Below the pieces are notes generated by a model that worked only from the letters and a program-made list of their open reading frames with translations, was not told the DNA's origin and searched no databases. Shown one piece after another: positions 1-64,000 of a stretch of DNA of 64,000 bases; within the stretch, counting starts at the first letter, position 1, and each line of letters begins with the position of its first letter. A program made the position numbers and the translations under genes. The DNA comes from Candidatus Thorarchaeota archaeon SMTZ1-45 (GTDB taxonomy: Archaea > Asgardarchaeota > Thorarchaeia > Thorarchaeales > Thorarchaeaceae): assembly GCA_001563335.1 (NCBI GenBank), contig LRSL01000013.1, forward strand, positions 1 to 64,000, read 5' to 3'.

Positions 1-3000
1 AGTAGGTTCAGAGCCTATCGGAAGCCCAATACCATCGTTTCCATTTGATGTACTATCATAGACGGTTCCAGCTGGGTCTTCACTGAGATGCCACACGGCG
101 GCAAAGGAAGTATCCCAGACACCTTCAGAATCTTCATAACTGTTTGAATAAGGATCTCCATAATACATCGAAAAGACTGTATCTGACGCAGATGATAGGT
201 CCATTCTTACCCATGCAATAAGATGGGCATGTGAAGAGTTATACGACTGGTCAAATAGCTCAACTTCGTGGGGGAGTATCCAGCCATCCTTAACAAAAAC
301 AATATCGTCACCGTCTGACTGAACATCCGTTCGAAGGTCAATATCATACATATCAATAAGGACTGGAAATCCAGTGAGGTCTGAAGCAACTTTATTGTGG
401 TCTATTATGATGTCTTTCTTGTACATGAATCTTAGGGGAATTTCCTTTGGTATGATGACTTCACGCTCAATCCCAACTGCGTAGAAGCTAGGTGGATCAA
501 GCTGATTGTTATACTCTGTAAGAATCCACTGTGAGGAAATTGTATCATGGAGAACTCGAACTTCGTCAATTATTGCTCTTGCAAAGAGATTGGGTGATCC
601 AGCATTGTCGTAGTTGTCGCATGCAGCAATCAGAAACGGTTCCACAGAGTTGATATTTCCATATCCAGTAATATCGACAGGCGAAGTTGGCACCTCGGAT
701 CCATCGATATATAAATGAAGCCAGCTTCCCGCCCTTACCATTACAGCGTAATGCCAGAAACCATCATTCAGTGCTGACGCCGAATATATGGAGATTTTTC
801 CGGGTGTACCCGAATTGTCATCAATCTCTGCTTTTACTGTTCCTGAGCCCGTGATTGATATCATGTATCTGTAAGCATTTGTCCCGATGGCTCCTTTCAT
901 AGCCAGTGGTACATCCAAATCCGTCGAGGCGAACCACACACTCATGGCAAAATCATTGTAACCCACTGTAAGCGGAGTAGTATTTCCGCAGTCTACATAG
1001 TCATTCGAACCATCAAAGTCGACAGCATTACCTATATGTCCAATCACTCGGTCACTCTGAGTCATAGATCCATATGTGGTTCCATCATTTCCTTTGTAAG
1101 TGCTATCGATAATTTGTGGAGCCGGTAGTGCACCTGAAGGGTCATCTCCGAGGTGCCACACTCCTTGATACTGATTCCGCCAAACCTCTACAGGATTCTC
1201 TTGGTTTCCGATTGCAGGGTTGGCGTAGTACATTGTGATTAAAGTGTCAGACATCGAAGAGATGTCTACTCTTACCCAAGCGACCAAGTGTGCGTGAGTC
1301 GAGTTATATTGCTGGTTAAAAATCTCTATTTCATGTGGAAGACTCCTTCCATCTGAGGTGAACATAATATCATCACCGTCAGATTGAACCTTTGTTTTTA
1401 GGTCAGAATCGTATATGTCAATTAAAACTGGGAAATCTGTGAGATCAGATGCCACTTTGTTATGGTCGATTGTGATGTCTTTCATATATCGGAAGTTGAC
1501 ATTTTCTTCACCAACGGTCAGGAATAATTCCGGATTTCTCTGATTGTAATATTGAGTTCTAATCCATGCATCAGACCTGGCAACTGTCGAAACCCGCACC
1601 TCATCAACAATGGCATCGAGATATGATGTTCCACCGGGATTGTCAGATCTGCGACCAATTCTAACAGGTCGATCTGGGTCATTCACAGATGCTGGTATTC
1701 CTGAGGTGCTCTCATCTACTAACTCGCCATTCAGGTAGAATCTTGCATAAAATGAAGGGTGGAACACTCCCACGACATGATACCATTGATCAGTGTCAAC
1801 ACGCTCAAAGCCCACAATGTCTGTATTCACGCCATCAGGACTATACCTAAACATCCCCCATCCTGCATGACTAATAGATGGATCATAGTCAAAACTGATG
1901 TCCCAGCCACGATAGTTAGACTCTCCAGACTTGACTACAAGATAGTCATTATCGATGAAATCTGCCTTGAACCACGCCTCAACTGTGAATGCTCCAGTCA
2001 TCTGCAATTCAGTCGGATTTCCAAAATCGACATAATCGTTCACGCCTTCAAGGTCTATCGCCTTACCAATAATACCACTAACACTATCAGTTGTGGTCAT
2101 TGTTCCACCGGTTGAACCATCAAGACCGTATGATGTGCTATCTTTAATCTGAGGTTGGTGTGGTAGATAATCAGCATAGGTGGAGTCCCATTGTGGTTGC
2201 GAAGGATTGTCATTCATATGCCAAACTGCAGAATAGTCGGAGTCCCAGACCTCATCGGGCTTTTCTTGACTTCCAAGATCTTCATCACCATATACCATGA
2301 CAATTGTAGTATCTCCAACAGATGAAAGTTCAGGAATTTTGACCCAACTAACCAGATGAGCATGTGTTCCGTTTCCCTGCTTGTCAAATAATTCCAGATC
2401 ATGTGGAATCGCTTGACCATTAAAGAGGAAAGCTATGTCATCCCCATCTGCTTGAGCATTGATGTGAAGGTGTTCATCCCATATATCTACCAGGACTGGA
2501 AAGTCTTGGAGATTTGAAATGACTTTGGTATGGTCAATGACGATATTCTTGTTAAATCGAAAACTAGGTATTACATCCGAAGGAGCAGAATCAATATAGT
2601 CCACAAACAGTCTAGCAAGGTCCGCTTGAGCAAACCCTGATGAGCCTTTGATTTGATTATAGGTATATTGTTGGTTTGAATAGGCATAGTCAATCATTAT
2701 ACAGATGTAATTCCCACTTTGCCATCCGGGTCTGGACACAACCTCCTGTATAAGGGCTGCAATGTCTGGTGTATCATACCTGCCGTTAGCTGTCCACGTG
2801 GTTGGACGCCAATATACACTTGTGTTCACCCAGTCGTATCTATCAGGAAGAAGTGGGTATCCACTTGTGAACGCAGAAACATCATCCTCAGCTGCAACAT
2901 AAATACGCATTCCAGGAAAACCTGTCGAGTCACTAGGTGCTTCGACTTGAAGCCTAGTTGAAGTGATTGCCGCCCCTTGTGGAACATGTAACGGAAATTG

Positions 3001-4164
3001 AAGTCCAACCTGATAGGCAAAGGCAGTTGTCCAATCAGGATATGCCGGAATGTCAGCTCCGACATCTAACCAACCATTATTCCCATAACCGTTAAGGTCT
3101 ACGCCTCCCGATCCTCCATTCGAATCTAGTGCGCTGTAGCAATCTCTATTGCTTCCATCAGGAACATATGGACTGACACTTCCCTGAGTTGAACCAGTCA
3201 CTTTAACTCCATTTGCTAGGAGGTCAACCTGCTCAGGGAAGGGACGGACTTGCAGCCTTAGTTCAACATCGTCAATATATACTTCATGAACTGAAGATCC
3301 AGGTATACCACTTATGTCCGTGCCAAGACCTATATCAAAAATCATTGAGCCTAGATTTTCCATAGATTGGAAAGCAGATGCAGGTACTATATTTGTGGCT
3401 TGAAGCCATGTATTCATAGGTGTGCCACTTACAAACATATTGTTCTTTGAAATATAGTCCTCGATTCTAGTGAAAATGAATACGTCATTGTCCAAAATGG
3501 AAGTACTTGAAACATAGTAGCGGAATTTGATTTCTGCGGAATAGATACTTCTCCAAGGTATAGGAATCTGCTGGCTGAAATACATCTGATTTGATGGATT
3601 AAGTGTTGTTCCACTACTAGGATTAGCATCGAATCGCCATCCCCATGAATTGTCATATCCATTTCCAGAATATCCATTTATTTCGAATATACCATGCTGT
3701 GGGTGTTCAGTTCCACCAGATGCATCGAACTTCACTATTGTCCATCCATCTGGGATATAAAACGGGTCATCATTATATTCAGGATTACCAGCCATGAGAA
3801 AGTGCTCTACGTGATATGCATTAAGATTCGGATTGACCAACATCGCATCCACCCACATCGAGAGATGGTCAAGCTGCCCCTCCAGCTGTTCAGAACTCCA
3901 CCCCAGGGGAGGATTAATGCCAATGTACCCTGAATGTGAAAAGTCAATCACCGATGTTCCACTCGCGACTCTCAGCCCATTGAGATTCCCAAACAATGGA
4001 TCTCCATTTCCAGAGTTTCTATCCTGCCAATCGCTTAGTACAAAATCATCTCCATCAGAACCGACTCTTTTAGAATAAGAGAACCTCTCTTCAGGAGCAG
4101 GACCACTAGCTAAAGGTACTAAGAAAATGAATATTATTGTAAGAGATATCAATGCTTTTTTCAT
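1..4164 (-). CDS. Large secreted/surface protein with tandem DUF2341 + LamG (ConA-like) modules; partial, runs off the window edge (>1388 aa)
   Basis: Manual minus-strand translation from ATG at 4164 (MKKALISLTIIFIFLVPLASG, signal peptide-like) stays open to base 1. Three repeats of K(N/D)IxIDHxKVxSxLxxFPVL.D.YD.DL...Q.DGDDI.F...LPHE.E.F...HAHLVAWV (DUF2341), followed by LamG motifs (AIDLEGVNDYVDFG, WYHVVGV, IVDEVRVS). Absent from the ORF track because no stop lies in the window. Confidence 0.88.
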   Translation of the reverse strand, partial: MKKALISLTIIFIFLVPLASGPAPEERFSYSKRVGSDGDDFVLSDWQDRNSGNGDPLFGNLNGLRVASGTSVIDFSHSGYIGINPPLGWSSEQLEGQLDHLSMWVDAMLVNPNLNAYHVEHFLMAGNPEYNDDPFYIPDGWTIVKFDASGGTEHPQHGIFEINGYSGNGYDNSWGWRFDANPSSGTTLNPSNQMYFSQQIPIPWRSIYSAEIKFRYYVSSTSILDNDVFIFTRIEDYISKNNMFVSGTPMNTWLQATNIVPASAFQSMENLGSMIFDIGLGTDISGIPGSSVHEVYIDDVELRLQVRPFPEQVDLLANGVKVTGSTQGSVSPYVPDGSNRDCYSALDSNGGSGGVDLNGYGNNGWLDVGADIPAYPDWTTAFAYQVGLQFPLHVPQGAAITSTRLQVEAPSDSTGFPGMRIYVAAEDDVSAFTSGYPLLPDRYDWVNTSVYWRPTTWTANGRYDTPDIAALIQEVVSRPGWQSGNYICIMIDYAYSNQQYTYNQIKGSSGFAQADLARLFVDYIDSAPSDVIPSFRFNKNIVIDHTKVISNLQDFPVLVDIWDEHLHINAQADGDDIAFLFNGQAIPHDLELFDKQGNGTHAHLVSWVKIPELSSVGDTTIVMVYGDEDLGSQEKPDEVWDSDYSAVWHMNDNPSQPQWDSTYADYLPHQPQIKDSTSYGLDGSTGGTMTTTDSVSGIIGKAIDLEGVNDYVDFGNPTELQMTGAFTVEAWFKADFIDNDYLVVKSGESNYRGWDISFDYDPSISHAGWGMFRYSPDGVNTDIVGFERVDTDQWYHVVGVFHPSFYARFYLNGELVDESTSGIPASVNDPDRPVRIGRRSDNPGGTSYLDAIVDEVRVSTVARSDAWIRTQYYNQRNPELFLTVGEENVNFRYMKDITIDHNKVASDLTDFPVLIDIYDSDLKTKVQSDGDDIMFTSDGRSLPHEIEIFNQQYNSTHAHLVAWVRVDISSMSDTLITMYYANPAIGNQENPVEVWRNQYQGVWHLGDDPSGALPAPQIIDSTYKGNDGTTYGSMTQSDRVIGHIGNAVDFDGSNDYVDCGNTTPLTVGYNDFAMSVWFASTDLDVPLAMKGAIGTNAYRYMISITGSGTVKAEIDDNSGTPGKISIYSASALNDGFWHYAVMVRAGSWLHLYIDGSEVPTSPVDITGYGNINSVEPFLIAACDNYDNAGSPNLFARAIIDEVRVLHDTISSQWILTEYNNQLDPPSFYAVGIEREVIIPKEIPLRFMYKKDIIIDHNKVASDLTGFPVLIDMYDIDLRTDVQSDGDDIVFVKDGWILPHEVELFDQSYNSSHAHLIAWVRMDLSSASDTVFSMYYGDPYSNSYEDSEGVWDTSFAAVWHLSEDPAGTVYDSTSNGNDGIGLPIGSEPT

Positions 4165-4345
4165 ACTACCTGCTCCTTATGATAACCACTGTGAATGGAA
4201 CAACAAAGTATCAAAATATCAAAAAATAAGATAATCTAGTATATTCGGATACAATTTTTGGTATCATTAGACACTAAATCGAATATTTACAGTAAAATTG
4301 CGGACCAATGGGAAATATATGAACATTCAAAAGAGTGCCAATCCA

Positions 4346-4978
4346 TTAATCCAAAGAGAACTCAATTCTATCTTTAGAAATTAGCTCATTGAGGGCTGGG
4401 GGATTAAGTAGTTCGACTTCAAATTTCTTCTTGGAGATTAATCTAGTTTCTTCTGGAACCAATAAGGATTCAAGAGACGCACATGAGAAAAGAGCTGTTA
4501 AATCCAGTCTTTTGAGTGGATTCTGAAGGAGGTTCAGCTTCTCTAGTTTTACACATCTTGCGAGTGGGGAAAGGTCCAAATTCATGAACCGATTACTCTC
4601 TAGGTTGAGCGAAACAAGATTCTTACATTCTAATAATGCAGAGAGATCAACTCTTAGTAGCTGATTAAAACTCAAATCCAAATGCTCCAGAAGTGAACAA
4701 TAGCCTACCATTTCTAGGTTCAAAATCTGTAAATTGTTGTGACTCAGGACTAGTTTACGAACTGCAGGACTAAATGCCAGAACAGTCAAGTCAACCGTCA
4801 TTAGTTTATTCTCGCTTAGACTGAGTTCCTCAAGAGTGTCAAGTTTGTCAAGCTCAGAGAGGTCTATTGCGATGATTTCTCTCTTTGAGAGATCTAGTAT
4901 TTTTGAATGTGAGGCGATTGGAATTGAGCTATTGGTGCCATCTGATAAGGTGACATTGACTTCTATCACTTTCAACAC
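4346..4978 (-). CDS. Leucine-rich repeat protein (24-aa LRR units)
   Basis: Repeats LEELSLSENKLMTVDLTVL / LEHLDLSFNQLLRVDLSAL / LVSLNLESNRFMNLDLSPL / LEKLNLLQNPLKRLDLTAL match LxxLxLxxNxL. Confidence 0.88.
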   Translation of the reverse strand: MLKVIEVNVTLSDGTNSSIPIASHSKILDLSKREIIAIDLSELDKLDTLEELSLSENKLMTVDLTVLAFSPAVRKLVLSHNNLQILNLEMVGYCSLLEHLDLSFNQLLRVDLSALLECKNLVSLNLESNRFMNLDLSPLARCVKLEKLNLLQNPLKRLDLTALFSCASLESLLVPEETRLISKKKFEVELLNPPALNELISKDRIEFSLD

Positions 4979-5030
4979 ACTTGTTCAGGTTTGGAAAATC
5001 CAATATATAGGATGTACCATCCCACATTTC

Positions 5031-5070
5031 AATATATGGCGCTTTGTTCCAATATATGGCGCTTTGTTCC
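5031..5070. repeat. Perfect 20-bp tandem direct repeat (aatatatggcgctttgttcc x2) in a divergent intergenic region
   Basis: Directly visible at 5031-5050 and 5051-5070; partial extra copies caatatatag at 5001 and gaatat at 5071. Confidence 0.9.
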
Positions 5071-5237
5071 GAATATCTTTGGATTAGTGTCATGTTTTCT
5101 TGCTAACTCATGCACTTTTCTATCAAATCAAGGGCGATTAGATGCATTTTTCAGTCACCAACTGATATGGGAAAACCTTTAATATATAAAAATAGTAATT
5201 ATTCATACATAATATCTTTGATTATGAAGAGGAAGGC

Positions 5238-6542
5238 GTGGTTGTCGTAAAGATGCAAATTCCGGGAACCAACATTGACGTAAGTCTTAAGGTAAATCGT
5301 ATATACATTACAGACCCGGCTGTCACTCGAAGGCTCAAGTTTTCTGGAAAATCATTCAAAGATATCATGGAGGAAGTACAACGATTTGCCTATCTTCGGG
5401 GATTCAATGTTCCCCACCCTATTCTCAAGTTCATTTTGAAAAGAGTTGGACTTCCTGAGGTGGATGTGATACCTGGAGAGGATGAGTTAACAAAGGATGA
5501 CCTTCTTGAACTCTCTCGAGCACTGAATGCGCTTGATACACTAAAAGATGAATTCCTTTCTCCAACTGGAAAGGGCAAGCTATCCGATGATCTCAAGAGC
5601 AATGTAATAGTGTCCACCCCCGATCTTGAAGACTTGGAAACAGACACCCTTGCCCCACAGACACTTGAAGACCTGAAGACAGACACTCCAGCCCCGCAGA
5701 CAATGAGCGTCTGGGATGTTCCTCTCAGTGAGGAAGTCAAAGGTTTAGTCTACTCCTTCCATGCAGAGAATCTCCCAACAAGCACACCCACCCCACGAAC
5801 ACAATCAGCTGATGATGAAACAAAACCAGTGAAATTCATTTGGGATGAACCAGAAGTTATAGCATCCCTGGAAGATATATCAGAAGAGGCGAAATCATCA
5901 GTTGAAGATGTTTCTGACTTATTAGATCTCAAGGTCTTATTCCTTGGCGAAGAAGGCGTTGGAGTCAATAGCATAATCTTCGAATGTAATCTGAAACTCG
6001 GAAACGATTACTCTTCTCTTGACTTACCCCCGACTAGACCATTTACATTCAGCAACATAGTTGAGTACAAAGAAACGAATGTTCGTGTTGACGCATGGAC
6101 GTTCAACAAGAGTATGGAAGCAAAGGTTCCTAAGACAGAGTTCTATACAGGATCTGGAATGGTTGTGCTTGTTTACTCTGTTGCAGATAGATGGAGCTTT
6201 GATAGTCTTGATTTCTGGGTACGAGAGGTATCCAATGCTTTCTTGATTCCACCACCCATAATAATTGTCGGAAATAAGACAGATCTTCGTGATCATCCAG
6301 TCATTGAGGACGAGGATGATGAGCCAGAAATTCCTGTTTCAACCGAAGAAGCTCGTGAATACTGTGATAAAGTCGCAAAATCTTTGGGTGAAAACGGACA
6401 AGCTCATCCACTCTTCTTTATTGAAACTTCAACAATTACTGGAGTAGGAATCACTGAACTACTGAATAAGATTGTAGACTTCTGGCATGTCAATGAACGC
6501 CCAAGTATGCCAGCAACTGAACAACATGTCCCAACACATTGA
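5238..6542 (+). CDS. Ras/Rab-superfamily small GTPase domain with a long acidic N-terminal extension; G1 and G3 degenerate
   Basis: C-terminal half: LKVLFLGEEGVGVNSI (G1-like), VRVDAWT (G3 position), FYTGSGMVVLVYSVADRWSFDSLDFWVREV, IIIVGNKTDLR (G4), FFIETSTITGVGITEL (G5). Confidence 0.85.
   Translation: MVVVKMQIPGTNIDVSLKVNRIYITDPAVTRRLKFSGKSFKDIMEEVQRFAYLRGFNVPHPILKFILKRVGLPEVDVIPGEDELTKDDLLELSRALNALDTLKDEFLSPTGKGKLSDDLKSNVIVSTPDLEDLETDTLAPQTLEDLKTDTPAPQTMSVWDVPLSEEVKGLVYSFHAENLPTSTPTPRTQSADDETKPVKFIWDEPEVIASLEDISEEAKSSVEDVSDLLDLKVLFLGEEGVGVNSIIFECNLKLGNDYSSLDLPPTRPFTFSNIVEYKETNVRVDAWTFNKSMEAKVPKTEFYTGSGMVVLVYSVADRWSFDSLDFWVREVSNAFLIPPPIIIVGNKTDLRDHPVIEDEDDEPEIPVSTEEAREYCDKVAKSLGENGQAHPLFFIETSTITGVGITELLNKIVDFWHVNERPSMPATEQHVPTH
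5625..5702 (+). repeat. In-frame 39-bp imperfect tandem duplication (LEDLETDTLAPQT / LEDLKTDTPAPQT)
   Basis: cttgaagacttggaaacagacacccttgccccacagaca followed by cttgaagacctgaagacagacactccagccccgcagaca. Confidence 0.85.
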
Positions 6543-6678
6543 GTGTGTTGGTCTAACCTTCAAACTGTATTCTTGATTTCAAGAAACCGAAATGCCAATG
6601 CTTATCTATTGAAATGTATTTGAAATCAAAAATCATATGGAGGTATTGAATACATGGCAACAATTCTAAGGTGGGATC

Positions 6679-6912
6679 ATGTTTGCCCGACGCTCATTCC
6701 TATCTCTACCTCCTTCTGCGAAGTTCCTTTATGTGCTGCTTAAGAACCGGCGACGAATGTCCCGGCAAGACCTAATTAGCAACACATATCTTCCTCCCAG
6801 AACTGTGAACTATGGTCTTAGAAGACTTAAGGCTCTAGGTCTTATTCGGGAGGAGGAGCATGAGAGCGACGCGAGGGAGCGGGTCTATGAGCTGGTTCGA
6901 GCACCCATGTAG
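6679..6912 (+). CDS. Small winged-helix (MarR/ArsR-like) DNA-binding protein
   Basis: LPPSAKFLYVLL..MSRQDL...YLPPRTVNYGLRRLKALGLI....DARERVY is a typical archaeal wHTH. Confidence 0.8.
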   Translation: MFARRSFLSLPPSAKFLYVLLKNRRRMSRQDLISNTYLPPRTVNYGLRRLKALGLIREEEHESDARERVYELVRAPM

Positions 6913-6931
6913 TGGGAACATTGATCCAGAA

Positions 6932-6964
6932 GAGGGGTTCTGGGATGATTCCTAGACCCCCTTT
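6932..6964 (+). terminator. Possible stem-loop after the wHTH gene
   Basis: ggggttctggga..tcctagacccc imperfect inverted repeat followed by cttt. Confidence 0.4.
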
Positions 6965-7045
6965 AACTCCTGACTCTTATAGTTTCCAAAAGCCTCATAA
7001 TGTAATCAAGTACCAGCAGATTGAACTCAGATTGAGGTCTGAAGA

Positions 7046-8404
7046 ATGGATTTCTACAAAGTAGCTGGCACTGAACCAATTGGTAACGAAGTTCGAACTC
7101 ATTTCAGTAACCAGATAACAGCTGAAATAGCTGGTACTGATGTAGTCCTAATGGGATGGGTCCACATACTCAGAGATAAAGGAAAACTCAAGTTTCTTGT
7201 TCTGAGAGACGAGCGTGGGACTGTACAAGTAACAATTCCTCAGAAAAGGGTGCCAGAAGAAGTCTTCAAAACCTCAGGGTTACTAAAACCTGAAACCGCA
7301 GTTTCAGTCACAGGGAAAGTTACAGCTGCCAAACAAGTTGCCTCGGGAGCTGAAGTGATTCCAAGGAAGATTCGGATCTTGAACACATCTGAGCGTCTTC
7401 CAATTGATGTCGTTGAAGGAAAAACAGACATTGACCTTGATACAAGACTCAACAATAGAGTCCTCGACTTGAGAAAACCATCAATCAATGCCATCTTCAA
7501 GGTCCAACATAACCTCGTTCGTTTTGCAAGGGCATTTTTGGAGAGCAATGACTTTATTGAGATACACACACCCAAACTTGTCGCTGAAGCGACTGAGGGA
7601 GGTGCTAACCTATTCGAAGTCAAGTATTTCGACAGGAAGGCATACCTGGCTCAGAGTCCCCAATTCTACAAACAGCTCATGCTTTTAGCTGGGTTTGGGC
7701 GAGTCTATGAGATTGCCCCAGTGTTTAGAGCTGAGAAGCACAATACCCGTCGTCATGTCAACGAGTATACATCATTCGATTATGAGATGGCTTGGATTAG
7801 TGGCGTGGAAGATGTCATGAAGATGGAGGAAAACATGCTCCATCATTCATTCAAGATGACTAAGAAGCATGCTGCTGCAGAGTTGGAAATCTTGGGTGTT
7901 GATCTACAGATACCAAAAGTTCCCTTCAAGAGAATCAAATATTCAGAAGCTATTGAACTTGTCAACGAAGCAGGCAAGGGTCTCACAATAACTGATGACC
8001 TTGACCCCGAGTGTGAACGTCTCTTAGGTGAAATATTCCCTAAAAAGTATGGGACAGATATGGTATATATCACACACTATCCCTTGGAGCTTCGTCCAGC
8101 TTATACAATGCCAAGCATGACAGATGAAGGTATGACTGAGAGCTTTGATTTGACCTATAAAGGCATGGAGATTACGACAGGCAGCCAGCGTATTCATCTG
8201 TATGATTTACTTGTAGAGCGGTTCAAGGCTAAGGGCTTTAATCCTGATGATTTTGCATTCTATCTAGACCCCTTCAAATATGGAGCACCGCCTCATGGTG
8301 GTTTAGGACTTGGAGTTGAGCGAATGACCATGCAACTCCTGGGCATTGAAAACATACGTGAGGCTACTCTACTGCCACGAGATCGCGATCGTCTGACACC
8401 TTAG
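7046..8404 (+). CDS. aspS: Aspartyl-tRNA synthetase (archaeal type, possibly non-discriminating)
   Basis: OB fold GWVHILRDKG; TRLNNRVLDLR; LAQSPQFYKQ; motif 2 FRAEKHNTRRHVNEY; motif 3 GAPPHGGLGLGVER; ends PRDRDRLTP. Confidence 0.96.
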   Translation: MDFYKVAGTEPIGNEVRTHFSNQITAEIAGTDVVLMGWVHILRDKGKLKFLVLRDERGTVQVTIPQKRVPEEVFKTSGLLKPETAVSVTGKVTAAKQVASGAEVIPRKIRILNTSERLPIDVVEGKTDIDLDTRLNNRVLDLRKPSINAIFKVQHNLVRFARAFLESNDFIEIHTPKLVAEATEGGANLFEVKYFDRKAYLAQSPQFYKQLMLLAGFGRVYEIAPVFRAEKHNTRRHVNEYTSFDYEMAWISGVEDVMKMEENMLHHSFKMTKKHAAAELEILGVDLQIPKVPFKRIKYSEAIELVNEAGKGLTITDDLDPECERLLGEIFPKKYGTDMVYITHYPLELRPAYTMPSMTDEGMTESFDLTYKGMEITTGSQRIHLYDLLVERFKAKGFNPDDFAFYLDPFKYGAPPHGGLGLGVERMTMQLLGIENIREATLLPRDRDRLTP

Positions 8405-8477
8405 ATAATACTACCTCTTAAAGCACCATCAGTTCTACTTCAATTACCGACCTAGTGCGGATTAGAAGACAAAGGGA

Positions 8478-9245
8478 ATGCACCTAATGCACGAGCGACT
8501 TCACTCAGAACTCTATGCTTCAATTGCTACACTTGATCAATTGAAGAAATTATATGACCTTGGTGCAGTAGATATTCGTTCGTACCAACGAGAGTCGCAA
8601 GCTCTTCTACAAGATGTTCGTTCACAGCTAGAGAACATGAAGCGAATGGGTTTTGATATCAGCACGTTCGTGTCAACTGAACGCATAATCGAGGCTTTTC
8701 CTGAAGCTGCCAATCTGCTTCGACTTAGCAGTCATGCTCCAAGGCGGTCACTTCAAGGGATGACTTTGGACCAATTCTATGATTATATTGGTCTAGCTGT
8801 GCTTGATGTGGCTACAGAGCATTCATCAAAGGGACTAATGGGGTTGGCTGAACTAATAGTCGAGGTTGTAAGACGTCTTCCAGAACTTGAATCTGTGACA
8901 TATAATGATGTCATCGAGTCTGTGAACCGTGTTGCTGACAATGGCCTTATCCCAGGAATACGCACGCTTCGAGGCGGAGTCAAAGTTGTAGAGTTACGAC
9001 CCCTCGAGCTGAGACGTGACCAAGCAGATGTAATTAATCTGGCAGCATCAAAAGGATATGTTTCTGTTGAAGAAGTAATTATGCAAATGAAGTGGTCTGA
9101 GGATCATGCTCGACAAGTTTTATCCAGTTTGGTTGAGGCTGGCATGGCTGTTGCTGATATCCGCTTTTCAACAGGCGGTCGATATTACTTCCCTGGACTC
9201 AGAGCTCGCGATAGTTCTGATCCAAGAGTAACAGGTGCATACTAA
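8478..9245 (+). CDS. ESCRT-II Vps22/Vps36-like (EAP30) tandem winged-helix protein with an N-terminal Vps28-like domain
   Basis: aa ~98-242 (DQFYDYIGLAVLDV...GLMGLAEL...PLELRRDQADVINLAASKGYVSVEEVIMQMKWSEDHARQVLSSLVEAGMAVAD...YYFPGL) align by eye with the Vps22/SNF8 WH domains. aa ~1-83 (SELYASIATLDQLKKLYDLGAVDIRSYQRESQALL...ISTFV...PEAANLL) resemble the Vps28 N-terminal core. Confidence 0.82.
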   Translation: MHLMHERLHSELYASIATLDQLKKLYDLGAVDIRSYQRESQALLQDVRSQLENMKRMGFDISTFVSTERIIEAFPEAANLLRLSSHAPRRSLQGMTLDQFYDYIGLAVLDVATEHSSKGLMGLAELIVEVVRRLPELESVTYNDVIESVNRVADNGLIPGIRTLRGGVKVVELRPLELRRDQADVINLAASKGYVSVEEVIMQMKWSEDHARQVLSSLVEAGMAVADIRFSTGGRYYFPGLRARDSSDPRVTGAY

Positions 9246-9247
9246 GA

Positions 9248-9955
9248 TTATGTTGAAATAAGAATTGCTCCTTTCTTAACCAAAAGTGCTAATACAATGT
9301 GAATGTCTTTTTCTGGCAGACTCGCAAAGTCCTCTTTGACTTCCTGTATAACTATTGACTTTACATCAAGTCTAAGTTTTCCTTTCTTGAGTGCCCACTG
9401 ATACAGAATATCTGCCCAATCCTCAAGAGGTCGCCAATAGACTCTCAATTGTCGTTTTTTCTTGTCTATCCACTCAGCAACTTGCTTGTCTATTAATACT
9501 GCAGCAATCGCATTGAAGGAGTCTACCTTATTCCTCAAATCCTTGAATGGTGGCTCACCTATGAAGGTAGCAAGTGAGAGAATATGCACATTATTCCCCT
9601 CTGTCCACTCTAATAGAAAATCTGCCCATTCCTCAGCCCAAAGTAATTTATCCTCTTCTCTTGTAGGAATACCATACATCCATTCAGTTTCTTCAATATC
9701 TCCCCAGTCAGGCATAATGAAATCAAGTTCCGTCACTACAGTTTTGGTAGCTGTTTCATCAACAACCTCAATTTTTACCTCAGGTTCTTCAGTTTCAGTT
9801 GGTTCTGAAATCTCTACGACAACCTCGGGGGAATGAACCTCCTCCTCTATGATAATCTCATCAACAGAAGGAGCTGACTCGACTTTTTCTTTTTCAACAG
9901 TTGAGGTTGTTTCCTTCGTTTTGGTCTTTTCCTTTTTCCTCTCCCGCACGCCCAC
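9248..9955 (-). CDS. vps25: ESCRT-II Vps25-like protein with an acidic N-terminal extension
   Basis: WAEEWADFLLEW...AEWIDKKKRQLRVYWRPLEDWADILYQW is the Vps25 signature (AEW.D......YWR.PEEWA.LIY.W); directly downstream of vps4 (3-bp gap). Confidence 0.85.
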   Translation of the reverse strand: MGVRERKKEKTKTKETTSTVEKEKVESAPSVDEIIIEEEVHSPEVVVEISEPTETEEPEVKIEVVDETATKTVVTELDFIMPDWGDIEETEWMYGIPTREEDKLLWAEEWADFLLEWTEGNNVHILSLATFIGEPPFKDLRNKVDSFNAIAAVLIDKQVAEWIDKKKRQLRVYWRPLEDWADILYQWALKKGKLRLDVKSIVIQEVKEDFASLPEKDIHIVLALLVKKGAILIST

Positions 9956-9958
9956 TCT

Positions 9959-11176
9959 TTAGGAACCCTCCGCCCAGTCAATGTATCTCTTGACATCCTC
10001 TGGGGGAGTTGCTGGGCGGATGTTTTCTATAGCATGCAGGAAATCATCCCGTGACACGGGGCGGATGTCCAATATCTCCTGCTCATCATCCATTCTACCA
10101 GTACGCTGCAAATCCCTAATTGGTTCCATGGCTGCCTCACGACAGACAACACTAATGTCTCTTCCACTATATCCCTCTGTAAGATCTGCCAGCTCGTCAT
10201 ATTCAACAGTTGGTGAAACCTCAACATCTTCCATATGAATCTCGAAAATCTTTGCTCGTGCCTCTCTATCTGGGAGTGGAACATGTATCTTCTTCTCAAA
10301 CCTGGAACGTAATGCGAAATCCAATTCCCATGGGAGATTCGTTGCTCCGATGAGTGTTATGCGATCTTCCTCATCGCTGGCAAGACCTTGAAGCTCTGTG
10401 AGTAACTGTGTCTTAAGACGTCTCTCGCCTCCCACATCATCACCTGACCTAGAAACACCAATTGAATCTAGCTCATCGATGAAGATTATCGCTGGTTGAT
10501 TTTTTCTTGCTAAATCAAATAAGCTCATCACAAGCCTCTCCGATTCACCCAGCCACTTGCTTACAATATTCGCAGCTGAAACATTGAAGAATGTTGCATT
10601 AACCTCCGATGCTACAGCTTTAGCAACAAGTGTTTTTCCACAACCTGCAGGTCCATAGAACAAAATCCCTCGCCATGGTTGTCTAGCTTTCCCCTTGAAG
10701 AGCTCAGGATGTTTCATGGGCGCAATTATTGCATCATCAATTGCTTGTTTTGCATCTGCAAGACCTGCAACCTCCGACATCTTCATTCTTGGACGTTCTG
10801 ATATGATGGTGTCAGAGATCATTTCTCTGAGTCTCTTCTCCTCCTCATCTAGCTCTGCTACTGCCTTTGAAGTTTCTTGGATTGGTACTTGCTCTGCAGG
10901 ACCAACATCAACCTTTGGAGGAACCATAAGACCATCAACTGGTCCATGGGATTTTTTCTTTATTCCAGAAAGATACCTTACCCTATCTACACATTCTTGA
11001 GCTCGGTCAAGATAGTGCTTTTTGACAGAAGGCAATGCCGCAGAGTTTGATAACTTGATCAGAATCTTACTTGCCTTGAGATACTCCTGACAAGCGTCTT
11101 TCTTCATACCTCTATTATCAAGTTCTATTGCTTTGGCAAGCAAAGCCTTTAGTCCATGGTCAACTCGATCCGCCAT
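9959..11176 (-). CDS. vps4: Vps4 AAA+ ATPase with N-terminal MIT domain
   Basis: MIT (KAIELD...ACQEYLKA...YLDRAQ); EVAGLADAKQAI; PWRGILFYGPAGCGKT; SKWLGESERLV; IIFIDELD; ERRLKTQLL; GATNLPWELD. Confidence 0.95.
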   Translation of the reverse strand: MADRVDHGLKALLAKAIELDNRGMKKDACQEYLKASKILIKLSNSAALPSVKKHYLDRAQECVDRVRYLSGIKKKSHGPVDGLMVPPKVDVGPAEQVPIQETSKAVAELDEEEKRLREMISDTIISERPRMKMSEVAGLADAKQAIDDAIIAPMKHPELFKGKARQPWRGILFYGPAGCGKTLVAKAVASEVNATFFNVSAANIVSKWLGESERLVMSLFDLARKNQPAIIFIDELDSIGVSRSGDDVGGERRLKTQLLTELQGLASDEEDRITLIGATNLPWELDFALRSRFEKKIHVPLPDREARAKIFEIHMEDVEVSPTVEYDELADLTEGYSGRDISVVCREAAMEPIRDLQRTGRMDDEQEILDIRPVSRDDFLHAIENIRPATPPEDVKRYIDWAEGS

Positions 11177-11179
11177 GTA

Positions 11180-11273
11180 TGTTCATGTGAACACTATTTG
11201 TAAGGTGTTAAGAATTTCTGTCACACCCAGTACATACATACGCAATATTATTTGCGAACTGCGAAGGTTTAAA
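11180..11273. promoter_or_regulatory. Divergent vps4/ESCRT-III promoter region with two inverted repeats and a BRE-TATA
   Basis: tgttca-tg-tgaaca at 11180-11193; cgcaa-tattat-ttgcg at 11241-11256; gcgaagg+tttaaa at 11261-11273. Confidence 0.45.
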
Positions 11274-11318
11274 CGCGAACTTCTCATGAATGATTTGAGG
11301 TTACACTCCTAGAATTAG

Positions 11319-11936
11319 GTGAGATATTTGGGTTCAATTAGAAAGGCATTCTCCTGGGGTAGAAAGAAACCGGACATTGGTGAAATATCCAGCCGCCTCA
11401 GGATATTGTCAAAACAATTAGCGCGCCAAAGGAACAAGTTGGAGAAGGAAGAACGTGATGCAAAATCTCGTGCTGTCCGAGCAAGAAAGGCTAGTCAGAT
11501 GGAAGCATATCGAACATATGCTACTGAGATGGTGCGATTTCGAAGATATGCTCTTTCCGTTGATAAGTCACGGCTTCAGATTCTAAAGATTCTAGCTCAT
11601 CTAAATCGTGCTCAAACTTCTGCAAAGACACAGATCGCCCTTCAAGAGGTTGCAAAGATACTTGGAATGCTCGGAGATGGCACGGATGCTTCGAAAGTTG
11701 TTGCTAATGTTGATGAGATTGCTCGACGCCTTGAGGAGTTCGAGATTGAAGCTAGCATCTCTGACGAAGCACTTGATTCAACTATGGAAGTGACGTCTGA
11801 AGACATGACCTTCGCCTTTCAAGAAATTGATGCTGAGGCTGGACTCGCTGATGCATCTACAGCTGCGAAACCTATAGGTGAAGCTGAGTCTTTGGAGGAA
11901 GACATCAAAGCATTAGAACGTGAACTTGGTGTATAA
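11319..11936 (+). CDS. ESCRT-III (Snf7 family, Vps2/24/46-like) subunit
   Basis: Basic N-terminal hairpin (LRILSKQLARQRNKLEKEE...AYRTYATEMVRFRR), acidic C-terminus with MIM1-like end ESLEEDIKALERELGV; divergent from vps4. Confidence 0.88.
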   Translation: MRYLGSIRKAFSWGRKKPDIGEISSRLRILSKQLARQRNKLEKEERDAKSRAVRARKASQMEAYRTYATEMVRFRRYALSVDKSRLQILKILAHLNRAQTSAKTQIALQEVAKILGMLGDGTDASKVVANVDEIARRLEEFEIEASISDEALDSTMEVTSEDMTFAFQEIDAEAGLADASTAAKPIGEAESLEEDIKALERELGV

Positions 11937-11938
11937 TA

Positions 11939-13516
11939 CTACCAGAGCTTGTCACGAGTATCTCTTGTGACGCGTTCAATCTCGCGTCTGTTATGATACG
12001 AGTCTCTCATAAGGTCTCTATATCTTCTGATGAAATCTTCAGTAACAAGCTGCCCACTTCGCAACATATGGACTGTATCCCGAATTGCATCTTCAATGGA
12101 TGCAGCGTCTCTTCGCAATGAATGTAATCTAGGACTCACATCATAGGTCGGATGCGGATTTTGTGTCTGATCGTATCGTTTCATGACCCTGTCTAATTCA
12201 TCACGAAATGATTCAGGTTTCCTGTAATAGCTATCATAAGGACTTCTTCGAACAGGTGTTGACCCCCAACCCCCAACCTGCTGTTTGAAACCAGGTCTCA
12301 TCAGAAACCGTTCTTCCTCATATTGTACTCTATCATTAGTTGAAAGTAATGAATATACCATCCCCTCAATCTTGAGTCTTACATCGCTAGTGCCAACATC
12401 TGTCTGTTCTATTTTCCTAACCCTTTGCATGTCTGTCTGTATATACTTCTCAAACTTTCTAGCAATCTCAATATAATCCGGTAGAACTCTCTTTGTTTGG
12501 TCTGAACAGGTCGCTTTGATTTCACCCTGTTTTAGTTTCAGAACTACACGTTTTCTGAGTCGTCCATCTTCTTCAATGGACTTTAGGTAAATCAATGGAA
12601 AATCAAAGATTGTTTCCATCTTCTTTCTTACTCGTCCAGTTTCTGCAATGAAAAGAAGTCTCTTGTTAGTGATAAAGAGTGTTCCCAATGCTTTATCATT
12701 CTTGAGAAAGTCACTCCCCGCGATCTTGATTTCAGGAAGTGCACAGACTGGAAGCTCTCCGACAGACAACTGGCCATGCTCATAGAATGTTGCGAATTGT
12801 CCTTTATAGTAGTCGAGTCCATCAAGTTGTCTTCTAATGTCCTTTAATGTGTTCTTGAGTGGTTCAAGTGCTTCATCAACATTTTGTCTATAATAGATAC
12901 CCATCTCAGTGATTCTGTTAGTTATACCCTCAATGAATGGGAATTGCGTTGGATTCCATTGAGTATAGTCTATGAAATTCTTAGTTTCCGCAGCCATCCT
13001 CTTTGCAATGATTTCAGCTTGGCTAGAGATTCTATTCTTAATAGCTGGAAGTTCGTTCTGAATAGCTTCAATCTTTTCCTCTATCCATCTGTAATGGAGA
13101 AAGTTAGCCATCCTAAGTGACACGAGTAATCTTTTCGCATTCGCTAACTTATTGGTGAACTCTCTGAGCTTTGTATGACCATATTGAATGGTCATTATTG
13201 CATGTCTCATATCTAAAGCTAGCGACCTTCTTCGATCTTCTAGAAGTACGACTCTAGTAGAGTGGCATCTAGGACAGATATCAACAGTCTTTCTTCCCTT
13301 ACTCAGATTTTCCGACTCACATTGTGGACACTCTTCGAATTTTTCCCCTGGGACAGGAGTGCCAAGGGTGTGATGACAATCACTACAGACGGTGTATTCA
13401 CTTGACCTCGATTCAAGGCATTCAGAACACAGGGCCGCTCCACAATCCTCACACATGTGAGTCGCTCTGTTTGACTGGCAAGATTTACAGTGTCCAGATG
13501 AAGGATCTTTTATCAA
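11939..13516 (-). CDS. Zn-finger + coiled-coil + GRAM/PH-like + C-terminal Vps23/Vps37-like steadiness-box protein (putative ESCRT-I-related)
   Basis: CxxC pairs and a B-box-like CKSC..HMCEDC..LCSEC; ALGTLFITNKRLLFI...DFPLIYLKSIE (GRAM/GLUE-like); C-terminal IEDAIRDTVHMLRSGQLVTEDFIRRYRDLMRDSYHNRREIE. TTG start with an upstream GGAGGT. Confidence 0.65.
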   Translation of the reverse strand: MIKDPSSGHCKSCQSNRATHMCEDCGAALCSECLESRSSEYTVCSDCHHTLGTPVPGEKFEECPQCESENLSKGRKTVDICPRCHSTRVVLLEDRRRSLALDMRHAIMTIQYGHTKLREFTNKLANAKRLLVSLRMANFLHYRWIEEKIEAIQNELPAIKNRISSQAEIIAKRMAAETKNFIDYTQWNPTQFPFIEGITNRITEMGIYYRQNVDEALEPLKNTLKDIRRQLDGLDYYKGQFATFYEHGQLSVGELPVCALPEIKIAGSDFLKNDKALGTLFITNKRLLFIAETGRVRKKMETIFDFPLIYLKSIEEDGRLRKRVVLKLKQGEIKATCSDQTKRVLPDYIEIARKFEKYIQTDMQRVRKIEQTDVGTSDVRLKIEGMVYSLLSTNDRVQYEEERFLMRPGFKQQVGGWGSTPVRRSPYDSYYRKPESFRDELDRVMKRYDQTQNPHPTYDVSPRLHSLRRDAASIEDAIRDTVHMLRSGQLVTEDFIRRYRDLMRDSYHNRREIERVTRDTRDKLW

Positions 13517-13681
13517 GTGAGAACCTCCGGTAGTCTATTTACATCGAGGAGTTATCCAAGAATAACCCGTGTATTATTCTGGAAACATTGACGTATAGTT
13601 TACTGCGACTCAAAAGAATGTCCAAGCCATATCAGTTATATCCAGTTTCATAGGCTGGGGTTCAATTCAAAGGGGATATTC

Positions 13682-15067
13682 ATGGAAGAACTCGCTCAGG
13701 TGGCCATTGATGCAGCTCTAAATGCCGGTGTTATGTTTGCAGATGTACGGATAGAGAACTCCACCACAACAATCATTGAACTTAATGATGGCATTACAAG
13801 GCAATCTATGGCCTCTCGGATGAAAGGAGCTGGAATCCGAGCATTCATCGATGGTGCCTGGGCTTTTGCTCAAACAACAAATCTATCCCGAGAAGGTATG
13901 CGAGCAACAGGACGATCAGTAGCTAAGTTAGCTCGAGCCACTCGGGAGAAAGTTGCAGATCGATTTAAAATCGAAGGTCCTGTTTTTGAGGACAATGTTA
14001 AGCTGAACGTGAAGAAACCTTTCGATACTGTATCTATTGATGAGAAGATGCAATTTGTAAAACTGATTGACGATCAGGCACGCAACTTTGACAAGCGAAT
14101 TGTGGCAACTCGCACGATTTATGGTGAACTAACATCAGAGATTTTCATTGCAAACACGTTAGGAACTCGTGTTTATCTTCAAAATACTATCCCTCGTATA
14201 ATCTCAGTTCCCACTGCTAAGGAGGGTCCTAATAGACAACGGATTCAGCAGTCTATTAGCCTTCGAAGCGGATTCGAAGAGATGGAAACCGAAAATGCTC
14301 AAACAATTGGCATTCGAGCATCACAACTCGCAATCGAGCTATTATCCTCAAAGACAGCTGAGGGTGGAATCTACGATGTCGTTATAGACCCTGCACTGAA
14401 TGGTGTTGTTACCCACGAGGCTTTTGGTCATGCAACAGAAGCTGATAATTGGCCTGCTCACTCAACAGTTTTGGAGGAGAAATTAAATGAAACGGTGGGT
14501 CCAGAATATCTTAGTATAAGTGACGACCCAACCCTGACTGGGATGCGAGGGTCCACTGAATATGATTGGGAGGGTACTAAAACCAAGAAACGATTGCTCG
14601 TAAAAGATGGCATTTTGACAGACTTACTCCATAGTTTAGAAACATCAAGTCGTTTGGGACTAGAACCAAATGGTGCTGCAAGAGCTCAATCATTCATGCA
14701 TGTTCCCCTACCTCGTATGAGCAATACCTTCATGGAACCAAAAGACTGGGATGTAGATGAACTCATTGAGGACACGAAGAAAGGCATACTTCTTTGCAGT
14801 TTCAACTATGGCTATACACAATCTGCAAAAGGTCAATTCATGTTTCAAGCCAGTCATGGCTATCTAATTGAAAATGGTGAGAAAGGGACAATGGTGAGGG
14901 ATGTATCACTTGCAGGAAATATCCTTGAGATATTGGCAAAAGTCGATGCTATTGGAAAAGATTTCGAGTTAGAAGCAGGAACTTGTGGCAAAGATGGTCA
15001 AAGCATTCCCACTATGACTGGTGGTCCTCATGCAAGAATCAGACAGGTGCCAGTAGGAGGAATGTAA
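13682..15067 (+). CDS. tldD: TldD family metalloprotease
   Basis: GAGIRAFIDGAWAFA; HEAFGHATEAD (HExxxH); PRMSNTFMEP; CGKDGQ..P...GGPH. Confidence 0.93.
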   Translation: MEELAQVAIDAALNAGVMFADVRIENSTTTIIELNDGITRQSMASRMKGAGIRAFIDGAWAFAQTTNLSREGMRATGRSVAKLARATREKVADRFKIEGPVFEDNVKLNVKKPFDTVSIDEKMQFVKLIDDQARNFDKRIVATRTIYGELTSEIFIANTLGTRVYLQNTIPRIISVPTAKEGPNRQRIQQSISLRSGFEEMETENAQTIGIRASQLAIELLSSKTAEGGIYDVVIDPALNGVVTHEAFGHATEADNWPAHSTVLEEKLNETVGPEYLSISDDPTLTGMRGSTEYDWEGTKTKKRLLVKDGILTDLLHSLETSSRLGLEPNGAARAQSFMHVPLPRMSNTFMEPKDWDVDELIEDTKKGILLCSFNYGYTQSAKGQFMFQASHGYLIENGEKGTMVRDVSLAGNILEILAKVDAIGKDFELEAGTCGKDGQSIPTMTGGPHARIRQVPVGGM

Positions 15068-15068
15068 A

Positions 15069-16418
15069 CTGAATGAGAGTCTTCTTGAAACAGCTGAATA
15101 TGCTGTGAAACATGCTGAAAAGCTTGGAGCCTCTCAAGCTGAAGCTTATGTGGGACAGTCTCGTGCCTTTGCGATTGAAGCTGAGAACTCTGCAATCCGC
15201 AACGCTGAGGAGAAGCGTGATGCTGGTATTGGTGTTCGAGCTGTCATAGACAAGAGAATAGGCTTTGCTTTTGTAACAACATTATCCAAAAAAGATGTTC
15301 GTGAAGCTGTAACAAGTTCGGTGAAGCTTGCGAGAGCTTCAATTCCTGATCCAGAGTTCGTTAGTCTCCCAGCATCTGATGGATCCTATCCAATTGTGAA
15401 GGGTCTTTTTGATAAAAACATCGCAGAACTTCCTTCAGATGCTACTGCAGATATGATAATCAGAATTCTTGATGCTTCCAAGGAAGTCCTTGAAGGTCGA
15501 AACTACGCCATCTCTGCAGGAGTTCAGAGTTCATCTGGGATGAATGCAATTGTAAATTCATTAGGGATTTCCTTCTCTGAAAAACGATCATCCATCTTCT
15601 TATACTGCTCCCCTGTTGTTAAGGAAACTGATGACCAAACGACAAGTTACGATTATCAATTAACTCGGGACCTAACTGAAATTAATCCCGAGCAGGTGGG
15701 AAAGAATGCAGCTGAATTAACACTTAGTGTTCTTGGTCCTAAGACAATTGAGAGTGGTGAGATGCCTGTTGTTTTTGCTCCCTTGGGAGGAGGAACAGTC
15801 ATAGGATACGGATTTGCTGGTGCTGTTAGTGCAGAGGAGGTACAGAAAGGACGTTCGTATGTCACTGATGCTTTCGGAGATGTTATTGCATCAGATAATA
15901 TCGAGATATTTGATGATGCTCTATTGACAGGAGGGTTGGGATCCCGAACCTTTGATGCTGAAGGATTCCGCTCACAGCGGACCTCGATAATCGAAAAGGG
16001 TGTGCTTAAGGGATTTCTGCACAACTCCTATACTGCATACAAGGACAAAGTTCCAAATACCGGGAATGCAAGTAGACCCTCTTATTCAGGCCTTCCTTCA
16101 ATTTCAACATCGAATCTCATTTTATCTCCTGGACGGGGAACATTAGACGATTTAGTTTCAGAGATAGACCGAGGTGTTCTTTGTCGAAATACTGCAGATC
16201 GACCAAATATGACTACAGGCGATCTGAGTGCTATGTTGTACGAAGGTTTCTACATCGAAAGAGGTGAGATTAAACATCCACTCAAGAATACACTAGTAGG
16301 AATAAACATGCGTGATTTGTTACAACGGATTAACCAAGTTGGGAGTGACACTAAAGCCACGTTGGCAATGATAACTCCTTCATTTGTGGTTGAAAATGCT
16401 GTAGTTACTTCTGGATAG
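15069..16418 (+). CDS. pmbA: PmbA/TldE family protein (start probably CTG at 15069; the ORF track starts at 15105)
   Basis: GIGVRAVIDKRIGFA; FDAEG; TGNASR; follows tldD; AGGAGGA at 15055-15061 precedes an in-frame CTG. Confidence 0.88.
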   Translation: MNESLLETAEYAVKHAEKLGASQAEAYVGQSRAFAIEAENSAIRNAEEKRDAGIGVRAVIDKRIGFAFVTTLSKKDVREAVTSSVKLARASIPDPEFVSLPASDGSYPIVKGLFDKNIAELPSDATADMIIRILDASKEVLEGRNYAISAGVQSSSGMNAIVNSLGISFSEKRSSIFLYCSPVVKETDDQTTSYDYQLTRDLTEINPEQVGKNAAELTLSVLGPKTIESGEMPVVFAPLGGGTVIGYGFAGAVSAEEVQKGRSYVTDAFGDVIASDNIEIFDDALLTGGLGSRTFDAEGFRSQRTSIIEKGVLKGFLHNSYTAYKDKVPNTGNASRPSYSGLPSISTSNLILSPGRGTLDDLVSEIDRGVLCRNTADRPNMTTGDLSAMLYEGFYIERGEIKHPLKNTLVGINMRDLLQRINQVGSDTKATLAMITPSFVVENAVVTSG

Positions 16419-16419
16419 A

Positions 16420-18327
16420 TTACATGCGATTAACAACAGGAATACCAAGGACTGTCAAGCAATTAGCCATCGTAGTCTTGAACGCACGAACAAGTGCAAG
16501 TCTTGTGGAGCGAATTTCAGCATCAGCCTTGAGAACTGGGCACGAGTCATAGAATTTACTGAAAAGATTGGCAAGACCATACCCGTATGCAGTAATTCTG
16601 TTGGGTGTAAAACTTGTACCCCACACATTCTTCTTTAGAGACCTGGCGACCTCTAAGATTTCCTCCGGTAGCTGTGCTATTGCCTTAATCAAAGCAAACT
16701 CAACCTCTGTTGAGAGCAGTTTGAAATCTGGCTTCGATGCAGGCTCATCTCCTACTTTCTCTAGGATTCTTTGAGCCCTTGCATGTGAGTATTGGAGATA
16801 TGGAGCCGCATCGCCATTGAAATCGAGAGCCTCACTCCATCTAAAGGTGATTTTTCTGTCAGGTGAGGCATTCAACATGAAATAACGTACCGCACCCACA
16901 CCAACTTGGTTTGCTACTGTGTCCTTGAAAATAGTATCATCATCTGGATTTCTCTTTTCGACTTCAATCCTAGCTAATTCAGTTGCTCTATCTAACACAT
17001 CGTCAGTCGTATAACCAATCCAGGTTCCATGTCTACCTGAGAACTCAGTATCCTCAAGTGTCACAAACTCGTAAGCAATATGGTGTGAGTTTTTACTCTC
17101 CTTTGAGTATCCAAGAATGTCCAAGATGGTGTAAATCAATCTTTGAGGATGCGCTTGTTCAGAGCCTATAACATTCATCACAATATCGAACTTGCCTAAG
17201 TCCAGTTTCTTGCCCTTGAGATCAGTTCGCATCACTGGCTTACCATTTGGCTGATTCTCAAACAACGAATACTTGAATGGGTCTTCGATAATCCCAAATT
17301 TCCAAAGCTGGAGTGCAACATCCGCGCCTGTATATGTCCTTGTGCCATCAGACCTAAACAAAACTTTGTAGGGGTCTTTCATGTCCTTGAATTCATCAAT
17401 TACTGAAAGGTCTGCAACTATGCATCCCGCTTTCTCACCCTCGTCTAGTTTCAGAATATTATCTGACTTCAACATCATTTTCTGAGCCCACTCTAAAATA
17501 CCACTGTGAGCAATCGCACTCTCCCAAACTTGATAATCATGATAGATGCCAAGTCGATATGATGTTTCATTCTGGGCGTTTAGACATTTAGTCACCATTT
17601 TAGAACTCAGCTTTGCTTCTTTACTCTCAAGGTTCTCTAGTTTCCTTGAAACCTCTCTAACCTCTTCTTGGACTGATTCGTTTTCATCAAATGCTTTCTG
17701 TACATCAACATATTGGTGACCCAAATAGTGATCATACTTTGTGTCGCTCTTCTCCTCCTCTGCGTGCATAAGTTTCCAGATTAATTGAGCAATCTGAAGT
17801 CCTAGGTCATTCACATAGTCAAGTCTTACAGCATCATAACCTACCCAGTCAAGAATACTACATAGAGTGTCTCCGAGTATGGCGTTTCTTGCATGGCCAA
17901 TGTGCCATGGTTTGGAGGGGTTGACTGCAGGATATTCAATAAGTGCCCTTTGGCCCTTGAACTCCTGACTACGTCCATAGTTTCCTCCCAACTCAAGAAC
18001 ACTCTCTATGGTCATCTCAGCCAACATTCCATGATCCAAAAAGATGTTGATGTATGGTCCCTTTGTTATGATTTCCTTAATCATTGGCTCCCTAGCTGCC
18101 AAGGCTTCGAGTTTGTGCAGGTGCTCTTTAACAATGACTACTGGTTTCTTCATCATTTGCTTTGCAAGAGTGAATGAAATTGTTGATGCAAGATCTCCTA
18201 ATGCTGGATCTGGCGGTATTTCAATTGAATTTGCCACCATCCCCTCTGAAACTGAAAAAACCTCGGATAGCATTTTCACTACCAGCTCTCTAACAGTTTC
18301 CCAAGGGTTAATAGAAATCTCTTGCAA
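16420..18327 (-). CDS. argS: Arginyl-tRNA synthetase
   Basis: EYPAVNPSKPWHIGHARNAILGD (HIGH motif); RSDGTRTY; FSGRHG; PYLQYSHARA; LGIPVVNRM. Confidence 0.96.
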   Translation of the reverse strand: MQEISINPWETVRELVVKMLSEVFSVSEGMVANSIEIPPDPALGDLASTISFTLAKQMMKKPVVIVKEHLHKLEALAAREPMIKEIITKGPYINIFLDHGMLAEMTIESVLELGGNYGRSQEFKGQRALIEYPAVNPSKPWHIGHARNAILGDTLCSILDWVGYDAVRLDYVNDLGLQIAQLIWKLMHAEEEKSDTKYDHYLGHQYVDVQKAFDENESVQEEVREVSRKLENLESKEAKLSSKMVTKCLNAQNETSYRLGIYHDYQVWESAIAHSGILEWAQKMMLKSDNILKLDEGEKAGCIVADLSVIDEFKDMKDPYKVLFRSDGTRTYTGADVALQLWKFGIIEDPFKYSLFENQPNGKPVMRTDLKGKKLDLGKFDIVMNVIGSEQAHPQRLIYTILDILGYSKESKNSHHIAYEFVTLEDTEFSGRHGTWIGYTTDDVLDRATELARIEVEKRNPDDDTIFKDTVANQVGVGAVRYFMLNASPDRKITFRWSEALDFNGDAAPYLQYSHARAQRILEKVGDEPASKPDFKLLSTEVEFALIKAIAQLPEEILEVARSLKKNVWGTSFTPNRITAYGYGLANLFSKFYDSCPVLKADAEIRSTRLALVRAFKTTMANCLTVLGIPVVNRM

Positions 18328-18697
18328 TCAAATATCACCAAGAAGTATGTGGGATTGTGTAATGTTACTTCATAAATGAAACGCTTTGAATGCACATGTA
18401 GCGAATTAACCCTCTAATTCATACTTGTTGTCATGAAAAGACTTTAGATTTCCATTATGTTTTCAGAAATCGTGGCCCAAAAGAACTAGTATTTGGATGG
18501 CTGATTAGGGAATTATTTAATCAAATAAATTATTGAACAATCTACAAAGGGTTTATTTACTTTTTTTGTTTGCGCAGAGGTAATCGTTCGCCCGTTGAAT
18601 GATTCACCAGTGCCACAAATGACAAGGATTCTCTCCACGCCAGCGGGAATCGACGCATTCGATCTACCACAGCTCTGACCGCAGTGTCACTCATCGA

Positions 18698-19675
18698 GTG
18701 TGCTGCATGGAGATGATTGGACTGGCCAGCAGACATTCAAAGACCCAAAAGAAGAAGGAGCACATTGGTTCGGCCAGCTATGTATGTAACGCTTGTAACT
18801 GTGTGGATGTTTATATTGACCACACTCGTGGAGAAGTGATTTGTTCTAGTTGTGGACTTGTTCTTTCAGACCATTCGATAGATATGGGTCCAGAATGGAG
18901 AGCCTTTACATCTGACGAGCAAAATGCCCGACAGCGAGTAGGAGGCCCAACAGACTGGAGCAAGTTTGACCAAGGTCTGACAACCACTATTGGTCGTCAA
19001 AATGTTGATGCATCCGGAAGAAAACTCACTTCAACAAGAAGAGCTGAAATACATCGACTTCGAAAATGGCAGATTCGTACCAAGGTGCACTCCTCTGACA
19101 AACGCAACCTTGCTGTTGCTATGACAGAACTCCACAGAATAAGCTCTCAATTGAGTATTCCATACTCGATTCGAGAAACCTCCGCCGTGATCTACAGGAA
19201 AGCCTTACGAAAGAGACTTACCCGTGGGCGTACCATTCTCGGAATGATTGCCGCTTCACTCTATCTCGCGTGTCGTGTTCATCAAGTTCCACGACCTCTT
19301 GAGGAAATCGTTGAACAGATACACATCACGCGGAAAGAACTCAGCCTTTGCGTTCGACTCATTCTTCGGTACCTAAACCTCAAGATACCCCATAGCAACC
19401 CTGCCGAGTTCGTTCACCGCTTTGGCACTGAATTAGAACTTCCAGGTGAGGCGAAAAAGAAGGCTATTGATATTCTGGAACTAGCGAGGGAGCAAAGACT
19501 CACAATCGGTAAAGATCCTAAGGGAATGGCGGCTGCAGCAATCTATGTTGCTAGTATTCTCACTGGTGCTAGACGAACCCAACTTGAGATTGCTCGAACT
19601 GCACGTGTCACTGAAGTGACCGTGAGGAACCGCTACAAAGAAATGGTTGAGAAGTTAGGAATCTCAACAACTTGA
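18698..19675 (+). CDS. tfb: Transcription initiation factor IIB (TFB); true start probably at 18713-18722
   Basis: Zn ribbon CNAC...GEVICSSCGLV; IDMGPEWRAF; RLRKWQIR; cyclin repeats; GKDPKGMAAAAIY; TEVTVRNRYKE. Confidence 0.95.
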   Translation: MCCMEMIGLASRHSKTQKKKEHIGSASYVCNACNCVDVYIDHTRGEVICSSCGLVLSDHSIDMGPEWRAFTSDEQNARQRVGGPTDWSKFDQGLTTTIGRQNVDASGRKLTSTRRAEIHRLRKWQIRTKVHSSDKRNLAVAMTELHRISSQLSIPYSIRETSAVIYRKALRKRLTRGRTILGMIAASLYLACRVHQVPRPLEEIVEQIHITRKELSLCVRLILRYLNLKIPHSNPAEFVHRFGTELELPGEAKKKAIDILELAREQRLTIGKDPKGMAAAAIYVASILTGARRTQLEIARTARVTEVTVRNRYKEMVEKLGISTT

Positions 19676-19680
19676 GCTTC

Positions 19681-19712
19681 AGAGGGGGTTTCCCCCTCTT
19701 TCTTCCTTTTTT
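19681..19712 (+). terminator. GC stem-loop plus pyrimidine/T tract after tfb
   Basis: agaggggg-ttt-ccccctct followed by ttcttcctttttt. Confidence 0.65.
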
Positions 19713-19797
19713 AATGTTCATCTCTTGATTTTGAGCCTATTCTCATATTCTCCCTGTCGTATATAGGCTTATCATCTTAGATTCAAAACAAAAACTA

Positions 19798-20646
19798 GTG
19801 AGAGGAATCATGTCCACAAAGCAGTCCATACTGGGTGTCTGGCTAATTGAGCGAGGCAGTGGTAGGAATCTTGTGGCTAAATGCTACTCTGATGCAGTTA
19901 AACTGGATATGGACCTGATAGCTCCTTTTCTCTCTGCTACACATACTTTCATCGACAAAGCATCAAATGAAACTCTCAAGACTGTTGATACAGAAACAAA
20001 TCGATATGTTTGGGAGGCTAATGATCATCTTCTCTTTGTAATGGTGGTTTCCAAAGCAGCCCGTCTTGGCCACATGCGTTTTATGCTTGAATACGCATTA
20101 AATGAATTCATGAAGAAAGAGGTTCCTCCTGATTCAGATGTTGCCACTTTGTTGAAGAATTGGCATGGTGCTCCAGGCACATTCAAGAACTTTGGAAGAT
20201 TTGTTGACGAGCTTGTGACTCAATATGAGGCGACTGATGAGAGTCTTGTGGCTGGAAAATCCATGGACTGTCTTGAGGTATACAGTCATCTTTTCAGAGG
20301 CATAATGAAAGTAAAGGGTGGCAAAAAGAAGAAAGAAACCATTGTCAAACGAATGAAAGGTTTCACCGAACCTCTGCTCGACAGATATCCATTCCTACTC
20401 AAGGTTCCAATAGATATTGCTGGCATTGAAGTTCTAGACATCGATGTCAATACCGTTGCCTACCAACATCTTAGAGATTCTCTAGAGGAATTATTACGAC
20501 TACTTGGAAAGGCTGTTCGCGAGATTGTGACTCCCAAAGCATACAAGGATATGCTGTTTGATTATGTCATGCCTTATGTGAAACATGATATACAAAGACT
20601 GCAAACCTACGCAATCCTGGATGATGTTGTTAGATATCTATTCTAG
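19798..20646 (+). CDS. Longin-like domain protein with a C-terminal helical domain
   Basis: ILGVWLIERGSGRNL...DMDLIAPFLSATHTF...LLFVMVV...LEYALNEF...FKNFGRFVDELV fits the beta-beta-alpha-beta-beta-beta-alpha-alpha longin pattern common in Asgard proteins. Confidence 0.65.
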   Translation: MRGIMSTKQSILGVWLIERGSGRNLVAKCYSDAVKLDMDLIAPFLSATHTFIDKASNETLKTVDTETNRYVWEANDHLLFVMVVSKAARLGHMRFMLEYALNEFMKKEVPPDSDVATLLKNWHGAPGTFKNFGRFVDELVTQYEATDESLVAGKSMDCLEVYSHLFRGIMKVKGGKKKKETIVKRMKGFTEPLLDRYPFLLKVPIDIAGIEVLDIDVNTVAYQHLRDSLEELLRLLGKAVREIVTPKAYKDMLFDYVMPYVKHDIQRLQTYAILDDVVRYLF

Positions 20647-21987
20647 TCACTTTTCAAGGACAATGAGAGCTCTTTGAACTACTTGTCCCCTCTTTCTCTC
20701 TGGGATCGATTCTCGACCAGGTCTAATTTTCAAACGGGCATCAATATCCTTCCGACTCACGATTAAATCGCTGGGCAACATCTTATAGAGTGATACTCCC
20801 GTATCTCTAGTTAAATCACTGAATTTTATTGAAATAGATTCTTTCTCTGTCCGAATCACAGGAATTGTCATTGCTATGCGACCATCAGGTCGTAGTATCT
20901 TAGAGATCTGTTTGAGTACTTGAAGATAAAGCATTGTGAGTTCTTTGATTGTTTCTTCTGCTTCATCTCTTTTGGGTGGCTTCTTGAAGATTGGTCCAAG
21001 AATTGGCTCAAAGGCTACTGCATCCACCTGTTTCTTGACAAATGATGATAACTCTCTTGAGTCGCCAATGAGAATATTATAGTCTAGTTTCTCTCCAAGG
21101 TCCTTTTCAAGCCATTTCATATTTGATCTAGCGCCTTGGACCTGATCCCCATCGATATCAACACCTATACACCTCATTCCTAGGATTGCAGCCTCCATGA
21201 GGATTGTTCCAGTCCCGCAGAAAGGATCTAGAACTATGTCGCCTGGTCTAGCTCCAGAGAGGTTGAGCAGAGTTCGACAGATTTTCGGACTCGTGCTGAT
21301 TTCAGCTGAAACAAATGGTCTTGATTCATCCCTATACTGTTGCAACATAGAATCATAGACGACATTGGTTCGTGCAATGTATAGTTTTGTTTCTGAGAAT
21401 ACTGCTAGAACCTCAGCATTAGGCGGAGTAAGTAATGCATTTCGAGCAATTGATTTAGGCCAGAGCGCAATATTCAATCTGTCCCTTACTCTTCTATCTG
21501 GTTCATCGTAGGCATAATAGTCTGCTCTTCTTGCCCCGTTCTCAATAAGGAGTTTCTTTACTTGATCATTCAGTCCCCGAGTGAACCTTCTGAAATTGAT
21601 TGGAAATCCTCCATCTACGATAGGATAGGTACTGATCCCAAATCTGACCTTCTTCCCCTTGACTTTTGGCCACACGATTTTGAGCCAAGGACATTTGTTA
21701 ATCTCCTTCAATGAATCCTTGCTTGCAGCCTTCTTAGCCGGATAAGCTTTCAATGGGATGTCTATATCATATTCCCAGATGACCCTACCAATTTTGAAAC
21801 AACCTCCAAGAGCAGACTGCATATCTATAATCTGGTCTGCGTCGAGTTGTTGTCTAACTTCAATGACTGCAGCATTTCTTGAATGGTCCACAAGGACTCC
21901 ATCAAACCCTCTGTCCTGAATATAGGTTAGGAGTTCAGCTATGCTGAGTAACCAATTCGAACCAAGTACTAATGCAAACTTTGTCAT
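20647..21987 (-). CDS. TRM11/Trm-G10-like tRNA (guanine-N2) methyltransferase
   Basis: SPKICRTLLNL; VLDPFCGTGTILMEA; GVDID; FEPILGP; N-terminal THUMP-like region. Confidence 0.78.
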   Translation of the reverse strand: MTKFALVLGSNWLLSIAELLTYIQDRGFDGVLVDHSRNAAVIEVRQQLDADQIIDMQSALGGCFKIGRVIWEYDIDIPLKAYPAKKAASKDSLKEINKCPWLKIVWPKVKGKKVRFGISTYPIVDGGFPINFRRFTRGLNDQVKKLLIENGARRADYYAYDEPDRRVRDRLNIALWPKSIARNALLTPPNAEVLAVFSETKLYIARTNVVYDSMLQQYRDESRPFVSAEISTSPKICRTLLNLSGARPGDIVLDPFCGTGTILMEAAILGMRCIGVDIDGDQVQGARSNMKWLEKDLGEKLDYNILIGDSRELSSFVKKQVDAVAFEPILGPIFKKPPKRDEAEETIKELTMLYLQVLKQISKILRPDGRIAMTIPVIRTEKESISIKFSDLTRDTGVSLYKMLPSDLIVSRKDIDARLKIRPGRESIPERKRGQVVQRALIVLEK

Positions 21988-22829
21988 TTACTTCCTTTCT
22001 CCAACTCTTCAAAGAGGAACTTGGCGTAGAGTGCCCCCTGAAGTGGATTTGTAGATTCACTTATGAACGTAGGTTTGTATCCACATTCTTGAACAATCTC
22101 TACCAATGGAAGTATGTCCGGTCCCCACTCTTCTCCCAGCGGCCGATGAGCTACTTCACCTTTTCCAGTGAATGAAATTCCACTGATATGAAAATGCATG
22201 TTGTCAACAAAAAGTTCTCCCAATTCATCCTCAAAGCGATTCAAGACTTTGAGGTAGCTCTCTCTATCATTAATTTCTCCTTGACTTCTTGCATATAGGT
22301 GCGCCCAATCAATTGTTGGGATGCATCCATCCACCTCTTGACATAAACGAATGACCTGTTCTAAAGATCCGTATGCCGATAGTTTGCCTGCAACTTCAGG
22401 AGCCAGAAGTGCACCTCCACCCAAATCTCCTGCTGTTTGCCAGACGCTTTTCAACCCCTCTCTGATCACTGTATGAGCTTCAATCTCTCCTAATCCACCT
22501 AGGGACCCTGGATGAAACACAATTCGTTTCACATTCATCAGAGGGGCAAACTTGAGCGCTTTGATTAACCTCTTCTTCGATGATTCACGAATTCGAGAGG
22601 TTTTAGACGCGAGACTGATGTAGTATGCCGCATGAAGGCTCATGCTAACTCCTGATTCTTTTGCGAGCTTACCAATCAATCTAGCCTTTTCATCTTTGGT
22701 CTGCAATCCGTAAACTGCTGCATATTCAAGAGCGTCCATTCCTGCTTCTCTGAGGATTGTAAAAACACGTTGCACATTCCCTCGTGCTTCATTCGGATAC
22801 CCTGCCGGACCAAACAGAACCTTATTCAT
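21984..22829 (-). CDS. nfo: Archaeal endonuclease IV-like (AP endonuclease 2 TIM barrel)
   Basis: FGPAG; SLHAAYYISL; VFHPG; PEVAGK; PTIDWAHLYAR; HFHISGI; GEVAH; ISES. Confidence 0.85.
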   Translation of the reverse strand: MNKVLFGPAGYPNEARGNVQRVFTILREAGMDALEYAAVYGLQTKDEKARLIGKLAKESGVSMSLHAAYYISLASKTSRIRESSKKRLIKALKFAPLMNVKRIVFHPGSLGGLGEIEAHTVIREGLKSVWQTAGDLGGGALLAPEVAGKLSAYGSLEQVIRLCQEVDGCIPTIDWAHLYARSQGEINDRESYLKVLNRFEDELGELFVDNMHFHISGISFTGKGEVAHRPLGEEWGPDILPLVEIVQECGYKPTFISESTNPLQGALYAKFLFEELEKGSK

Positions 22830-22945
22830 AACTTGACCTCTACACTACTTGCGATACTGATGAAATAAGAGTAATTGGTTGTGCAGAACATTGTCCACAA
22901 GTCTTTAATTGAAGCTTTCTCTGGACAGCTTGGTAGAACAGTACT

Positions 22946-23887
22946 ATGACAGAAATCTCGCCTGAAGCAGGAAAAACCAAGCGTTTCTATCCAATGGCAT
23001 TTCTCTCAATTATCAGACCTCAGAATTGTATCATCGGTGGTCTCACAGTCATTGCTGGAGTGGCTATGGCTTATCGAATGGCTCAAGTTGGTAGTGGCAT
23101 CACTGATTACCTGCATCTCTTCATTTATGGTTATATCACCTATTTCTTTGTGGCTGCAGGTGGTAATGTGGTGAATGACATTTTTGACATCGAGGTTGAC
23201 AAGATAAATCGCCCACATCGTGCATTACCCAGTGGGAGAATGACTGTTAAGCAAGCATGGGCATATGTGGTTTTTTTGAGTATGACTGGACTCCTGTTTG
23301 CGATCTTGACCGGTCCGTATAGCGCATTGATTGTTTTCTGTTTCCTAGTAATAGGCTATCTTTATGCCGCCAAGGTAAAAGCACTAGGACTTGCGGGTAA
23401 TTTCATGGTCGCATTCTCTTTTGCTTTTGGAATCTTATATGGTGCATTTGCCTACGGCGAAACTATTGGATTGCCATTGACCAATGCAATCCCGCTTCCA
23501 CATTGGCTCTTCTTCTTTACGGCTTTCTTAATATTACAAGCTCGAGAAACTATCAAAGGTGCTGAAGACGTTGAAGGTGATCGAGCGAGAGATGTCCGCA
23601 CAATCGCTAGGATTTACGGATATAATGTTGCCGCAGCAGTTTCTGGAGCCTTAAACTTCATTGGAGTCTTTAGCTATGTACTAATATGGGTCTGGGGGTT
23701 TGCGAGTTGGGATTTGTGGCCATTACTTCTTCTAGGGATGGGTGTTGTATTAGGAGCTGGAGTTGCTCCGCTGACAGGACCAGATAATAAAAGGGCACTT
23801 CTTATTGGCAGTACCTTAGATAAAATTGGTGCTCTGGTGGGTCTAATTGCCTTCATAATAATTTCACTCTATGGGGTAGCAATTTAA
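22946..23887 (+). CDS. Digeranylgeranylglyceryl phosphate synthase (UbiA family)
   Basis: IRPQNC; NVVNDIFDIEVDKINRPHRALPSG; ARETIKGAEDVEGD; multiple TM helices. Confidence 0.9.
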   Translation: MTEISPEAGKTKRFYPMAFLSIIRPQNCIIGGLTVIAGVAMAYRMAQVGSGITDYLHLFIYGYITYFFVAAGGNVVNDIFDIEVDKINRPHRALPSGRMTVKQAWAYVVFLSMTGLLFAILTGPYSALIVFCFLVIGYLYAAKVKALGLAGNFMVAFSFAFGILYGAFAYGETIGLPLTNAIPLPHWLFFFTAFLILQARETIKGAEDVEGDRARDVRTIARIYGYNVAAAVSGALNFIGVFSYVLIWVWGFASWDLWPLLLLGMGVVLGAGVAPLTGPDNKRALLIGSTLDKIGALVGLIAFIIISLYGVAI

Positions 23888-24717
23888 TGGACCTGCCAAA
23901 ATGTCCACACTAGGACAATCACGCATGCTATTGCTACTAATGCTGCCCATAAGGTCGAAGTATCATGAGCCTCTCTAATTCCGAATATCAATAAATAACC
24001 AGTCCAAAGGAACGCACCAGTTGTCATGATGTCTATTGTGAACCAAATACCTGAAGTATATGCCCAGTTAAGAAACTCTGGAGTGAGAATTGCTAGAGAC
24101 CCTGGATCAAAGTTGATTACAGTACCATATGCTGGAAATGCAAAGAGAACTACTAATAGCGCAACCAATCGCACAAGAATCACTGGCATCATGCTGTATC
24201 CCACGACTGAAAGCGTCTTCATCTTACCTCCTGTACCACCAGTCAGCTTGAATGCAAAGTGTGCAAATGCAGTTCCAACAATCAAATAGACGAGTCCAAT
24301 CATGATACTAGGCATCATTCCCACAAGTGCGACAATCCATGCCATTCCTCCTTGAGGGCTCAATAGTAAGTTGGCTGGTCCAATCTCCCCACTAGTTGCA
24401 TTTACTATGACATTGGTTGTAATTTTGGAGGATAATGATAGAAAGAGTCCTGCAATAATCAGGGCATTTATCACGATTATCATAAATGGTCCTGCTGAAT
24501 CAGGTCTCTGTCCTATGTCTCTATAAGTGGCTCCTGGTCTTCTGATTACTCCCCACATTCTTTCGCGGGTCCCCATGAATTTGACTTCCGGAGACTCTGG
24601 TCTCTTCAAGATTGGTAGAATCCGCTCAAGGGTTTCTTCTGCAATCGTTTCTTTGCAGACTGGACAGGTGGTTGCATCAGCCGGAACTGGGCTGTCACAG
24701 AATTCACAGCGCCGCAC
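23884..24717 (-). CDS. Yip1-domain membrane protein with an N-terminal zinc ribbon
   Basis: CEFC..CPVC; VIRRPGATYRDI; GG...KTLSVVGYSMMP; LWTGYLLIFGIREAH; about 5 TM helices. Confidence 0.75.
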   Translation of the reverse strand: MRRCEFCDSPVPADATTCPVCKETIAEETLERILPILKRPESPEVKFMGTRERMWGVIRRPGATYRDIGQRPDSAGPFMIIVINALIIAGLFLSLSSKITTNVIVNATSGEIGPANLLLSPQGGMAWIVALVGMMPSIMIGLVYLIVGTAFAHFAFKLTGGTGGKMKTLSVVGYSMMPVILVRLVALLVVLFAFPAYGTVINFDPGSLAILTPEFLNWAYTSGIWFTIDIMTTGAFLWTGYLLIFGIREAHDTSTLWAALVAIACVIVLVWTFWQVH

Positions 24718-24798
24718 GATTAATCATCTCTAAAGGGGTGACGTACAGGATAAACTGTCGTGCCTTTCTATTTAAGCGAATTCCAGCTAAGTATATGT

Positions 24799-25452
24799 TC
24801 ACCACATACCAAAGCTTTTGAAAATACCAGTTTTGTGTACAATAATGAATGGAATCAATGCATCCCACATACTCTGGAATGCGTTAAGAATAATCGCATA
24901 GCTTAGGATGAATTCAACTGTCAGGAACGGCATTGCAATGGCTCCATATATGAGATTGATTGGAACCATTAGTAAAAGCCGGAGAATAAAAGCTGAGAGC
25001 ATTAACGTCCCATAAAATCTTGGTCTGGATAAGGACTCCCCTCTTGATTCGTTTCCCAATCTACGCACACCAAGCCATGGAACCAGAATCATTGGCAAAG
25101 TAGCTAATATTTTGAATATTGGTCCAATTGCTGTTGGGTCATATAGGAATAATCCGAATGTACCAGCAAATGCACTAAGCATCCCTACCCAATAACCACC
25201 TAACAGGAACGCAATAATCCAAAATATTGAAACTGGATCAAAGAGAGCTATCCCCCACCCTGGTATTCTGGGAACAATGGACGCTATTGGCGCAACAGCT
25301 ATGGAGAGCGCAGCCAATACGCTTGCTGTTACGATCTTCTTTACCTTCTCAGCGCTTTCTGAAGTCTTTGTGAGGTCCATGTCATCACGAACCTCATCCT
25401 TTACAGTCTGATCCGGTACTCTGGGGGTTCCATGGGTGGTAATGTCGACCAT
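24799..25452 (-). CDS. ECF transporter S-component-like membrane protein
   Basis: ASVLAALSI...P....FDPVSIFWIIAFLLGGYWVG, about 6 TM helices. Confidence 0.6.
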   Translation of the reverse strand: MVDITTHGTPRVPDQTVKDEVRDDMDLTKTSESAEKVKKIVTASVLAALSIAVAPIASIVPRIPGWGIALFDPVSIFWIIAFLLGGYWVGMLSAFAGTFGLFLYDPTAIGPIFKILATLPMILVPWLGVRRLGNESRGESLSRPRFYGTLMLSAFILRLLLMVPINLIYGAIAMPFLTVEFILSYAIILNAFQSMWDALIPFIIVHKTGIFKSFGMW

Positions 25453-25525
25453 GCTCTTGGAGCCTTGGGTCCGTACTTATTAATTTACCCATAAAACACT
25501 AACTACCCAAAAATGAGTAAACCTC

Positions 25526-25981
25526 CTATGTCAGATCGTCTAAGAGTCTCTCGTTCCTTCCTGGGAAATCCTCAGATGATGCGGGTCTGAATCTAGGTCT
25601 CCTCATCATTTGAAGCAGTTTTCTTGTTGGTTCTAACCAGTCAGGATTAATTCTCCATTCAGCCCAGTCAATACCTGATGTTAATGAGGTTCTACTCAGA
25701 ATCAATCTTGATGCTACCAATTCATTCATTCCATTCAATATGGTGCCAATCGTGACTGCACCCACAATAGGCCTTTCTTGACGTGCCGCTCTCAGGAGGT
25801 CTGCTGTTGTGACCCAATTACCATCTTCAATGAGAACTTTCAATACTCTCGATCTGACAGGATCTGATTCAATTGCACCTTTCAGAGGCGCTAGATTTAT
25901 CGGTTGAAGTCTTCGAGTAGTTGATTCTGGTCTTGACCAAGCATCTGAATCGTGGTCTTTATGGAATGAACTAAAATCCAT
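25526..25981 (-). CDS. Hypothetical protein, possible winged helix
   Basis: DPVRSRVLKVL....WVTTADLL...VTIGTIL...WRINP pattern; fills the gap between genes. Confidence 0.55.
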   Translation of the reverse strand: MDFSSFHKDHDSDAWSRPESTTRRLQPINLAPLKGAIESDPVRSRVLKVLIEDGNWVTTADLLRAARQERPIVGAVTIGTILNGMNELVASRLILSRTSLTSGIDWAEWRINPDWLEPTRKLLQMMRRPRFRPASSEDFPGRNERLLDDLT

Positions 25982-26089
25982 ACTAGTGCACCATTCTTTC
26001 CTCGAGTCTAATCCTTTTGAAACACAGTATTATCCCAAATTTCGGTTGTGCAGATACCTTACACAACCCTTTAAAGCATCTGTACTCTT

Positions 26090-26482
26090 GTGCTATTGAT
26101 TGTGATGAGTGTACGGGAGCCTTTGGTTGGACTGTTTAGTAAAAGTTTCGAAAAACCATCTGATTTGTTATGTTGTGCATTTGGACTTCGAAATAGTGAG
26201 ATCGATACGTACTTTTCTTTAATGGATGGTCCAAAAACAGTCGAGCAGATTAGCGAGATTATCGGAAAAGACAGAAGCACTGTTCAACGGGTGTTGAACA
26301 AACTTCTCAATAAGAATCTAGTTGAACGTACAACACATTTCATAGATAGAGGCGGATATTATTATGAATATAGCGCGAAATCATCTGAAAAAGTAAGAAA
26401 GGAGATTCTGTCTCAATTAGATGAATGGTATGAAGCAACCAAAAGCTTCTTGTTACGAAGCTGGCCGCAGACGCCTCAGTAA
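26090..26482 (+). CDS. TrmB-like winged-helix transcriptional regulator
   Basis: LLCCAFGL...YFSL..GPKTVEQISEIIGKDRSTVQRVLNKL..KNLVER...GGYYYEY. Confidence 0.85.
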   Translation: MLLIVMSVREPLVGLFSKSFEKPSDLLCCAFGLRNSEIDTYFSLMDGPKTVEQISEIIGKDRSTVQRVLNKLLNKNLVERTTHFIDRGGYYYEYSAKSSEKVRKEILSQLDEWYEATKSFLLRSWPQTPQ

Positions 26483-26503
26483 TCTTACTACCTGAGGCAG
26501 TCT

Positions 26504-27067
26504 TTGATGTCGATAATACCAGTGAAGTCAAACACAATTGCACTTACCACTCTTGCAATGATTGCAGCAGTAGGCATCGTAGTAAGATATGCAGTTCAGA
26601 TACCAATTATCCCGAATGCAGTTGTTCTGACTCCTGGATTTATGTTTTCAATTCTAGCAGGCATAGTTGGAGGAATACCTGGAGGAGCTATCGTTGGAGC
26701 TATTATTGGAGCCTCAGGGGCTCTATCAGGTACAGAAATGCCTCTTCTGCCCATGTTTGGTAACATATGTCTAGGAATTGGTTCTGGTTATGCTATCTAC
26801 TTTGCTAATCGAGATGACGCAAAATACTATGCCCTGGTAATTCTTGGTAGCGGGTTGATTGGTGGTTTCATGCCCACAATAACTGTATTCTCCTCCTTTG
26901 TTGATCCATTTATTATCAATCTGATTGCAGCATCTATTGATATGATCCAAGCATTTCTTTGGGCAGTCATTGGACTTTTTATTGAGAAGACAATCATCCG
27001 CCCGATAGCTGGGCAATATCTTTACTCAGATGGTAAAATTCGAGAACTAAGTGAAAAGGAAGTCTAG
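26504..27067 (+). CDS. ECF S-component-like membrane protein
   Basis: LAMIAAVG...IPIIP...LAGIVGGIPGGAIVGAIIG; hydrophobic; co-oriented with hypB. Confidence 0.6.
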   Translation: MMSIIPVKSNTIALTTLAMIAAVGIVVRYAVQIPIIPNAVVLTPGFMFSILAGIVGGIPGGAIVGAIIGASGALSGTEMPLLPMFGNICLGIGSGYAIYFANRDDAKYYALVILGSGLIGGFMPTITVFSSFVDPFIINLIAASIDMIQAFLWAVIGLFIEKTIIRPIAGQYLYSDGKIRELSEKEV

Positions 27068-27073
27068 TACAAT

Positions 27074-27739
27074 ATGACAAATACCAAAAAAGAAACTAGA
27101 ACTGTGAATATTGACATACGGAAAGACCTCTTTGGTGCCAATGAGAATGCAGCTGCTTTGAATGCTGAAACTTTCAAGAAGCATGGCATTGTGGCTATTG
27201 ATATTATGGGATCTGTGGGGACTGGAAAAACTCAGTTGATTGAAACACTCTGCGATCATCTTCGCGATAAATATCGCATTTTGATGCTTGCTGGCGATTT
27301 GGCGACAACAATTGATGCAGACCGTGTCGCATCACATGGTGTAGATACTGTGCAAATCAACACTGGTACTGCCTGTCACTTAGATGCAAGGATGGTCAGA
27401 GTAGCACTTCAGAATGTTAATCTGGCTGATTATCAGGTCATATTTATTGAAAATGTTGGGAACTTAATCTGTCCTGCTGGGTACTCTTTGGGAGTGGATA
27501 GGAAACTAGTTGTTGTGAGTATTACGGAAGGTCCCTACATGATTCGAAAACATCCACTTACAATAAAACATGCAGACATGGTGATAATCAATAAGATTGA
27601 CCTAGTCGAAGCACTAGAGTTTGATATTGACGCCTTAGAAGCTGACATTCGTGAAGTTGATGCTGCTATACCAGTACTTCGAGTTAGCTCAAAGACGGGT
27701 GAAGGTATTGACCAGTTGATTAAGGTCTTGAACCTATGA
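27074..27739 (+). CDS. hypB: Nickel-insertion GTPase HypB
   Basis: GSVGTGKT; GDLATTIDADR; INTGTACHLDA; IENVGNLICPA; NKID. Confidence 0.93.
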   Translation: MTNTKKETRTVNIDIRKDLFGANENAAALNAETFKKHGIVAIDIMGSVGTGKTQLIETLCDHLRDKYRILMLAGDLATTIDADRVASHGVDTVQINTGTACHLDARMVRVALQNVNLADYQVIFIENVGNLICPAGYSLGVDRKLVVVSITEGPYMIRKHPLTIKHADMVIINKIDLVEALEFDIDALEADIREVDAAIPVLRVSSKTGEGIDQLIKVLNL

Positions 27740-27744
27740 AACGA

Positions 27745-28413
27745 CTATTGAAGAAGTTGCTTTAATGCTGCCTTGACACCTTGGATATGACCTGCACCCA
27801 GCACTGCTACAATTCTACCCTTAACATCATTCAATATGAAATGTAATGCGTTTGCTACATACTGGTCTCTCTGCTCTATCAGAACGTTGGCTAGACCTGG
27901 AAACTCTGATCTAAACTGCTCCATTAGGTCATTCACAGCCCTGTCCTCCTTAAGCATAGCAAGCAGATCGCTTGCTCCACCACCTTTGATATCCTTTGTT
28001 GCATCTGGCAGCATTTCAGTTAGTTTGTAAATCTCATCCACAGAAACTTGCATCATTGCATGAACTGTTGCCATCATTGGACGGTCTACTAGAGCGATTT
28101 TTGCACCAACAGCCCTACCTTCCTCTATTGCTGCTATCATCTCATCTCCTACATCAGAACCAGTTATTTCACTCAAGCTCTTCTCCAATATGGCAAGCTG
28201 CTGCATCAAATCTTGTGCCATATCACCTGAACCGGTTTGCACAATATCTCCCTCATCTGGAGGATTCATTAATTGATTGTATCTGTCATGGTCCAACTCC
28301 ACTGCTACAACATCTGGTCTAATTTCTTTTACTACTCGTCTTGCTTCTTCGACACTCTCAACATCAGTATGTATGACGGAAACGAATACTATTCTGTCTG
28401 ATTCAGCTGCCAC
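27745..28413 (-). CDS. TraB family protein (soluble domain only)
   Basis: PDVVAVELD..R; GDEMIAAI; ALVDRP; LIEQRDQYVA; VAVLGAGH. Confidence 0.85.
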   Translation of the reverse strand: MAAESDRIVFVSVIHTDVESVEEARRVVKEIRPDVVAVELDHDRYNQLMNPPDEGDIVQTGSGDMAQDLMQQLAILEKSLSEITGSDVGDEMIAAIEEGRAVGAKIALVDRPMMATVHAMMQVSVDEIYKLTEMLPDATKDIKGGGASDLLAMLKEDRAVNDLMEQFRSEFPGLANVLIEQRDQYVANALHFILNDVKGRIVAVLGAGHIQGVKAALKQLLQ

Positions 28414-28608
28414 GCAAAGACACGCTCAAACTATGGAGTGCATACCTAGATATTTTCTTTTTGTAGAGCATAATTTGATAGTAAACGTTTATTGGTAAAA
28501 GTTAGTTCTTTGTGGGTCTAAAACAGAGATTAGTATTAAGAGAAGGTTTTTCACGAACCTAACGTTTACTACATACTAACAATCAACCAAGGGAGTAGGA
28601 AGAAAATC

Positions 28609-28959
28609 ATGATATCTGATCTTGAACTTGCATTTGCAAAGTTGATGAACCCGCGCATGAGCGCTGGATTAATGGTCCTTTATAGTCTTCTTGAGGACTT
28701 GAAAGGGAATCCCATAGAGCCTCGTCGAGTCCGAAAGGCAGTTGACAATCGCATTGATAAAAGACGAGTTTCAAAACAGTCAGTCACCAATGCTGCAAGG
28801 CGTCTTGAAGAAGCTAACATCATTGAACGAAAGGAAAACAGGTACACAGTTAATTTTGGGTATCTGATATCAGTACTACTTAACACAGTTCTTGAAATGA
28901 CACATCGTATTGATGATCTTGAAGATGAAATCTCTATGTTAAAATCAATAGAACGATAG
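28609..28959 (+). CDS. Winged-helix plus coiled-coil protein (putative regulator)
   Basis: VSKQSVTNAARRLEEANIIERKENRYTVN HTH/wing; C-terminal heptads RIDDLEDEISML. Confidence 0.7.
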   Translation: MISDLELAFAKLMNPRMSAGLMVLYSLLEDLKGNPIEPRRVRKAVDNRIDKRRVSKQSVTNAARRLEEANIIERKENRYTVNFGYLISVLLNTVLEMTHRIDDLEDEISMLKSIER

Positions 28960-29107
28960 ACCTCCCTCTTTTACTCTCTGTCCTGGTTGATCCTTAGACG
29001 TGAAACACTTTCCGTACTATTTGTGTTATACGCCCGTTTACCTTATATGAGCTAATGTAATGTAAAATTCCACCCACAACCCTCGTTGTGGTTCGGAGGA
29101 AAGACAT

Positions 29108-29464
29108 ATGTCTGGTAAACCAACCGGAGTTCTGATATTAGCTATTCTTCAGCTAATCGGAGCTATATCATGGCTAGCCCTAGGAGCTTTTCTGCTTATG
29201 GCTGGAGCAATGCTGCTCCCAATTTTTGGGATGCTAATGGCATTCTTCCCATTGATAATTGGTATCATTGGGTTAATCCTATTCTACGGGCTATGGACAT
29301 TGAAGGGATGGGCCTGGTTATGGGCACTCATCTTCAACTTGTTGGGTGCTGTAATAGGTCTATTAGGAAACCTTACTGACATAATGAATTTGATTTCATT
29401 AGCTATCAGTGTAATAATAGTGATCTATCTACTGATTCCTTCTACAAGAGCTGCTTTCAAGTAG
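29108..29464 (+). CDS. Small 4-TM membrane protein
   Basis: KPTGVLILAIL...YGLWTLKGWAW...IIVIYLLIPSTRAAF; GGAGGA ribosome-binding site upstream. Confidence 0.75.
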   Translation: MSGKPTGVLILAILQLIGAISWLALGAFLLMAGAMLLPIFGMLMAFFPLIIGIIGLILFYGLWTLKGWAWLWALIFNLLGAVIGLLGNLTDIMNLISLAISVIIVIYLLIPSTRAAFK

Positions 29465-29492
29465 TTAGTAGAATTCAGTTGATACTGATTAA

Positions 29493-29542
29493 GGAGTTCT
29501 AATTAGCTCAACTGGTTAGAACTCCCCCTTCCCTCTTTTTTT
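29493..29542 (+). terminator. Long stem-loop plus T tract
   Basis: ggagttctaattag-ctcaa-ctggttagaactcc (14-bp stem with G-U pairs), then cccttccctcttttttt. Confidence 0.6.
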
Positions 29543-29642
29543 AATATAAAATCAAAAGGACTAGGTTCTAAACATCCTGTTAATAATGGATTGTAGCCTA
29601 TTGTCTAGATGATGTTTCTAAATCCAATCTTGCTGCTCAACT

Positions 29643-30635
29643 CTAGCCAAGAAGATTGATTCTCTGACCAAGTCCCTTCTTCTTTGCTGTATCATATACT
29701 ATCTTTGCAGCTGCAATGTCCTGGGCAGACAGTCCTGTGGAATCAAATAATGTAATTTCGTCATCTGACTCTCTTCCAGACTTCTTTCCATTTATTATCT
29801 CACCAATCTCTGCATGAATCTTTGATTCATTGATTATTCCTTGATTCAAAGCATGCTGAATCTCACCTATCTTACGACATTGTTCTAAACTATCAACAAC
29901 AATCTTTGAAGCACGAGTCATGATATGCGGATCAAGTTCTTGCTTTCCAGGTCCATCGGCTCCTATTGCATTGATGTGTATTCCATCGTGGATTGAATCT
30001 GCATTGATGAGCGCTTTTCTTGAGGGCGTTGCAGTAACAAGAATATCCGAATCTGGAACAGCAGCATCAGGTTTGTTTACAACCTGAATATCGATTGAGA
30101 GTTGCTTGGACATCTGATCTTTATATCGGGTAGCCATTTCCTGCTTAATATCCCAAACTTTCACGTTTTGAATATCAAATAGCTCCCTCAACGCAAGAAG
30201 CTGCATACATCCTTGAGTTCCAGCACCAACAATACCTATTCTTTCACTATCCTTCCTAGCAAGAAAACTTGCTGCAACTGCTCCAGCTGCACCAGTTCTG
30301 TATGCTGTAATATGGGTCCCATCCATTATTGCTAATGGCATACTTGTTTTCAAGTCAAGAAGAACTATCACTGCTATTCCTGGAGGGAGTCCTTTCTTTT
30401 GGTTGTCATAGAATCCTGATGCTATCTTGGTGCCCATCAATCGAAAATCCTCCACAAAACCTGATTTAATGTCTACTTCTCCATTATACTGATGGACATC
30501 AAGGTGCTGAACACTTGGCATCTGTACTCTCCCATTAGCAAAAGCCGAATATGCTACCTTAACAGCGTCAATTGCTTCTCTCATAGACAAACAAGCGCTG
30601 ACTTCAGATTGGGTCAAAATTATCGTATCTTCCAT
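29643..30635 (-). CDS. Ornithine cyclodeaminase/mu-crystallin family (archaeal alanine dehydrogenase-like); start refined to MEDT at 30635
   Basis: ITAYRTGAAGAVA; GIVGAGTQG; HINAIGADGPGKQELD; LFDSTGLSAQD. Confidence 0.9.
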   Translation of the reverse strand: MEDTIILTQSEVSACLSMREAIDAVKVAYSAFANGRVQMPSVQHLDVHQYNGEVDIKSGFVEDFRLMGTKIASGFYDNQKKGLPPGIAVIVLLDLKTSMPLAIMDGTHITAYRTGAAGAVAASFLARKDSERIGIVGAGTQGCMQLLALRELFDIQNVKVWDIKQEMATRYKDQMSKQLSIDIQVVNKPDAAVPDSDILVTATPSRKALINADSIHDGIHINAIGADGPGKQELDPHIMTRASKIVVDSLEQCRKIGEIQHALNQGIINESKIHAEIGEIINGKKSGRESDDEITLFDSTGLSAQDIAAAKIVYDTAKKKGLGQRINLLG

Positions 30636-30857
30636 AACGAATCCTCGCTTACGCGCTATAAAAAAAGTAACTTCGCAAAATAGATTATGGCTCATCTTCT
30701 CTTGCATTGAAAAAGAAATTTTCGTCTTATAGATAATCTTCTATGTAACCAATTTGATAAGTGTGATTTTCGATTGCATATCACTGCTATTTTCATTTGC
30801 TTTATAATTCATTATAAGCTAGATAACATTGCCATTTTCGCAAAGGGAGATTGTATT

Positions 30858-31577
30858 ATGGAAGTAGTGTATCGGTCTGCTGTTTATGGATTTCTTGAGT
30901 TCATTTTGGAGAAGGAAAGGATTAGTGGAGAATCCTTGGGTCGAAAAATTCTAGATTGTGGAGCAGGTGGTCAAAGACCTCCTATTGGACTTTTTTCTGA
31001 GTATGGTTTTGAAGCATTTGGAATAGATATCTCCGATAGTCAGGTTGTAGCAGCCAAAGAGTTCTGTGAGGGTCGAGGACTATCTGTTAAATTCTCGATT
31101 GGCGATATGAGACGCATTCCATTTGATGACGGTTCTTTCGACCTCGTCTATGAATTCTACTCGATGGTCCACTTGACAAAAAGTGATATTCTCAAGGCTA
31201 TTCGAGAGATGAAACGTGTGGTTAAGAAAGGAGGTCACCTCTTCTTCGGGTTTGCCTCACGTGACACTTGGCCAATCACAGGGGAAGAACGCGAGAAAAA
31301 CGAGTTCTGGTTGTTTGAACATGATGATTTAGAAGTTGTACATAGCTTCTTCAACGATGATGAAATCGATGAGTATCTTGAAGGTTTGGAGATTATGAGG
31401 ATAGATAAAGTGGTTAGACATGACTCTTGGTGGTGGTCTAGACTCTCTAAAGAGGACTGGATGAACTATTATGCTGATAATTGGACTAACCACTCTAGAG
31501 AAGAATGGGAGAAGATCTATGACCGACGTTCGGAACAGAACTATACGCACATCTTCTACATCTGTAAGAAACTCTAA
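30858..31577 (+). CDS. Class I SAM-dependent methyltransferase (start refined to ATG 30858)
   Basis: ILDCGAGG; GIDIS; GDMRRIPFDDGSFDLV; EMKRVVKKGG. Confidence 0.88.
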   Translation: MEVVYRSAVYGFLEFILEKERISGESLGRKILDCGAGGQRPPIGLFSEYGFEAFGIDISDSQVVAAKEFCEGRGLSVKFSIGDMRRIPFDDGSFDLVYEFYSMVHLTKSDILKAIREMKRVVKKGGHLFFGFASRDTWPITGEEREKNEFWLFEHDDLEVVHSFFNDDEIDEYLEGLEIMRIDKVVRHDSWWWSRLSKEDWMNYYADNWTNHSREEWEKIYDRRSEQNYTHIFYICKKL

Positions 31578-31591
31578 TGTTTCTGAGGAAC

Positions 31592-31798
31592 CTATTCTTC
31601 GAATATGAATACATCTTCAATTCCAGACTTCAGAGCCCTCGCAACCTTGTACGCTAATCTTAACGATGGGTTGTATTTACCCTTCTCAAGGAAGATTATT
31701 GTTTCTCTGCGAACTCCAACTTGCTTTGCAAGTTCTTCTTGAGTCAGGTTTAGCTCGTTCCTGAGTTCTTTCATCCGGGTCTTCATCAAGAGGTTCAA
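31592..31798 (-). CDS. XRE/Cro-family HTH regulator (alternative start ATG 31786)
   Basis: [36 protein letters not shown]. Confidence 0.92.
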
Positions 31799-32130
31799 TC
31801 ACCTCTTCTATCATAGTAAATATAGGATAAAACAAAGGATACCATACTTGCTATGAACAGCATGCTGAATACAATTGGAAATGTTCCTATCGATTCAAAT
31901 GAAACGACATAGACCAGTGAAAAAGCCATCGTGATTGTGATTATTGCGAAAGAGTTCCTACATGCACGATTGATATTGCTCTCAATCCTTTCATCTGTTC
32001 CAGTCCCTGCAAAGGCACTTAGAAACCCCACAAACCCAAAGAAGCCATAGAATCCTAGATTCCCAGTTATGGGACCTAGAAATCCCAAAAGTCCCAAAAA
32101 TCCTAAGCAACTTACAATGTTAAACCTCAT
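31795..32130 (-). CDS. DUF3796-like small membrane protein coupled to the XRE gene
   Basis: [11 protein letters not shown]...GFFGFVGF...DER...RA; overlaps the start of the XRE gene. Confidence 0.7.
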
Positions 32131-32140
32131 ACTTTACACC

Positions 32141-32176
32141 ATGTTAACTATTTCTAACGTTATATATTTCTAACAT
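32141..32176. promoter_or_regulatory. Two overlapping palindromic operators (GTTA-N8-TAAC) upstream of the DUF3796-XRE pair
   Basis: atgtta-actatttc-taacgt (32141-32160) and acgtta-tatatttc-taacat (32157-32176). Confidence 0.6.
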
Positions 32177-32284
32177 TTGCCTTTAACCTTTACTATTCAA
32201 ACAATAATCCCCCACTCAAACTAAACCGACTGATAGGAAAGATTCAAGCGCTATTCTTACAACATATCTCCGAGGACCAGAGAG

Positions 32285-32773
32285 ATGGAATATCATTTTT
32301 GCTCCTGCTGTGGAAGTGCTCTTGTTTCATGTGAGAATGAGGAGTGGGAATATGAGTGTATAAGATGCGACAAGAAATACTATAGCAATCCTGTACCTGT
32401 TGTTGCAGCGCTTGTCTTCAAAGATGAGAAATTGGTGATAGTAAACTCAAAGAACAAAGATCTCTGGGGATTGCCTGGAGGTTTTGTTGAAATCGGTGAG
32501 TCACTCGAGGATGCTATTATCCGTGAAGTTGAAGAAGAAACTGGTTTACGAATTGGAGTCACAAATTTTTTAGCATCTTATCCTCTAAAAAAAAATCAAA
32601 CAGAGATGGTGTTTATTGTGTTCATCACTAACGTGCTTGAAGGTGAACCTTTAGCTGGTGATGATGTAAAGGAATTGGAAATACTGCCGCCATCTGATGC
32701 TTACCACCAATTGACAGGGAAATATGCCAAAAAAGCGGTTGAAAAGTGGATGAGTCTTTCCGCAGATTTATGA
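32285..32773 (+). CDS. NUDIX hydrolase with an N-terminal zinc ribbon
   Basis: CSCCG...CIRC; Nudix box GGFVEIGESLEDAIIREVEEETGL. Confidence 0.92.
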   Translation: MEYHFCSCCGSALVSCENEEWEYECIRCDKKYYSNPVPVVAALVFKDEKLVIVNSKNKDLWGLPGGFVEIGESLEDAIIREVEEETGLRIGVTNFLASYPLKKNQTEMVFIVFITNVLEGEPLAGDDVKELEILPPSDAYHQLTGKYAKKAVEKWMSLSADL

Positions 32774-32791
32774 ACCTTCATAACTATCTTA

Positions 32792-33208
32792 TTGACAGAG
32801 CATTTGGAGGGTTTAAGGTTGAGAGAAGCCATGTCCTCACACAGTCATAAAGGACTAAACCTCATTGCTGATTTGTGTATCATCGAAGGAGTTGTACTGA
32901 CCGGTTCTGGCGCACTATTATTGGTGTTCGGCTTCATATTTGCACTTATTCTGCTTATAGCTGGCATTGTCATGGTTGCTATGGGCTATTATCTTGATGA
33001 CCTAAGAAAATTCGCTTGGTGGGTAGTAATCATAATTAATTCTCTCTCGCTTGCTGGAACTTTCATAGGCACTGCCCTCAATAGCAATATGTTTCATACC
33101 CCTCTCGGATTAAGTGACTTTGTTACGTTCGTTATCAATATACTCTTGAGTTTCCTAATAGTAGGATATCTTCTGAGAAGCAATGTCAGAAAGCTCTTTT
33201 TTGAATGA
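32792..33208 (+). CDS. Small 4-TM membrane protein, similar in pattern to 29108..29464
   Basis: GYYLDDLRKFAWW...LIVGYLLRSNVRKLF; true start may be the ATG at 32831. Confidence 0.65.
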   Translation: MTEHLEGLRLREAMSSHSHKGLNLIADLCIIEGVVLTGSGALLLVFGFIFALILLIAGIVMVAMGYYLDDLRKFAWWVVIIINSLSLAGTFIGTALNSNMFHTPLGLSDFVTFVINILLSFLIVGYLLRSNVRKLFFE

Positions 33209-33245
33209 CTAACATCTCAATGGTCGCAGACAAGTGAAAATGAAA

Positions 33246-33320
33246 TGGGGCCCAGGGGGGGAATTGAACCCCCTTCAAGGGAGCCACAATCCCTTATGCT
33301 GCCGGTACACCACCTAGGCC
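33246..33320 (-). tRNA. tRNA-His(GTG) with encoded G-1 and CCA
   Basis: Reverse complement folds as G-GCCTAGG-TG-GTGT..GCAT-A-AGGGA-TTGTGGC-TCCCT-TGAA-GGGGG-TTCAATT-CCCCC-CCTGGGC-C-CCA. Confidence 0.95.
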
Positions 33321-33500
33321 ATAGTTATCGTGGCAAATGAGGCTCTGTGATTTTCTCTTATCAACTTATCTCCAAGTACATAACTAACTGTTTTCAGGAC
33401 CTCAAAATCCACCTATAGACAGGTCAATCTTTTTCAAGAATTCCATATCTTTCTACAAACTTTGGATAGTGGATGTCCACAGTCACTACACCATTTGCTC

Positions 33501-35384
33501 TCATAGATTAAGTAGGAAGGTATACTGGTCGTCGTCAATACTAAGCTTACTCTCAATCAGCTTGCCAGTTTTGTGAATGAAGTCAATCATTTTGATATTC
33601 TTTGGATGTACATAGGCAATGAAGGCACTAACGCCTTTGCTCTTAGCGATTCGCATCATTTGGTTCAAGAGAAATGTACCAATACCCATGTTTTGATACT
33701 CATCTTGTACAAGTAGGGCGAATTCAGCTTGATTGGTGCTCCTATCTAACAGGTATCTCCCAGCTGCGATAATCTTCTCGCACTCCTCATTGTTGTCTAA
33801 GACCCCAACAAGTGAGATGTCCGATTCTTGATCTACATAGTAGAATTCTTGCAGTGTCTGTCGACGGAGACTTCTAAGAGGAGTAAGAAACCTGAAGAAA
33901 ATAGACTCCTCACTGAGACCGTAGAAAAGACCTTTGATACGATCCGCATCATCTGGTCGTATCAATCTAGCATGAACTGTAATTGGGCCTTCTGGTCCTT
34001 CAAAATCTTGTTGTGCCTCATACTCCGTTGGGAAGTATGTTCCTCTGGAAAGGAATGGCACTTGATCCTCAAACACATAGTGCATATCTTTTGCCGCTTC
34101 TAGAAGTCCATTTCTATAATCTGGATGTGCTATCGCAATGAGAGATAGTACACGCTCCCGAATATTCTTCCCACGAAGAGTAGCTAGTCCATATTCCGTG
34201 ATGATGACATCCACATCCCCGCGTGTTGTAACAACTCCTGCTCCCTCACTAAGACGTGGCACAATTTTTGAAACTGTACCATTCAAAGCTGTGGACTTGA
34301 GGCAGATTATTGATTTACCACCCTCGGATCTAGAGGCTCCCCGAATGAAGTCCACCTGGCCACCAATACCACTATAGAACGAATGGCCAATTGAGTCTGA
34401 ACAGACTTGTCCAGTCAAGTCAACTTCAAGTGCTGAATTGATTGCCACCATTTTCCTGTTCTGGCTGATGACATAGGGATCATTGACATAGGCAGTTTCT
34501 CTGAAATCAAACAGTGGGTTATTGTTCACATATTCATAGAGCTTCTTTGTGCCCATGGCAAAACTAGCTGTTACTTTTCCTCTGTTGATGCTCTTCTTCA
34601 TATTAGTGACAACACCACTCTCAATTAGGTCGATGATACTATCACCGAATGTTTCGGTATGAATTCCCAAGTCCTTCACACCAGAGTTAATGAGATTAGA
34701 TGTTACCGCCTTCGCAACAGTACCTATACCAACTTCAATGGTTGATTCATTTTCAATGAGTTTCGCTGCATATTCCCCTATTCGGTTCTTTATCTCGCTC
34801 ACCTCAGGTGATTCAAACTCTCTCAGAGGTTCCGTGTGTAACACAAGATAGTCCATATCTTTCACATGAATAAATGAATCACCATGCGTTACAGGCATCC
34901 TTTCATTTACTTGAGCAATCACCATGTCTGCATGTTCTGCCCCTGTCTTTGTTATATCCACAGATATCCCAAGTGAGCAATAACCGAATTCATCTGGAGG
35001 ACTAACCTGAATCAATGCTACATCTAATGGGATTCTCTTAGTTCGAAAGAAAAACGGGATGTCCGATAGTGGCGCGGGTGTGTAGTCGGCGCGGCCTTCT
35101 GAAACAGCACTACGGATGTTATCTGAAACAAAGAAGGTATTATGCCTAAACTGAGTCTGGAACTTTGGATCTGCGGAAGGCGTGTTACCAATCGTGATTA
35201 GATGGACAATCTCATTATCAGCCATCTTATCAGCATTCTTTCCTAGTTCCTGAACGAGGTGATAAGGAACGCCGCAGCCAGTTCCAAGTAGGATTCGGGC
35301 ACCCCTTCTGATTTTTGAAATAGCCTTGTCAGCTATAACAATCTTATCCTTGTACTTCTCAGTCCAATCTCCTTTGGAATTCAT
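33501..35384 (-). CDS. Acetyl-CoA hydrolase/4-hydroxybutyrate CoA-transferase family protein fused to a C-terminal GNAT acetyltransferase
   Basis: GRADYTP; SPPDEFGYCSLG; DLGIHTE; INSALEVDLTGQV; GIGGQVDF; VTTRGDVD..ITEYG; GNAT: RLIRPDD..LSEESIFFRF...AEFALLVQDEYQNMGIGT. Confidence 0.92.
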   Translation of the reverse strand: MNSKGDWTEKYKDKIVIADKAISKIRRGARILLGTGCGVPYHLVQELGKNADKMADNEIVHLITIGNTPSADPKFQTQFRHNTFFVSDNIRSAVSEGRADYTPAPLSDIPFFFRTKRIPLDVALIQVSPPDEFGYCSLGISVDITKTGAEHADMVIAQVNERMPVTHGDSFIHVKDMDYLVLHTEPLREFESPEVSEIKNRIGEYAAKLIENESTIEVGIGTVAKAVTSNLINSGVKDLGIHTETFGDSIIDLIESGVVTNMKKSINRGKVTASFAMGTKKLYEYVNNNPLFDFRETAYVNDPYVISQNRKMVAINSALEVDLTGQVCSDSIGHSFYSGIGGQVDFIRGASRSEGGKSIICLKSTALNGTVSKIVPRLSEGAGVVTTRGDVDVIITEYGLATLRGKNIRERVLSLIAIAHPDYRNGLLEAAKDMHYVFEDQVPFLSRGTYFPTEYEAQQDFEGPEGPITVHARLIRPDDADRIKGLFYGLSEESIFFRFLTPLRSLRRQTLQEFYYVDQESDISLVGVLDNNEECEKIIAAGRYLLDRSTNQAEFALLVQDEYQNMGIGTFLLNQMMRIAKSKGVSAFIAYVHPKNIKMIDFIHKTGKLIESKLSIDDDQYTFLLNL

Positions 35385-35458
35385 TTCCTATCGCCTCAGG
35401 TTAAAATAACCTGTCCAAACGAATAGATTTGAGCGTTTCGAGTTAAGCTTTGAGGAAC

Positions 35459-36268
35459 CTAGGAGTCATGTCCGAGTAACCTGAGCAGTGTAACCTCACT
35501 GAGTAATCCAAGTCTTTCAGCAATGGATTCCACTGCTTTCACTGCAGGTGATTCTCCATTAAGCTCAAATAATGGAGCTCCGCGGTAGTTGACTTTCGAG
35601 AGTTCTTCATCACTGGGGATTAATCCAATGAGCAGCATGTCTTCTGCTGCAAATTGATTTCCTAATTCCTCCTCCATATCTAAAGGAAACCTATTCCCAA
35701 TCACTACAATCTTTTTAAACTCGATATGAACCTCCTTTGCTAAGTCCCTTATCCTCAAGGCTGCCTCAAAAGCAGCTCTTGAAGGGTCGACAACAATAAT
35801 GAGAACATCCACATTTCGATTTGTACGTCTACTCAGATGTTCAAGACCCGCACTCATATCTAACAAGGTAATCTCATAGTTCTTGCTTAGGGTATCCAAG
35901 ATTTGTGTTAGGAGCCGATTTACATAGCAATAACACCCTTCTCCTTCGGTTCTCCCCATAGCAAGGAAGTCAAACTTTGGGTTCTCGACGAGTGCTTCGA
36001 ATATCTCTCCCTCAAGAACATCTTGTTTCGCTACTTCTCCCGAATATGTGCCCTCATCTATATCCTTACGAAGCCTAGTCGCAATTGATCCAACTGACTT
36101 CACTACTTCTATTCCAAGTGCTCGTGGGAGATTCATAACCGGGTCAGCATCAACAACGAGAAGGTCTCTTTTTGTCTTCTCAGTGACGATGCGTGTAAGA
36201 AGAGCAGCTGTTGTTGTCTTTCCCACACCACCCTTGCCTGACACCGAGATTACGAGACGTTCTCTCAT
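35459..36268 (-). CDS. cooC: CooC/AcsF-type nickel-insertion ATPase for CODH/ACS (start refined to ATG 36268)
   Basis: SGKGGVGKTT; DADP; EGEGCYC; D..AGLEHLSR. Confidence 0.9.
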   Translation of the reverse strand: MRERLVISVSGKGGVGKTTTAALLTRIVTEKTKRDLLVVDADPVMNLPRALGIEVVKSVGSIATRLRKDIDEGTYSGEVAKQDVLEGEIFEALVENPKFDFLAMGRTEGEGCYCYVNRLLTQILDTLSKNYEITLLDMSAGLEHLSRRTNRNVDVLIIVVDPSRAAFEAALRIRDLAKEVHIEFKKIVVIGNRFPLDMEEELGNQFAAEDMLLIGLIPSDEELSKVNYRGAPLFELNGESPAVKAVESIAERLGLLSEVTLLRLLGHDS

Positions 36269-36279
36269 ATGAGTTAATT

Positions 36280-37695
36280 TCACTCCTCTTTCCATTTTCC
36301 CTCTTGAAGAAATTTTGGAATCCCACTTGAGTCACGTGGACCAACTTTGACAGTCCAACCACTGACCTCCTCTGTTTCGCCGCTGATTCTTGCAGCCATT
36401 CCTGGACTAATCAATATCTTGTGATTCACTTTTTCAGCCACTTTATATTCCTCTAGAGCTTCAGCGACACCATCAGCTGTTAGCTTTCGACCCGCCACTG
36501 CAGACTGGACACTCATTCCCTCTGTATCAACCACAAGCAAGTATGCATTGACACCTGCTTGCTTGATGTCACTCTCGACAGTAAAGTATGTCAGAGCAAA
36601 ATTAGTTGTATACATTACAGGTGATTCAGAATCCACTTCTCCAAATTCCATCAATCCTGGCTCGACTGCTACTGGCTTTACAGGATCTGTGTAGAGGTTG
36701 CTACGGAGAAATGTTAGAGGGAGATTGGTCCACATATCTACGCTGTGCAAGACAAGTATGTCTGTGTACCTTACGATCTGAGCTGATGCAGTTAGGACTT
36801 CATCCCATTTAGTCAGCTCAGGGGCTTCGTCCTTCTTATAATCCGCCCAGACTGTAATTGGAGCACCAAGTATTGGATAACCGAGTAGCTCGTTGTCTTC
36901 GATTATTGATGAACGTCTCAATTGTGTGAAATCATCAACTGTATTTCCAAGACCTGTTCTGGAAGTGGTACCTGGGTCGAGGACAATATCCTCCACGCCT
37001 ATAGCACGAAGCGTACCCACAAGTGAAGCAAGATTGTTAAGACTCCCCGGTGCACATGCCACAAGTGGTAGATTGTGTTTGGCTGCAAGCTCACCAACTT
37101 CCGCCCATGTTTCTAAGGTGGCTGCATAGAGCAGAGGACGTTTGTCTGCTATAGCTTTAGCTGCTGCAGCAAGCATCTTTGGATCTAAGGAACAGAGAAT
37201 TATTGGCCAGTCAGTCAGTTTGGTCAGTTTCTTTGCTGCGGCAGCAAAGGTCTTTGGGTCTTGAGAAACCCCCCTAAGAGCAATCCCATCAAGATGGAGG
37301 TTTGTACCAATATAGACATAGGTCCATTCTTCTATGGATTTGACTCTCGCAGCCAATCCCTCTGCATCAAGTGTGTCTGGTGCATCAAGGAAGAATGCAG
37401 TTGGATTGCTCCATCTCAAATCATGCCGATAGAGTACTAGTTTTCCTCCAACACTCACAGCTTTCTCCCCAGTCCCGATTACAACTTCTCTGATTGGCGG
37501 TCGAACTAAATTCTTGAGTTTCTCTAGTTTCTTTGCATACTTTGCCTCATCAAACAGAGGTGTACAAGTTTTGAGTTTAACTGTGTGTTCAGCCATCTTT
37601 GTAGCAAACGCCATGCAGTTTGCCTCACCACAAACTTGACAGTTTGTACCTGGGAGGAGTGGGTAGATCTCAAGTGGTCCTGGCAATTTAGCCAT
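36280..37695 (-). CDS. cdhE: CODH/ACS complex gamma subunit (large corrinoid Fe-S protein); start refined to 37695
   Basis: LPGTNCQVCGEANCMAFA; VLYRH; LYTDPVKPVAV; TTNFALTY; PGMAAR; VGPRDSS. Confidence 0.95.
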   Translation of the reverse strand: MAKLPGPLEIYPLLPGTNCQVCGEANCMAFATKMAEHTVKLKTCTPLFDEAKYAKKLEKLKNLVRPPIREVVIGTGEKAVSVGGKLVLYRHDLRWSNPTAFFLDAPDTLDAEGLAARVKSIEEWTYVYIGTNLHLDGIALRGVSQDPKTFAAAAKKLTKLTDWPIILCSLDPKMLAAAAKAIADKRPLLYAATLETWAEVGELAAKHNLPLVACAPGSLNNLASLVGTLRAIGVEDIVLDPGTTSRTGLGNTVDDFTQLRRSSIIEDNELLGYPILGAPITVWADYKKDEAPELTKWDEVLTASAQIVRYTDILVLHSVDMWTNLPLTFLRSNLYTDPVKPVAVEPGLMEFGEVDSESPVMYTTNFALTYFTVESDIKQAGVNAYLLVVDTEGMSVQSAVAGRKLTADGVAEALEEYKVAEKVNHKILISPGMAARISGETEEVSGWTVKVGPRDSSGIPKFLQEGKWKEE

Positions 37696-38885
37696 TATGT
37701 TCCCTCCGGTATTGATAATGTTGTCCAATCTGGATAGTCTTCTGGTTTGATTGATTGTCGTTCCCTCATCCAATCCACCAGGTCATGTACAGTCTTGATC
37801 GCAGCAGGATGCATCATCATGAAAAGATCGTTACCTGCTAGCAATAAAGCTAGAGCAGTGACACTCTCCCAGATTGGACCTCGGAGTTCTCTTGGACCCA
37901 ACTCAGGATTATTCATCCAAGCCTCTCTAGCGGCCCATGCATTAGTTGTGCCTGAGCTGATGGGGAATCGTAGCTCCTCGTCTCCCAGCAGCCCTGCAAG
38001 TCGCATCCTTTGCATTATTGTAAAGGCATATTCTAGACCATATCCAAGAGCTGCAGTTGTAGGATCTATAACTATCTGCTCTGGAGTCAACCATTCGAAG
38101 AGTCTTCTATTGAGTTCCTTTTGTTGATTAATGTCAATCGAAGTCCATGACAAAACTACTTGATCATGTTTCTTGGCTGCTTCTGCAATTTCCTCGTAGA
38201 CATCTACTGTTGCAGAACATAGAAGCGTCCTCTCACCTTCACAGACTTCAGCCGCCTTTGCTAAAACTGGTCCGTCTTTTTCAGGGTCCCCTGCAGATCC
38301 AATCAAGATTGGTACTTTTACAGCTTGAAGAACCTCTTCAATTGTCTTGGCAGCATCTTTTGGTGAGGTGTCACCAAGCTGGCGATCAGTGCTAATAAGA
38401 TGGAGCGTGACCACATCTGCACCAAACTTGTCGACAACTAGTTTTGCCCACTCTGCTGGGTCGTCAAGAACCTCTTTGTAATGCATCTTGACCATCTTTG
38501 CTAGTGAGATAGGCATGTCAAAAACATCTGCAGCAATTATGGGTGGGTGTTTTGGAGGTGCTTGAAACAAGTCCCAAGCCGGAGCAGTATGTCCTCCAAT
38601 TGTTACAGTTTTGCTTCTTGTTCCACCTTGACCTTTCTTTGCTCCAAGAGTGATTTCTTGGATGACCTGCGTGTATTCACCCAATGGTGGTGTGAATGAA
38701 GCTGGGATTAATGACTTAGGCATTTCAAGTGCTGGACGAGCTGCAGCCTTTGCTATCTGTTGTACCATAGGTCGGAGAGCAAGTCTAAGCTCGTCAAGCT
38801 CTATAGTAACATTCTCAAGGACAAGTTCAGCAAAATCGCCGAACATATCATCCAGCGAAGTGGTCCTTTCCTTGTCTGTTGTCAT
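37695..38885 (-). CDS. cdhD: CODH/ACS complex delta subunit (small corrinoid Fe-S protein)
   Basis: DVFD; DPAEWAK; GDPEKD; DINQQKELN; DPTTAALGYGLEY; NAWAAREAW; MMMHP. Confidence 0.95.
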   Translation of the reverse strand: MTTDKERTTSLDDMFGDFAELVLENVTIELDELRLALRPMVQQIAKAAARPALEMPKSLIPASFTPPLGEYTQVIQEITLGAKKGQGGTRSKTVTIGGHTAPAWDLFQAPPKHPPIIAADVFDMPISLAKMVKMHYKEVLDDPAEWAKLVVDKFGADVVTLHLISTDRQLGDTSPKDAAKTIEEVLQAVKVPILIGSAGDPEKDGPVLAKAAEVCEGERTLLCSATVDVYEEIAEAAKKHDQVVLSWTSIDINQQKELNRRLFEWLTPEQIVIDPTTAALGYGLEYAFTIMQRMRLAGLLGDEELRFPISSGTTNAWAAREAWMNNPELGPRELRGPIWESVTALALLLAGNDLFMMMHPAAIKTVHDLVDWMRERQSIKPEDYPDWTTLSIPEGT

Positions 38886-40288
38886 TTCTTCTTGTCACCT
38901 TTTCCCGTTCTCCGGATAATTACTTTCTCAGCATAGATTTTGGCGTTCTTGAAGATAATTTCAAGTCCACCACCTACGCCTCCAACCATGGCTGTCATCT
39001 CTCCTGGAACTGCTATATAGTCAGTCCCGGCATCAGCCGCTAACACGGCTGCTTCAGCTTCTTCTTCCAACTCAACCCATCGGTTAACAACAGGATGACT
39101 CTTTTGTTTAAGAAATTCCTTAAGGTCCCCAATATTCATCGCATCATTCTCTGTGGCTATCCTATCCCTCACATCCTCAGGTATGAAGTCTACGATCCTC
39201 TCCATTACAGATTGAGGAACCCATACAATACGATTCCATCCATCATCAACCTGCAAGAACTTAGGAGATCGCATATATTCGATTGATATGCCATGGAATC
39301 CAGGAACCTGACGACCGCCAGCTGTTGAGTCCGCCATGCTTGAGAAAGGCAGTCCATTGACTGTATCACCCTTGAAGTCACGATGCACTATTCCTAGACC
39401 ATCCACTTCTGGAATCACGAAAGCAATGGCCTCAAAACAGCCACAACTAGTATGAGGTTTTTCAAAGGCACTATAGAGCGCAACCGAATTCACTTTCCCA
39501 AGTGACTTCTCAGTGTATGCTTGATTGACGCCAACATACTCTCCACGAAACTCGTCTATTGTTTCACCTTTCGGAATGGCATAGAGAGGTCCCTTTGGAT
39601 CAACTCGAGCTGCTGCTCTGCCATCAAACCAACTAATTGCTCCACAATTGGCATATCTCTGTGGTGTGATTGTACAGACATGTGTTGGAGCGAATGACTG
39701 ACAGAGTGAACATCCATAGAATGTATCGACTTCTGTATCACTGAGTCCTCGTGCACGTTCATCTCGCTGATTATATCGATTTATTGCATCATCATAGCGT
39801 TCAGCAACTACCTCTGGATCTGTGATGAATGTCACTTGAATTCTTTCAATGATGTTCATCTCACTCTTGAAAAGCCTCATCAAGACCTTTCCTAGAAAAT
39901 CAAATGAGTTGAATCCCTTCTCAAACGACTTCTTGCTGAGCCTTAACCAGATGTCATATCGCTGGTTAAGATGCATCATACCTTCTACGAAGTTGACATA
40001 TTCATGAATACGTCTCTCAATGACTCCTTCTAGATCTGGCTCAATCTCCTTACCAGCTACTTCGACAACTATTCCAAGAGGATGGTAACTTCCTTCCTCC
40101 ATGTCTTTCAAATCAGGACCTATTATGGTGACTTTTTCATCCTCGATATCGCCCATATCCCGAGCGATTGCAAGTTCGAATTTCTGTTCCATCTTCGGTC
40201 CACCGAGCTCGACAAACATATCTTTACCGCGAACTCGCTCACCTTCATATACCACACCAATATCTACAGGAATGTCTTCGAATGACAA
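38882..40288 (-). CDS. cdhC: CODH/ACS complex beta subunit (acetyl-CoA synthase)
   Basis: YEGERVR; ERRIH; FYGCSLCQSFAP; HTSCGCFE; GGRQVPGF. Confidence 0.96.
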   Translation of the reverse strand: MSFEDIPVDIGVVYEGERVRGKDMFVELGGPKMEQKFELAIARDMGDIEDEKVTIIGPDLKDMEEGSYHPLGIVVEVAGKEIEPDLEGVIERRIHEYVNFVEGMMHLNQRYDIWLRLSKKSFEKGFNSFDFLGKVLMRLFKSEMNIIERIQVTFITDPEVVAERYDDAINRYNQRDERARGLSDTEVDTFYGCSLCQSFAPTHVCTITPQRYANCGAISWFDGRAAARVDPKGPLYAIPKGETIDEFRGEYVGVNQAYTEKSLGKVNSVALYSAFEKPHTSCGCFEAIAFVIPEVDGLGIVHRDFKGDTVNGLPFSSMADSTAGGRQVPGFHGISIEYMRSPKFLQVDDGWNRIVWVPQSVMERIVDFIPEDVRDRIATENDAMNIGDLKEFLKQKSHPVVNRWVELEEEAEAAVLAADAGTDYIAVPGEMTAMVGGVGGGLEIIFKNAKIYAEKVIIRRTGKGDKKK

Positions 40289-40289
40289 A

Positions 40290-40838
40290 TTACTTACCTC
40301 CTCCTACGAGTTTAAGAATCTCGTCGAGAACAGCATGATACTGCTTCTCCTTCATATTCGGGAAGGACCATTTTGCATGAGGCTGATAATGTCGTCCTAA
40401 TGCTATTGCAGTTAGATGAGTCCCAAAGTTCATCACAGAAGAGAGTAGGGTCCACTGCATATAATATGGGAGTCCATAGATGATTACCATATCGTATGGT
40501 CCTGTCCCAGATGGTCCTACCCAATCGGGGTCTTGTAACCGGAGTGCCAACTCCATTGCTCCCATTGATCTAGCATTCTCGAAGTCTTTCTCCAAGAACG
40601 CTTTGATTGCGCCACCAGTTGCAATGACAGGCATCTTCATTGCATTTGAAAGGGCAATTGCATAGTCAATCATATCACCCGTTCCATGCTTTTCTGTCAC
40701 AGCCTCAGAACCCACAATCAGAAGTGGTTTCTTGGCTTTTGAGAGGTCTCTCTTGAGGACTTCAGGTTTTGTAAGCGATTTAGCACTATCTGGCCCACAA
40801 ATCTCTCCTGTCTGCCAAGGTACAGGTCTCATCACCAT
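40290..40838 (-). CDS. cdhB: CODH/ACS complex epsilon subunit (start refined to 40838)
   Basis: PWQT...GP; AKKPLLIVG; L.DPDW.G..G.GPYD; YQPHAKWSFPN. Confidence 0.92.
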   Translation of the reverse strand: MVMRPVPWQTGEICGPDSAKSLTKPEVLKRDLSKAKKPLLIVGSEAVTEKHGTGDMIDYAIALSNAMKMPVIATGGAIKAFLEKDFENARSMGAMELALRLQDPDWVGPSGTGPYDMVIIYGLPYYMQWTLLSSVMNFGTHLTAIALGRHYQPHAKWSFPNMKEKQYHAVLDEILKLVGGGK

Positions 40839-43180
40839 TAGGTTCCACCTCCCATTATTTGCTCCTTTAGGAGTGTTGGGTCTATAATCCTCCGCTCTTT
40901 CCACTTGTTCTCCTTCATCTGAGCCAGTATCTTGTCTTTCAGAGTGATTGGAATATCCGTATCACGTCTGATGTATTTCCAGACATCATCAGGGAAGAAG
41001 CCATAGTATTTCTCATGAATATCGATATAATGGCTTAGTTTAATTGACCGTCCCTTTCCTGTATCGTTGGGTCGAAGAACAAGTTTCGCTGTCATTACAT
41101 TCGCTTCTGCAACTGTTTCTGCTGCATAGAACAAATGTTCTGGACCCGGCGCAGTCAACACTCGATCTCCAGTACGTGCATCATAGACTGTCCAAGCTCT
41201 TTCTTCTTCAGCTTTTCCAAGCAACATTCTTCGGTATTTCGAACCGTGTGGCCCCACAATCACAGGAACCCCGAGTCTCCAGAAACCTGAAGCAATCGAA
41301 GCCGCTTTCTGAGACATAGCTCCCCAAGAGATACCAACTGCACCCACACGATTGTGAATATAATCGGCTATCTCTGCGTAATTTCCACGAAGGTTTCTTT
41401 TAGCGAAGATTGCTGCAATTTTGATAGCAGCACCAGCGATATGTGGATTGGATACGCATGATCCGACGTTGAGTACGCCGCCTGCATCGAATTCACCACT
41501 ACGTCGCTCGTAGATTGATTGTCCGTTCTCATCTTTTACATGTCCAGCTGATATTGCTGCGCAACCTGATGTTACGATGATATAACGTCGTTTAGCAAAC
41601 TCTTCAGCCATGTCATGAACATCCTTACCTCCCTGGGGGTAATTTGCACAACCAACATGCGCAATCACACCAGGTATCTCACCAAAGACGATTGGCTGAC
41701 CGACATTTCTGATTTCAGTGTCTTGGATAGCTCCTCGACCAGTCCGCACCATGTGTGTTTCATCTTTGCAATCTTGCTGAGCTGCAACAACCATCCAACT
41801 GTGTAAATCGTAGTCATTTGGACACGCAGACTCACAACGTGCACATCCAATGCAGTTCTGATAGACCTCCCGGAGTGGTTCAAAATTGCCTAACTGAGCT
41901 GCAAGTACAGCTTCCATTACAGGTTGATCATTTGGACATGCCCTAATGCACTCACTGCATTTTTTACAATTTTCAGCCATCTTCTGAATCTGTTTCTTTG
42001 ATGGGAAAAACTTCATTTTCCTTCTCTTTGGCATGACCGCAAGAGCGACCCTTGTGGCAACTTCACCAACCTTATGATGATCATGGATAAAGGCACCATC
42101 TATTTTGCCTGAAACAAGCTCCTCCACTATTGAGTCGACAGGGTCATCCGACCTCTCAGGTAATCCCATGACAGCTTTGTCACTAGTTGAGATGACAGGT
42201 GCTTTGACTTTCTTCGCCTCATTAACAACATTGGTCTGAACACACTGTTCGTCAACTACAACGACATCTGCCATCCCACTTCGAATATATCGAAGCTGCC
42301 ATGAGATAGGTCCAATTACCTTTGCATTTGGATCTCGTCGTGTGATATCCCATGCAGTGCAACACATTCCTCCAACCTCAACCTTGCTACCAATTTTCTT
42401 TTCGGTAATATAATCGGTTATCGAAGCGGCTGGTACTATATTGTGACCAATAGTCAATATGATGGCTTTACTAGTGTCCATCATGCCTATTCCTGACTCA
42501 ACAAGTGGTGCGTCAGGATCAGCTTTTGGAAAACCGAGAGTCGAAATTTGGACAAGGTCTGCAATCTCCATACTGACTTGGTCCACCATTCCAACATGGA
42601 GCACTTTGCTTTCAAAATCCAACCAACTCCCCTCTTGACCAGTATGTGTAGCTGAAAGGGTATGTGCCAATTGAGTTTCGCAATAATCAAGTATAATGCT
42701 CGCATCCTCAAGTTTTCTTGGTCTCATGCCTGTGACTAATCGAGAAACAGGTGCATGTATCTCAATTCCCGCTCCCTGAATGAGATCCGTACGAGGTCCA
42801 TACTCCTCAATCAGATGGTCGACCAGATGCCGAGCATGTGCAAGATGAGCTGAGCAACCTATATTGGCTGCTGCTAGCACAATCCTTGCTTGTTGACCCT
42901 TGATATCAATCCCACAAGCTCCTCTCTTGTCACCAGATAAATCACACTTCCCAAAAGTACAGAGACAACAAACCTGACAATAAGGCATGTATGAAGGGTG
43001 ATAACGAGATAGTAGCTTGTGATCCCATGCGCGGAGGTCAGTTGGATTTGGCATTGGTGTTGGACCCATAGGTTCATCCCATTCATCATCGACTATAGTG
43101 CCAATGCGAACTTCAAGTCCCTTGAACCTGCCAAGTCCAGTTTCTGCTTCGTCCGCTTTGAAGTAAGCTTTCTTCTTCAT
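40838..43180 (-). CDS. cdhA: CODH/ACS complex alpha subunit (CO dehydrogenase); start refined to MKKKAY at 43180
   Basis: GPTPMP; CCLCTFGKCDL; GACGI; GHN; GMCCT; DEQC; two CxxCxxCxxxCP ferredoxin motifs; GCAN; SGCA; GSCVSN; SQKA. Confidence 0.96.
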   Translation of the reverse strand: MKKKAYFKADEAETGLGRFKGLEVRIGTIVDDEWDEPMGPTPMPNPTDLRAWDHKLLSRYHPSYMPYCQVCCLCTFGKCDLSGDKRGACGIDIKGQQARIVLAAANIGCSAHLAHARHLVDHLIEEYGPRTDLIQGAGIEIHAPVSRLVTGMRPRKLEDASIILDYCETQLAHTLSATHTGQEGSWLDFESKVLHVGMVDQVSMEIADLVQISTLGFPKADPDAPLVESGIGMMDTSKAIILTIGHNIVPAASITDYITEKKIGSKVEVGGMCCTAWDITRRDPNAKVIGPISWQLRYIRSGMADVVVVDEQCVQTNVVNEAKKVKAPVISTSDKAVMGLPERSDDPVDSIVEELVSGKIDGAFIHDHHKVGEVATRVALAVMPKRRKMKFFPSKKQIQKMAENCKKCSECIRACPNDQPVMEAVLAAQLGNFEPLREVYQNCIGCARCESACPNDYDLHSWMVVAAQQDCKDETHMVRTGRGAIQDTEIRNVGQPIVFGEIPGVIAHVGCANYPQGGKDVHDMAEEFAKRRYIIVTSGCAAISAGHVKDENGQSIYERRSGEFDAGGVLNVGSCVSNPHIAGAAIKIAAIFAKRNLRGNYAEIADYIHNRVGAVGISWGAMSQKAASIASGFWRLGVPVIVGPHGSKYRRMLLGKAEEERAWTVYDARTGDRVLTAPGPEHLFYAAETVAEANVMTAKLVLRPNDTGKGRSIKLSHYIDIHEKYYGFFPDDVWKYIRRDTDIPITLKDKILAQMKENKWKERRIIDPTLLKEQIMGGGT

Positions 43181-43243
43181 GCTTCGTTCAGTTCCTGTGC
43201 GTGGTAAATCGGCCAACACATAGCACCATAATAAGGTTGCGAA

Positions 43244-43273
43244 TCTCACACAAAGTTGTGAGAATGTGCACAT
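43244..43273. promoter_or_regulatory. Palindromic operator candidates upstream of cdhA
   Basis: tctcaca-caaagt-tgtgaga (43244-43263) abutting atgtgcacat (43264-43273). Confidence 0.5.
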
Positions 43274-43356
43274 AACTAAAAATTAACCCAGTTAAGTAGT
43301 TCATTTAGGAAAGGAAACAATATTCCCCCTAGACTTTCAATTCGTAAGTGAGATAG

Positions 43357-44154
43357 CTAATTTCTAGTTTCTTCAATTAGATTTGTTTTAATCTCACGAA
43401 TCGCTTTCATTCCTATAGAATCAGGATCTAGATCTATGGGTGCTACACCTTTTCGATCCGCCTGCCTTATTTTTTCATCAAGAGGAACCATTCCAATAAG
43501 TGGAATTCCCTCACTCTCAACCCATTTTCTAATCATCTCATCATCATCAGAGCTTGCGACCTTATTACCAACTGCAAAAACCCGTCCAACATCTATATCC
43601 TTAGCAAGGGTTTTAATTTTTCCAAGAACGTCAAGTGAACGTCGACCAGGTTCTGCTACCACCAGTAATGCATCCATCCCTCTAGTTGTTCCTCGACCAA
43701 GATTCTCGATACCTGCATCCATATCCATTACGAATGCTTCATCAGTCCCAAGAATAAGATGTCGCATGAGCGTCTTGAGAAGTGTTGCTGAAGGACACAT
43801 GCATCCTGAGCCTCCAATCTCAACAGTACCAGCAACCAAGAGACTCACATTGTCAGGACCCTCTATAGCAAATTTGTTGGCAAGGTCATCTACATGAGGA
43901 TTGAGTTTGAAGAAACCACTATATCCTTGAGCTCCGTCAATTTGGAGTCGTTCCTCGATAAGTGTTTTGTTTTCAGTGAGTGGAACAATCTTCTTTGCAA
44001 CCTCTGAAGGTATCCCTAGGGCGGACCAGAGTGTGTAACTTGGATCTGCGTCAACTGCAAGTATCTTGAGTCCATCTCTGCCAAGTAGTCTTGCTAGTGT
44101 TCCAGCGATGGTAGTTTTACCAACGCCTCCTTTTCCTGCGACAGCGATTTTCAT
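43357..44154 (-). CDS. cooC: Second CooC-type nickel-insertion ATPase
   Basis: MKIAVAGKGGVGKTT; DADP; GGSGCMCP; DMDAGIENLGRGT. Confidence 0.92.
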   Translation of the reverse strand: MKIAVAGKGGVGKTTIAGTLARLLGRDGLKILAVDADPSYTLWSALGIPSEVAKKIVPLTENKTLIEERLQIDGAQGYSGFFKLNPHVDDLANKFAIEGPDNVSLLVAGTVEIGGSGCMCPSATLLKTLMRHLILGTDEAFVMDMDAGIENLGRGTTRGMDALLVVAEPGRRSLDVLGKIKTLAKDIDVGRVFAVGNKVASSDDDEMIRKWVESEGIPLIGMVPLDEKIRQADRKGVAPIDLDPDSIGMKAIREIKTNLIEETRN

Positions 44155-44169
44155 TTTATAGTCTCCATT

Positions 44170-45366
44170 CTATGTTCTCTTCGTTCGTACAAGCTTGTGC
44201 AGTTTCATCAAAACTTCACTATGTTTCTCAGTGGCCACACTGGCTCTCCATTTTTTGAATTCTATCTCTTTCATATCCACTCTAATCATTGTTCCAGTGC
44301 CTGCAATGATAGCATCACTTGTGTGGACTGAAACAGTAGCCCTCTTGTCAGTCAATCCACCAGGTGGTCCTACATACAGAATTTGAGTCTTTGCAAGCGC
44401 CTTAGCTACAGAGCCTGGAAGATGTGCTAGAACATCATCACCTACCACTAGAGTAGTATCAAACTCTCCACTAGATATTCTATGCAACAACTCACCTACA
44501 ATTTCATGATCGTGAGTGGCTTTGATAACTCCCATAGTATTCGATTGAACAAACATTGGAAGCGCATATGCCTTTTTTCCAGTAGCTCGCAATGTTTCAA
44601 TAAGTTTGACCATTCCTGTGAGGTTAGTATCCTGATTTCCTGAATTTAACACTCCACTGCCATAGAAGATAATGATACAATCAGCTTTTTGGAGGTTTCT
44701 TACAAATCCTACCAACTCAATTCCAGGTATACCCAGAATCTTATCTTTGATTACTGATTTACCCTCAAGCTCAGAAATTACAGTATTTAGAAGTTCAACA
44801 TCTGATCCAATTGGAATGATGAGTCTGTGGTTTGCCATCTTCATTGTTTCAGTTTGTCGGACATCAACCACACCAATAGTTCGACTCTCTATTCCCTCAG
44901 GTATCTTCTCGCCACGCGGCAAGACAGCAAATCTGCTAGGATGCCGGTGTAGGCTCTCTGATGGGTCTGTTCCCCAGTAAATGATGAACTCACCATTGTT
45001 GCGAACATACTCGAGATCAATGTCAAGTCCTTCTGCATGAATAGTGTGTGACATTGCTTGCATGGGTCCCAAGTTTACGTTTGATCCAAAGTGTCCTTTG
45101 AGGGTCGCTGCAAGTTCAAGTCCCTCTCTAATTGCTTCATCAGTTGCATGAGTCCATCCAAAGAGAAGTAGGTTCGTTGTATTCATTAGAAGGTCTGCTG
45201 CTTTTTCTAGTTTCTTTTGAGTTGCTACTATTTTATGTGCTGTAACTGTTTCTAAATGCGTATGTCCCAATTTGCAGAGGCCAAGTGAATTTACACCTTT
45301 ACTAGAAATCTCAGCAGACACATCGTCACAGAGCAAAGAACAACCGTTGCACACGATATTTTCCAT
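44170..45366 (-). CDS. Formylmethanofuran dehydrogenase subunit B-like protein (FwdB/FhcB-like; Mo/W-ligand Cys apparently absent)
   Basis: CNGCSLLCDD...CKLG; VRNNGEFIIYWGTDP..LHRHPSRF; VDVRQTET; GTMIRVD. The expected CHGP motif reads NLGP. Confidence 0.78.
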   Translation of the reverse strand: MENIVCNGCSLLCDDVSAEISSKGVNSLGLCKLGHTHLETVTAHKIVATQKKLEKAADLLMNTTNLLLFGWTHATDEAIREGLELAATLKGHFGSNVNLGPMQAMSHTIHAEGLDIDLEYVRNNGEFIIYWGTDPSESLHRHPSRFAVLPRGEKIPEGIESRTIGVVDVRQTETMKMANHRLIIPIGSDVELLNTVISELEGKSVIKDKILGIPGIELVGFVRNLQKADCIIIFYGSGVLNSGNQDTNLTGMVKLIETLRATGKKAYALPMFVQSNTMGVIKATHDHEIVGELLHRISSGEFDTTLVVGDDVLAHLPGSVAKALAKTQILYVGPPGGLTDKRATVSVHTSDAIIAGTGTMIRVDMKEIEFKKWRASVATEKHSEVLMKLHKLVRTKRT

Positions 45367-45376
45367 TCAAAACCAC

Positions 45377-45835
45377 CTACCATATCTCAATAGCATCCGT
45401 GCAACAGTATTGCTCACAGACTCTGCAATTCAGTCTATCCGGTGGAAATCTCCGACATTTCTCTAGATTGATGATTTTCGATATGCCATTCTCAACCCTA
45501 AACACTGTGTCTGTACTCATGGCGGCTTTTCCCTCACTCGTAGGAGGTTCTGCTGCGACGTCCACCGGGCACACTACTACGCAATTGTTACATCCTGTGC
45601 ATTTACTCTCATCAAGTTTTATTCCGGTTGCTTCTGCAGAGAGCATCGGGGCAACTAGCTCTCTGATCCTTTCAAGGTTCTTTTCGAAACCAGATTCGAG
45701 GAGTGGCGGACAATCATCAGGGGAGATATCTCCTAGAGCAAGCTTTGTGGCAAATGCCATACACGTTTTTGGTTCACAGAGCCGGCAGTTCGTCTTTGGG
45801 AGCAAGTTATAGAGTTCCATTGGGTTGAGTTTCAC
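45377..45835 (-). CDS. FwdG-like ferredoxin with an N-terminal CdhE/RnfB-type Fe-S domain
   Basis: LPKTNCRLC..KTCMAFA...CP; CTGCNNCVVVCPV; CRVCEQYC. Confidence 0.8.
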   Translation of the reverse strand: MKLNPMELYNLLPKTNCRLCEPKTCMAFATKLALGDISPDDCPPLLESGFEKNLERIRELVAPMLSAEATGIKLDESKCTGCNNCVVVCPVDVAAEPPTSEGKAAMSTDTVFRVENGISKIINLEKCRRFPPDRLNCRVCEQYCCTDAIEIW

Positions 45836-45956
45836 TGTCTTATCTCCGTTATAGCTTATTTTGATATATCACAAGAATTATCCGGTATGACACAAGTCGT
45901 AACTAGTTGTCCTATACAGCTTTCCATATGGAACATTGAACAAATTGGTGTAGCTC

Positions 45957-48386
45957 TTGAGCCGCAGTAAAAAGTCATCGAAAAAGGAAACGAAGAAGGA
46001 TAAACTAGCTGTCTTTCTATGTCGCTGTGGTTCTAATATTGCCGATACAATTGATATCGACTCATTAAGGGAAAAATACGAAACCCAAGGAATTCCCCTT
46101 GTTGACGTTGACGACCACCTTTGTTCTGAACAAGGCGTCTATGATTTAATTGAGAAAATTAAGAAGAGTAGAGCCAAACGTGTTGTTATTGCTGGATGTT
46201 CACCGCTTCTCCACAGAGAGCTATTTGCAGATGCAGTGAAAGAGGCTGGAATTGACCCTGGTCATTTACACATGGCAAACATTCGTGAGCAGTGTAGTTG
46301 GGTTCACTACGACGATCCAGAAGCAGCAACGAAAAAAGCCGCTGCAATAATTGACACTGGGATTGCTGAGGTTCGTGATGCTAACCCAATCCCAACCCAA
46401 GGACTTCCAATGACACAACGAGTTATGATAGTTGGAGGTGGGGTTGCTGGAATTACAAGTGCACTTGAGCTTGCTGATGCAGGTATAGATACTGTGATTG
46501 TTGAACGTGAAGGTTTTCTTGGCGGCCATATGGCAAAGTGGGACAAACTTTTCCCAACATTCGACTGTAGTATTTGTATACTAGGACCAATGATGGCAAG
46601 AATGGCGCGTCATCCTAATATTAGAATCATGACTCTGACTGAAGTGACTGATGTACGCGGCAACGTTGGTCGATATCGAGTTACTGTGAAGCAGAAGCCT
46701 CGATATGTGGACATAGAAACCTGTACAGGATGCAACAGATGCCTTGAAGTTTGTCCCGTTGAAGTTGCTGATGAGTATAACAATGGTCTTGGAAAACGAA
46801 AGGCTATGGTTCGACCATCAATCGATGCAGTGCCAATTGCTCCATACATAGACCCCAACAACTGCATTGGATGCCAGTCATGTTCTGGGGTATGTGAACC
46901 AAAATCTCTCCGATATGATGAGCTCGAGCAGACTGAGGTCATTGAGGTGGGAGCTGTTATTCTTGCTACAGGCTTTCAACCATTTGATCCCACTATCGTG
47001 GAAGAATTTGGTTATGGTCAGATTCCAGACGTCATAACATCACTTGAGCTTGAACGATTAGTCAATCCTGAAGGTCCAAGCGGGGGAAAACTTGTACGTC
47101 CCTCAAATGGAAAACCTCCTCGAAATATTGTATTTGTGCCATGCGTTGGAAGTCGGTCACACAGATTCAATCGTCCATATTGCAGTAGAGTCTGCTGCAC
47201 TGCTGCGGTTAAAGAAGTGATGCAGGTTAAACAACAATTGCCTGATTGTGAGGCTTATGTCTTTTATACAGACATGCGTGTGTTTGGTAAAGGCCAAGAG
47301 GAACTGTATGTTCGAGCTGCCGATGAATACAAGATTAATTTCATCCGAGGAACCATAGAAGTTGTCCATGACCCAATTTCAGGTACGGTTTCAGTTCGAG
47401 CTGAGGACACTCTTGTGAGAAAAATGCTTGAGTTTGAAACCGACTTGATTGTCCTAATGATTGGTATGGATGCTGAACCAAGCAATATAGAACTCTCAAG
47501 AATGTTCAAAACACCTCTGGATGAGAATGGATTCTTTCTTGAACAACATCCCAAACTTGGTCCCAGTACAACTGCCTCAAAAGGAGTTTTTCTTGCTGGA
47601 GTTTCTCAAGGTCCAAAGGACATTGCGGATACAGTAGCACATGCAGGTTTAGCTGCTTCCAAGGTGAAAACACTGCTTACTTCTGGCGATATAATTACTG
47701 AAGCATGTATCCCCTCCTTTAACCAAGATCTTTGTATTAGTTGTAGATTATGTGAACAGATCTGTACACCCAAAGCAATCAAGTTCAGCGACGAGAATAT
47801 ACCTGAAGTTGATCTTGCTGCATGTCGTGGTTGTGGGGCTTGTGCTGCGGCATGTCCTTCTGGCGCACTTGACTTACCCTGCTTATCGAATGAACAACTC
47901 GAGAATGCGACAAAGGCAGCAATTGAGTTCAACCCCCTTAAACCTGCAATCGTGGGATATCTCTGTCGTTGGTGTGCTTACATTGCAGCTGACAGAGCTG
48001 GAACTGCTCGTATGAAATATCCGCCCAACGTAATTCCTATACAAGTACCTTGCACAGGTCGAATCAATGTTGATACCCTTCTCACTGCGTTTGCTGAAGG
48101 TGCTGATGGTGTTACAGTCATGGGATGTCACATTCAAGACTGTCATTACAGATCAGGTGCTCGTTATGCAAAGGATAGGACTGATAATATGCGAGAAATA
48201 CTTGAGGTTGCAGGTATTGATCGGCGTAGATTGTATTTTGGTAGTGCGTCTGCATCAGAAGCAGATAGTTTTGCAGAACAAATAACTCAGTTCGTTAATG
48301 ATATTGTCAAACTAGGTCCACTTGGAAAGGAATCGCCTCGTAATTTGATTGGAAAACAAGATGTAGAAGGAGTTCCTGGGAGGTGA
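45957..48386 (+). CDS. hdrA: Heterodisulfide reductase subunit A fused to a C-terminal MvhD domain
   Basis: VFLCRCGSNI; NIREQCSWVH; VGGGVAG; LFPTFDCSIC; CVGSR..YCSRVCC; QGPKDI; MvhD: CRWCAYIAAD..G..R..YP, VPCTGRI, GCHIQDCHY. Confidence 0.93.
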   Translation: MSRSKKSSKKETKKDKLAVFLCRCGSNIADTIDIDSLREKYETQGIPLVDVDDHLCSEQGVYDLIEKIKKSRAKRVVIAGCSPLLHRELFADAVKEAGIDPGHLHMANIREQCSWVHYDDPEAATKKAAAIIDTGIAEVRDANPIPTQGLPMTQRVMIVGGGVAGITSALELADAGIDTVIVEREGFLGGHMAKWDKLFPTFDCSICILGPMMARMARHPNIRIMTLTEVTDVRGNVGRYRVTVKQKPRYVDIETCTGCNRCLEVCPVEVADEYNNGLGKRKAMVRPSIDAVPIAPYIDPNNCIGCQSCSGVCEPKSLRYDELEQTEVIEVGAVILATGFQPFDPTIVEEFGYGQIPDVITSLELERLVNPEGPSGGKLVRPSNGKPPRNIVFVPCVGSRSHRFNRPYCSRVCCTAAVKEVMQVKQQLPDCEAYVFYTDMRVFGKGQEELYVRAADEYKINFIRGTIEVVHDPISGTVSVRAEDTLVRKMLEFETDLIVLMIGMDAEPSNIELSRMFKTPLDENGFFLEQHPKLGPSTTASKGVFLAGVSQGPKDIADTVAHAGLAASKVKTLLTSGDIITEACIPSFNQDLCISCRLCEQICTPKAIKFSDENIPEVDLAACRGCGACAAACPSGALDLPCLSNEQLENATKAAIEFNPLKPAIVGYLCRWCAYIAADRAGTARMKYPPNVIPIQVPCTGRINVDTLLTAFAEGADGVTVMGCHIQDCHYRSGARYAKDRTDNMREILEVAGIDRRRLYFGSASASEADSFAEQITQFVNDIVKLGPLGKESPRNLIGKQDVEGVPGR

Positions 48387-48390
48387 TTAT

Positions 48391-49743
48391 ATGGACAAAT
48401 CTCGTGTTCTGATTGGTGAGAAGCCTGTCATCTCAATGGATGTAGTTGATGGCAAGATTCGACTGACATGGGAAACCTCACTTCTCAAAAGAACACTTGA
48501 TCATAACATCTCAAAGTGTGTCGGCTGTAGCCTATGCTTGCCATGTCCTTGGGAGGCAATCACCCTTGGTCCAATACAAGAAACTGCATCAGGTCGCATT
48601 GAGGGTGCGCCATTGGTAAATGTAGACCCAGATGTCTGTACCTTCTGCGGTTTGTGTGACTCCTCTTGCATTTTTGGAGCATTTGAAGCAAAGTATGAAG
48701 GTGACAGTGCAGTCAATGAGTTCATTCGGATTGAAGGAACACACGAGATTGATGAGGAAAAATGTGCTCCCTGTTTATTATGCGCCAAGATTTGTCCCAC
48801 AGACTCTCTTGAAGTAGAGGTCAAGGTTGATCGAAAAGAGAGTCTTGTGACCTACAAAGGTGAAGAACATGCTGAAGGTACAATAAAAGTAGATGAGGAT
48901 AAGTGTTCGTATTGTGGTCTCTGCGAGCTTTTGTGTCCTGAAGCTATCAAGATTTTCTGGTCTGACGAAGTAAAACCTCCTGACTTCAGACCAGCGGTTG
49001 GAATTAGAGTCGATGAGGATCACTGCGATTATTGTGGTCTTTGTCAAGATATCTGTCCTGATGATGCGATTGAGGTAAAATGCACCGAGTCGAGCACTCG
49101 AGAGATAAAGCAACCAACCATAACTGGAAAGTTGACACATAACGATGAAACCTGCTTGAAATGTGGACTGTGTGCAATTGTCTGCCCATATGAGGCATTG
49201 AAGGTTGAAAAACCATTCACAGGGGAAGTCAAAATTCCTCAACTTGAGAAATGTGATCCAACAGGATGCAATAACTGCTTCAATATATGTCCAGTAGATG
49301 CAATCTACCCTACCGGCACAGCAGATAAGATTGCCATACTTGACCATTGTGTTTACTGTGGAGCTTGCGAACATTCCTGTCCCTATGATGTTCTTGATGT
49401 GCAGCGAGAGGGATACAAGCTAGATGAGCTCGAGCGAGAAAGAGAATGGGAACGTGCACGTAGGCTCTTCTTTGATGCAGTCATAGGTAAAGATCCACCA
49501 CCAAGTGGTCTCTTTGAGAGAGATATTTCTGTAAAACCTATTCAGAGACTTCAGGTTAAGACATCATCCCGAAAAGATTGGGAATCTGAAGATGGTGAAC
49601 GAAATAGAGCTATGTTGTCTGCAAAGCGAGTTAAAGAATTACTGAAAGATGATCCTCGTCTACATCTACAGCTTGAACGGGGTAACACTGAGAAAGTTGT
49701 TGAAAGGATTAGGAACTCTCAAGAAGTGACTCAAGAGGAGTGA
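48391..49743 (+). CDS. FwdF-like polyferredoxin
   Basis: About 8 CxxCxxCxxxCP-type motifs; CPWEAITLGP; CDPTGCNNC; CVYCGACEHSCP. Confidence 0.85.
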   Translation: MDKSRVLIGEKPVISMDVVDGKIRLTWETSLLKRTLDHNISKCVGCSLCLPCPWEAITLGPIQETASGRIEGAPLVNVDPDVCTFCGLCDSSCIFGAFEAKYEGDSAVNEFIRIEGTHEIDEEKCAPCLLCAKICPTDSLEVEVKVDRKESLVTYKGEEHAEGTIKVDEDKCSYCGLCELLCPEAIKIFWSDEVKPPDFRPAVGIRVDEDHCDYCGLCQDICPDDAIEVKCTESSTREIKQPTITGKLTHNDETCLKCGLCAIVCPYEALKVEKPFTGEVKIPQLEKCDPTGCNNCFNICPVDAIYPTGTADKIAILDHCVYCGACEHSCPYDVLDVQREGYKLDELEREREWERARRLFFDAVIGKDPPPSGLFERDISVKPIQRLQVKTSSRKDWESEDGERNRAMLSAKRVKELLKDDPRLHLQLERGNTEKVVERIRNSQEVTQEE

Positions 49744-50107
49744 CTTCATCTTCAGTTCTAGTTACTGTTAAAGAAACTCCATGAAATTGTGGTGGTGAAT
49801 CATCAACTGGAATCGAAACGAGTGCAAGAGCCCAGGGACCATATGGGATGACTGCTAATCCCTCAGTGACTTTCTCATCACTATAAGCAGCTAGAACAAT
49901 ATGTCCTGCTTTAGATTTGATACTCGCATGACCTCCATCCTTAAGACCCAATCTCTGTAGATCGACCTTGTTCAATCTCACTCTAGCTGCACTGGTGAGG
50001 AACTCATTTGAGAGGATATTTCTAGCAGACTCTACATCCGCTTCAAAGGAGTGAGCAATGACTAGCTTCAGCTCAACATGTGGGAATAGAAAATCACCTA
50101 ATGCCAT
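49709..50107 (-). CDS. FwdD-like double-psi-barrel protein, degenerate (start refined to 50107)
   Basis: AARVRLNKVDLQRLGLKDG...S.AG...IPYGPWAL...PQFHGV; lacks the canonical TGRT..QG. Confidence 0.7.
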   Translation of the reverse strand: MALGDFLFPHVELKLVIAHSFEADVESARNILSNEFLTSAARVRLNKVDLQRLGLKDGGHASIKSKAGHIVLAAYSDEKVTEGLAVIPYGPWALALVSIPVDDSPPQFHGVSLTVTRTEDEVTPLESLLESS

Positions 50108-50241
50108 ATCTAAGTCATCCGAGCTATCGTGTATTTTATGATGCATATTATGTTTCTGTTATCACGATTTATCTATTGAGCCGCAATCAGCACGCTTTTT
50201 TAACATATGAGCGTTGGATTTCTAATTCACAGGTGGTTTCA

Positions 50242-51024
50242 GTGCGAATCGGAACGATATATGGCGATGTGTTTGCGGAACGAGTCATTGGAAATCTGAT
50301 CAATTTCAAGACATTCTGTGAGGGTTGCGAGCCTGTTTGTGCTGAGTGCAGGAGTGGCTATGGTTCGTTTGTTGGTGATATTGTAAGCATTCACCCCACT
50401 GATCCTCCCTCTCCAACTATGATTGAAAATCCTGAAGAGTTCATTAAGAACCTAAATCTAACTCCCTGCGATCTTCTCCTGATTGTAGCAATCCATCATG
50501 ATCTCCTAGCAGCTGTCGATTTGTTGGTTGAAGCCACTGGTGCAAAGGCGGTCTTAGTACCAATAGAAGATCCCACTTGGGTGCCACCTGGTTTAAGAGC
50601 GCAAGTGAAAGAAACTCTGGACAATATAGGTATTGAATCAGCTTTTCCCAAACCATTCTGTACACTTGAACTTGGAGAAGGGAAGCTAATCGATGAATTC
50701 ATCCAGACCTATAAAATCGGAAGTCCAATTCACTATGTAGACATGAATGACGATGTAATTGCTGAAATTGGTCCAGTAAGGTCCGCCCCATGCGGTTGCA
50801 CTTGGTATGTAAGTCAAAAAATCAGAGGGAAATCAATATCTGATACTGATGCACTATTTGATGAGATTGCGAAAGCACACCACTCATATCCGTGTACTGC
50901 ATCAATGGCAAAGGATAGAGAGATTGGAGATGCTCTCCTTCATATTGCTGGATACAATGCACGCTATGCAGTCTGTAATGCGACTGGGATTAAGGATTGC
51001 AAGTTCTCCACCGACAAAAACTGA
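50242..51024 (+). CDS. DUF166 family protein (start refined to GTG 50242)
   Basis: ERVIGNL; C..C...C..CR; IENPEEF; HHDL; FPKPFCTL; VRSAPCGCTWYV; HHSYPCTASM; LHIAG. Confidence 0.75.
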   Translation: MRIGTIYGDVFAERVIGNLINFKTFCEGCEPVCAECRSGYGSFVGDIVSIHPTDPPSPTMIENPEEFIKNLNLTPCDLLLIVAIHHDLLAAVDLLVEATGAKAVLVPIEDPTWVPPGLRAQVKETLDNIGIESAFPKPFCTLELGEGKLIDEFIQTYKIGSPIHYVDMNDDVIAEIGPVRSAPCGCTWYVSQKIRGKSISDTDALFDEIAKAHHSYPCTASMAKDREIGDALLHIAGYNARYAVCNATGIKDCKFSTDKN

Positions 51025-51034
51025 GTGATGATAA

Positions 51035-51676
51035 ATGCCAGACGAGATATACGATTATTGGATGGTCGTAGCAAAGGACCTTGCTGTGAGATTTAATATC
51101 GACCAGTTTGATACGAGCTCTGCTATGTGGAGTTGGGACAATTTCTCTGAGGACATTCAATCTCTGAGGAGTAGGTTAGGACTAGGTGACATGAATGCCG
51201 AGATTCTTGGATTGAGATTAGATTTTGAAACTGGTGAGGTTTATGATGTGCTAGTGGACAAACCTTCACACAGTAGTCGTTTAATACCATACCTGTTCTA
51301 TTACAGTAAAGCAAAGGATGAGGGGATAAGTGGCGAGTGGGTCAAGTTCAATACACTTCGTGGATCTTGGGCATGTAGATACTCATTCGATGAAGAAGAT
51401 GTGGGCAAACTAATCACAGTCTTCAATGAGAATCAGGATGCAATGTTTGCTGCCATTGAGAAATTGGGTGGAAAGCGAGTCGATTTTGGAAACGCTGCGT
51501 TTGAGGTATCATTCCTTCCATATGTGAAGGTGCTCTTGATTTTCGAGGAGGCTGATGAAGAATTCCCTGCAGATGTTAGGTTACTCTATGATTCAAACTC
51601 AGTCTTCTATCTACCACATGAATTACTAGGAACTATCAGTTGGTTTCTCGCGGAACGAGTTATGAAAGCCATCTAA
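51035..51676 (+). CDS. DUF3786 family protein
   Basis: YLFYY....ISGEWVKF..L.G; LP.V...LIFEEADEEFPA...LLYD. Confidence 0.8.
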   Translation: MPDEIYDYWMVVAKDLAVRFNIDQFDTSSAMWSWDNFSEDIQSLRSRLGLGDMNAEILGLRLDFETGEVYDVLVDKPSHSSRLIPYLFYYSKAKDEGISGEWVKFNTLRGSWACRYSFDEEDVGKLITVFNENQDAMFAAIEKLGGKRVDFGNAAFEVSFLPYVKVLLIFEEADEEFPADVRLLYDSNSVFYLPHELLGTISWFLAERVMKAI

Positions 51677-51790
51677 GAATCTGCAAAAAGTGCATTTTAC
51701 ATCACATATCCGTTCGAAAACGAAAAACGAAGTTCCAAATTCGCCCTAGGGCTTTTAAGGCGGATGTTTTTCAGTATTGCTTGCAAAGTA

Positions 51791-51839
51791 AACCAGATTT
51801 GTGTTCCTGTTAGTCATTTTTCAGACACATAATCTGGTT
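51791..51839. promoter_or_regulatory. Long inverted repeat in the leader of the Gfo/Idh/MocA gene
   Basis: aaccagatt-tgtgt (51791-51804) pairs with acacataatctggtt (51825-51839), with one bulge. Confidence 0.5.
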
Positions 51840-51870
51840 AACATGAAAAGTTACAAAGGCGAGGAACAAA

Positions 51871-52929
51871 ATGACTGAAAAAGTTTTGAAGACCGTCTGT
51901 GCTGGAGTAGGTTTTGTTGGCGGTGCAGCTCATGTTCCATCATTCCGTAAGGTACCTAACTCTCAATTATATGGCCTACTAGCCAGGAAGGGTAGGGACA
52001 GTGAGAAGTATGCTTTGAAATTGAAGGAAAAGATGGCGAAGAAAGATAATTTCGACATCAAGATCTACTACGATTGGAGTGATGTCTGTAAAGACCCTGA
52101 AGTTGATGCTGTATGTGTTGCTACACCTACACCATTCCACTATCCAATGGGCAAAGAAGCACTTGAAGGTGGTAAACATGTCTACTTGGAAATGCCAATA
52201 GCTCCAAAACTCAAGGAAGCCGAAGAACTGGGTAAACTTGCGGAGAAGAAGGGCGTGGTCCTCATGCCTATCCTGAATTTCAGACGTTGTCCTGGTTATT
52301 TGAAGGCAAAGGAACTCCTTGATTCTGGTGCGATTGGAAAACCGATTGCTATCACATTTAGAGAGTTTATTGCCGCAGAGGATTTAGCGGACCAGTGGCC
52401 TCTAAGTGGATGGGCTTGGGACATTGAAAAGGCTGGAGGGTATCCAGATTACACGTTATCAGTATGGAGTCTTGATATGCTTCAGTGGTTCTTTGGCAGT
52501 CCTCTCGAAAACGTCCAGTGGACTGCAAACTACAAACCCATAGAAGGGATTAATGATTTCAAAGGTTACCAAACTGTGGGAATAATGAAGTTTGCCAATG
52601 GCGTAGTTGGTACAACAATGCTTGGATCAACTGTAGCAAAAGGTCTAGATCTCAGCAGGTTTGAGATTTTTGGAAACAATGGCAAAACCATTCTTGTTGA
52701 TTGGATTCCAAGTAAAAACCGAGAGGTCTTTGATGTAACCCTCTTTGGTAAGGATGATGATAAAGAGAATTGGCAGGTTGAAGGACCGGGTCCACAAATT
52801 TGGGGACACAAACAAATGATCTCTCACTTCGTCCAAGCGTGTCTTGGTAACGAGAAACCCGAGTGTGGCTACAAAGATGCAATTGCAGCACAAAAGTGGG
52901 CAGATAAGATTGTAAGCAATCTTATGTAA
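51871..52929 (+). CDS. Gfo/Idh/MocA family oxidoreductase (atypical active-site motifs)
   Basis: AGVGFVG; VDAVCVATPTPFH; GKHVYLEMPIA; G.IGKP. Confidence 0.85.
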   Translation: MTEKVLKTVCAGVGFVGGAAHVPSFRKVPNSQLYGLLARKGRDSEKYALKLKEKMAKKDNFDIKIYYDWSDVCKDPEVDAVCVATPTPFHYPMGKEALEGGKHVYLEMPIAPKLKEAEELGKLAEKKGVVLMPILNFRRCPGYLKAKELLDSGAIGKPIAITFREFIAAEDLADQWPLSGWAWDIEKAGGYPDYTLSVWSLDMLQWFFGSPLENVQWTANYKPIEGINDFKGYQTVGIMKFANGVVGTTMLGSTVAKGLDLSRFEIFGNNGKTILVDWIPSKNREVFDVTLFGKDDDKENWQVEGPGPQIWGHKQMISHFVQACLGNEKPECGYKDAIAAQKWADKIVSNLM

Positions 52930-52946
52930 CGAGGTCTATCTAATAT

Positions 52947-52978
52947 AGAGGGGGATTTCCCCTCTTATCCTATTTTTT
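52947..52978 (+). terminator. GC stem-loop plus T tract, nearly identical to the tfb hairpin
   Basis: agagggg-gattt-cccctct then tatcctatttttt. Confidence 0.6.
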
Positions 52979-52994
52979 CATTGGTATACTGGCT

Positions 52995-53975
52995 CTACTT
53001 CCAAATATGGATAGAAACCTTTTCGTCTTCAATTTTCAAATATGAACCACGTGTGCTCAGCCAACATCCCGCATCAGCAACCATTGTTTCCTGACTAATA
53101 TATGGTGTATGACCATGACCACTAATCAGGAACTCGTCATCCTTTAGATCCACTGTAAGTGAGGCCGCCTTTCGCTTTATTTGATTCGCCTCATTTGCTA
53201 GGCGAGGTGGCAAGGATGTTCTATTCGGATATGGATCGATATTTCGAAGCATTTGTTCCCAGTCTGTGTTGAACTTCTCTATCTCGCTTAACAACCTTGA
53301 ACTTCTATGAGCAACATCTTCAATATCACTTACTTCTTTGAGCAACTCCCATTCATATTGTAGCCCTTTCTTTTCCTCTTTCATACTTCCATCAAGAGGT
53401 CCAGCGAGCTCCTTTTCAATAGCTATCTGAGTTTCGTGACTAATATTTCTCACTTTATTTCTCGTCTTCTCTGGTAGGGTTTCAGCAAAACGATAGATTA
53501 TATTCCATACATCTGAAAGGTCTTGATCACCACTGTCCACAAGACACATAGCTTGACTAAAGACCTCGTAGAAACTTAATGCAGACCAATAGTCGATTTG
53601 ATGACCATGAATGAATCTTAGTTTAAGTCCATCGCTCTGAATCTCTAGGGTTTCTGAAACCTTATCTAATACTCCTGTGGAGCTCTCAGGAACTAAAGAA
53701 GAGTTCTGATTCAGTATGCTGAGAATTGCATAGTCATGATTTCCTACCAAGTAATTCTTCGTCATATCTAGTCCACTAAGCTCTGTGAGAACATCTAAAT
53801 TCTGTTGCAAAACGTGTGAGTTTGTATATCTCCACAAATCCAGAATATCTCCAAGCAAAACAATACGAGAAATATCACTCTGATTAGGTTCCAGGAATTG
53901 GTGGATAAATTCATAGAATCCCGATTTATTTGCCATTTGACTTCCCAAATGCAGGTCAGCTAAAACGATAATCAT
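52995..53975 (-). CDS. Calcineurin-like metallophosphoesterase (LpxH-like) with a helical insertion; start refined to 53975
   Basis: DLHLG; GDILD; GNHD; HGH; GHGH; DAGCW. Confidence 0.85.
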   Translation of the reverse strand: MIIVLADLHLGSQMANKSGFYEFIHQFLEPNQSDISRIVLLGDILDLWRYTNSHVLQQNLDVLTELSGLDMTKNYLVGNHDYAILSILNQNSSLVPESSTGVLDKVSETLEIQSDGLKLRFIHGHQIDYWSALSFYEVFSQAMCLVDSGDQDLSDVWNIIYRFAETLPEKTRNKVRNISHETQIAIEKELAGPLDGSMKEEKKGLQYEWELLKEVSDIEDVAHRSSRLLSEIEKFNTDWEQMLRNIDPYPNRTSLPPRLANEANQIKRKAASLTVDLKDDEFLISGHGHTPYISQETMVADAGCWLSTRGSYLKIEDEKVSIHIWK

Positions 53976-53985
53976 GCTATCTTCC

Positions 53986-54420
53986 TCAATGATTATGTGG
54001 ATGATTTTCATCTTCTCCCTCAGGCAAGAAGAAGGTGAAGAGTCTTACATACTCGATTCCTTTCAGCCCTGAAATCTTGTTTGCTAGATCTTCAATTGGT
54101 TCTTTCTTTCCTCTCAGTGTGATCACTTCCAAACAATGACTTTTCGAAACATGGACGTGAACAGTGGAAACTACATTAGCATGTCCATCATGTTGTACTC
54201 TCATGAGTTCCGCCATCAACTTTGGTTTATGTTGATAGACTATGTTCAAACTAGCCATGGTGCCCTCTTGATTTTCCTCCCATTCAGTTTGCGAAATAAA
54301 CTCCCGCATTGCATCTCTGATTGCTTCCGATCTACCAACATATTTCTTCTTCTCAACCAGCTTGTCAAACTTCTCCAACAAATCCTCTGGAACTGATACA
54401 CCAAATCGCTTGAGTGCCAT
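53986..54420 (-). CDS. nikR: Nickel-responsive regulator NikR (start refined to 54420)
   Basis: RFGVSVPEDLLEKFD...RSEAIRDAMR (RHH); QH; STVHVHVSKSHCLEV. Confidence 0.93.
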   Translation of the reverse strand: MALKRFGVSVPEDLLEKFDKLVEKKKYVGRSEAIRDAMREFISQTEWEENQEGTMASLNIVYQHKPKLMAELMRVQHDGHANVVSTVHVHVSKSHCLEVITLRGKKEPIEDLANKISGLKGIEYVRLFTFFLPEGEDENHPHNH

Positions 54421-54468
54421 AACACGAATCACCCATAATAGTAACACGATTTCACTAGAAGTAACACA
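54420..54468. promoter_or_regulatory. Candidate NikR half-sites (GTAACAC repeats about 20 bp apart) in the nikR/nikM divergent promoter
   Basis: taacacga (54420), gtaacacga (54441), gtaacaca (54461); inverted gtgttac at 54534-54540. Confidence 0.45.
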
Positions 54469-54515
54469 CTTAAGTAAATATGTTTGCATCTTTGAAGTGG
54501 AAAGGTGCGAGAAAA

Positions 54516-55223
54516 ATGCATGTTCCTGATGGTGTGTTACCATTTTGGGTCTATATCCTCTTCATAGCCATTAGTCTTCCAATGCTTGGATTTGCAATTC
54601 GTAATGTCAACAAGCGGTTTGATGATAGATTAACTCCCTATATGGGAGTATTAGCAGCAGTAATATTCGCCGCGCAATTTGTAAACTTCCCAGTCCCTCC
54701 CTCAAGTGGGCATCTTGTGGGCACGACGCTTCTTGCTGTGTTGCTTGGACCATGGGCTGCAATGGTGATAATGGCATTAGTTCTGTTTGTCCAAGCTCTA
54801 TATGGTGATGGAGGATTACTTGCATTTGGTCTCAATTTCTTCAATATGGGCATCTTGGGTGCCATCTTTGGATGGGGGATTGCAATGGTCATTTTCAAAG
54901 GACTAGCCAGATTTCAAGATGAGAAAATATCTGTTCTTGTTGCGACTTCAATTTCTGCATTCATTACAACAGTAGCGACAGCTTTTGTGTTGGGTCTTGA
55001 ATTACTTGCAATTCCTGGATTGAGTTTTGATTTTGTGTATATCATTACTGGTATTCACGGACTCATAGCTGTCGGTGAGGCTATCCTTACATTTGTGATA
55101 CTCCTTTACTTTGTCAAAGCATCACCAAAGATGATTTCCTTCCTAAAAGGCAGTGATACTGGTAAGGCTCTCAGAAGATCAAAAAAGTTAGAAATTGAAC
55201 CAACACTCGAGGAGGGAATTTGA
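54516..55223 (+). CDS. nikM: Ni/Co ECF transporter S component NikM/CbiM (start refined to MHVPDG)
   Basis: N-terminal MHVPDG; FAAQFVNFP; SGHLVG; QALYGDGG; HGLIAVGEA. Confidence 0.9.
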   Translation: MHVPDGVLPFWVYILFIAISLPMLGFAIRNVNKRFDDRLTPYMGVLAAVIFAAQFVNFPVPPSSGHLVGTTLLAVLLGPWAAMVIMALVLFVQALYGDGGLLAFGLNFFNMGILGAIFGWGIAMVIFKGLARFQDEKISVLVATSISAFITTVATAFVLGLELLAIPGLSFDFVYIITGIHGLIAVGEAILTFVILLYFVKASPKMISFLKGSDTGKALRRSKKLEIEPTLEEGI

Positions 55224-55510
55224 TGGATAGGAACACCAATTTGAGGATATTAATCCCTGTTATTGTACTACTGTTTACGATTATATCTGTCCTGATTTTG
55301 ACTGGTCTTGCCTCTGAGAATCCTGATGGATTCGAATGGTCGTTGTTCGAATGGGCTGGAATCGCAGAGCCTGAAGGCGGGTTTGGAGGTATATTCTCCT
55401 TTCTTGGAGAAGGTCCTCTTGTAGATGTCGTAACAGGAGGCATAGGAATTGTTGCAATTCTAGTAATTGCCTACCTTTTCTTCAAATTCACTTCTCTTAG
55501 AACAGAATAA
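55220..55510 (+). CDS. nikN: NikN/PDGLE-domain accessory membrane protein
   Basis: LASENPDGFEW; two TM helices; overlaps the nikM stop. Confidence 0.8.
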   Translation: MMDRNTNLRILIPVIVLLFTIISVLILTGLASENPDGFEWSLFEWAGIAEPEGGFGGIFSFLGEGPLVDVVTGGIGIVAILVIAYLFFKFTSLRTE

Positions 55511-55564
55511 TCCACCTTATAGATTAACATCAACAAATGGAACGAATCTCGGAGAAATATAATA

Positions 55565-56350
55565 ATGGCAACATTCCTATTACCCTTTAGCGAAGGCCGA
55601 GCGAATATGCAACGGTTTTCACCAACAGCTACTTTACTATTTGCAATTGGTTTAGGAATATACATTGCCATCCAAACAAATCCCTATACTGTTCTCTTAA
55701 TTCTGCTATTGATATTTGCTGGAGGACTCATCTCCTATACAAGATGGAGGGTAGTTCTTTCTCTTGCAGCTAAATTCGAACTCCTCATTCTATTTTGGAT
55801 GTTCTTTATGCCTTTTCTATACGGAGAAACAGTGATACTTTCAATAGCTCATCCTTGGGGATCTTTGAATGTGTATTATGAAGGTCTTTCGTTTGGAATT
55901 CTAATTGGTCTTAGAATGATGACAATGGTTATGCTCTTTATATCCGTTCTCTCTCATATGTCACTTACTGAGTTCATCGGAGCATTACGTACTTTGCGAG
56001 TTCCAAATATAATTCTTGGCTCCCTACTGATAATGCTTCGGTATATCCCACTATTCATGACTGAGCGGAAACGTATGCATGATGCACAACATCTACGCGG
56101 TTATAGTCATGGTAAACGGTTTGAACGAATCAAGTCCCTAGGTTATCTTGTTGGTACAACTATCAATCGTTCATTTGAAAGAAGTGCAAATGTCTATGAT
56201 GCCATGAGTCTTCGAGGATTTGGAAAAGGGCCGATGGTATCAGGTAGTGGTTTCAAGCGTACTGACATTCTTCTCCCAGCCTTATTGCTCGTCTTTGTTC
56301 TAAGTCTTCCTTTTCTAGTTTCAATAATTATGGAGGTCCTAATGTTATGA
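55565..56350 (+). CDS. nikQ: ECF transporter T component NikQ/CbiQ
   Basis: LRVP...MLRYI...AQHLRG...RSFERS..VYDAMSLRGF. Confidence 0.88.
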   Translation: MATFLLPFSEGRANMQRFSPTATLLFAIGLGIYIAIQTNPYTVLLILLLIFAGGLISYTRWRVVLSLAAKFELLILFWMFFMPFLYGETVILSIAHPWGSLNVYYEGLSFGILIGLRMMTMVMLFISVLSHMSLTEFIGALRTLRVPNIILGSLLIMLRYIPLFMTERKRMHDAQHLRGYSHGKRFERIKSLGYLVGTTINRSFERSANVYDAMSLRGFGKGPMVSGSGFKRTDILLPALLLVFVLSLPFLVSIIMEVLML

Positions 56351-57105
56351 CATGTGCGATCGATGTTGATCATGTGTTTTTCAAATATGATGAGTTTAAA
56401 ATGGAAGACATCAACTTCCAACTACATGTTGGTGAACAGAAAGCTCTTGCTGGCCTGAATGGGTCTGGAAAAACCACCTTGTTCAAGCTTCTCCTCGGAC
56501 TGCTTGAGCCAGACTCAGGTGATATTTACATTTTTGACAAGAAACTCACAAAAGACACACTCTGGGAAATCAGACAGGATGTTGGCTTTCTATTTCAAAA
56601 TCCAGATGACCAGCTCTTCGCACCTACTGTATGGGAGGATGTTGCTTTTGGTCCTCGTAATTTAGGACTGTCAAAAGAAGAGGTCGAAGATAGGGTTGAG
56701 TGGGCACTTGATAGAGTTGACATGTCCAAATTTGTGAACCGACCAGTAAACCAGATGAGTCATGGACAAGCAAAACGAGTAGCACTTGCTGGTATCATTG
56801 CAATGAGACCTAGCATTTTGATTCTTGATGAACCCTTTTCGGGACTTGACTTTAAGATGGTCACAAATATGATAGATATAATCGGGAGATTAAGACAGGA
56901 AGGTGCTAGTATACTCTTTACTACTCACAACAGTTTCTTCATAGAAACTTTGTCTGACTCAGTTGCCGTGATAAAGGAAGGTCGGATTGTTTACGATGGA
57001 CCTACCAAAGAAGCAATGAGAAGTAGAACAGTGTTTGAGAATATTGGTGATTGGGGCCAACTGAGAAAACAGATTATGTCTACCAGAAGTTCTCTTTTAG
57101 AATGA
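56347..57105 (+). CDS. nikO: ECF transporter ATPase NikO/CbiO
   Basis: GLNGSGKTT; FQNPDDQLFAPTV..DVAFGP; SHGQAKRVALAG; ILDEP; H-loop. Confidence 0.92.
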   Translation: MTCAIDVDHVFFKYDEFKMEDINFQLHVGEQKALAGLNGSGKTTLFKLLLGLLEPDSGDIYIFDKKLTKDTLWEIRQDVGFLFQNPDDQLFAPTVWEDVAFGPRNLGLSKEEVEDRVEWALDRVDMSKFVNRPVNQMSHGQAKRVALAGIIAMRPSILILDEPFSGLDFKMVTNMIDIIGRLRQEGASILFTTHNSFFIETLSDSVAVIKEGRIVYDGPTKEAMRSRTVFENIGDWGQLRKQIMSTRSSLLE

Positions 57106-57150
57106 GTTCGATATGGTTAAAAGGCACTTTCCAAGAACTCCAATTTGAAC

Positions 57151-57238
57151 GCGGAGGTTGCCAAGCCAGGTCAAAGGCGTAGGGTTCAGATCCCTATTTC
57201 GTAGGAATTCGCGAGTTCGAATCTCGCCCTCCGCACCA
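57151..57238 (+). tRNA. tRNA-Leu(CAG) with encoded CCA
   Basis: GCGGAGG..GCC AAGCCAGGTCAAA GGC G TAGGG-TTCAGAT-CCCTA, long variable arm, GCGAG-TTCGAAT-CTCGC CCTCCGC A CCA. Confidence 0.96.
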
Positions 57239-57250
57239 TTTTCATTATTG

Positions 57251-57691
57251 TCATTCATCTTGCGGGAGAATGAACATTGTTTCTATCCTTTCCACACCTT
57301 CCAGCTTCTCAAGTTCTCCTGTGATAAATTTAGCAAGTTGAGGTATGTCTTTAACTCGAACCTTACAAATGAAGCTGGCTGGTCCTGTAGTTCTAAGAAT
57401 CTCTGAAATCTCATTGTATTTAGAGAGCTTCTGATAGATTTCATAAGAATCTCCAGGTCTAGAAATGATTAAAACGACTACCTGAGCCTCATATCCAAGT
57501 TTCCTATGATCCAGCTCAAGTGTATATCTTTTAATGACGCCTTCATCGACAAGACGTTCCATTCGGTTTCTAACTGAACTAGGACTAAGTTTTACGATAG
57601 CTCCAATCTCTCTTAGAGACCTTCGGGCGTTCTTTGTGAGCATCTCGATGATTCTAAGGTCCGTGTCATCAATCCTTTCAGTTGAGCCCAT
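57251..57691 (-). CDS. Lrp/AsnC family regulator
   Basis: IDDTDLRIIEML..NARRSLREIG...LSPSSVRNRMERL.DEGVIKRY. Confidence 0.92.
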   Translation of the reverse strand: MGSTERIDDTDLRIIEMLTKNARRSLREIGAIVKLSPSSVRNRMERLVDEGVIKRYTLELDHRKLGYEAQVVVLIISRPGDSYEIYQKLSKYNEISEILRTTGPASFICKVRVKDIPQLAKFITGELEKLEGVERIETMFILPQDE

Positions 57692-57725
57692 CTAGAACAT
57701 CCCTTTCTTGAAAAGATTGAATGCT

Positions 57726-58124
57726 CTAAGTTTTCACCCTAGTAATTACCTTGGTGCCCATGACATCCCATACTTCAACTGCTACATTGAGCTCAATTTT
57801 CGAAGCAATATCATCATCTGTTGGCTTTGGAACCTCATAAGTCACAAAGGTTTCACTATCCATGAGGCTGTAGGTTTCACCCATATCAGCTATTACTGTT
57901 GCACTCGTTTTTTCAATAACTGGAACATCAACCATCCGGTCTGCTGGCATGATGACATTACGTTTCCGGTTGTCAAAGAAACCAATGGCTACAATGTTTG
58001 CCTTGGCTGCGCCATGCTTTCCAGGCTTTGATTTTTCTATTGATACAACTTTGCAGGGTTCACCATCTATCAGAAAGTAGCTTCCAGGTTTGAGGCCCTT
58101 GGCTTCAGACTTCTTAATGCTCAC
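57726..58124 (-). CDS. eif5a: Translation factor aIF5A
   Basis: Hypusine-site motif SKPGKHGAAK; IDGEPC; MDSETF. Confidence 0.95.
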   Translation of the reverse strand: MSIKKSEAKGLKPGSYFLIDGEPCKVVSIEKSKPGKHGAAKANIVAIGFFDNRKRNVIMPADRMVDVPVIEKTSATVIADMGETYSLMDSETFVTYEVPKPTDDDIASKIELNVAVEVWDVMGTKVITRVKT

Positions 58125-58259
58125 TCTAAATCACCAACTTCGTCTTGCAGACCTGTGTTAGTCCCCCTCCATTCCTTTCATGTATATATATTTGGGGGCG
58201 GTAGAGTTTTCTTTCCATGACAACAAGTGTAAAAGGGGCTTGAAAAAAGCCAAGCTTGG

Positions 58260-59141
58260 GTGTGTTCTAATTTGATTGAAGAGGACCCACAGATTCTCAC
58301 TGAGAAAAGGGCTGTAGGACTTATCTGTAGACCTGACCGCCCTGAAATTGAAGAGATTGCTAATCAGATAGCTGAATTTCTAATTTCGGAAAACCTGAGC
58401 GTGCAGGTTGATCCTGGTTCCTGTAATATCGTTCACAAGAAAGCACAACCCACCTTGATAGAGAAAATGGATGTTGACTTTGTAGTTACAATTGGTGGGG
58501 ATGGAACAATTCTCTATACACTGACAAAGCTGAAGGATCGCGAAACTCCCTTATTCTGTGTCAATCGAGGAACTGTAGGATTTCTCACGGAGAGCGACAC
58601 TGAATCTGCTATCTCATCACTTAGGAATATTCTAGAGAATGAATGCATCATCGAAAACAATGTTAACATTAGTTCTGGGGTTGGCGAGCGGAGATTCGAA
58701 GATGCTCTAAATGAAGTGTATGTCGTGTCCAAAATACCTGGACGACTCTTAAGTCTGCAAGTATATGTTGATGGGGTTGAAATTGATTCTGGACGAGCTG
58801 ATGGAGCAATGCTTGCAACACCAGTTGGATCCTCTGCTTATGCTCTTGCAGCAGGTGGGTCTATTCTTGCACCAAATGTTAATGGGCTCATTTTTGTGCC
58901 AGTATGCCCGCCTAGATTTGAACTCAAATCAGTCGTAGTACCGGATTCTGCAACTGTAGAAATCGAGCTTGTCAAACCAGGAGTTTCTGCCTATGCTGTG
59001 ATTGACGGTCAGACAAGATGGGAGATTGCTCCGCATGAAACAGTGTGGATGAAAAAGTCTGAGGGTGTTTCTCGATTCATTAGACTTTATGATAATTACT
59101 ACGATCGATTGAACACGCGTCTTGTTCCTCGTGTCTTATAG
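58260..59141 (+). CDS. ppnK: NAD kinase
   Basis: GGDGT; GTVGFL; ALNE; ADG..LATPVGSSAYALAAGG. Confidence 0.93.
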   Translation: MCSNLIEEDPQILTEKRAVGLICRPDRPEIEEIANQIAEFLISENLSVQVDPGSCNIVHKKAQPTLIEKMDVDFVVTIGGDGTILYTLTKLKDRETPLFCVNRGTVGFLTESDTESAISSLRNILENECIIENNVNISSGVGERRFEDALNEVYVVSKIPGRLLSLQVYVDGVEIDSGRADGAMLATPVGSSAYALAAGGSILAPNVNGLIFVPVCPPRFELKSVVVPDSATVEIELVKPGVSAYAVIDGQTRWEIAPHETVWMKKSEGVSRFIRLYDNYYDRLNTRLVPRVL

Positions 59142-59666
59142 GTGACTCAAATGTCACAGGTCTATGTTGTTGATGCAGGCGTCTTGTTTTCAACATGGAC
59201 TAAGAAAATCCCAGATGCAACCCTTGTGACAACTAGTAATATTCTGTCTGAGCTTCACAATAAGCCTAGCCAGTTTAGGTCAGAAATTCTTATGGTCATT
59301 AATAGGATGCGTGCTATTGATCCGGAGGAAAAAGAGATCCATAGAACAACTGATGCTGCTTCTCAATCTGGCGATATCTCTGTTCTCTCAGAAAATGACA
59401 TAGAACTGATTGCTCTTGCACTTAAAATCAAAAATGAGGGCAAAAAAGTAACACTGGTGTCTACAGACTTTGCAGTGCTCAATACTGCGAGTCATCTAGA
59501 TATCGCAATTCTTGACCCATCAGGTAAGTTCAAGGAACAAATTACTTGGGTAAGGAGATGTCCTGCTTGTAAATACAAGTCTAAGACCCCATCGGATGAT
59601 ATTGAATGTCCCGTATGTGGCACAGAAATGCGTAGAATGTCCTTGCGAAAGCGAAAGATGTCTTAA
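59142..59666 (+). CDS. nob1: Nob1-like PIN endonuclease with a zinc ribbon
   Basis: VVDAG; GD..VLSENDIELIALA; STDFAVLN; CPAC...CPVCG. Confidence 0.88.
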   Translation: MTQMSQVYVVDAGVLFSTWTKKIPDATLVTTSNILSELHNKPSQFRSEILMVINRMRAIDPEEKEIHRTTDAASQSGDISVLSENDIELIALALKIKNEGKKVTLVSTDFAVLNTASHLDIAILDPSGKFKEQITWVRRCPACKYKSKTPSDDIECPVCGTEMRRMSLRKRKMS

Positions 59667-59740
59667 AACTGGTAATACTCTGGTCTTACATCATGTAATA
59701 TGGTTACATTGAGAGGATACTTGTTGGAGAGTTGTCCTGA

Positions 59741-60010
59741 TTGAAAGATAAACCTGGACTCACGATACAACGAGATTTAGATGACATAAAGACCCAGGTC
59801 AAGAAAGAGTTAGATACCATAAGAGACCTCATGGACTCTTTTGAGTATCGCAATCCATCCTCCAACTGGAGTGCTCCTTTTCAGATACATCGTCTGCGTA
59901 GAGCTTTGAGAATTCATTATCTTGCTCTAAAGATCAGAGACTCTACTCCTCAAAGTCCAAGTATGCGAAACTTATCTTGGGATTTACATAATGATCATGA
60001 TTTACCATGA
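59741..60010 (+). CDS. Hypothetical small protein
   Basis: TTG start after GGAG; fills the gap and abuts the convergent gene; no recognisable motif. Confidence 0.45.
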   Translation: MKDKPGLTIQRDLDDIKTQVKKELDTIRDLMDSFEYRNPSSNWSAPFQIHRLRRALRIHYLALKIRDSTPQSPSMRNLSWDLHNDHDLP

Positions 60011-60430
60011 TTACTCGCCAATGAGAACAACTTCAAGTCGTCTGCTTCTTGGTTTATTATCAAAGTCAATGAATGTTATTTGTTGCCATGAGCCTAGTGT
60101 TAGACTTCTGTTTACAAAAGGTACAGTGAGACTAGGTCCAAGAATAGATGCTCTGATATGAGAATGTCCATTACCATCCCGCCATCTTAGATGATGCTGA
60201 TATACTGCTTCTTTTGGTGCAATCCTCTCCATAGCGACGGGAAAATCCTGCAAGAGCCCATCTTCGTATTCGATTGTTGTTACCGAACCTGTTGAGCCAG
60301 TACAGAATAATGTACAAATTCCTGTCTTTATTCCGCTCTTGGCTACGGTATTTTCAACAGCGTGTGTGATGTCAATCATATCACAATTTCCCCTTGTTTC
60401 AAACGTGATTTTATCATGAAATGTACTCAA
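60011..60430 (-). CDS. yjbQ: YjbQ/UPF0047 family protein
   Basis: DIT..V; GSTG...EYE.GL; NGHSHIRASILG; LGSWQQI...DFD. Confidence 0.92.
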   Translation of the reverse strand: MSTFHDKITFETRGNCDMIDITHAVENTVAKSGIKTGICTLFCTGSTGSVTTIEYEDGLLQDFPVAMERIAPKEAVYQHHLRWRDGNGHSHIRASILGPSLTVPFVNRSLTLGSWQQITFIDFDNKPRSRRLEVVLIGE

Positions 60431-60496
60431 CTTGCTTCACCAGTCAATATAATACTCATTGAGAGTGGAGATGACACTTTTATCTTCCGTAAACTT

Positions 60497-62302
60497 CTAC
60501 TTAACAGCTCGTTCAATCTTCGACTTTTCAATCAGAGTTCGAATTCTCATTTCCTTATCCAGCAAGGCTTCTTCGTTCTCTTGAAGTATAAGCAGTGCTC
60601 CAATGTGATTACCTGCATTAAGAGCACGAACTAAAGACATTATGGCAAGCATCACCTCATCTTGAGTTGATACAGCAATCTCATCCATTTGCTTTATGGC
60701 CGCATTAATAGGACCTAGTTTCTGTGGATAGTGGATGAAGCGTGTTTCAAAAACGGTGAAGAAATCCTCAAACGCCTCTTTGAGTTCATTCGCCTCCTTG
60801 AACCCTTCTCCAGATTTTTCAAGCAGGTCAATAGCTTTCTCAATCATCTCAGGTGAGTTAGTCAAGAGCGCTTCCATACCTGCTGTACGTACCCAAATCG
60901 TTGCTAATTCAGGGACACCAAGTTCTTGATAATACTCTGCTGCGTTCTCAGCCTTTTCACTTGCCAACCAATGGAATGACTCATACCGTTCTTTGTCTCC
61001 GAGCTTCATAGCACATTCTGCAGCTTTGCTGTACAGTTTTGATCCTCCTTCATGGTCTCCGGAGGTGGATGATTCATCAGCAAGTTCCACATAGAGTTCT
61101 AATGCCTGCTCTAGATACCCCCGAGCCTCTGTTTCATTTCCAGACTCATCTAGAACTTCAGCGGCTTCTTCGAGAGATACAGCTTGTAATTCCTTATTAC
61201 CACCCTCCTTCTCCTCTACAGCCTGCTGAAGATAATGATTGATGACCTCTTTGTATAGATTGTCTGCATCTTCTGTTTGTCCCCACTTTTGTAGACACAT
61301 AGCTTGGAATCGAAGGTATTTCTTTTCGGACTCCACATCATGTTGACTCTTGGCTTTCTCTGCAAGTTCTCCAAAAAGCTCGTTCGCACGTTTGAAAGCC
61401 CATTTAGCTTTCATTGGTCGACCGATCTCAATGAACATATTTCCCCCCTTTACTAGAAGTGGAGCCACAGATTCAGCTGTACCTTGCATTTTCAGGTAAG
61501 CTTCCGCAGCCTTTGAGATAGCCTGATTCCGAGCAGATGTTAATCTCTGCAGTTTATATGCCTCTTGAGCTGCATCATAGATATTACCCGCCTTCTCATA
61601 CAACTCAGCTGCTTCGTAGAGTTCTCCTGCGTCCATCATAATTCGCGTTGCTTCGGGAGAATCGCCCTTTGTTTCCATAATCTGTGCTGCTTCAGCCATT
61701 GCATTCCCTGCAGAAAGGTAATCGCCAGAGCCTTTCGCAATCTCAGCCCAACGTTTTGCAAGTCTGGCTGCTCGATCGTTGATTCGTTCGCCCAGCTCAT
61801 CATCTCCTGCAGTATAATAGAGTCTACTGACTTTTCTAAGGAGACTAACTGCTTCATCAAAATTCTCCTCAACTTCTCGCGCATCCGCAAGGTTTTCGAG
61901 TGCATCTGCCGCTTTGATGTTAAGCTCGTTCTTTTTCTCGTCTGTTTCTACAAAATCCTGAGCTCTAAAGTAGAAATCAGCTGCTTTCTTGTATTCTGTT
62001 GCATCTTCTGCAACCTTTGCAGCACTCATGTTAAGTCTTACAATTTCTTGATAGACCTCTGGTCCTTGAGGTAATCGGATGAGCATTAGAGTGGCATTGT
62101 CGAACGCTTTGAAAGCATCCTCTGCTCTATAGATGTCTTGATATACTAGAGCGCCTTCTTCATAGATTTTTGCTGCTTTTTCATAGTCCATTTTTGTAGC
62201 GAAACGGCTTGCTGCAGCAATAAGCAACTTTGCTCCTTGCTCTTTGTTGCCATCTTTCAGTGCATTTCTCGCTTCTTTCAGGATCTCTTCATCAGTAGTC
62301 AA
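60497..62302 (-). CDS. All-helical TPR/alpha-SNAP-like repeat protein (601 aa)
   Basis: Repeated A(A/G)xxYxxAAxxY helical hairpins; the segment DYLSAGNAMAEAAQIMETKGDSPEATRIMMDAGELY resembles SNAP-family repeats. Confidence 0.7.
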   Translation of the reverse strand: MTTDEEILKEARNALKDGNKEQGAKLLIAAASRFATKMDYEKAAKIYEEGALVYQDIYRAEDAFKAFDNATLMLIRLPQGPEVYQEIVRLNMSAAKVAEDATEYKKAADFYFRAQDFVETDEKKNELNIKAADALENLADAREVEENFDEAVSLLRKVSRLYYTAGDDELGERINDRAARLAKRWAEIAKGSGDYLSAGNAMAEAAQIMETKGDSPEATRIMMDAGELYEAAELYEKAGNIYDAAQEAYKLQRLTSARNQAISKAAEAYLKMQGTAESVAPLLVKGGNMFIEIGRPMKAKWAFKRANELFGELAEKAKSQHDVESEKKYLRFQAMCLQKWGQTEDADNLYKEVINHYLQQAVEEKEGGNKELQAVSLEEAAEVLDESGNETEARGYLEQALELYVELADESSTSGDHEGGSKLYSKAAECAMKLGDKERYESFHWLASEKAENAAEYYQELGVPELATIWVRTAGMEALLTNSPEMIEKAIDLLEKSGEGFKEANELKEAFEDFFTVFETRFIHYPQKLGPINAAIKQMDEIAVSTQDEVMLAIMSLVRALNAGNHIGALLILQENEEALLDKEMRIRTLIEKSKIERAVK

Positions 62303-62461
62303 AGTGGAATCTCCTTGGTTCTACCTAGATTGCGATGTTAACTACAGGTTCTTGAATTCATGTACCTCATAACAGTTGTCGTTATGATTCAATAACCCTC
62401 ATGTTATTCTCAGAACACTCAAATATCAAAGTTCCACATAGAAAATGGTAGTTGAAACCCA

Positions 62462-63568
62462 TTGAGCGGTGATGCAGAACTACGGCTTGGAATCATCGGG
62501 ATAGGGAAAGTTGGACTGACTCATCTTGCCGCTTTAAAATCTTTGAAAGACACAGGTCTTCTGAACATCGAAATTAATGCAGTGAGTGACAGTGATATAG
62601 GAAAATCGAAAGAAGCTGCAAAGGAATTCAATGTTCCCTCCGTCTATGATGATCATATTGATTTAATCAATGATGCGAATGTCGATATTGTCTATATCTG
62701 TACTCCTACTAGCAAGCACACAGACATGGTGAAAGAAGCAGCTCGAGCAAACAAGGCTATCTTTTGTGTGAAACCGATTGCCCATAGTTGCCCACAGGTT
62801 CGAGATTTGAATGCGGTTGCTCTGGCTTCCTCTGTTCCAACAAGTGCAGGATTGGTGTTAAGATATGATCCATTCCTGTTATATGCCAAACGCCTTATTG
62901 AGAAGAACGATTTTGGAAAACCTTTGCTAGCGAACATTCGTGATGACCAGCATTTTCCCCTAGAACAAGAGGAATATTCACAGTGGAGAAGTGATACTTC
63001 TGTTCCTGGTGGTGGAATACTCCTCCATCAGGGCATTCAAGATATTGATGTATTAAGCTGGTTCTTTGGTGATATTGTAAACGTCTACGCGCAAGTAGGT
63101 TTCTATAGCGAAAGTGGCGTTGAAGACCAAGCTTCCTTAATTATGCGCCATGAAGATGGAACAACAAGTACAATTAATTTAGTTTGGCATTGGCTAGAGC
63201 GTCCTAATGAAAGAAAAATCGAGTTCTTCTTTGAGAAAGGACTCATAGAAATAATCCTAGAATCTGGGAGCACTCATCTAGACTATCATATTCGGGGAGA
63301 AGAACCAGTTCGTATAAACTCTGAAAATACTGAGCAGGTGCTCCTTGAACATCTAGATTTATCATCGGATAATCTTGCATTAGATATTCACGAGACTCTA
63401 TCTAATGCTGGAATTAACAAACAGTTAGCGTTAAACTACTCCTTCTTGAAAGCTATACAATCTGGCGAAACCCCTTATCCAAGCTTCCAGGAGGCTGTTC
63501 TAGCACATAAGATTGTAGATGCAGCATACGAATCCTCGAATAAGCAGACTCCAATTGATATACTCTAG
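62462..63568 (+). CDS. Gfo/Idh/MocA family oxidoreductase (atypical active-site motifs)
   Basis: LGIIGIGKVG; VDIVYICTPTSKH; IFCVKPIA; WR..GGGILL..GIQDID. Confidence 0.85.
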   Translation: MSGDAELRLGIIGIGKVGLTHLAALKSLKDTGLLNIEINAVSDSDIGKSKEAAKEFNVPSVYDDHIDLINDANVDIVYICTPTSKHTDMVKEAARANKAIFCVKPIAHSCPQVRDLNAVALASSVPTSAGLVLRYDPFLLYAKRLIEKNDFGKPLLANIRDDQHFPLEQEEYSQWRSDTSVPGGGILLHQGIQDIDVLSWFFGDIVNVYAQVGFYSESGVEDQASLIMRHEDGTTSTINLVWHWLERPNERKIEFFFEKGLIEIILESGSTHLDYHIRGEEPVRINSENTEQVLLEHLDLSSDNLALDIHETLSNAGINKQLALNYSFLKAIQSGETPYPSFQEAVLAHKIVDAAYESSNKQTPIDIL

Positions 63569-63624
63569 AATCCAATTGGACATCCTTAAGTAGTCCCAAA
63601 CAACCCACAAAGGCGAGCTCAGTA

Positions 63625-64000
63625 ATGCAAGAAATCACCCTAGACCAAGTAGACCTCTCTAAATATGATGTCATCATTGCAGGCGGAGGTGCTGGAGGTC
63701 TTCTAACCGCATTAGCATTGACTGCTGAGGGAAAATGTGTTCTTGTTCTTGAAAAAGCTGAACGTCTGGGTGGAGTTTGGAATAGTTATTGGGTAGATGG
63801 ATACCGTGTGGATCAAGGACTGCATGTAATCACACGAGTTACAAGAGGTGCATTTACCAAATTCCTAAGAACATACTTGTCCCCACCACCAAAGTTTGTT
63901 CTACATGAGGGATGGCATTTCCGCGTCTATGATAAAGTTGGTACAATCCCATCAAGCGTTGGAGAAACACTCCGTTGGCCACTTACTGGCTGGAGAGGTC
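63625..64000 (+). CDS. FAD-dependent oxidoreductase (phytoene desaturase/amine oxidase-like); partial, runs off the right edge
   Basis: Manual translation MQEITLDQVDLSKYDVIIAGGGAGGLLTALAL...VLEKAERLGG...VDGYRVDQGLH; not in the ORF track. Confidence 0.85.
   Translation, partial: MQEITLDQVDLSKYDVIIAGGGAGGLLTALALTAEGKCVLVLEKAERLGGVWNSYWVDGYRVDQGLHVITRVTRGAFTKFLRTYLSPPPKFVLHEGWHFRVYDKVGTIPSSVGETLRWPLTGWRG

Follow-up and report, generated by a model that had tools for sequence, protein, structure and literature searches.

Why would an archaeon keep, next to its CODH/ACS operon, a FwdB-like and a FwdD-like protein that have both lost conserved motifs of formylmethanofuran dehydrogenase? This question is raised by the window (the whole stretch of 64,000 nucleotides that was analysed) from Candidatus Thorarchaeota archaeon SMTZ1-45. 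In the reading that we prefer, to which we give a probability of roughly 0.55, the pair is what is left of the electron-input half of the enzyme after catalysis was lost, a non-catalytic adaptor or wire that is probably pterin-free. The genes concerned are the following:

35459..36295, minus strand: second CooC/AcsF-like ATPase at the operon end (Pfam CbiA, AAA_31; syntenic in relatives)
36280..43273, minus strand: archaeal-type CODH/ACS genes (Pfam), comprising the next five
36280-37773, minus strand: cdhE (CdhD+FeS)
37695-38885, minus strand: cdhD (CdhD)
38882-40288, minus strand: cdhC (CdhC+ACS_CODH_B_C)
40290-40904, minus strand: cdhB (CO_dh)
40838-43273, minus strand: cdhA (Prismane+Fer4)
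43357..44154, minus strand: CooC-type P-loop ATPase (nickel insertion; CbiA, ParA and NifH-family Pfam matches)
44170..45366, minus strand: FwdB-like protein, 398 aa (TIGR03129 203.7 bits, cut-off 327.8; no Pfam matches)
45377..45835, minus strand: three-cluster ferredoxin, 152 aa (PF04060 and Fer4)
45957..48386, plus strand: HdrA-MvhD fusion, an HdrA2-type flavin and Fe-S protein (NF040770, PF02662)
48391..49743, plus strand: FwdF/FmdF-like polyferredoxin, 450 aa (NF042909 231.4 bits, cut-off 375)
49709..50107, minus strand: FwdD-like domain-IV protein, 132 aa (PF01568 37 bits, cut-off 26.8; NF042908 53 bits, cut-off 175)
50080-51024, plus strand: DUF166 (PF02593 162 bits; true start probably later)
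51035-51676, plus strand: DUF3786 (PF12654 84.6 bits)

The CooC-type ATPase sits between the FwdB-like gene and cdhA, in related loci as well, and 10 nt separate the end of the three-cluster ferredoxin gene from the FwdB-like gene downstream. HdrA-MvhD, which is transcribed divergently from the ferredoxin/FwdB-like/CODH operon, matches NF040770 over positions 2-777 of 777 (891.9 bits, cut-off 1100), with PF02662 (FlpD) spanning its residues 665-787. Residues 17-356 of the polyferredoxin align to residues 5-343 of the 349-aa chain 5t5i_F (phmmer, E 4.7e-44); eight CxxCxxCxxxC-type motifs were counted by eye in its translation, and a tail of some 95 aa extends its C-terminus. The three-cluster ferredoxin had been labelled FwdG-like, which is true of its C-terminal 2x[4Fe-4S] half but not of its N-terminus, an RnfB/CFeSP-type Fe-S domain (PF04060); its profile matches FwdG (5t5i_G, 9sfi_U), CFeSP N-termini and RnfB, and 12 cysteines are invariant across 25 sequences. 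The proposed arrangement of FwdF-like and FwdG-like ferredoxins and HdrA-MvhD beside CODH/ACS was seen in every Thor locus examined. The cluster was also said to be without fwdA, fwdC and hdrB; indeed, its contig holds no FwdA, FwdC or CCG-domain (HdrB/D) gene, and the cluster itself contains no Ftr, FdhB or HdrBC.

Each sequence feature named in the original prediction was recovered at its given position. With respect to the active site, the FwdB-like protein begins with MENIVCNGCSLLCDD...LCKLGH and keeps, as the original prediction had it, the four N-terminal [4Fe-4S] cysteines, which are 97-100% conserved in 119 Thor-type family members. Further on it reads ...GSNVNLGP..., and in a phmmer alignment to Methanothermobacter FwdB (PDB chain 5t5i_B) its V-N-L-G-P stands opposite V-C-H-G-P (Cys118, His119) and its PMFVQSN opposite PMRGHYN (Arg288), such that Cys118/His119 are replaced by N-L and Arg288 by F. 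MAFFT shifts the ligand loop by two residues relative to phmmer, but by either alignment the loop contains no Cys, no His and no in-frame stop, in keeping with the claim that this segment is devoid of Cys, Sec and His, and a Cys or Sec at the ligand position emerged from neither. No single new residue has taken over at the ligand, His or Arg position; these columns vary across the 119 sequences. Furthermore, 42 of the 46 Thor rows of the alignment lack a stretch that contains G298, P300 and R307, all three invariant in the canonical sequences. Judging from these motifs, the FwdB-like protein is probably without pterin.

The listed ORF of the FwdD-like protein spans 49709-50146; since 23 of 29 orthologues begin with MALGDF and have lengths of 129-137 aa, its real start is at 50107, as had been proposed. 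Alignment confirmed that it lacks TGRT..QG and has GPWAL and FHG in place of GPWAN and FKG. Thus, all three motifs (GRTxxQG, GPWAN, FKG), which are presumed to contact the cofactor, are lost; against the canonical FwdD of the same genome, AHSFEAD stands opposite TSGRTLKQG, GPWAL opposite GPYAN, and FHG opposite FKG. The suggested co-degeneration of the two homologues is borne out across Asgard lineages, where retention and loss of motifs run parallel in both chains: RTxxQG, GPWAN and (F/Y)K of FwdD are kept where the FwdB paralogue has Cys-His (Asgard loci L045, L047, L048), and the motifs are lost from both chains in Thor and family f12.

It is conceivable that a bis-pyranopterin is still bound without a protein ligand, as this cofactor is in arsenite oxidase, and that the FwdB-like protein catalyses or relays some redox reaction. 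Six canonical FwdB sequences share 59 invariant columns, 26 of which are still at least 80% kept in the Thor family, including Asp and Gly positions of the VVDVR, PGxD and DP motifs, which we take to be dinucleotide-binding; a cofactor or nucleotide could therefore still bind. The FwdB fold is predicted to be fully preserved, and the nearest outgroups of the degenerate FwdB have kept Cys-His but lack the Arg, which suggests that the chemistry changed before Cys-His was lost. However, the variable ligand, His and Arg columns have not settled on new residues, the FwdD motifs disappeared in step, a conserved loop is deleted, and several of the retained invariants would be accounted for by a modelled ferredoxin interface (see below), and we regard a retained cofactor as improbable.

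Could the pair simply be decaying? The FwdB-like and FwdD-like proteins are the fastest-evolving of the cluster, with identities across related loci of 47-75% and 48-76%, whereas the ferredoxin reaches 81-96% and CdhA 80-94%, and this might be expected of pseudogenising paralogues that persist only through linkage to the CODH/ACS operon. Yet both ORFs are intact, of conserved length and in the same gene order in 35 of 35 Thorarchaeota species loci, and dN/dS (NG86, 25 closest pairs) is 0.08-0.18 for the FwdB-like and 0.04-0.19 for the FwdD-like gene, with 0.01-0.14 for seven neighbouring genes. Values of about 0.1-0.2 speak for purifying rather than relaxed selection; homologues are moreover maintained across several Asgard families, and both proteins give confident predicted folds. 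The two are not pseudogenes, and the notion of decay is already contradicted by the intact ORFs and dN/dS.

A hint at what the pair is kept for comes from its distribution. Among 41 genomes of the GTDB family, the degenerate FwdB was present in 13 of the 14 that carry CdhC, the single miss being an 81%-complete genome, and in none of the 27 CdhC-negative ones, whereas canonical FwdB occurs in 28 of the 41, some of them without CdhC. Within Thorarchaeota, the degenerate FwdB thus follows CODH/ACS and not canonical Fwd. It is clearly dispensable for CODH/ACS, since 74 of 117 CdhC-positive Asgard genomes, 49 of them from family f9, gave no match to the degenerate FwdB (E <= 1e-35).

The degenerate FwdB belongs to a large Arg-less clade of FwdB paralogues, whose neighbours in Asgard genomes and other metagenome contigs are a FwdG-like ferredoxin, HdrA-MvhD and a FwdF-like polyferredoxin. 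The recurring module consists of an RnfB/FwdG-like ferredoxin, the FwdB paralogue, HdrA-MvhD, the polyferredoxin and a FwdD paralogue; six of eight module loci from other Asgard families or genera have CODH/ACS genes within the examined stretch, and the module is also seen in metagenome contigs (e.g., L069, L070). Arg288 tracks FwdA: it is kept in all 26 FwdA-bearing loci and in none of the 39 that have the ferredoxin upstream and no FwdA. Canonical Fwd genes are encoded on other contigs of the genome, fwdD-fwdB-fwdA together on C1 and fwdC on C42; the one-carbon branch of the organism has ordinary Fwd genes. With the module present in several Asgard families and other metagenome contigs, the description as an unusual Wood-Ljungdahl variant was overstated. 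Searches of this genome, which is 87.7% complete, gave no MoeA, no MoaC and no MoaA C-domain, though its canonical FwdB and FdhA should need the cofactor.

The original prediction also allowed for a formyl-hydrolysing route, in which the degenerate FwdB would scaffold the canonical FwdA/FwdC (and Ftr) and formyl-methanofuran would be hydrolysed to formate. FhcB of Methylorubrum extorquens (PDB 6S6Y), a subunit of the formyltransferase/hydrolase complex, is by the structural description in PMC6926001 a pterin-free scaffold and a FwdB homologue that likewise lacks the metal-ligand Cys, His119 and Arg288, and one FwdA and one FwdC are encoded in the genome. But that FwdA directly adjoins canonical FwdB and FwdD, the cluster has no FwdA, FwdC or Ftr, and the degenerate gene co-occurs with CdhC. 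FhcB as described there has lost the Fe-S domain, has no FwdD partner and associates with FhcA, FhcC and FhcD, whereas the Thor protein has its cluster, its domain-IV partner and an HdrA-MvhD and CODH/ACS context, and its fold is closer to FwdB (Foldseek TMq 0.88) than to FhcB (0.66). We consider this route very improbable.

The adaptor or wire reading gains from predicted structures. The FwdB-like model (AF2 pLDDT 94.2) has FwdB chains as its top Foldseek matches (TMq 0.87-0.89) and the FwdD-like model (pLDDT 88.6) matches FwdD chains (TMq 0.84-0.85). The tungsten formylmethanofuran dehydrogenase of Methanothermobacter wolfeii (PDB 5T5I) resembles the pair in both folds, in the [4Fe-4S] Cys motif at the N-terminus, in having its domain-IV D subunit split off from the B subunit, and in the accompanying FwdF-like and FwdG-like ferredoxins; the Thor pair differs in its replaced Cys118/His119/Arg288 and lost FwdD motifs, has no adjacent FwdA/FwdC, falls below the NCBIfam cut-offs and is encoded in a CODH/ACS operon. 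The ferredoxin is predicted to dock on the FwdB-like and FwdD-like proteins with an ipSAE of 0.93 (best of three controls 0.02), a mark that 116 of 157 solved complexes but also 2 of 215 mismatched pairs attained, with at least 99% contact agreement between runs and a partner pLDDT of 86, though this pass may reflect likeness rather than binding, because FwdB-FwdG complexes are already solved. In the model, the FwdB-like Fe-S domain (residues 13-36 and 136-152) faces the ferredoxin cluster motifs, and 8 of 17 invariant FwdB-like residues fall within the 37-residue interface (hypergeometric p 3.5e-5).

The predicted contact bears on whether the body conducts at all. It might instead be purely structural, stabilising an HdrA-polyferredoxin assembly with its [4Fe-4S] cluster an off-path relic and a soluble ferredoxin feeding CODH/ACS. 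In each of 36 genome pairs, the FwdB-like gene has 1.5-3.4 times the non-synonymous rate of canonical FwdB, which is in line with this, and scaffold roles have been proposed for FhcB (PMC6926001) and for the Cys-less Methanosarcinales 'Molybdop' (PMC12054007), as far as these sources describe them. A kept cluster need not conduct, either: NuoG/Nqo3 of respiratory complex I, a pterin-free MopB-fold remnant with an Fe-S cluster, retains cluster N7 off the path in the account of PMC8357420, although it is a distant relative (Foldseek TMq 0.59-0.70) and forms part of a larger, fused subunit in a membrane complex. On the other hand, the 97-100% conservation of the four cysteines and the finding that constraint on the FwdB-like surface is greatest where its cluster is predicted to meet those of the ferredoxin fit a conducting contact at least as well, and we hold the purely structural role to be possible, if rather unlikely.

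Fe-S wiring subunits (FwdB-like, FwdD-like, and the FwdG-like and FwdF-like ferredoxins) are thus kept beside the acetyl-CoA synthase operon, but there is no FwdA or FwdC, and the Cys/His that would bind the metal and the Arg that would bind the substrate are gone. Instead of a functional enzyme, this suggests a module reused for electron delivery. The FwdB-like/FwdD-like body would have lost CO2 reduction and probably no longer hold tungsto- or molybdopterin; with its retained [4Fe-4S] cluster, which may act as one relay, it would be the platform on which the three-cluster ferredoxin, the product of the adjacent upstream gene, docks. If methanogen Hdr-Fmd supercomplexes are a guide, the body may also bind HdrA and hold the eight-cluster polyferredoxin that joins HdrA-MvhD. 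Low-potential electrons could then be carried, in either direction, between flavin-based bifurcating HdrA-MvhD and CODH/ACS, a coupling that gene linkage and co-occurrence point to; physical contact with CODH/ACS is putative.

Within the limits of what these sources describe, there are precedents. A non-catalytic Fwd-derived scaffold or wire, the part of the original prediction that, unlike the Fhc-like route, fits best, has FhcB (PMC6926001) and 'Molybdop' (PMC12054007) behind it. The latter, a MopB-family protein without the Cys, is found together with HdrA and MvhD in type II HdrA clusters of Methanosarcinales/ANME, and a structural role without catalysis in a bifurcating complex has been proposed for it; on the paper's description its clade lies near FdhG/FhcB and its partners include FdhB and HdrBC, whereas the Thor protein groups with FwdB paralogues and has FwdD-, FwdF- and FwdG-like and CODH/ACS neighbours. 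The methanogen Hdr-Fmd/Fwd supercomplexes (PDB 7BKB; PMC13580544, PMC13518236) are described as combining, as here, HdrA, an FmdF-type polyferredoxin and FmdB/D, but the Thor module lacks FwdA, FwdC and the CO2-reducing site, neighbours CODH/ACS and has an RnfB/CFeSP-type domain added to its FwdG-like ferredoxin. PMC13580544 describes the FmdF groups as uncharacterised, except for those of methanogen Class I and of Methanomicrobiales/Methanocellales. In metagenome loci, the gene order polyFd-HdrA-FwdD-FwdB-FwdA is recurrent.

As to the downstream side of the locus, DUF3786 and DUF166 are conserved neighbours, found at 70% or more query coverage in 22 and 17 of 35 related loci, respectively.

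Our analysis supports the reading that the FwdB-like and FwdD-like proteins encoded in the window are a catalytically dead Fwd remnant, retained on account of its Fe-S domain and of a surface for ferredoxin docking. The remnant is genetically linked to the genes of CODH/ACS and to those of an HdrA-MvhD/polyferredoxin pair. In the 3.54 Mb genome of SMTZ1-45 (87.7% complete, 5.8% contamination), open reading frames together with Pfam and NCBIfam matches delimit two units between 35459 and 51676.

Genes of the cluster
45377-45835, minus strand: RnfB/FwdG-like ferredoxin
44170-45366, minus strand: FwdB-like protein, following the ferredoxin
minus strand, continuing in order: cooC; cdhA, cdhB, cdhC, cdhD, cdhE; second cooC-like gene
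45957-48386, plus strand: HdrA fused to MvhD, in the divergent unit
48391-49743, plus strand: polyferredoxin, after HdrA-MvhD
49709-50107, minus strand: FwdD-like gene, after the polyferredoxin
50080-51676, plus strand: DUF166 and DUF3786, after the FwdD-like gene

The ferredoxin and FwdB-like genes are separated by 10 nt, and the latter and cooC by 15 nt. A search for sequencing runs covering 43300-50200 gave four DNA data sets, plus two more DNA runs belonging to the study of one of them, and no RNA data set. The start of the FwdD-like gene was placed at 50107 because 23 of 29 orthologues span 129-137 aa. Most NCBI names on homologues of the FwdB-like protein are from Thorarchaeota.

The FwdB-like protein scores 203.7 bits against TIGR03129, below the cut-off of 327.8, as compared to 514.9 for the canonical FwdB of the same genome; it has no Pfam match, and its only matches among solved structures in phmmer are FwdB/FmdB chains (Methanothermobacter FwdB, 5t5i_B, E 3.4e-28). 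The motifs that the original prediction had read from the DNA are present in the translations of both genes, and its claim that the metal ligand is lost holds as well: in the phmmer alignment, VNLGP stands opposite the VCHGP of 5t5i_B, which contains Cys118 and His119. Arg288 is likewise gone, with PMFVQSN opposite PMRGHYN. MAFFT and phmmer place the ligand loop two residues apart, but under no alignment does the loop contain a Cys, a His or a stop codon. The ligand-column Cys is absent from the rows of Thorarchaeota and of one further Asgard family (f12), and none of the 44 rows of the enclosing clade has Arg in the 288 column.

What has been retained is the N-terminal four-Cys [4Fe-4S] domain, whose C6, C9, C13 and C31 show no variation across 95 aligned sequences. 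Of the 59 columns that are invariant among six canonical FwdB proteins, 26 are kept (at least 80%) in 119 Thorarchaeota-type sequences, 13 have a different residue that is itself conserved, and the remaining 20 vary. The kept class comprises the four Fe-S Cys, the DD following them, the R-H pair at 141-142 and several Gly and Asp, while His and Arg, as well as the RGH motif, belong to the variable class; the Cys column is Gly in this alignment. In addition, 42 of 46 Thorarchaeota rows lack a segment to which three of the canonical-invariant residues belong. The fold is nevertheless that of FwdB: in a Foldseek search with the AF2 model (pLDDT 94.2, pTM 0.91), FwdB chains came out on top (8rja_B and 5t5i_B, E 1e-29 to 1e-31, TMq 0.87-0.89), with lower scores for NuoG, FdhH and FhcB (6s6y_F, TMq 0.66).

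The FwdD-like protein has degenerated in a similar manner. It is a domain-IV protein (PF01568, Molydop_binding, 37.0 bits, above the cut-off of 26.8) that reaches 53 bits against NF042908, below the cut-off of 175, and its model (pLDDT 88.6) resembles the FwdD chains 8rja_D and 5t5i_D (TMq 0.84-0.85). As predicted, its motifs are lost: compared with the canonical FwdD of the genome and with 2ki8_A/5t5i_D, it has AHSFEAD for TSGRTxxQG, GPWAL for GP(Y/W)AN and FHG for FKG. The GRTxxQG, GPWAN and FKG motifs are presumably those by which FwdD contacts the cofactor. Judged from the motifs of both chains, the pair would be free of pterin.

Such losses could also mean that the genes are pseudogenising paralogues, a case that the original prediction had named as speaking against it. 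This is contradicted by intact reading frames and purifying dN/dS. With one genome scanned per species, 35 loci from Thorarchaeota or Promethearchaeota were recovered, in which the gene order equals that of the window wherever the contig extends and every FwdB-like and FwdD-like orthologue is an uninterrupted ORF whose length is conserved. In one copy (genome G033) an internal TAA was flagged, yet a 410-aa ORF spans the gene. The two genes are the least conserved ones, with 47-75% identity for FwdB-like and 48-76% for FwdD-like proteins versus 81-96% for the ferredoxin and 80-94% for CdhA. Across the 25 closest pairs, dN/dS (Nei-Gojobori) was 0.08-0.18 for the FwdB-like and 0.04-0.19 for the FwdD-like gene, and 0.01-0.14 for the seven tabulated neighbours. 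In 35 of 36 pairs at least one of the two genes had saturated dS, so the comparison with canonical FwdB from the same nine genomes is limited to dN, which is 1.5-3.4 times higher for the FwdB-like gene in 36/36 pairs, and to the one pair with unsaturated dS for both, in which omega was 0.098 as opposed to 0.027 for canonical FwdB. Selection on the FwdB-like gene is therefore relaxed, yet clearly purifying.

The 152-aa ferredoxin had been described as FwdG-like. This is true of its C-terminal half, which has profile matches to 5t5i_G, 9sfi_U and 7bkb_L, but not of the N-terminus, which is a PF04060 Fe-S domain as found in the large subunits of CFeSP and in RnfB. Its 12 invariant Cys are sufficient for three clusters. 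In a complex model with alignments as input, the ferredoxin scored 0.93 against FwdB-like plus FwdD-like protein, with 0.02 for the best of three controls; of 157 solved complexes 116 attain this mark, as do 2 of 215 mismatched pairs. Agreement of contacts between runs was at least 99%, and the partner pLDDT was 86. The predicted interface sets residues 13-36 and 136-152 of the FwdB-like protein against the Cys motifs of the ferredoxin (79-88, 142-147). Eight of the 17 invariant FwdB-like residues fall within these 37 residues (p 3.5e-5), so that part of the retained "canonical" core can be explained without a pterin. However, since FwdB-FwdG complexes have already been solved, the predicted docking may reflect likeness to them rather than binding.

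The two proteins of the divergent unit resemble known subunits, and both score below the curated cut-offs. HdrA-MvhD matches positions 2-777 of the 777 of NF040770 (HdrA2) at 891.9 bits (cut-off 1100) and has an FlpD domain at residues 665-787. Residues 17-356 of the polyferredoxin align with 5-343 of the 349-aa 5t5i_F, i.e., the whole of FwdF (E 4.7e-44), and its score against NF042909 is 231.4 bits (cut-off 375). Past the part that aligns with solved FwdF/FmdF chains, the polyferredoxin continues into a charged C-terminal extension of about 95 residues (approximately 357-450; 49460-49743 in the window).

The link to CODH/ACS extends beyond the window. In a GTDB-family sample of 41 genomes, with degenerate FwdB called at E <= 1e-97 and canonical FwdB above its cut-off, 14 genomes have CdhC, 13 degenerate FwdB and 28 canonical FwdB. 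All 13 with degenerate FwdB are CdhC-positive, compared to 0/27 of the CdhC-negative genomes with degenerate FwdB, and the lone CdhC-positive genome that lacks it has a completeness of 81%. When on one contig, the two genes lie about 5 kb apart. Among 251 Asgard genomes, 52 have a FwdB-like match (E <= 1e-35) and 117 have CdhC, which is found in 43 of the 52 (two tables compared by reading); the other nine are 72-84% complete in eight cases and 95% in one. Conversely, 74 CdhC-positive genomes, 49 of them from a single family (f9), lack a match at this threshold. The module is thus lineage-specific and not a general need of archaeal CODH/ACS.

Relatives of the module form a natural graded series that bears on the conversion of molybdo-/tungsto-enzymes into scaffolds, as in FhcB and NuoG. 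Its steps are canonical FwdB, forms that have lost the Arg but kept Cys-His, and forms in which Cys-His is lost along with the FwdD motifs. Eight loci were fetched from other Asgard families or genera. Seven of them combine the ferredoxin with HdrA-MvhD, the polyferredoxin and paralogues of both FwdB and FwdD, and six of the eight have CODH/ACS genes within the fetched stretch. In f12, where 18 of 19 genomes have a match, both chains are degenerate. Four other families (f4, f7, f15, f21) keep Cys-His and have Ile, Ala or Glu at Arg288; FwdD retains R(T/S)xEQ(G/S) and GPW(A/F)N in f4, f7 and f21, and the Lys in two of these, while that of f15 (locus L046) has lost GPWAN and the Lys. The eighth locus (L047, G045:C1:913500-933400) has FwdD, a FwdA-like gene (29% identity), an RnfB/FwdG-like ferredoxin and a FwdB paralogue without the Arg but with Cys-His, and no HdrA nearby. 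It may represent an intermediate architecture.

A quick FastTree with 115 rows, in which the genome's FdhA provides the root as a single distant outgroup and which is biased to degenerate rows by retrieval of representatives with a degenerate query, was used for its starred clades only. The window's FwdB-like protein falls in such a clade of 11 rows (Thorarchaeota and f12), none of which has the Cys, the His or the Arg. Starred clades of 25 and 44 rows enclose it, with Arg in 0 rows, and the canonical FwdB rows are in another clade of 60. A scan of metagenomes gave 80 further loci.

Metagenome loci by gene neighbourhood (many contigs are short)
Class; loci; Arg288; ligand-column Cys; HdrA-MvhD nearby; cdh or cooC
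Ferredoxin directly upstream, no FwdA; 39; 0; 32; 22; 9
FwdA adjacent; 26; 26; 26; 14; 2
Unclassified; 15; 5; 14; 3; 1

The ligand is Cys-His in all 26 FwdA-adjacent loci. A group among the metagenome loci L069-L084 keeps the ligand-column Cys (SICH, SICR, SICQ) and has Ala-Glu for Arg-Gly, and the FwdD partners of this group are already without the RTxxQ, N and K motifs. The order of loss may therefore differ among lineages.

With respect to known systems, the original prediction had offered an Fhc-like route as an alternative. According to PMC6926001, FhcB is a scaffold with Ser in place of Cys118 that has lost His119 and Arg288, which makes it comparable in its losses; however, it has neither an Fe-S domain nor a domain-IV FwdD partner, whereas the FwdB-like protein keeps its Fe-S Cys and has a conserved FwdD-like gene in the cluster. 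Moreover, none of the 15 cluster proteins matches the FhcA, FhcC or FhcD (Ftr) families, and the Fhc-like reading is not supported. A second candidate for comparison is the Cys-less "Molybdop" of type II HdrA clusters (with HdrA, MvhD, FdhB and HdrBC), proposed to be non-catalytic in PMC12054007. The FwdB-like protein shares with it the loss of the Cys and an HdrA-MvhD neighbour, but the window's cluster is without FdhB or a CCG protein, a comparison made by description. In two further papers, a MopB survey counts 83 Asgard FwdB homologues and reports the Cys as missing in some FwdB-family matches (PMC10100899), and FmdF groups beyond those of the studied methanogens are called uncharacterised and Class II FmdF is traced to Asgard or Bathyarchaeales (PMC13580544). 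We found no published description of a CODH-linked FwdB-like/FwdD-like pair from Thorarchaeota in the literature searched, including the main text consulted in these two papers and in PMC11291895, PMC7325909 and PMC7886697, though supplements might list it. One source labels such genes "formylmethanofuran dehydrogenase subunit B"; in annotation, the degenerate genes should not count toward a second Fwd enzyme.

The scaffold or wire of the original prediction stands in part: the evidence supports a dead remnant kept for its Fe-S domain and docking surface and linked to CODH/ACS, whose cluster may conduct electrons and which may contact CODH/ACS itself. The module, locked genetically to CODH/ACS and with parts recognizable as Hdr-Fmd wiring, provides a concrete set of six proteins for addressing how Asgard archaea gain or shed electrons of the very low potential that CODH/ACS requires. 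We would give odds of roughly one in five to a bolder scenario, in which Thorarchaeota and several other archaeal lineages have a third kind of electron-bifurcating CO2-fixing supercomplex. Here, the Fe-S spine of Hdr-Fmd (HdrA-MvhD, FmdF-like polyferredoxin, FwdG-like ferredoxin and the dead FwdB/D body) would be connected to CODH/ACS instead. Bifurcated low-potential electrons would then pass without a soluble ferredoxin either to the C-cluster of CODH or, via the CFeSP-type domain of the module's ferredoxin, to the corrinoid protein, which they would activate reductively.

The canonical enzyme is encoded elsewhere in the genome, with fwdD-fwdB-fwdA on contig C1 and fwdC on C42 (single copy each by tblastn), which agrees with the claim that fwdA and fwdC are absent from the cluster. 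The FwdB on C1 carries SSVCHGP and PMRGHYN. HdrB/C-like partners are likewise encoded elsewhere: the genome has 41 matches to the CCG domain, which amount to about 21 HdrB/HdrD-like proteins, on C7, C29, C41, C55, C57, C69, C71, C77, C86, C109 and others, and none on the window's contig. HdrA-like matches lie on five other contigs (C29, C69, C77, C102, C109), some of them beside CCG proteins, and there are two [NiFe]-hydrogenase loci. A search of the 87.7%-complete genome yielded no MoeA_N, MoaC or Mob_synth_C (MoaA C-domain), although it encodes canonical Cys-ligand FwdB, an FdhA that exceeds its cut-off and another MopB protein; as canonical FwdB and FdhA are present, the absence of these genes is no test of a pterin-less pair. 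Of the 13 family genomes with degenerate FwdB, 7 have MoeA and 6 do not, and a MoeA match is missing in 16 of the 28 with canonical FwdB, several of them 95-97% complete. Scavenging of the cofactor or an unrecognised pathway would account for these absences.

The canonical fwdD-fwdB-fwdA locus (L006, C1:8000-26000) adjoins genes for pyruvate dehydrogenase E1-alpha, E1-beta and E2 as well as phytoene/squalene synthase-like and phytoene desaturase family genes, unexpected neighbours for the Fwd genes of an anaerobe in a bin with 5.8% contamination. As for the genes flanking the degenerate module, DUF166 and DUF3786 trail it in most Thorarchaeota loci, the window's DUF166 protein shows a weak NCBIfam relation to the DfsP (seleno)protein family, and in three metagenome loci with this type of module (L068, L070, L084) two DUF166 genes stand in tandem upstream of cooC.
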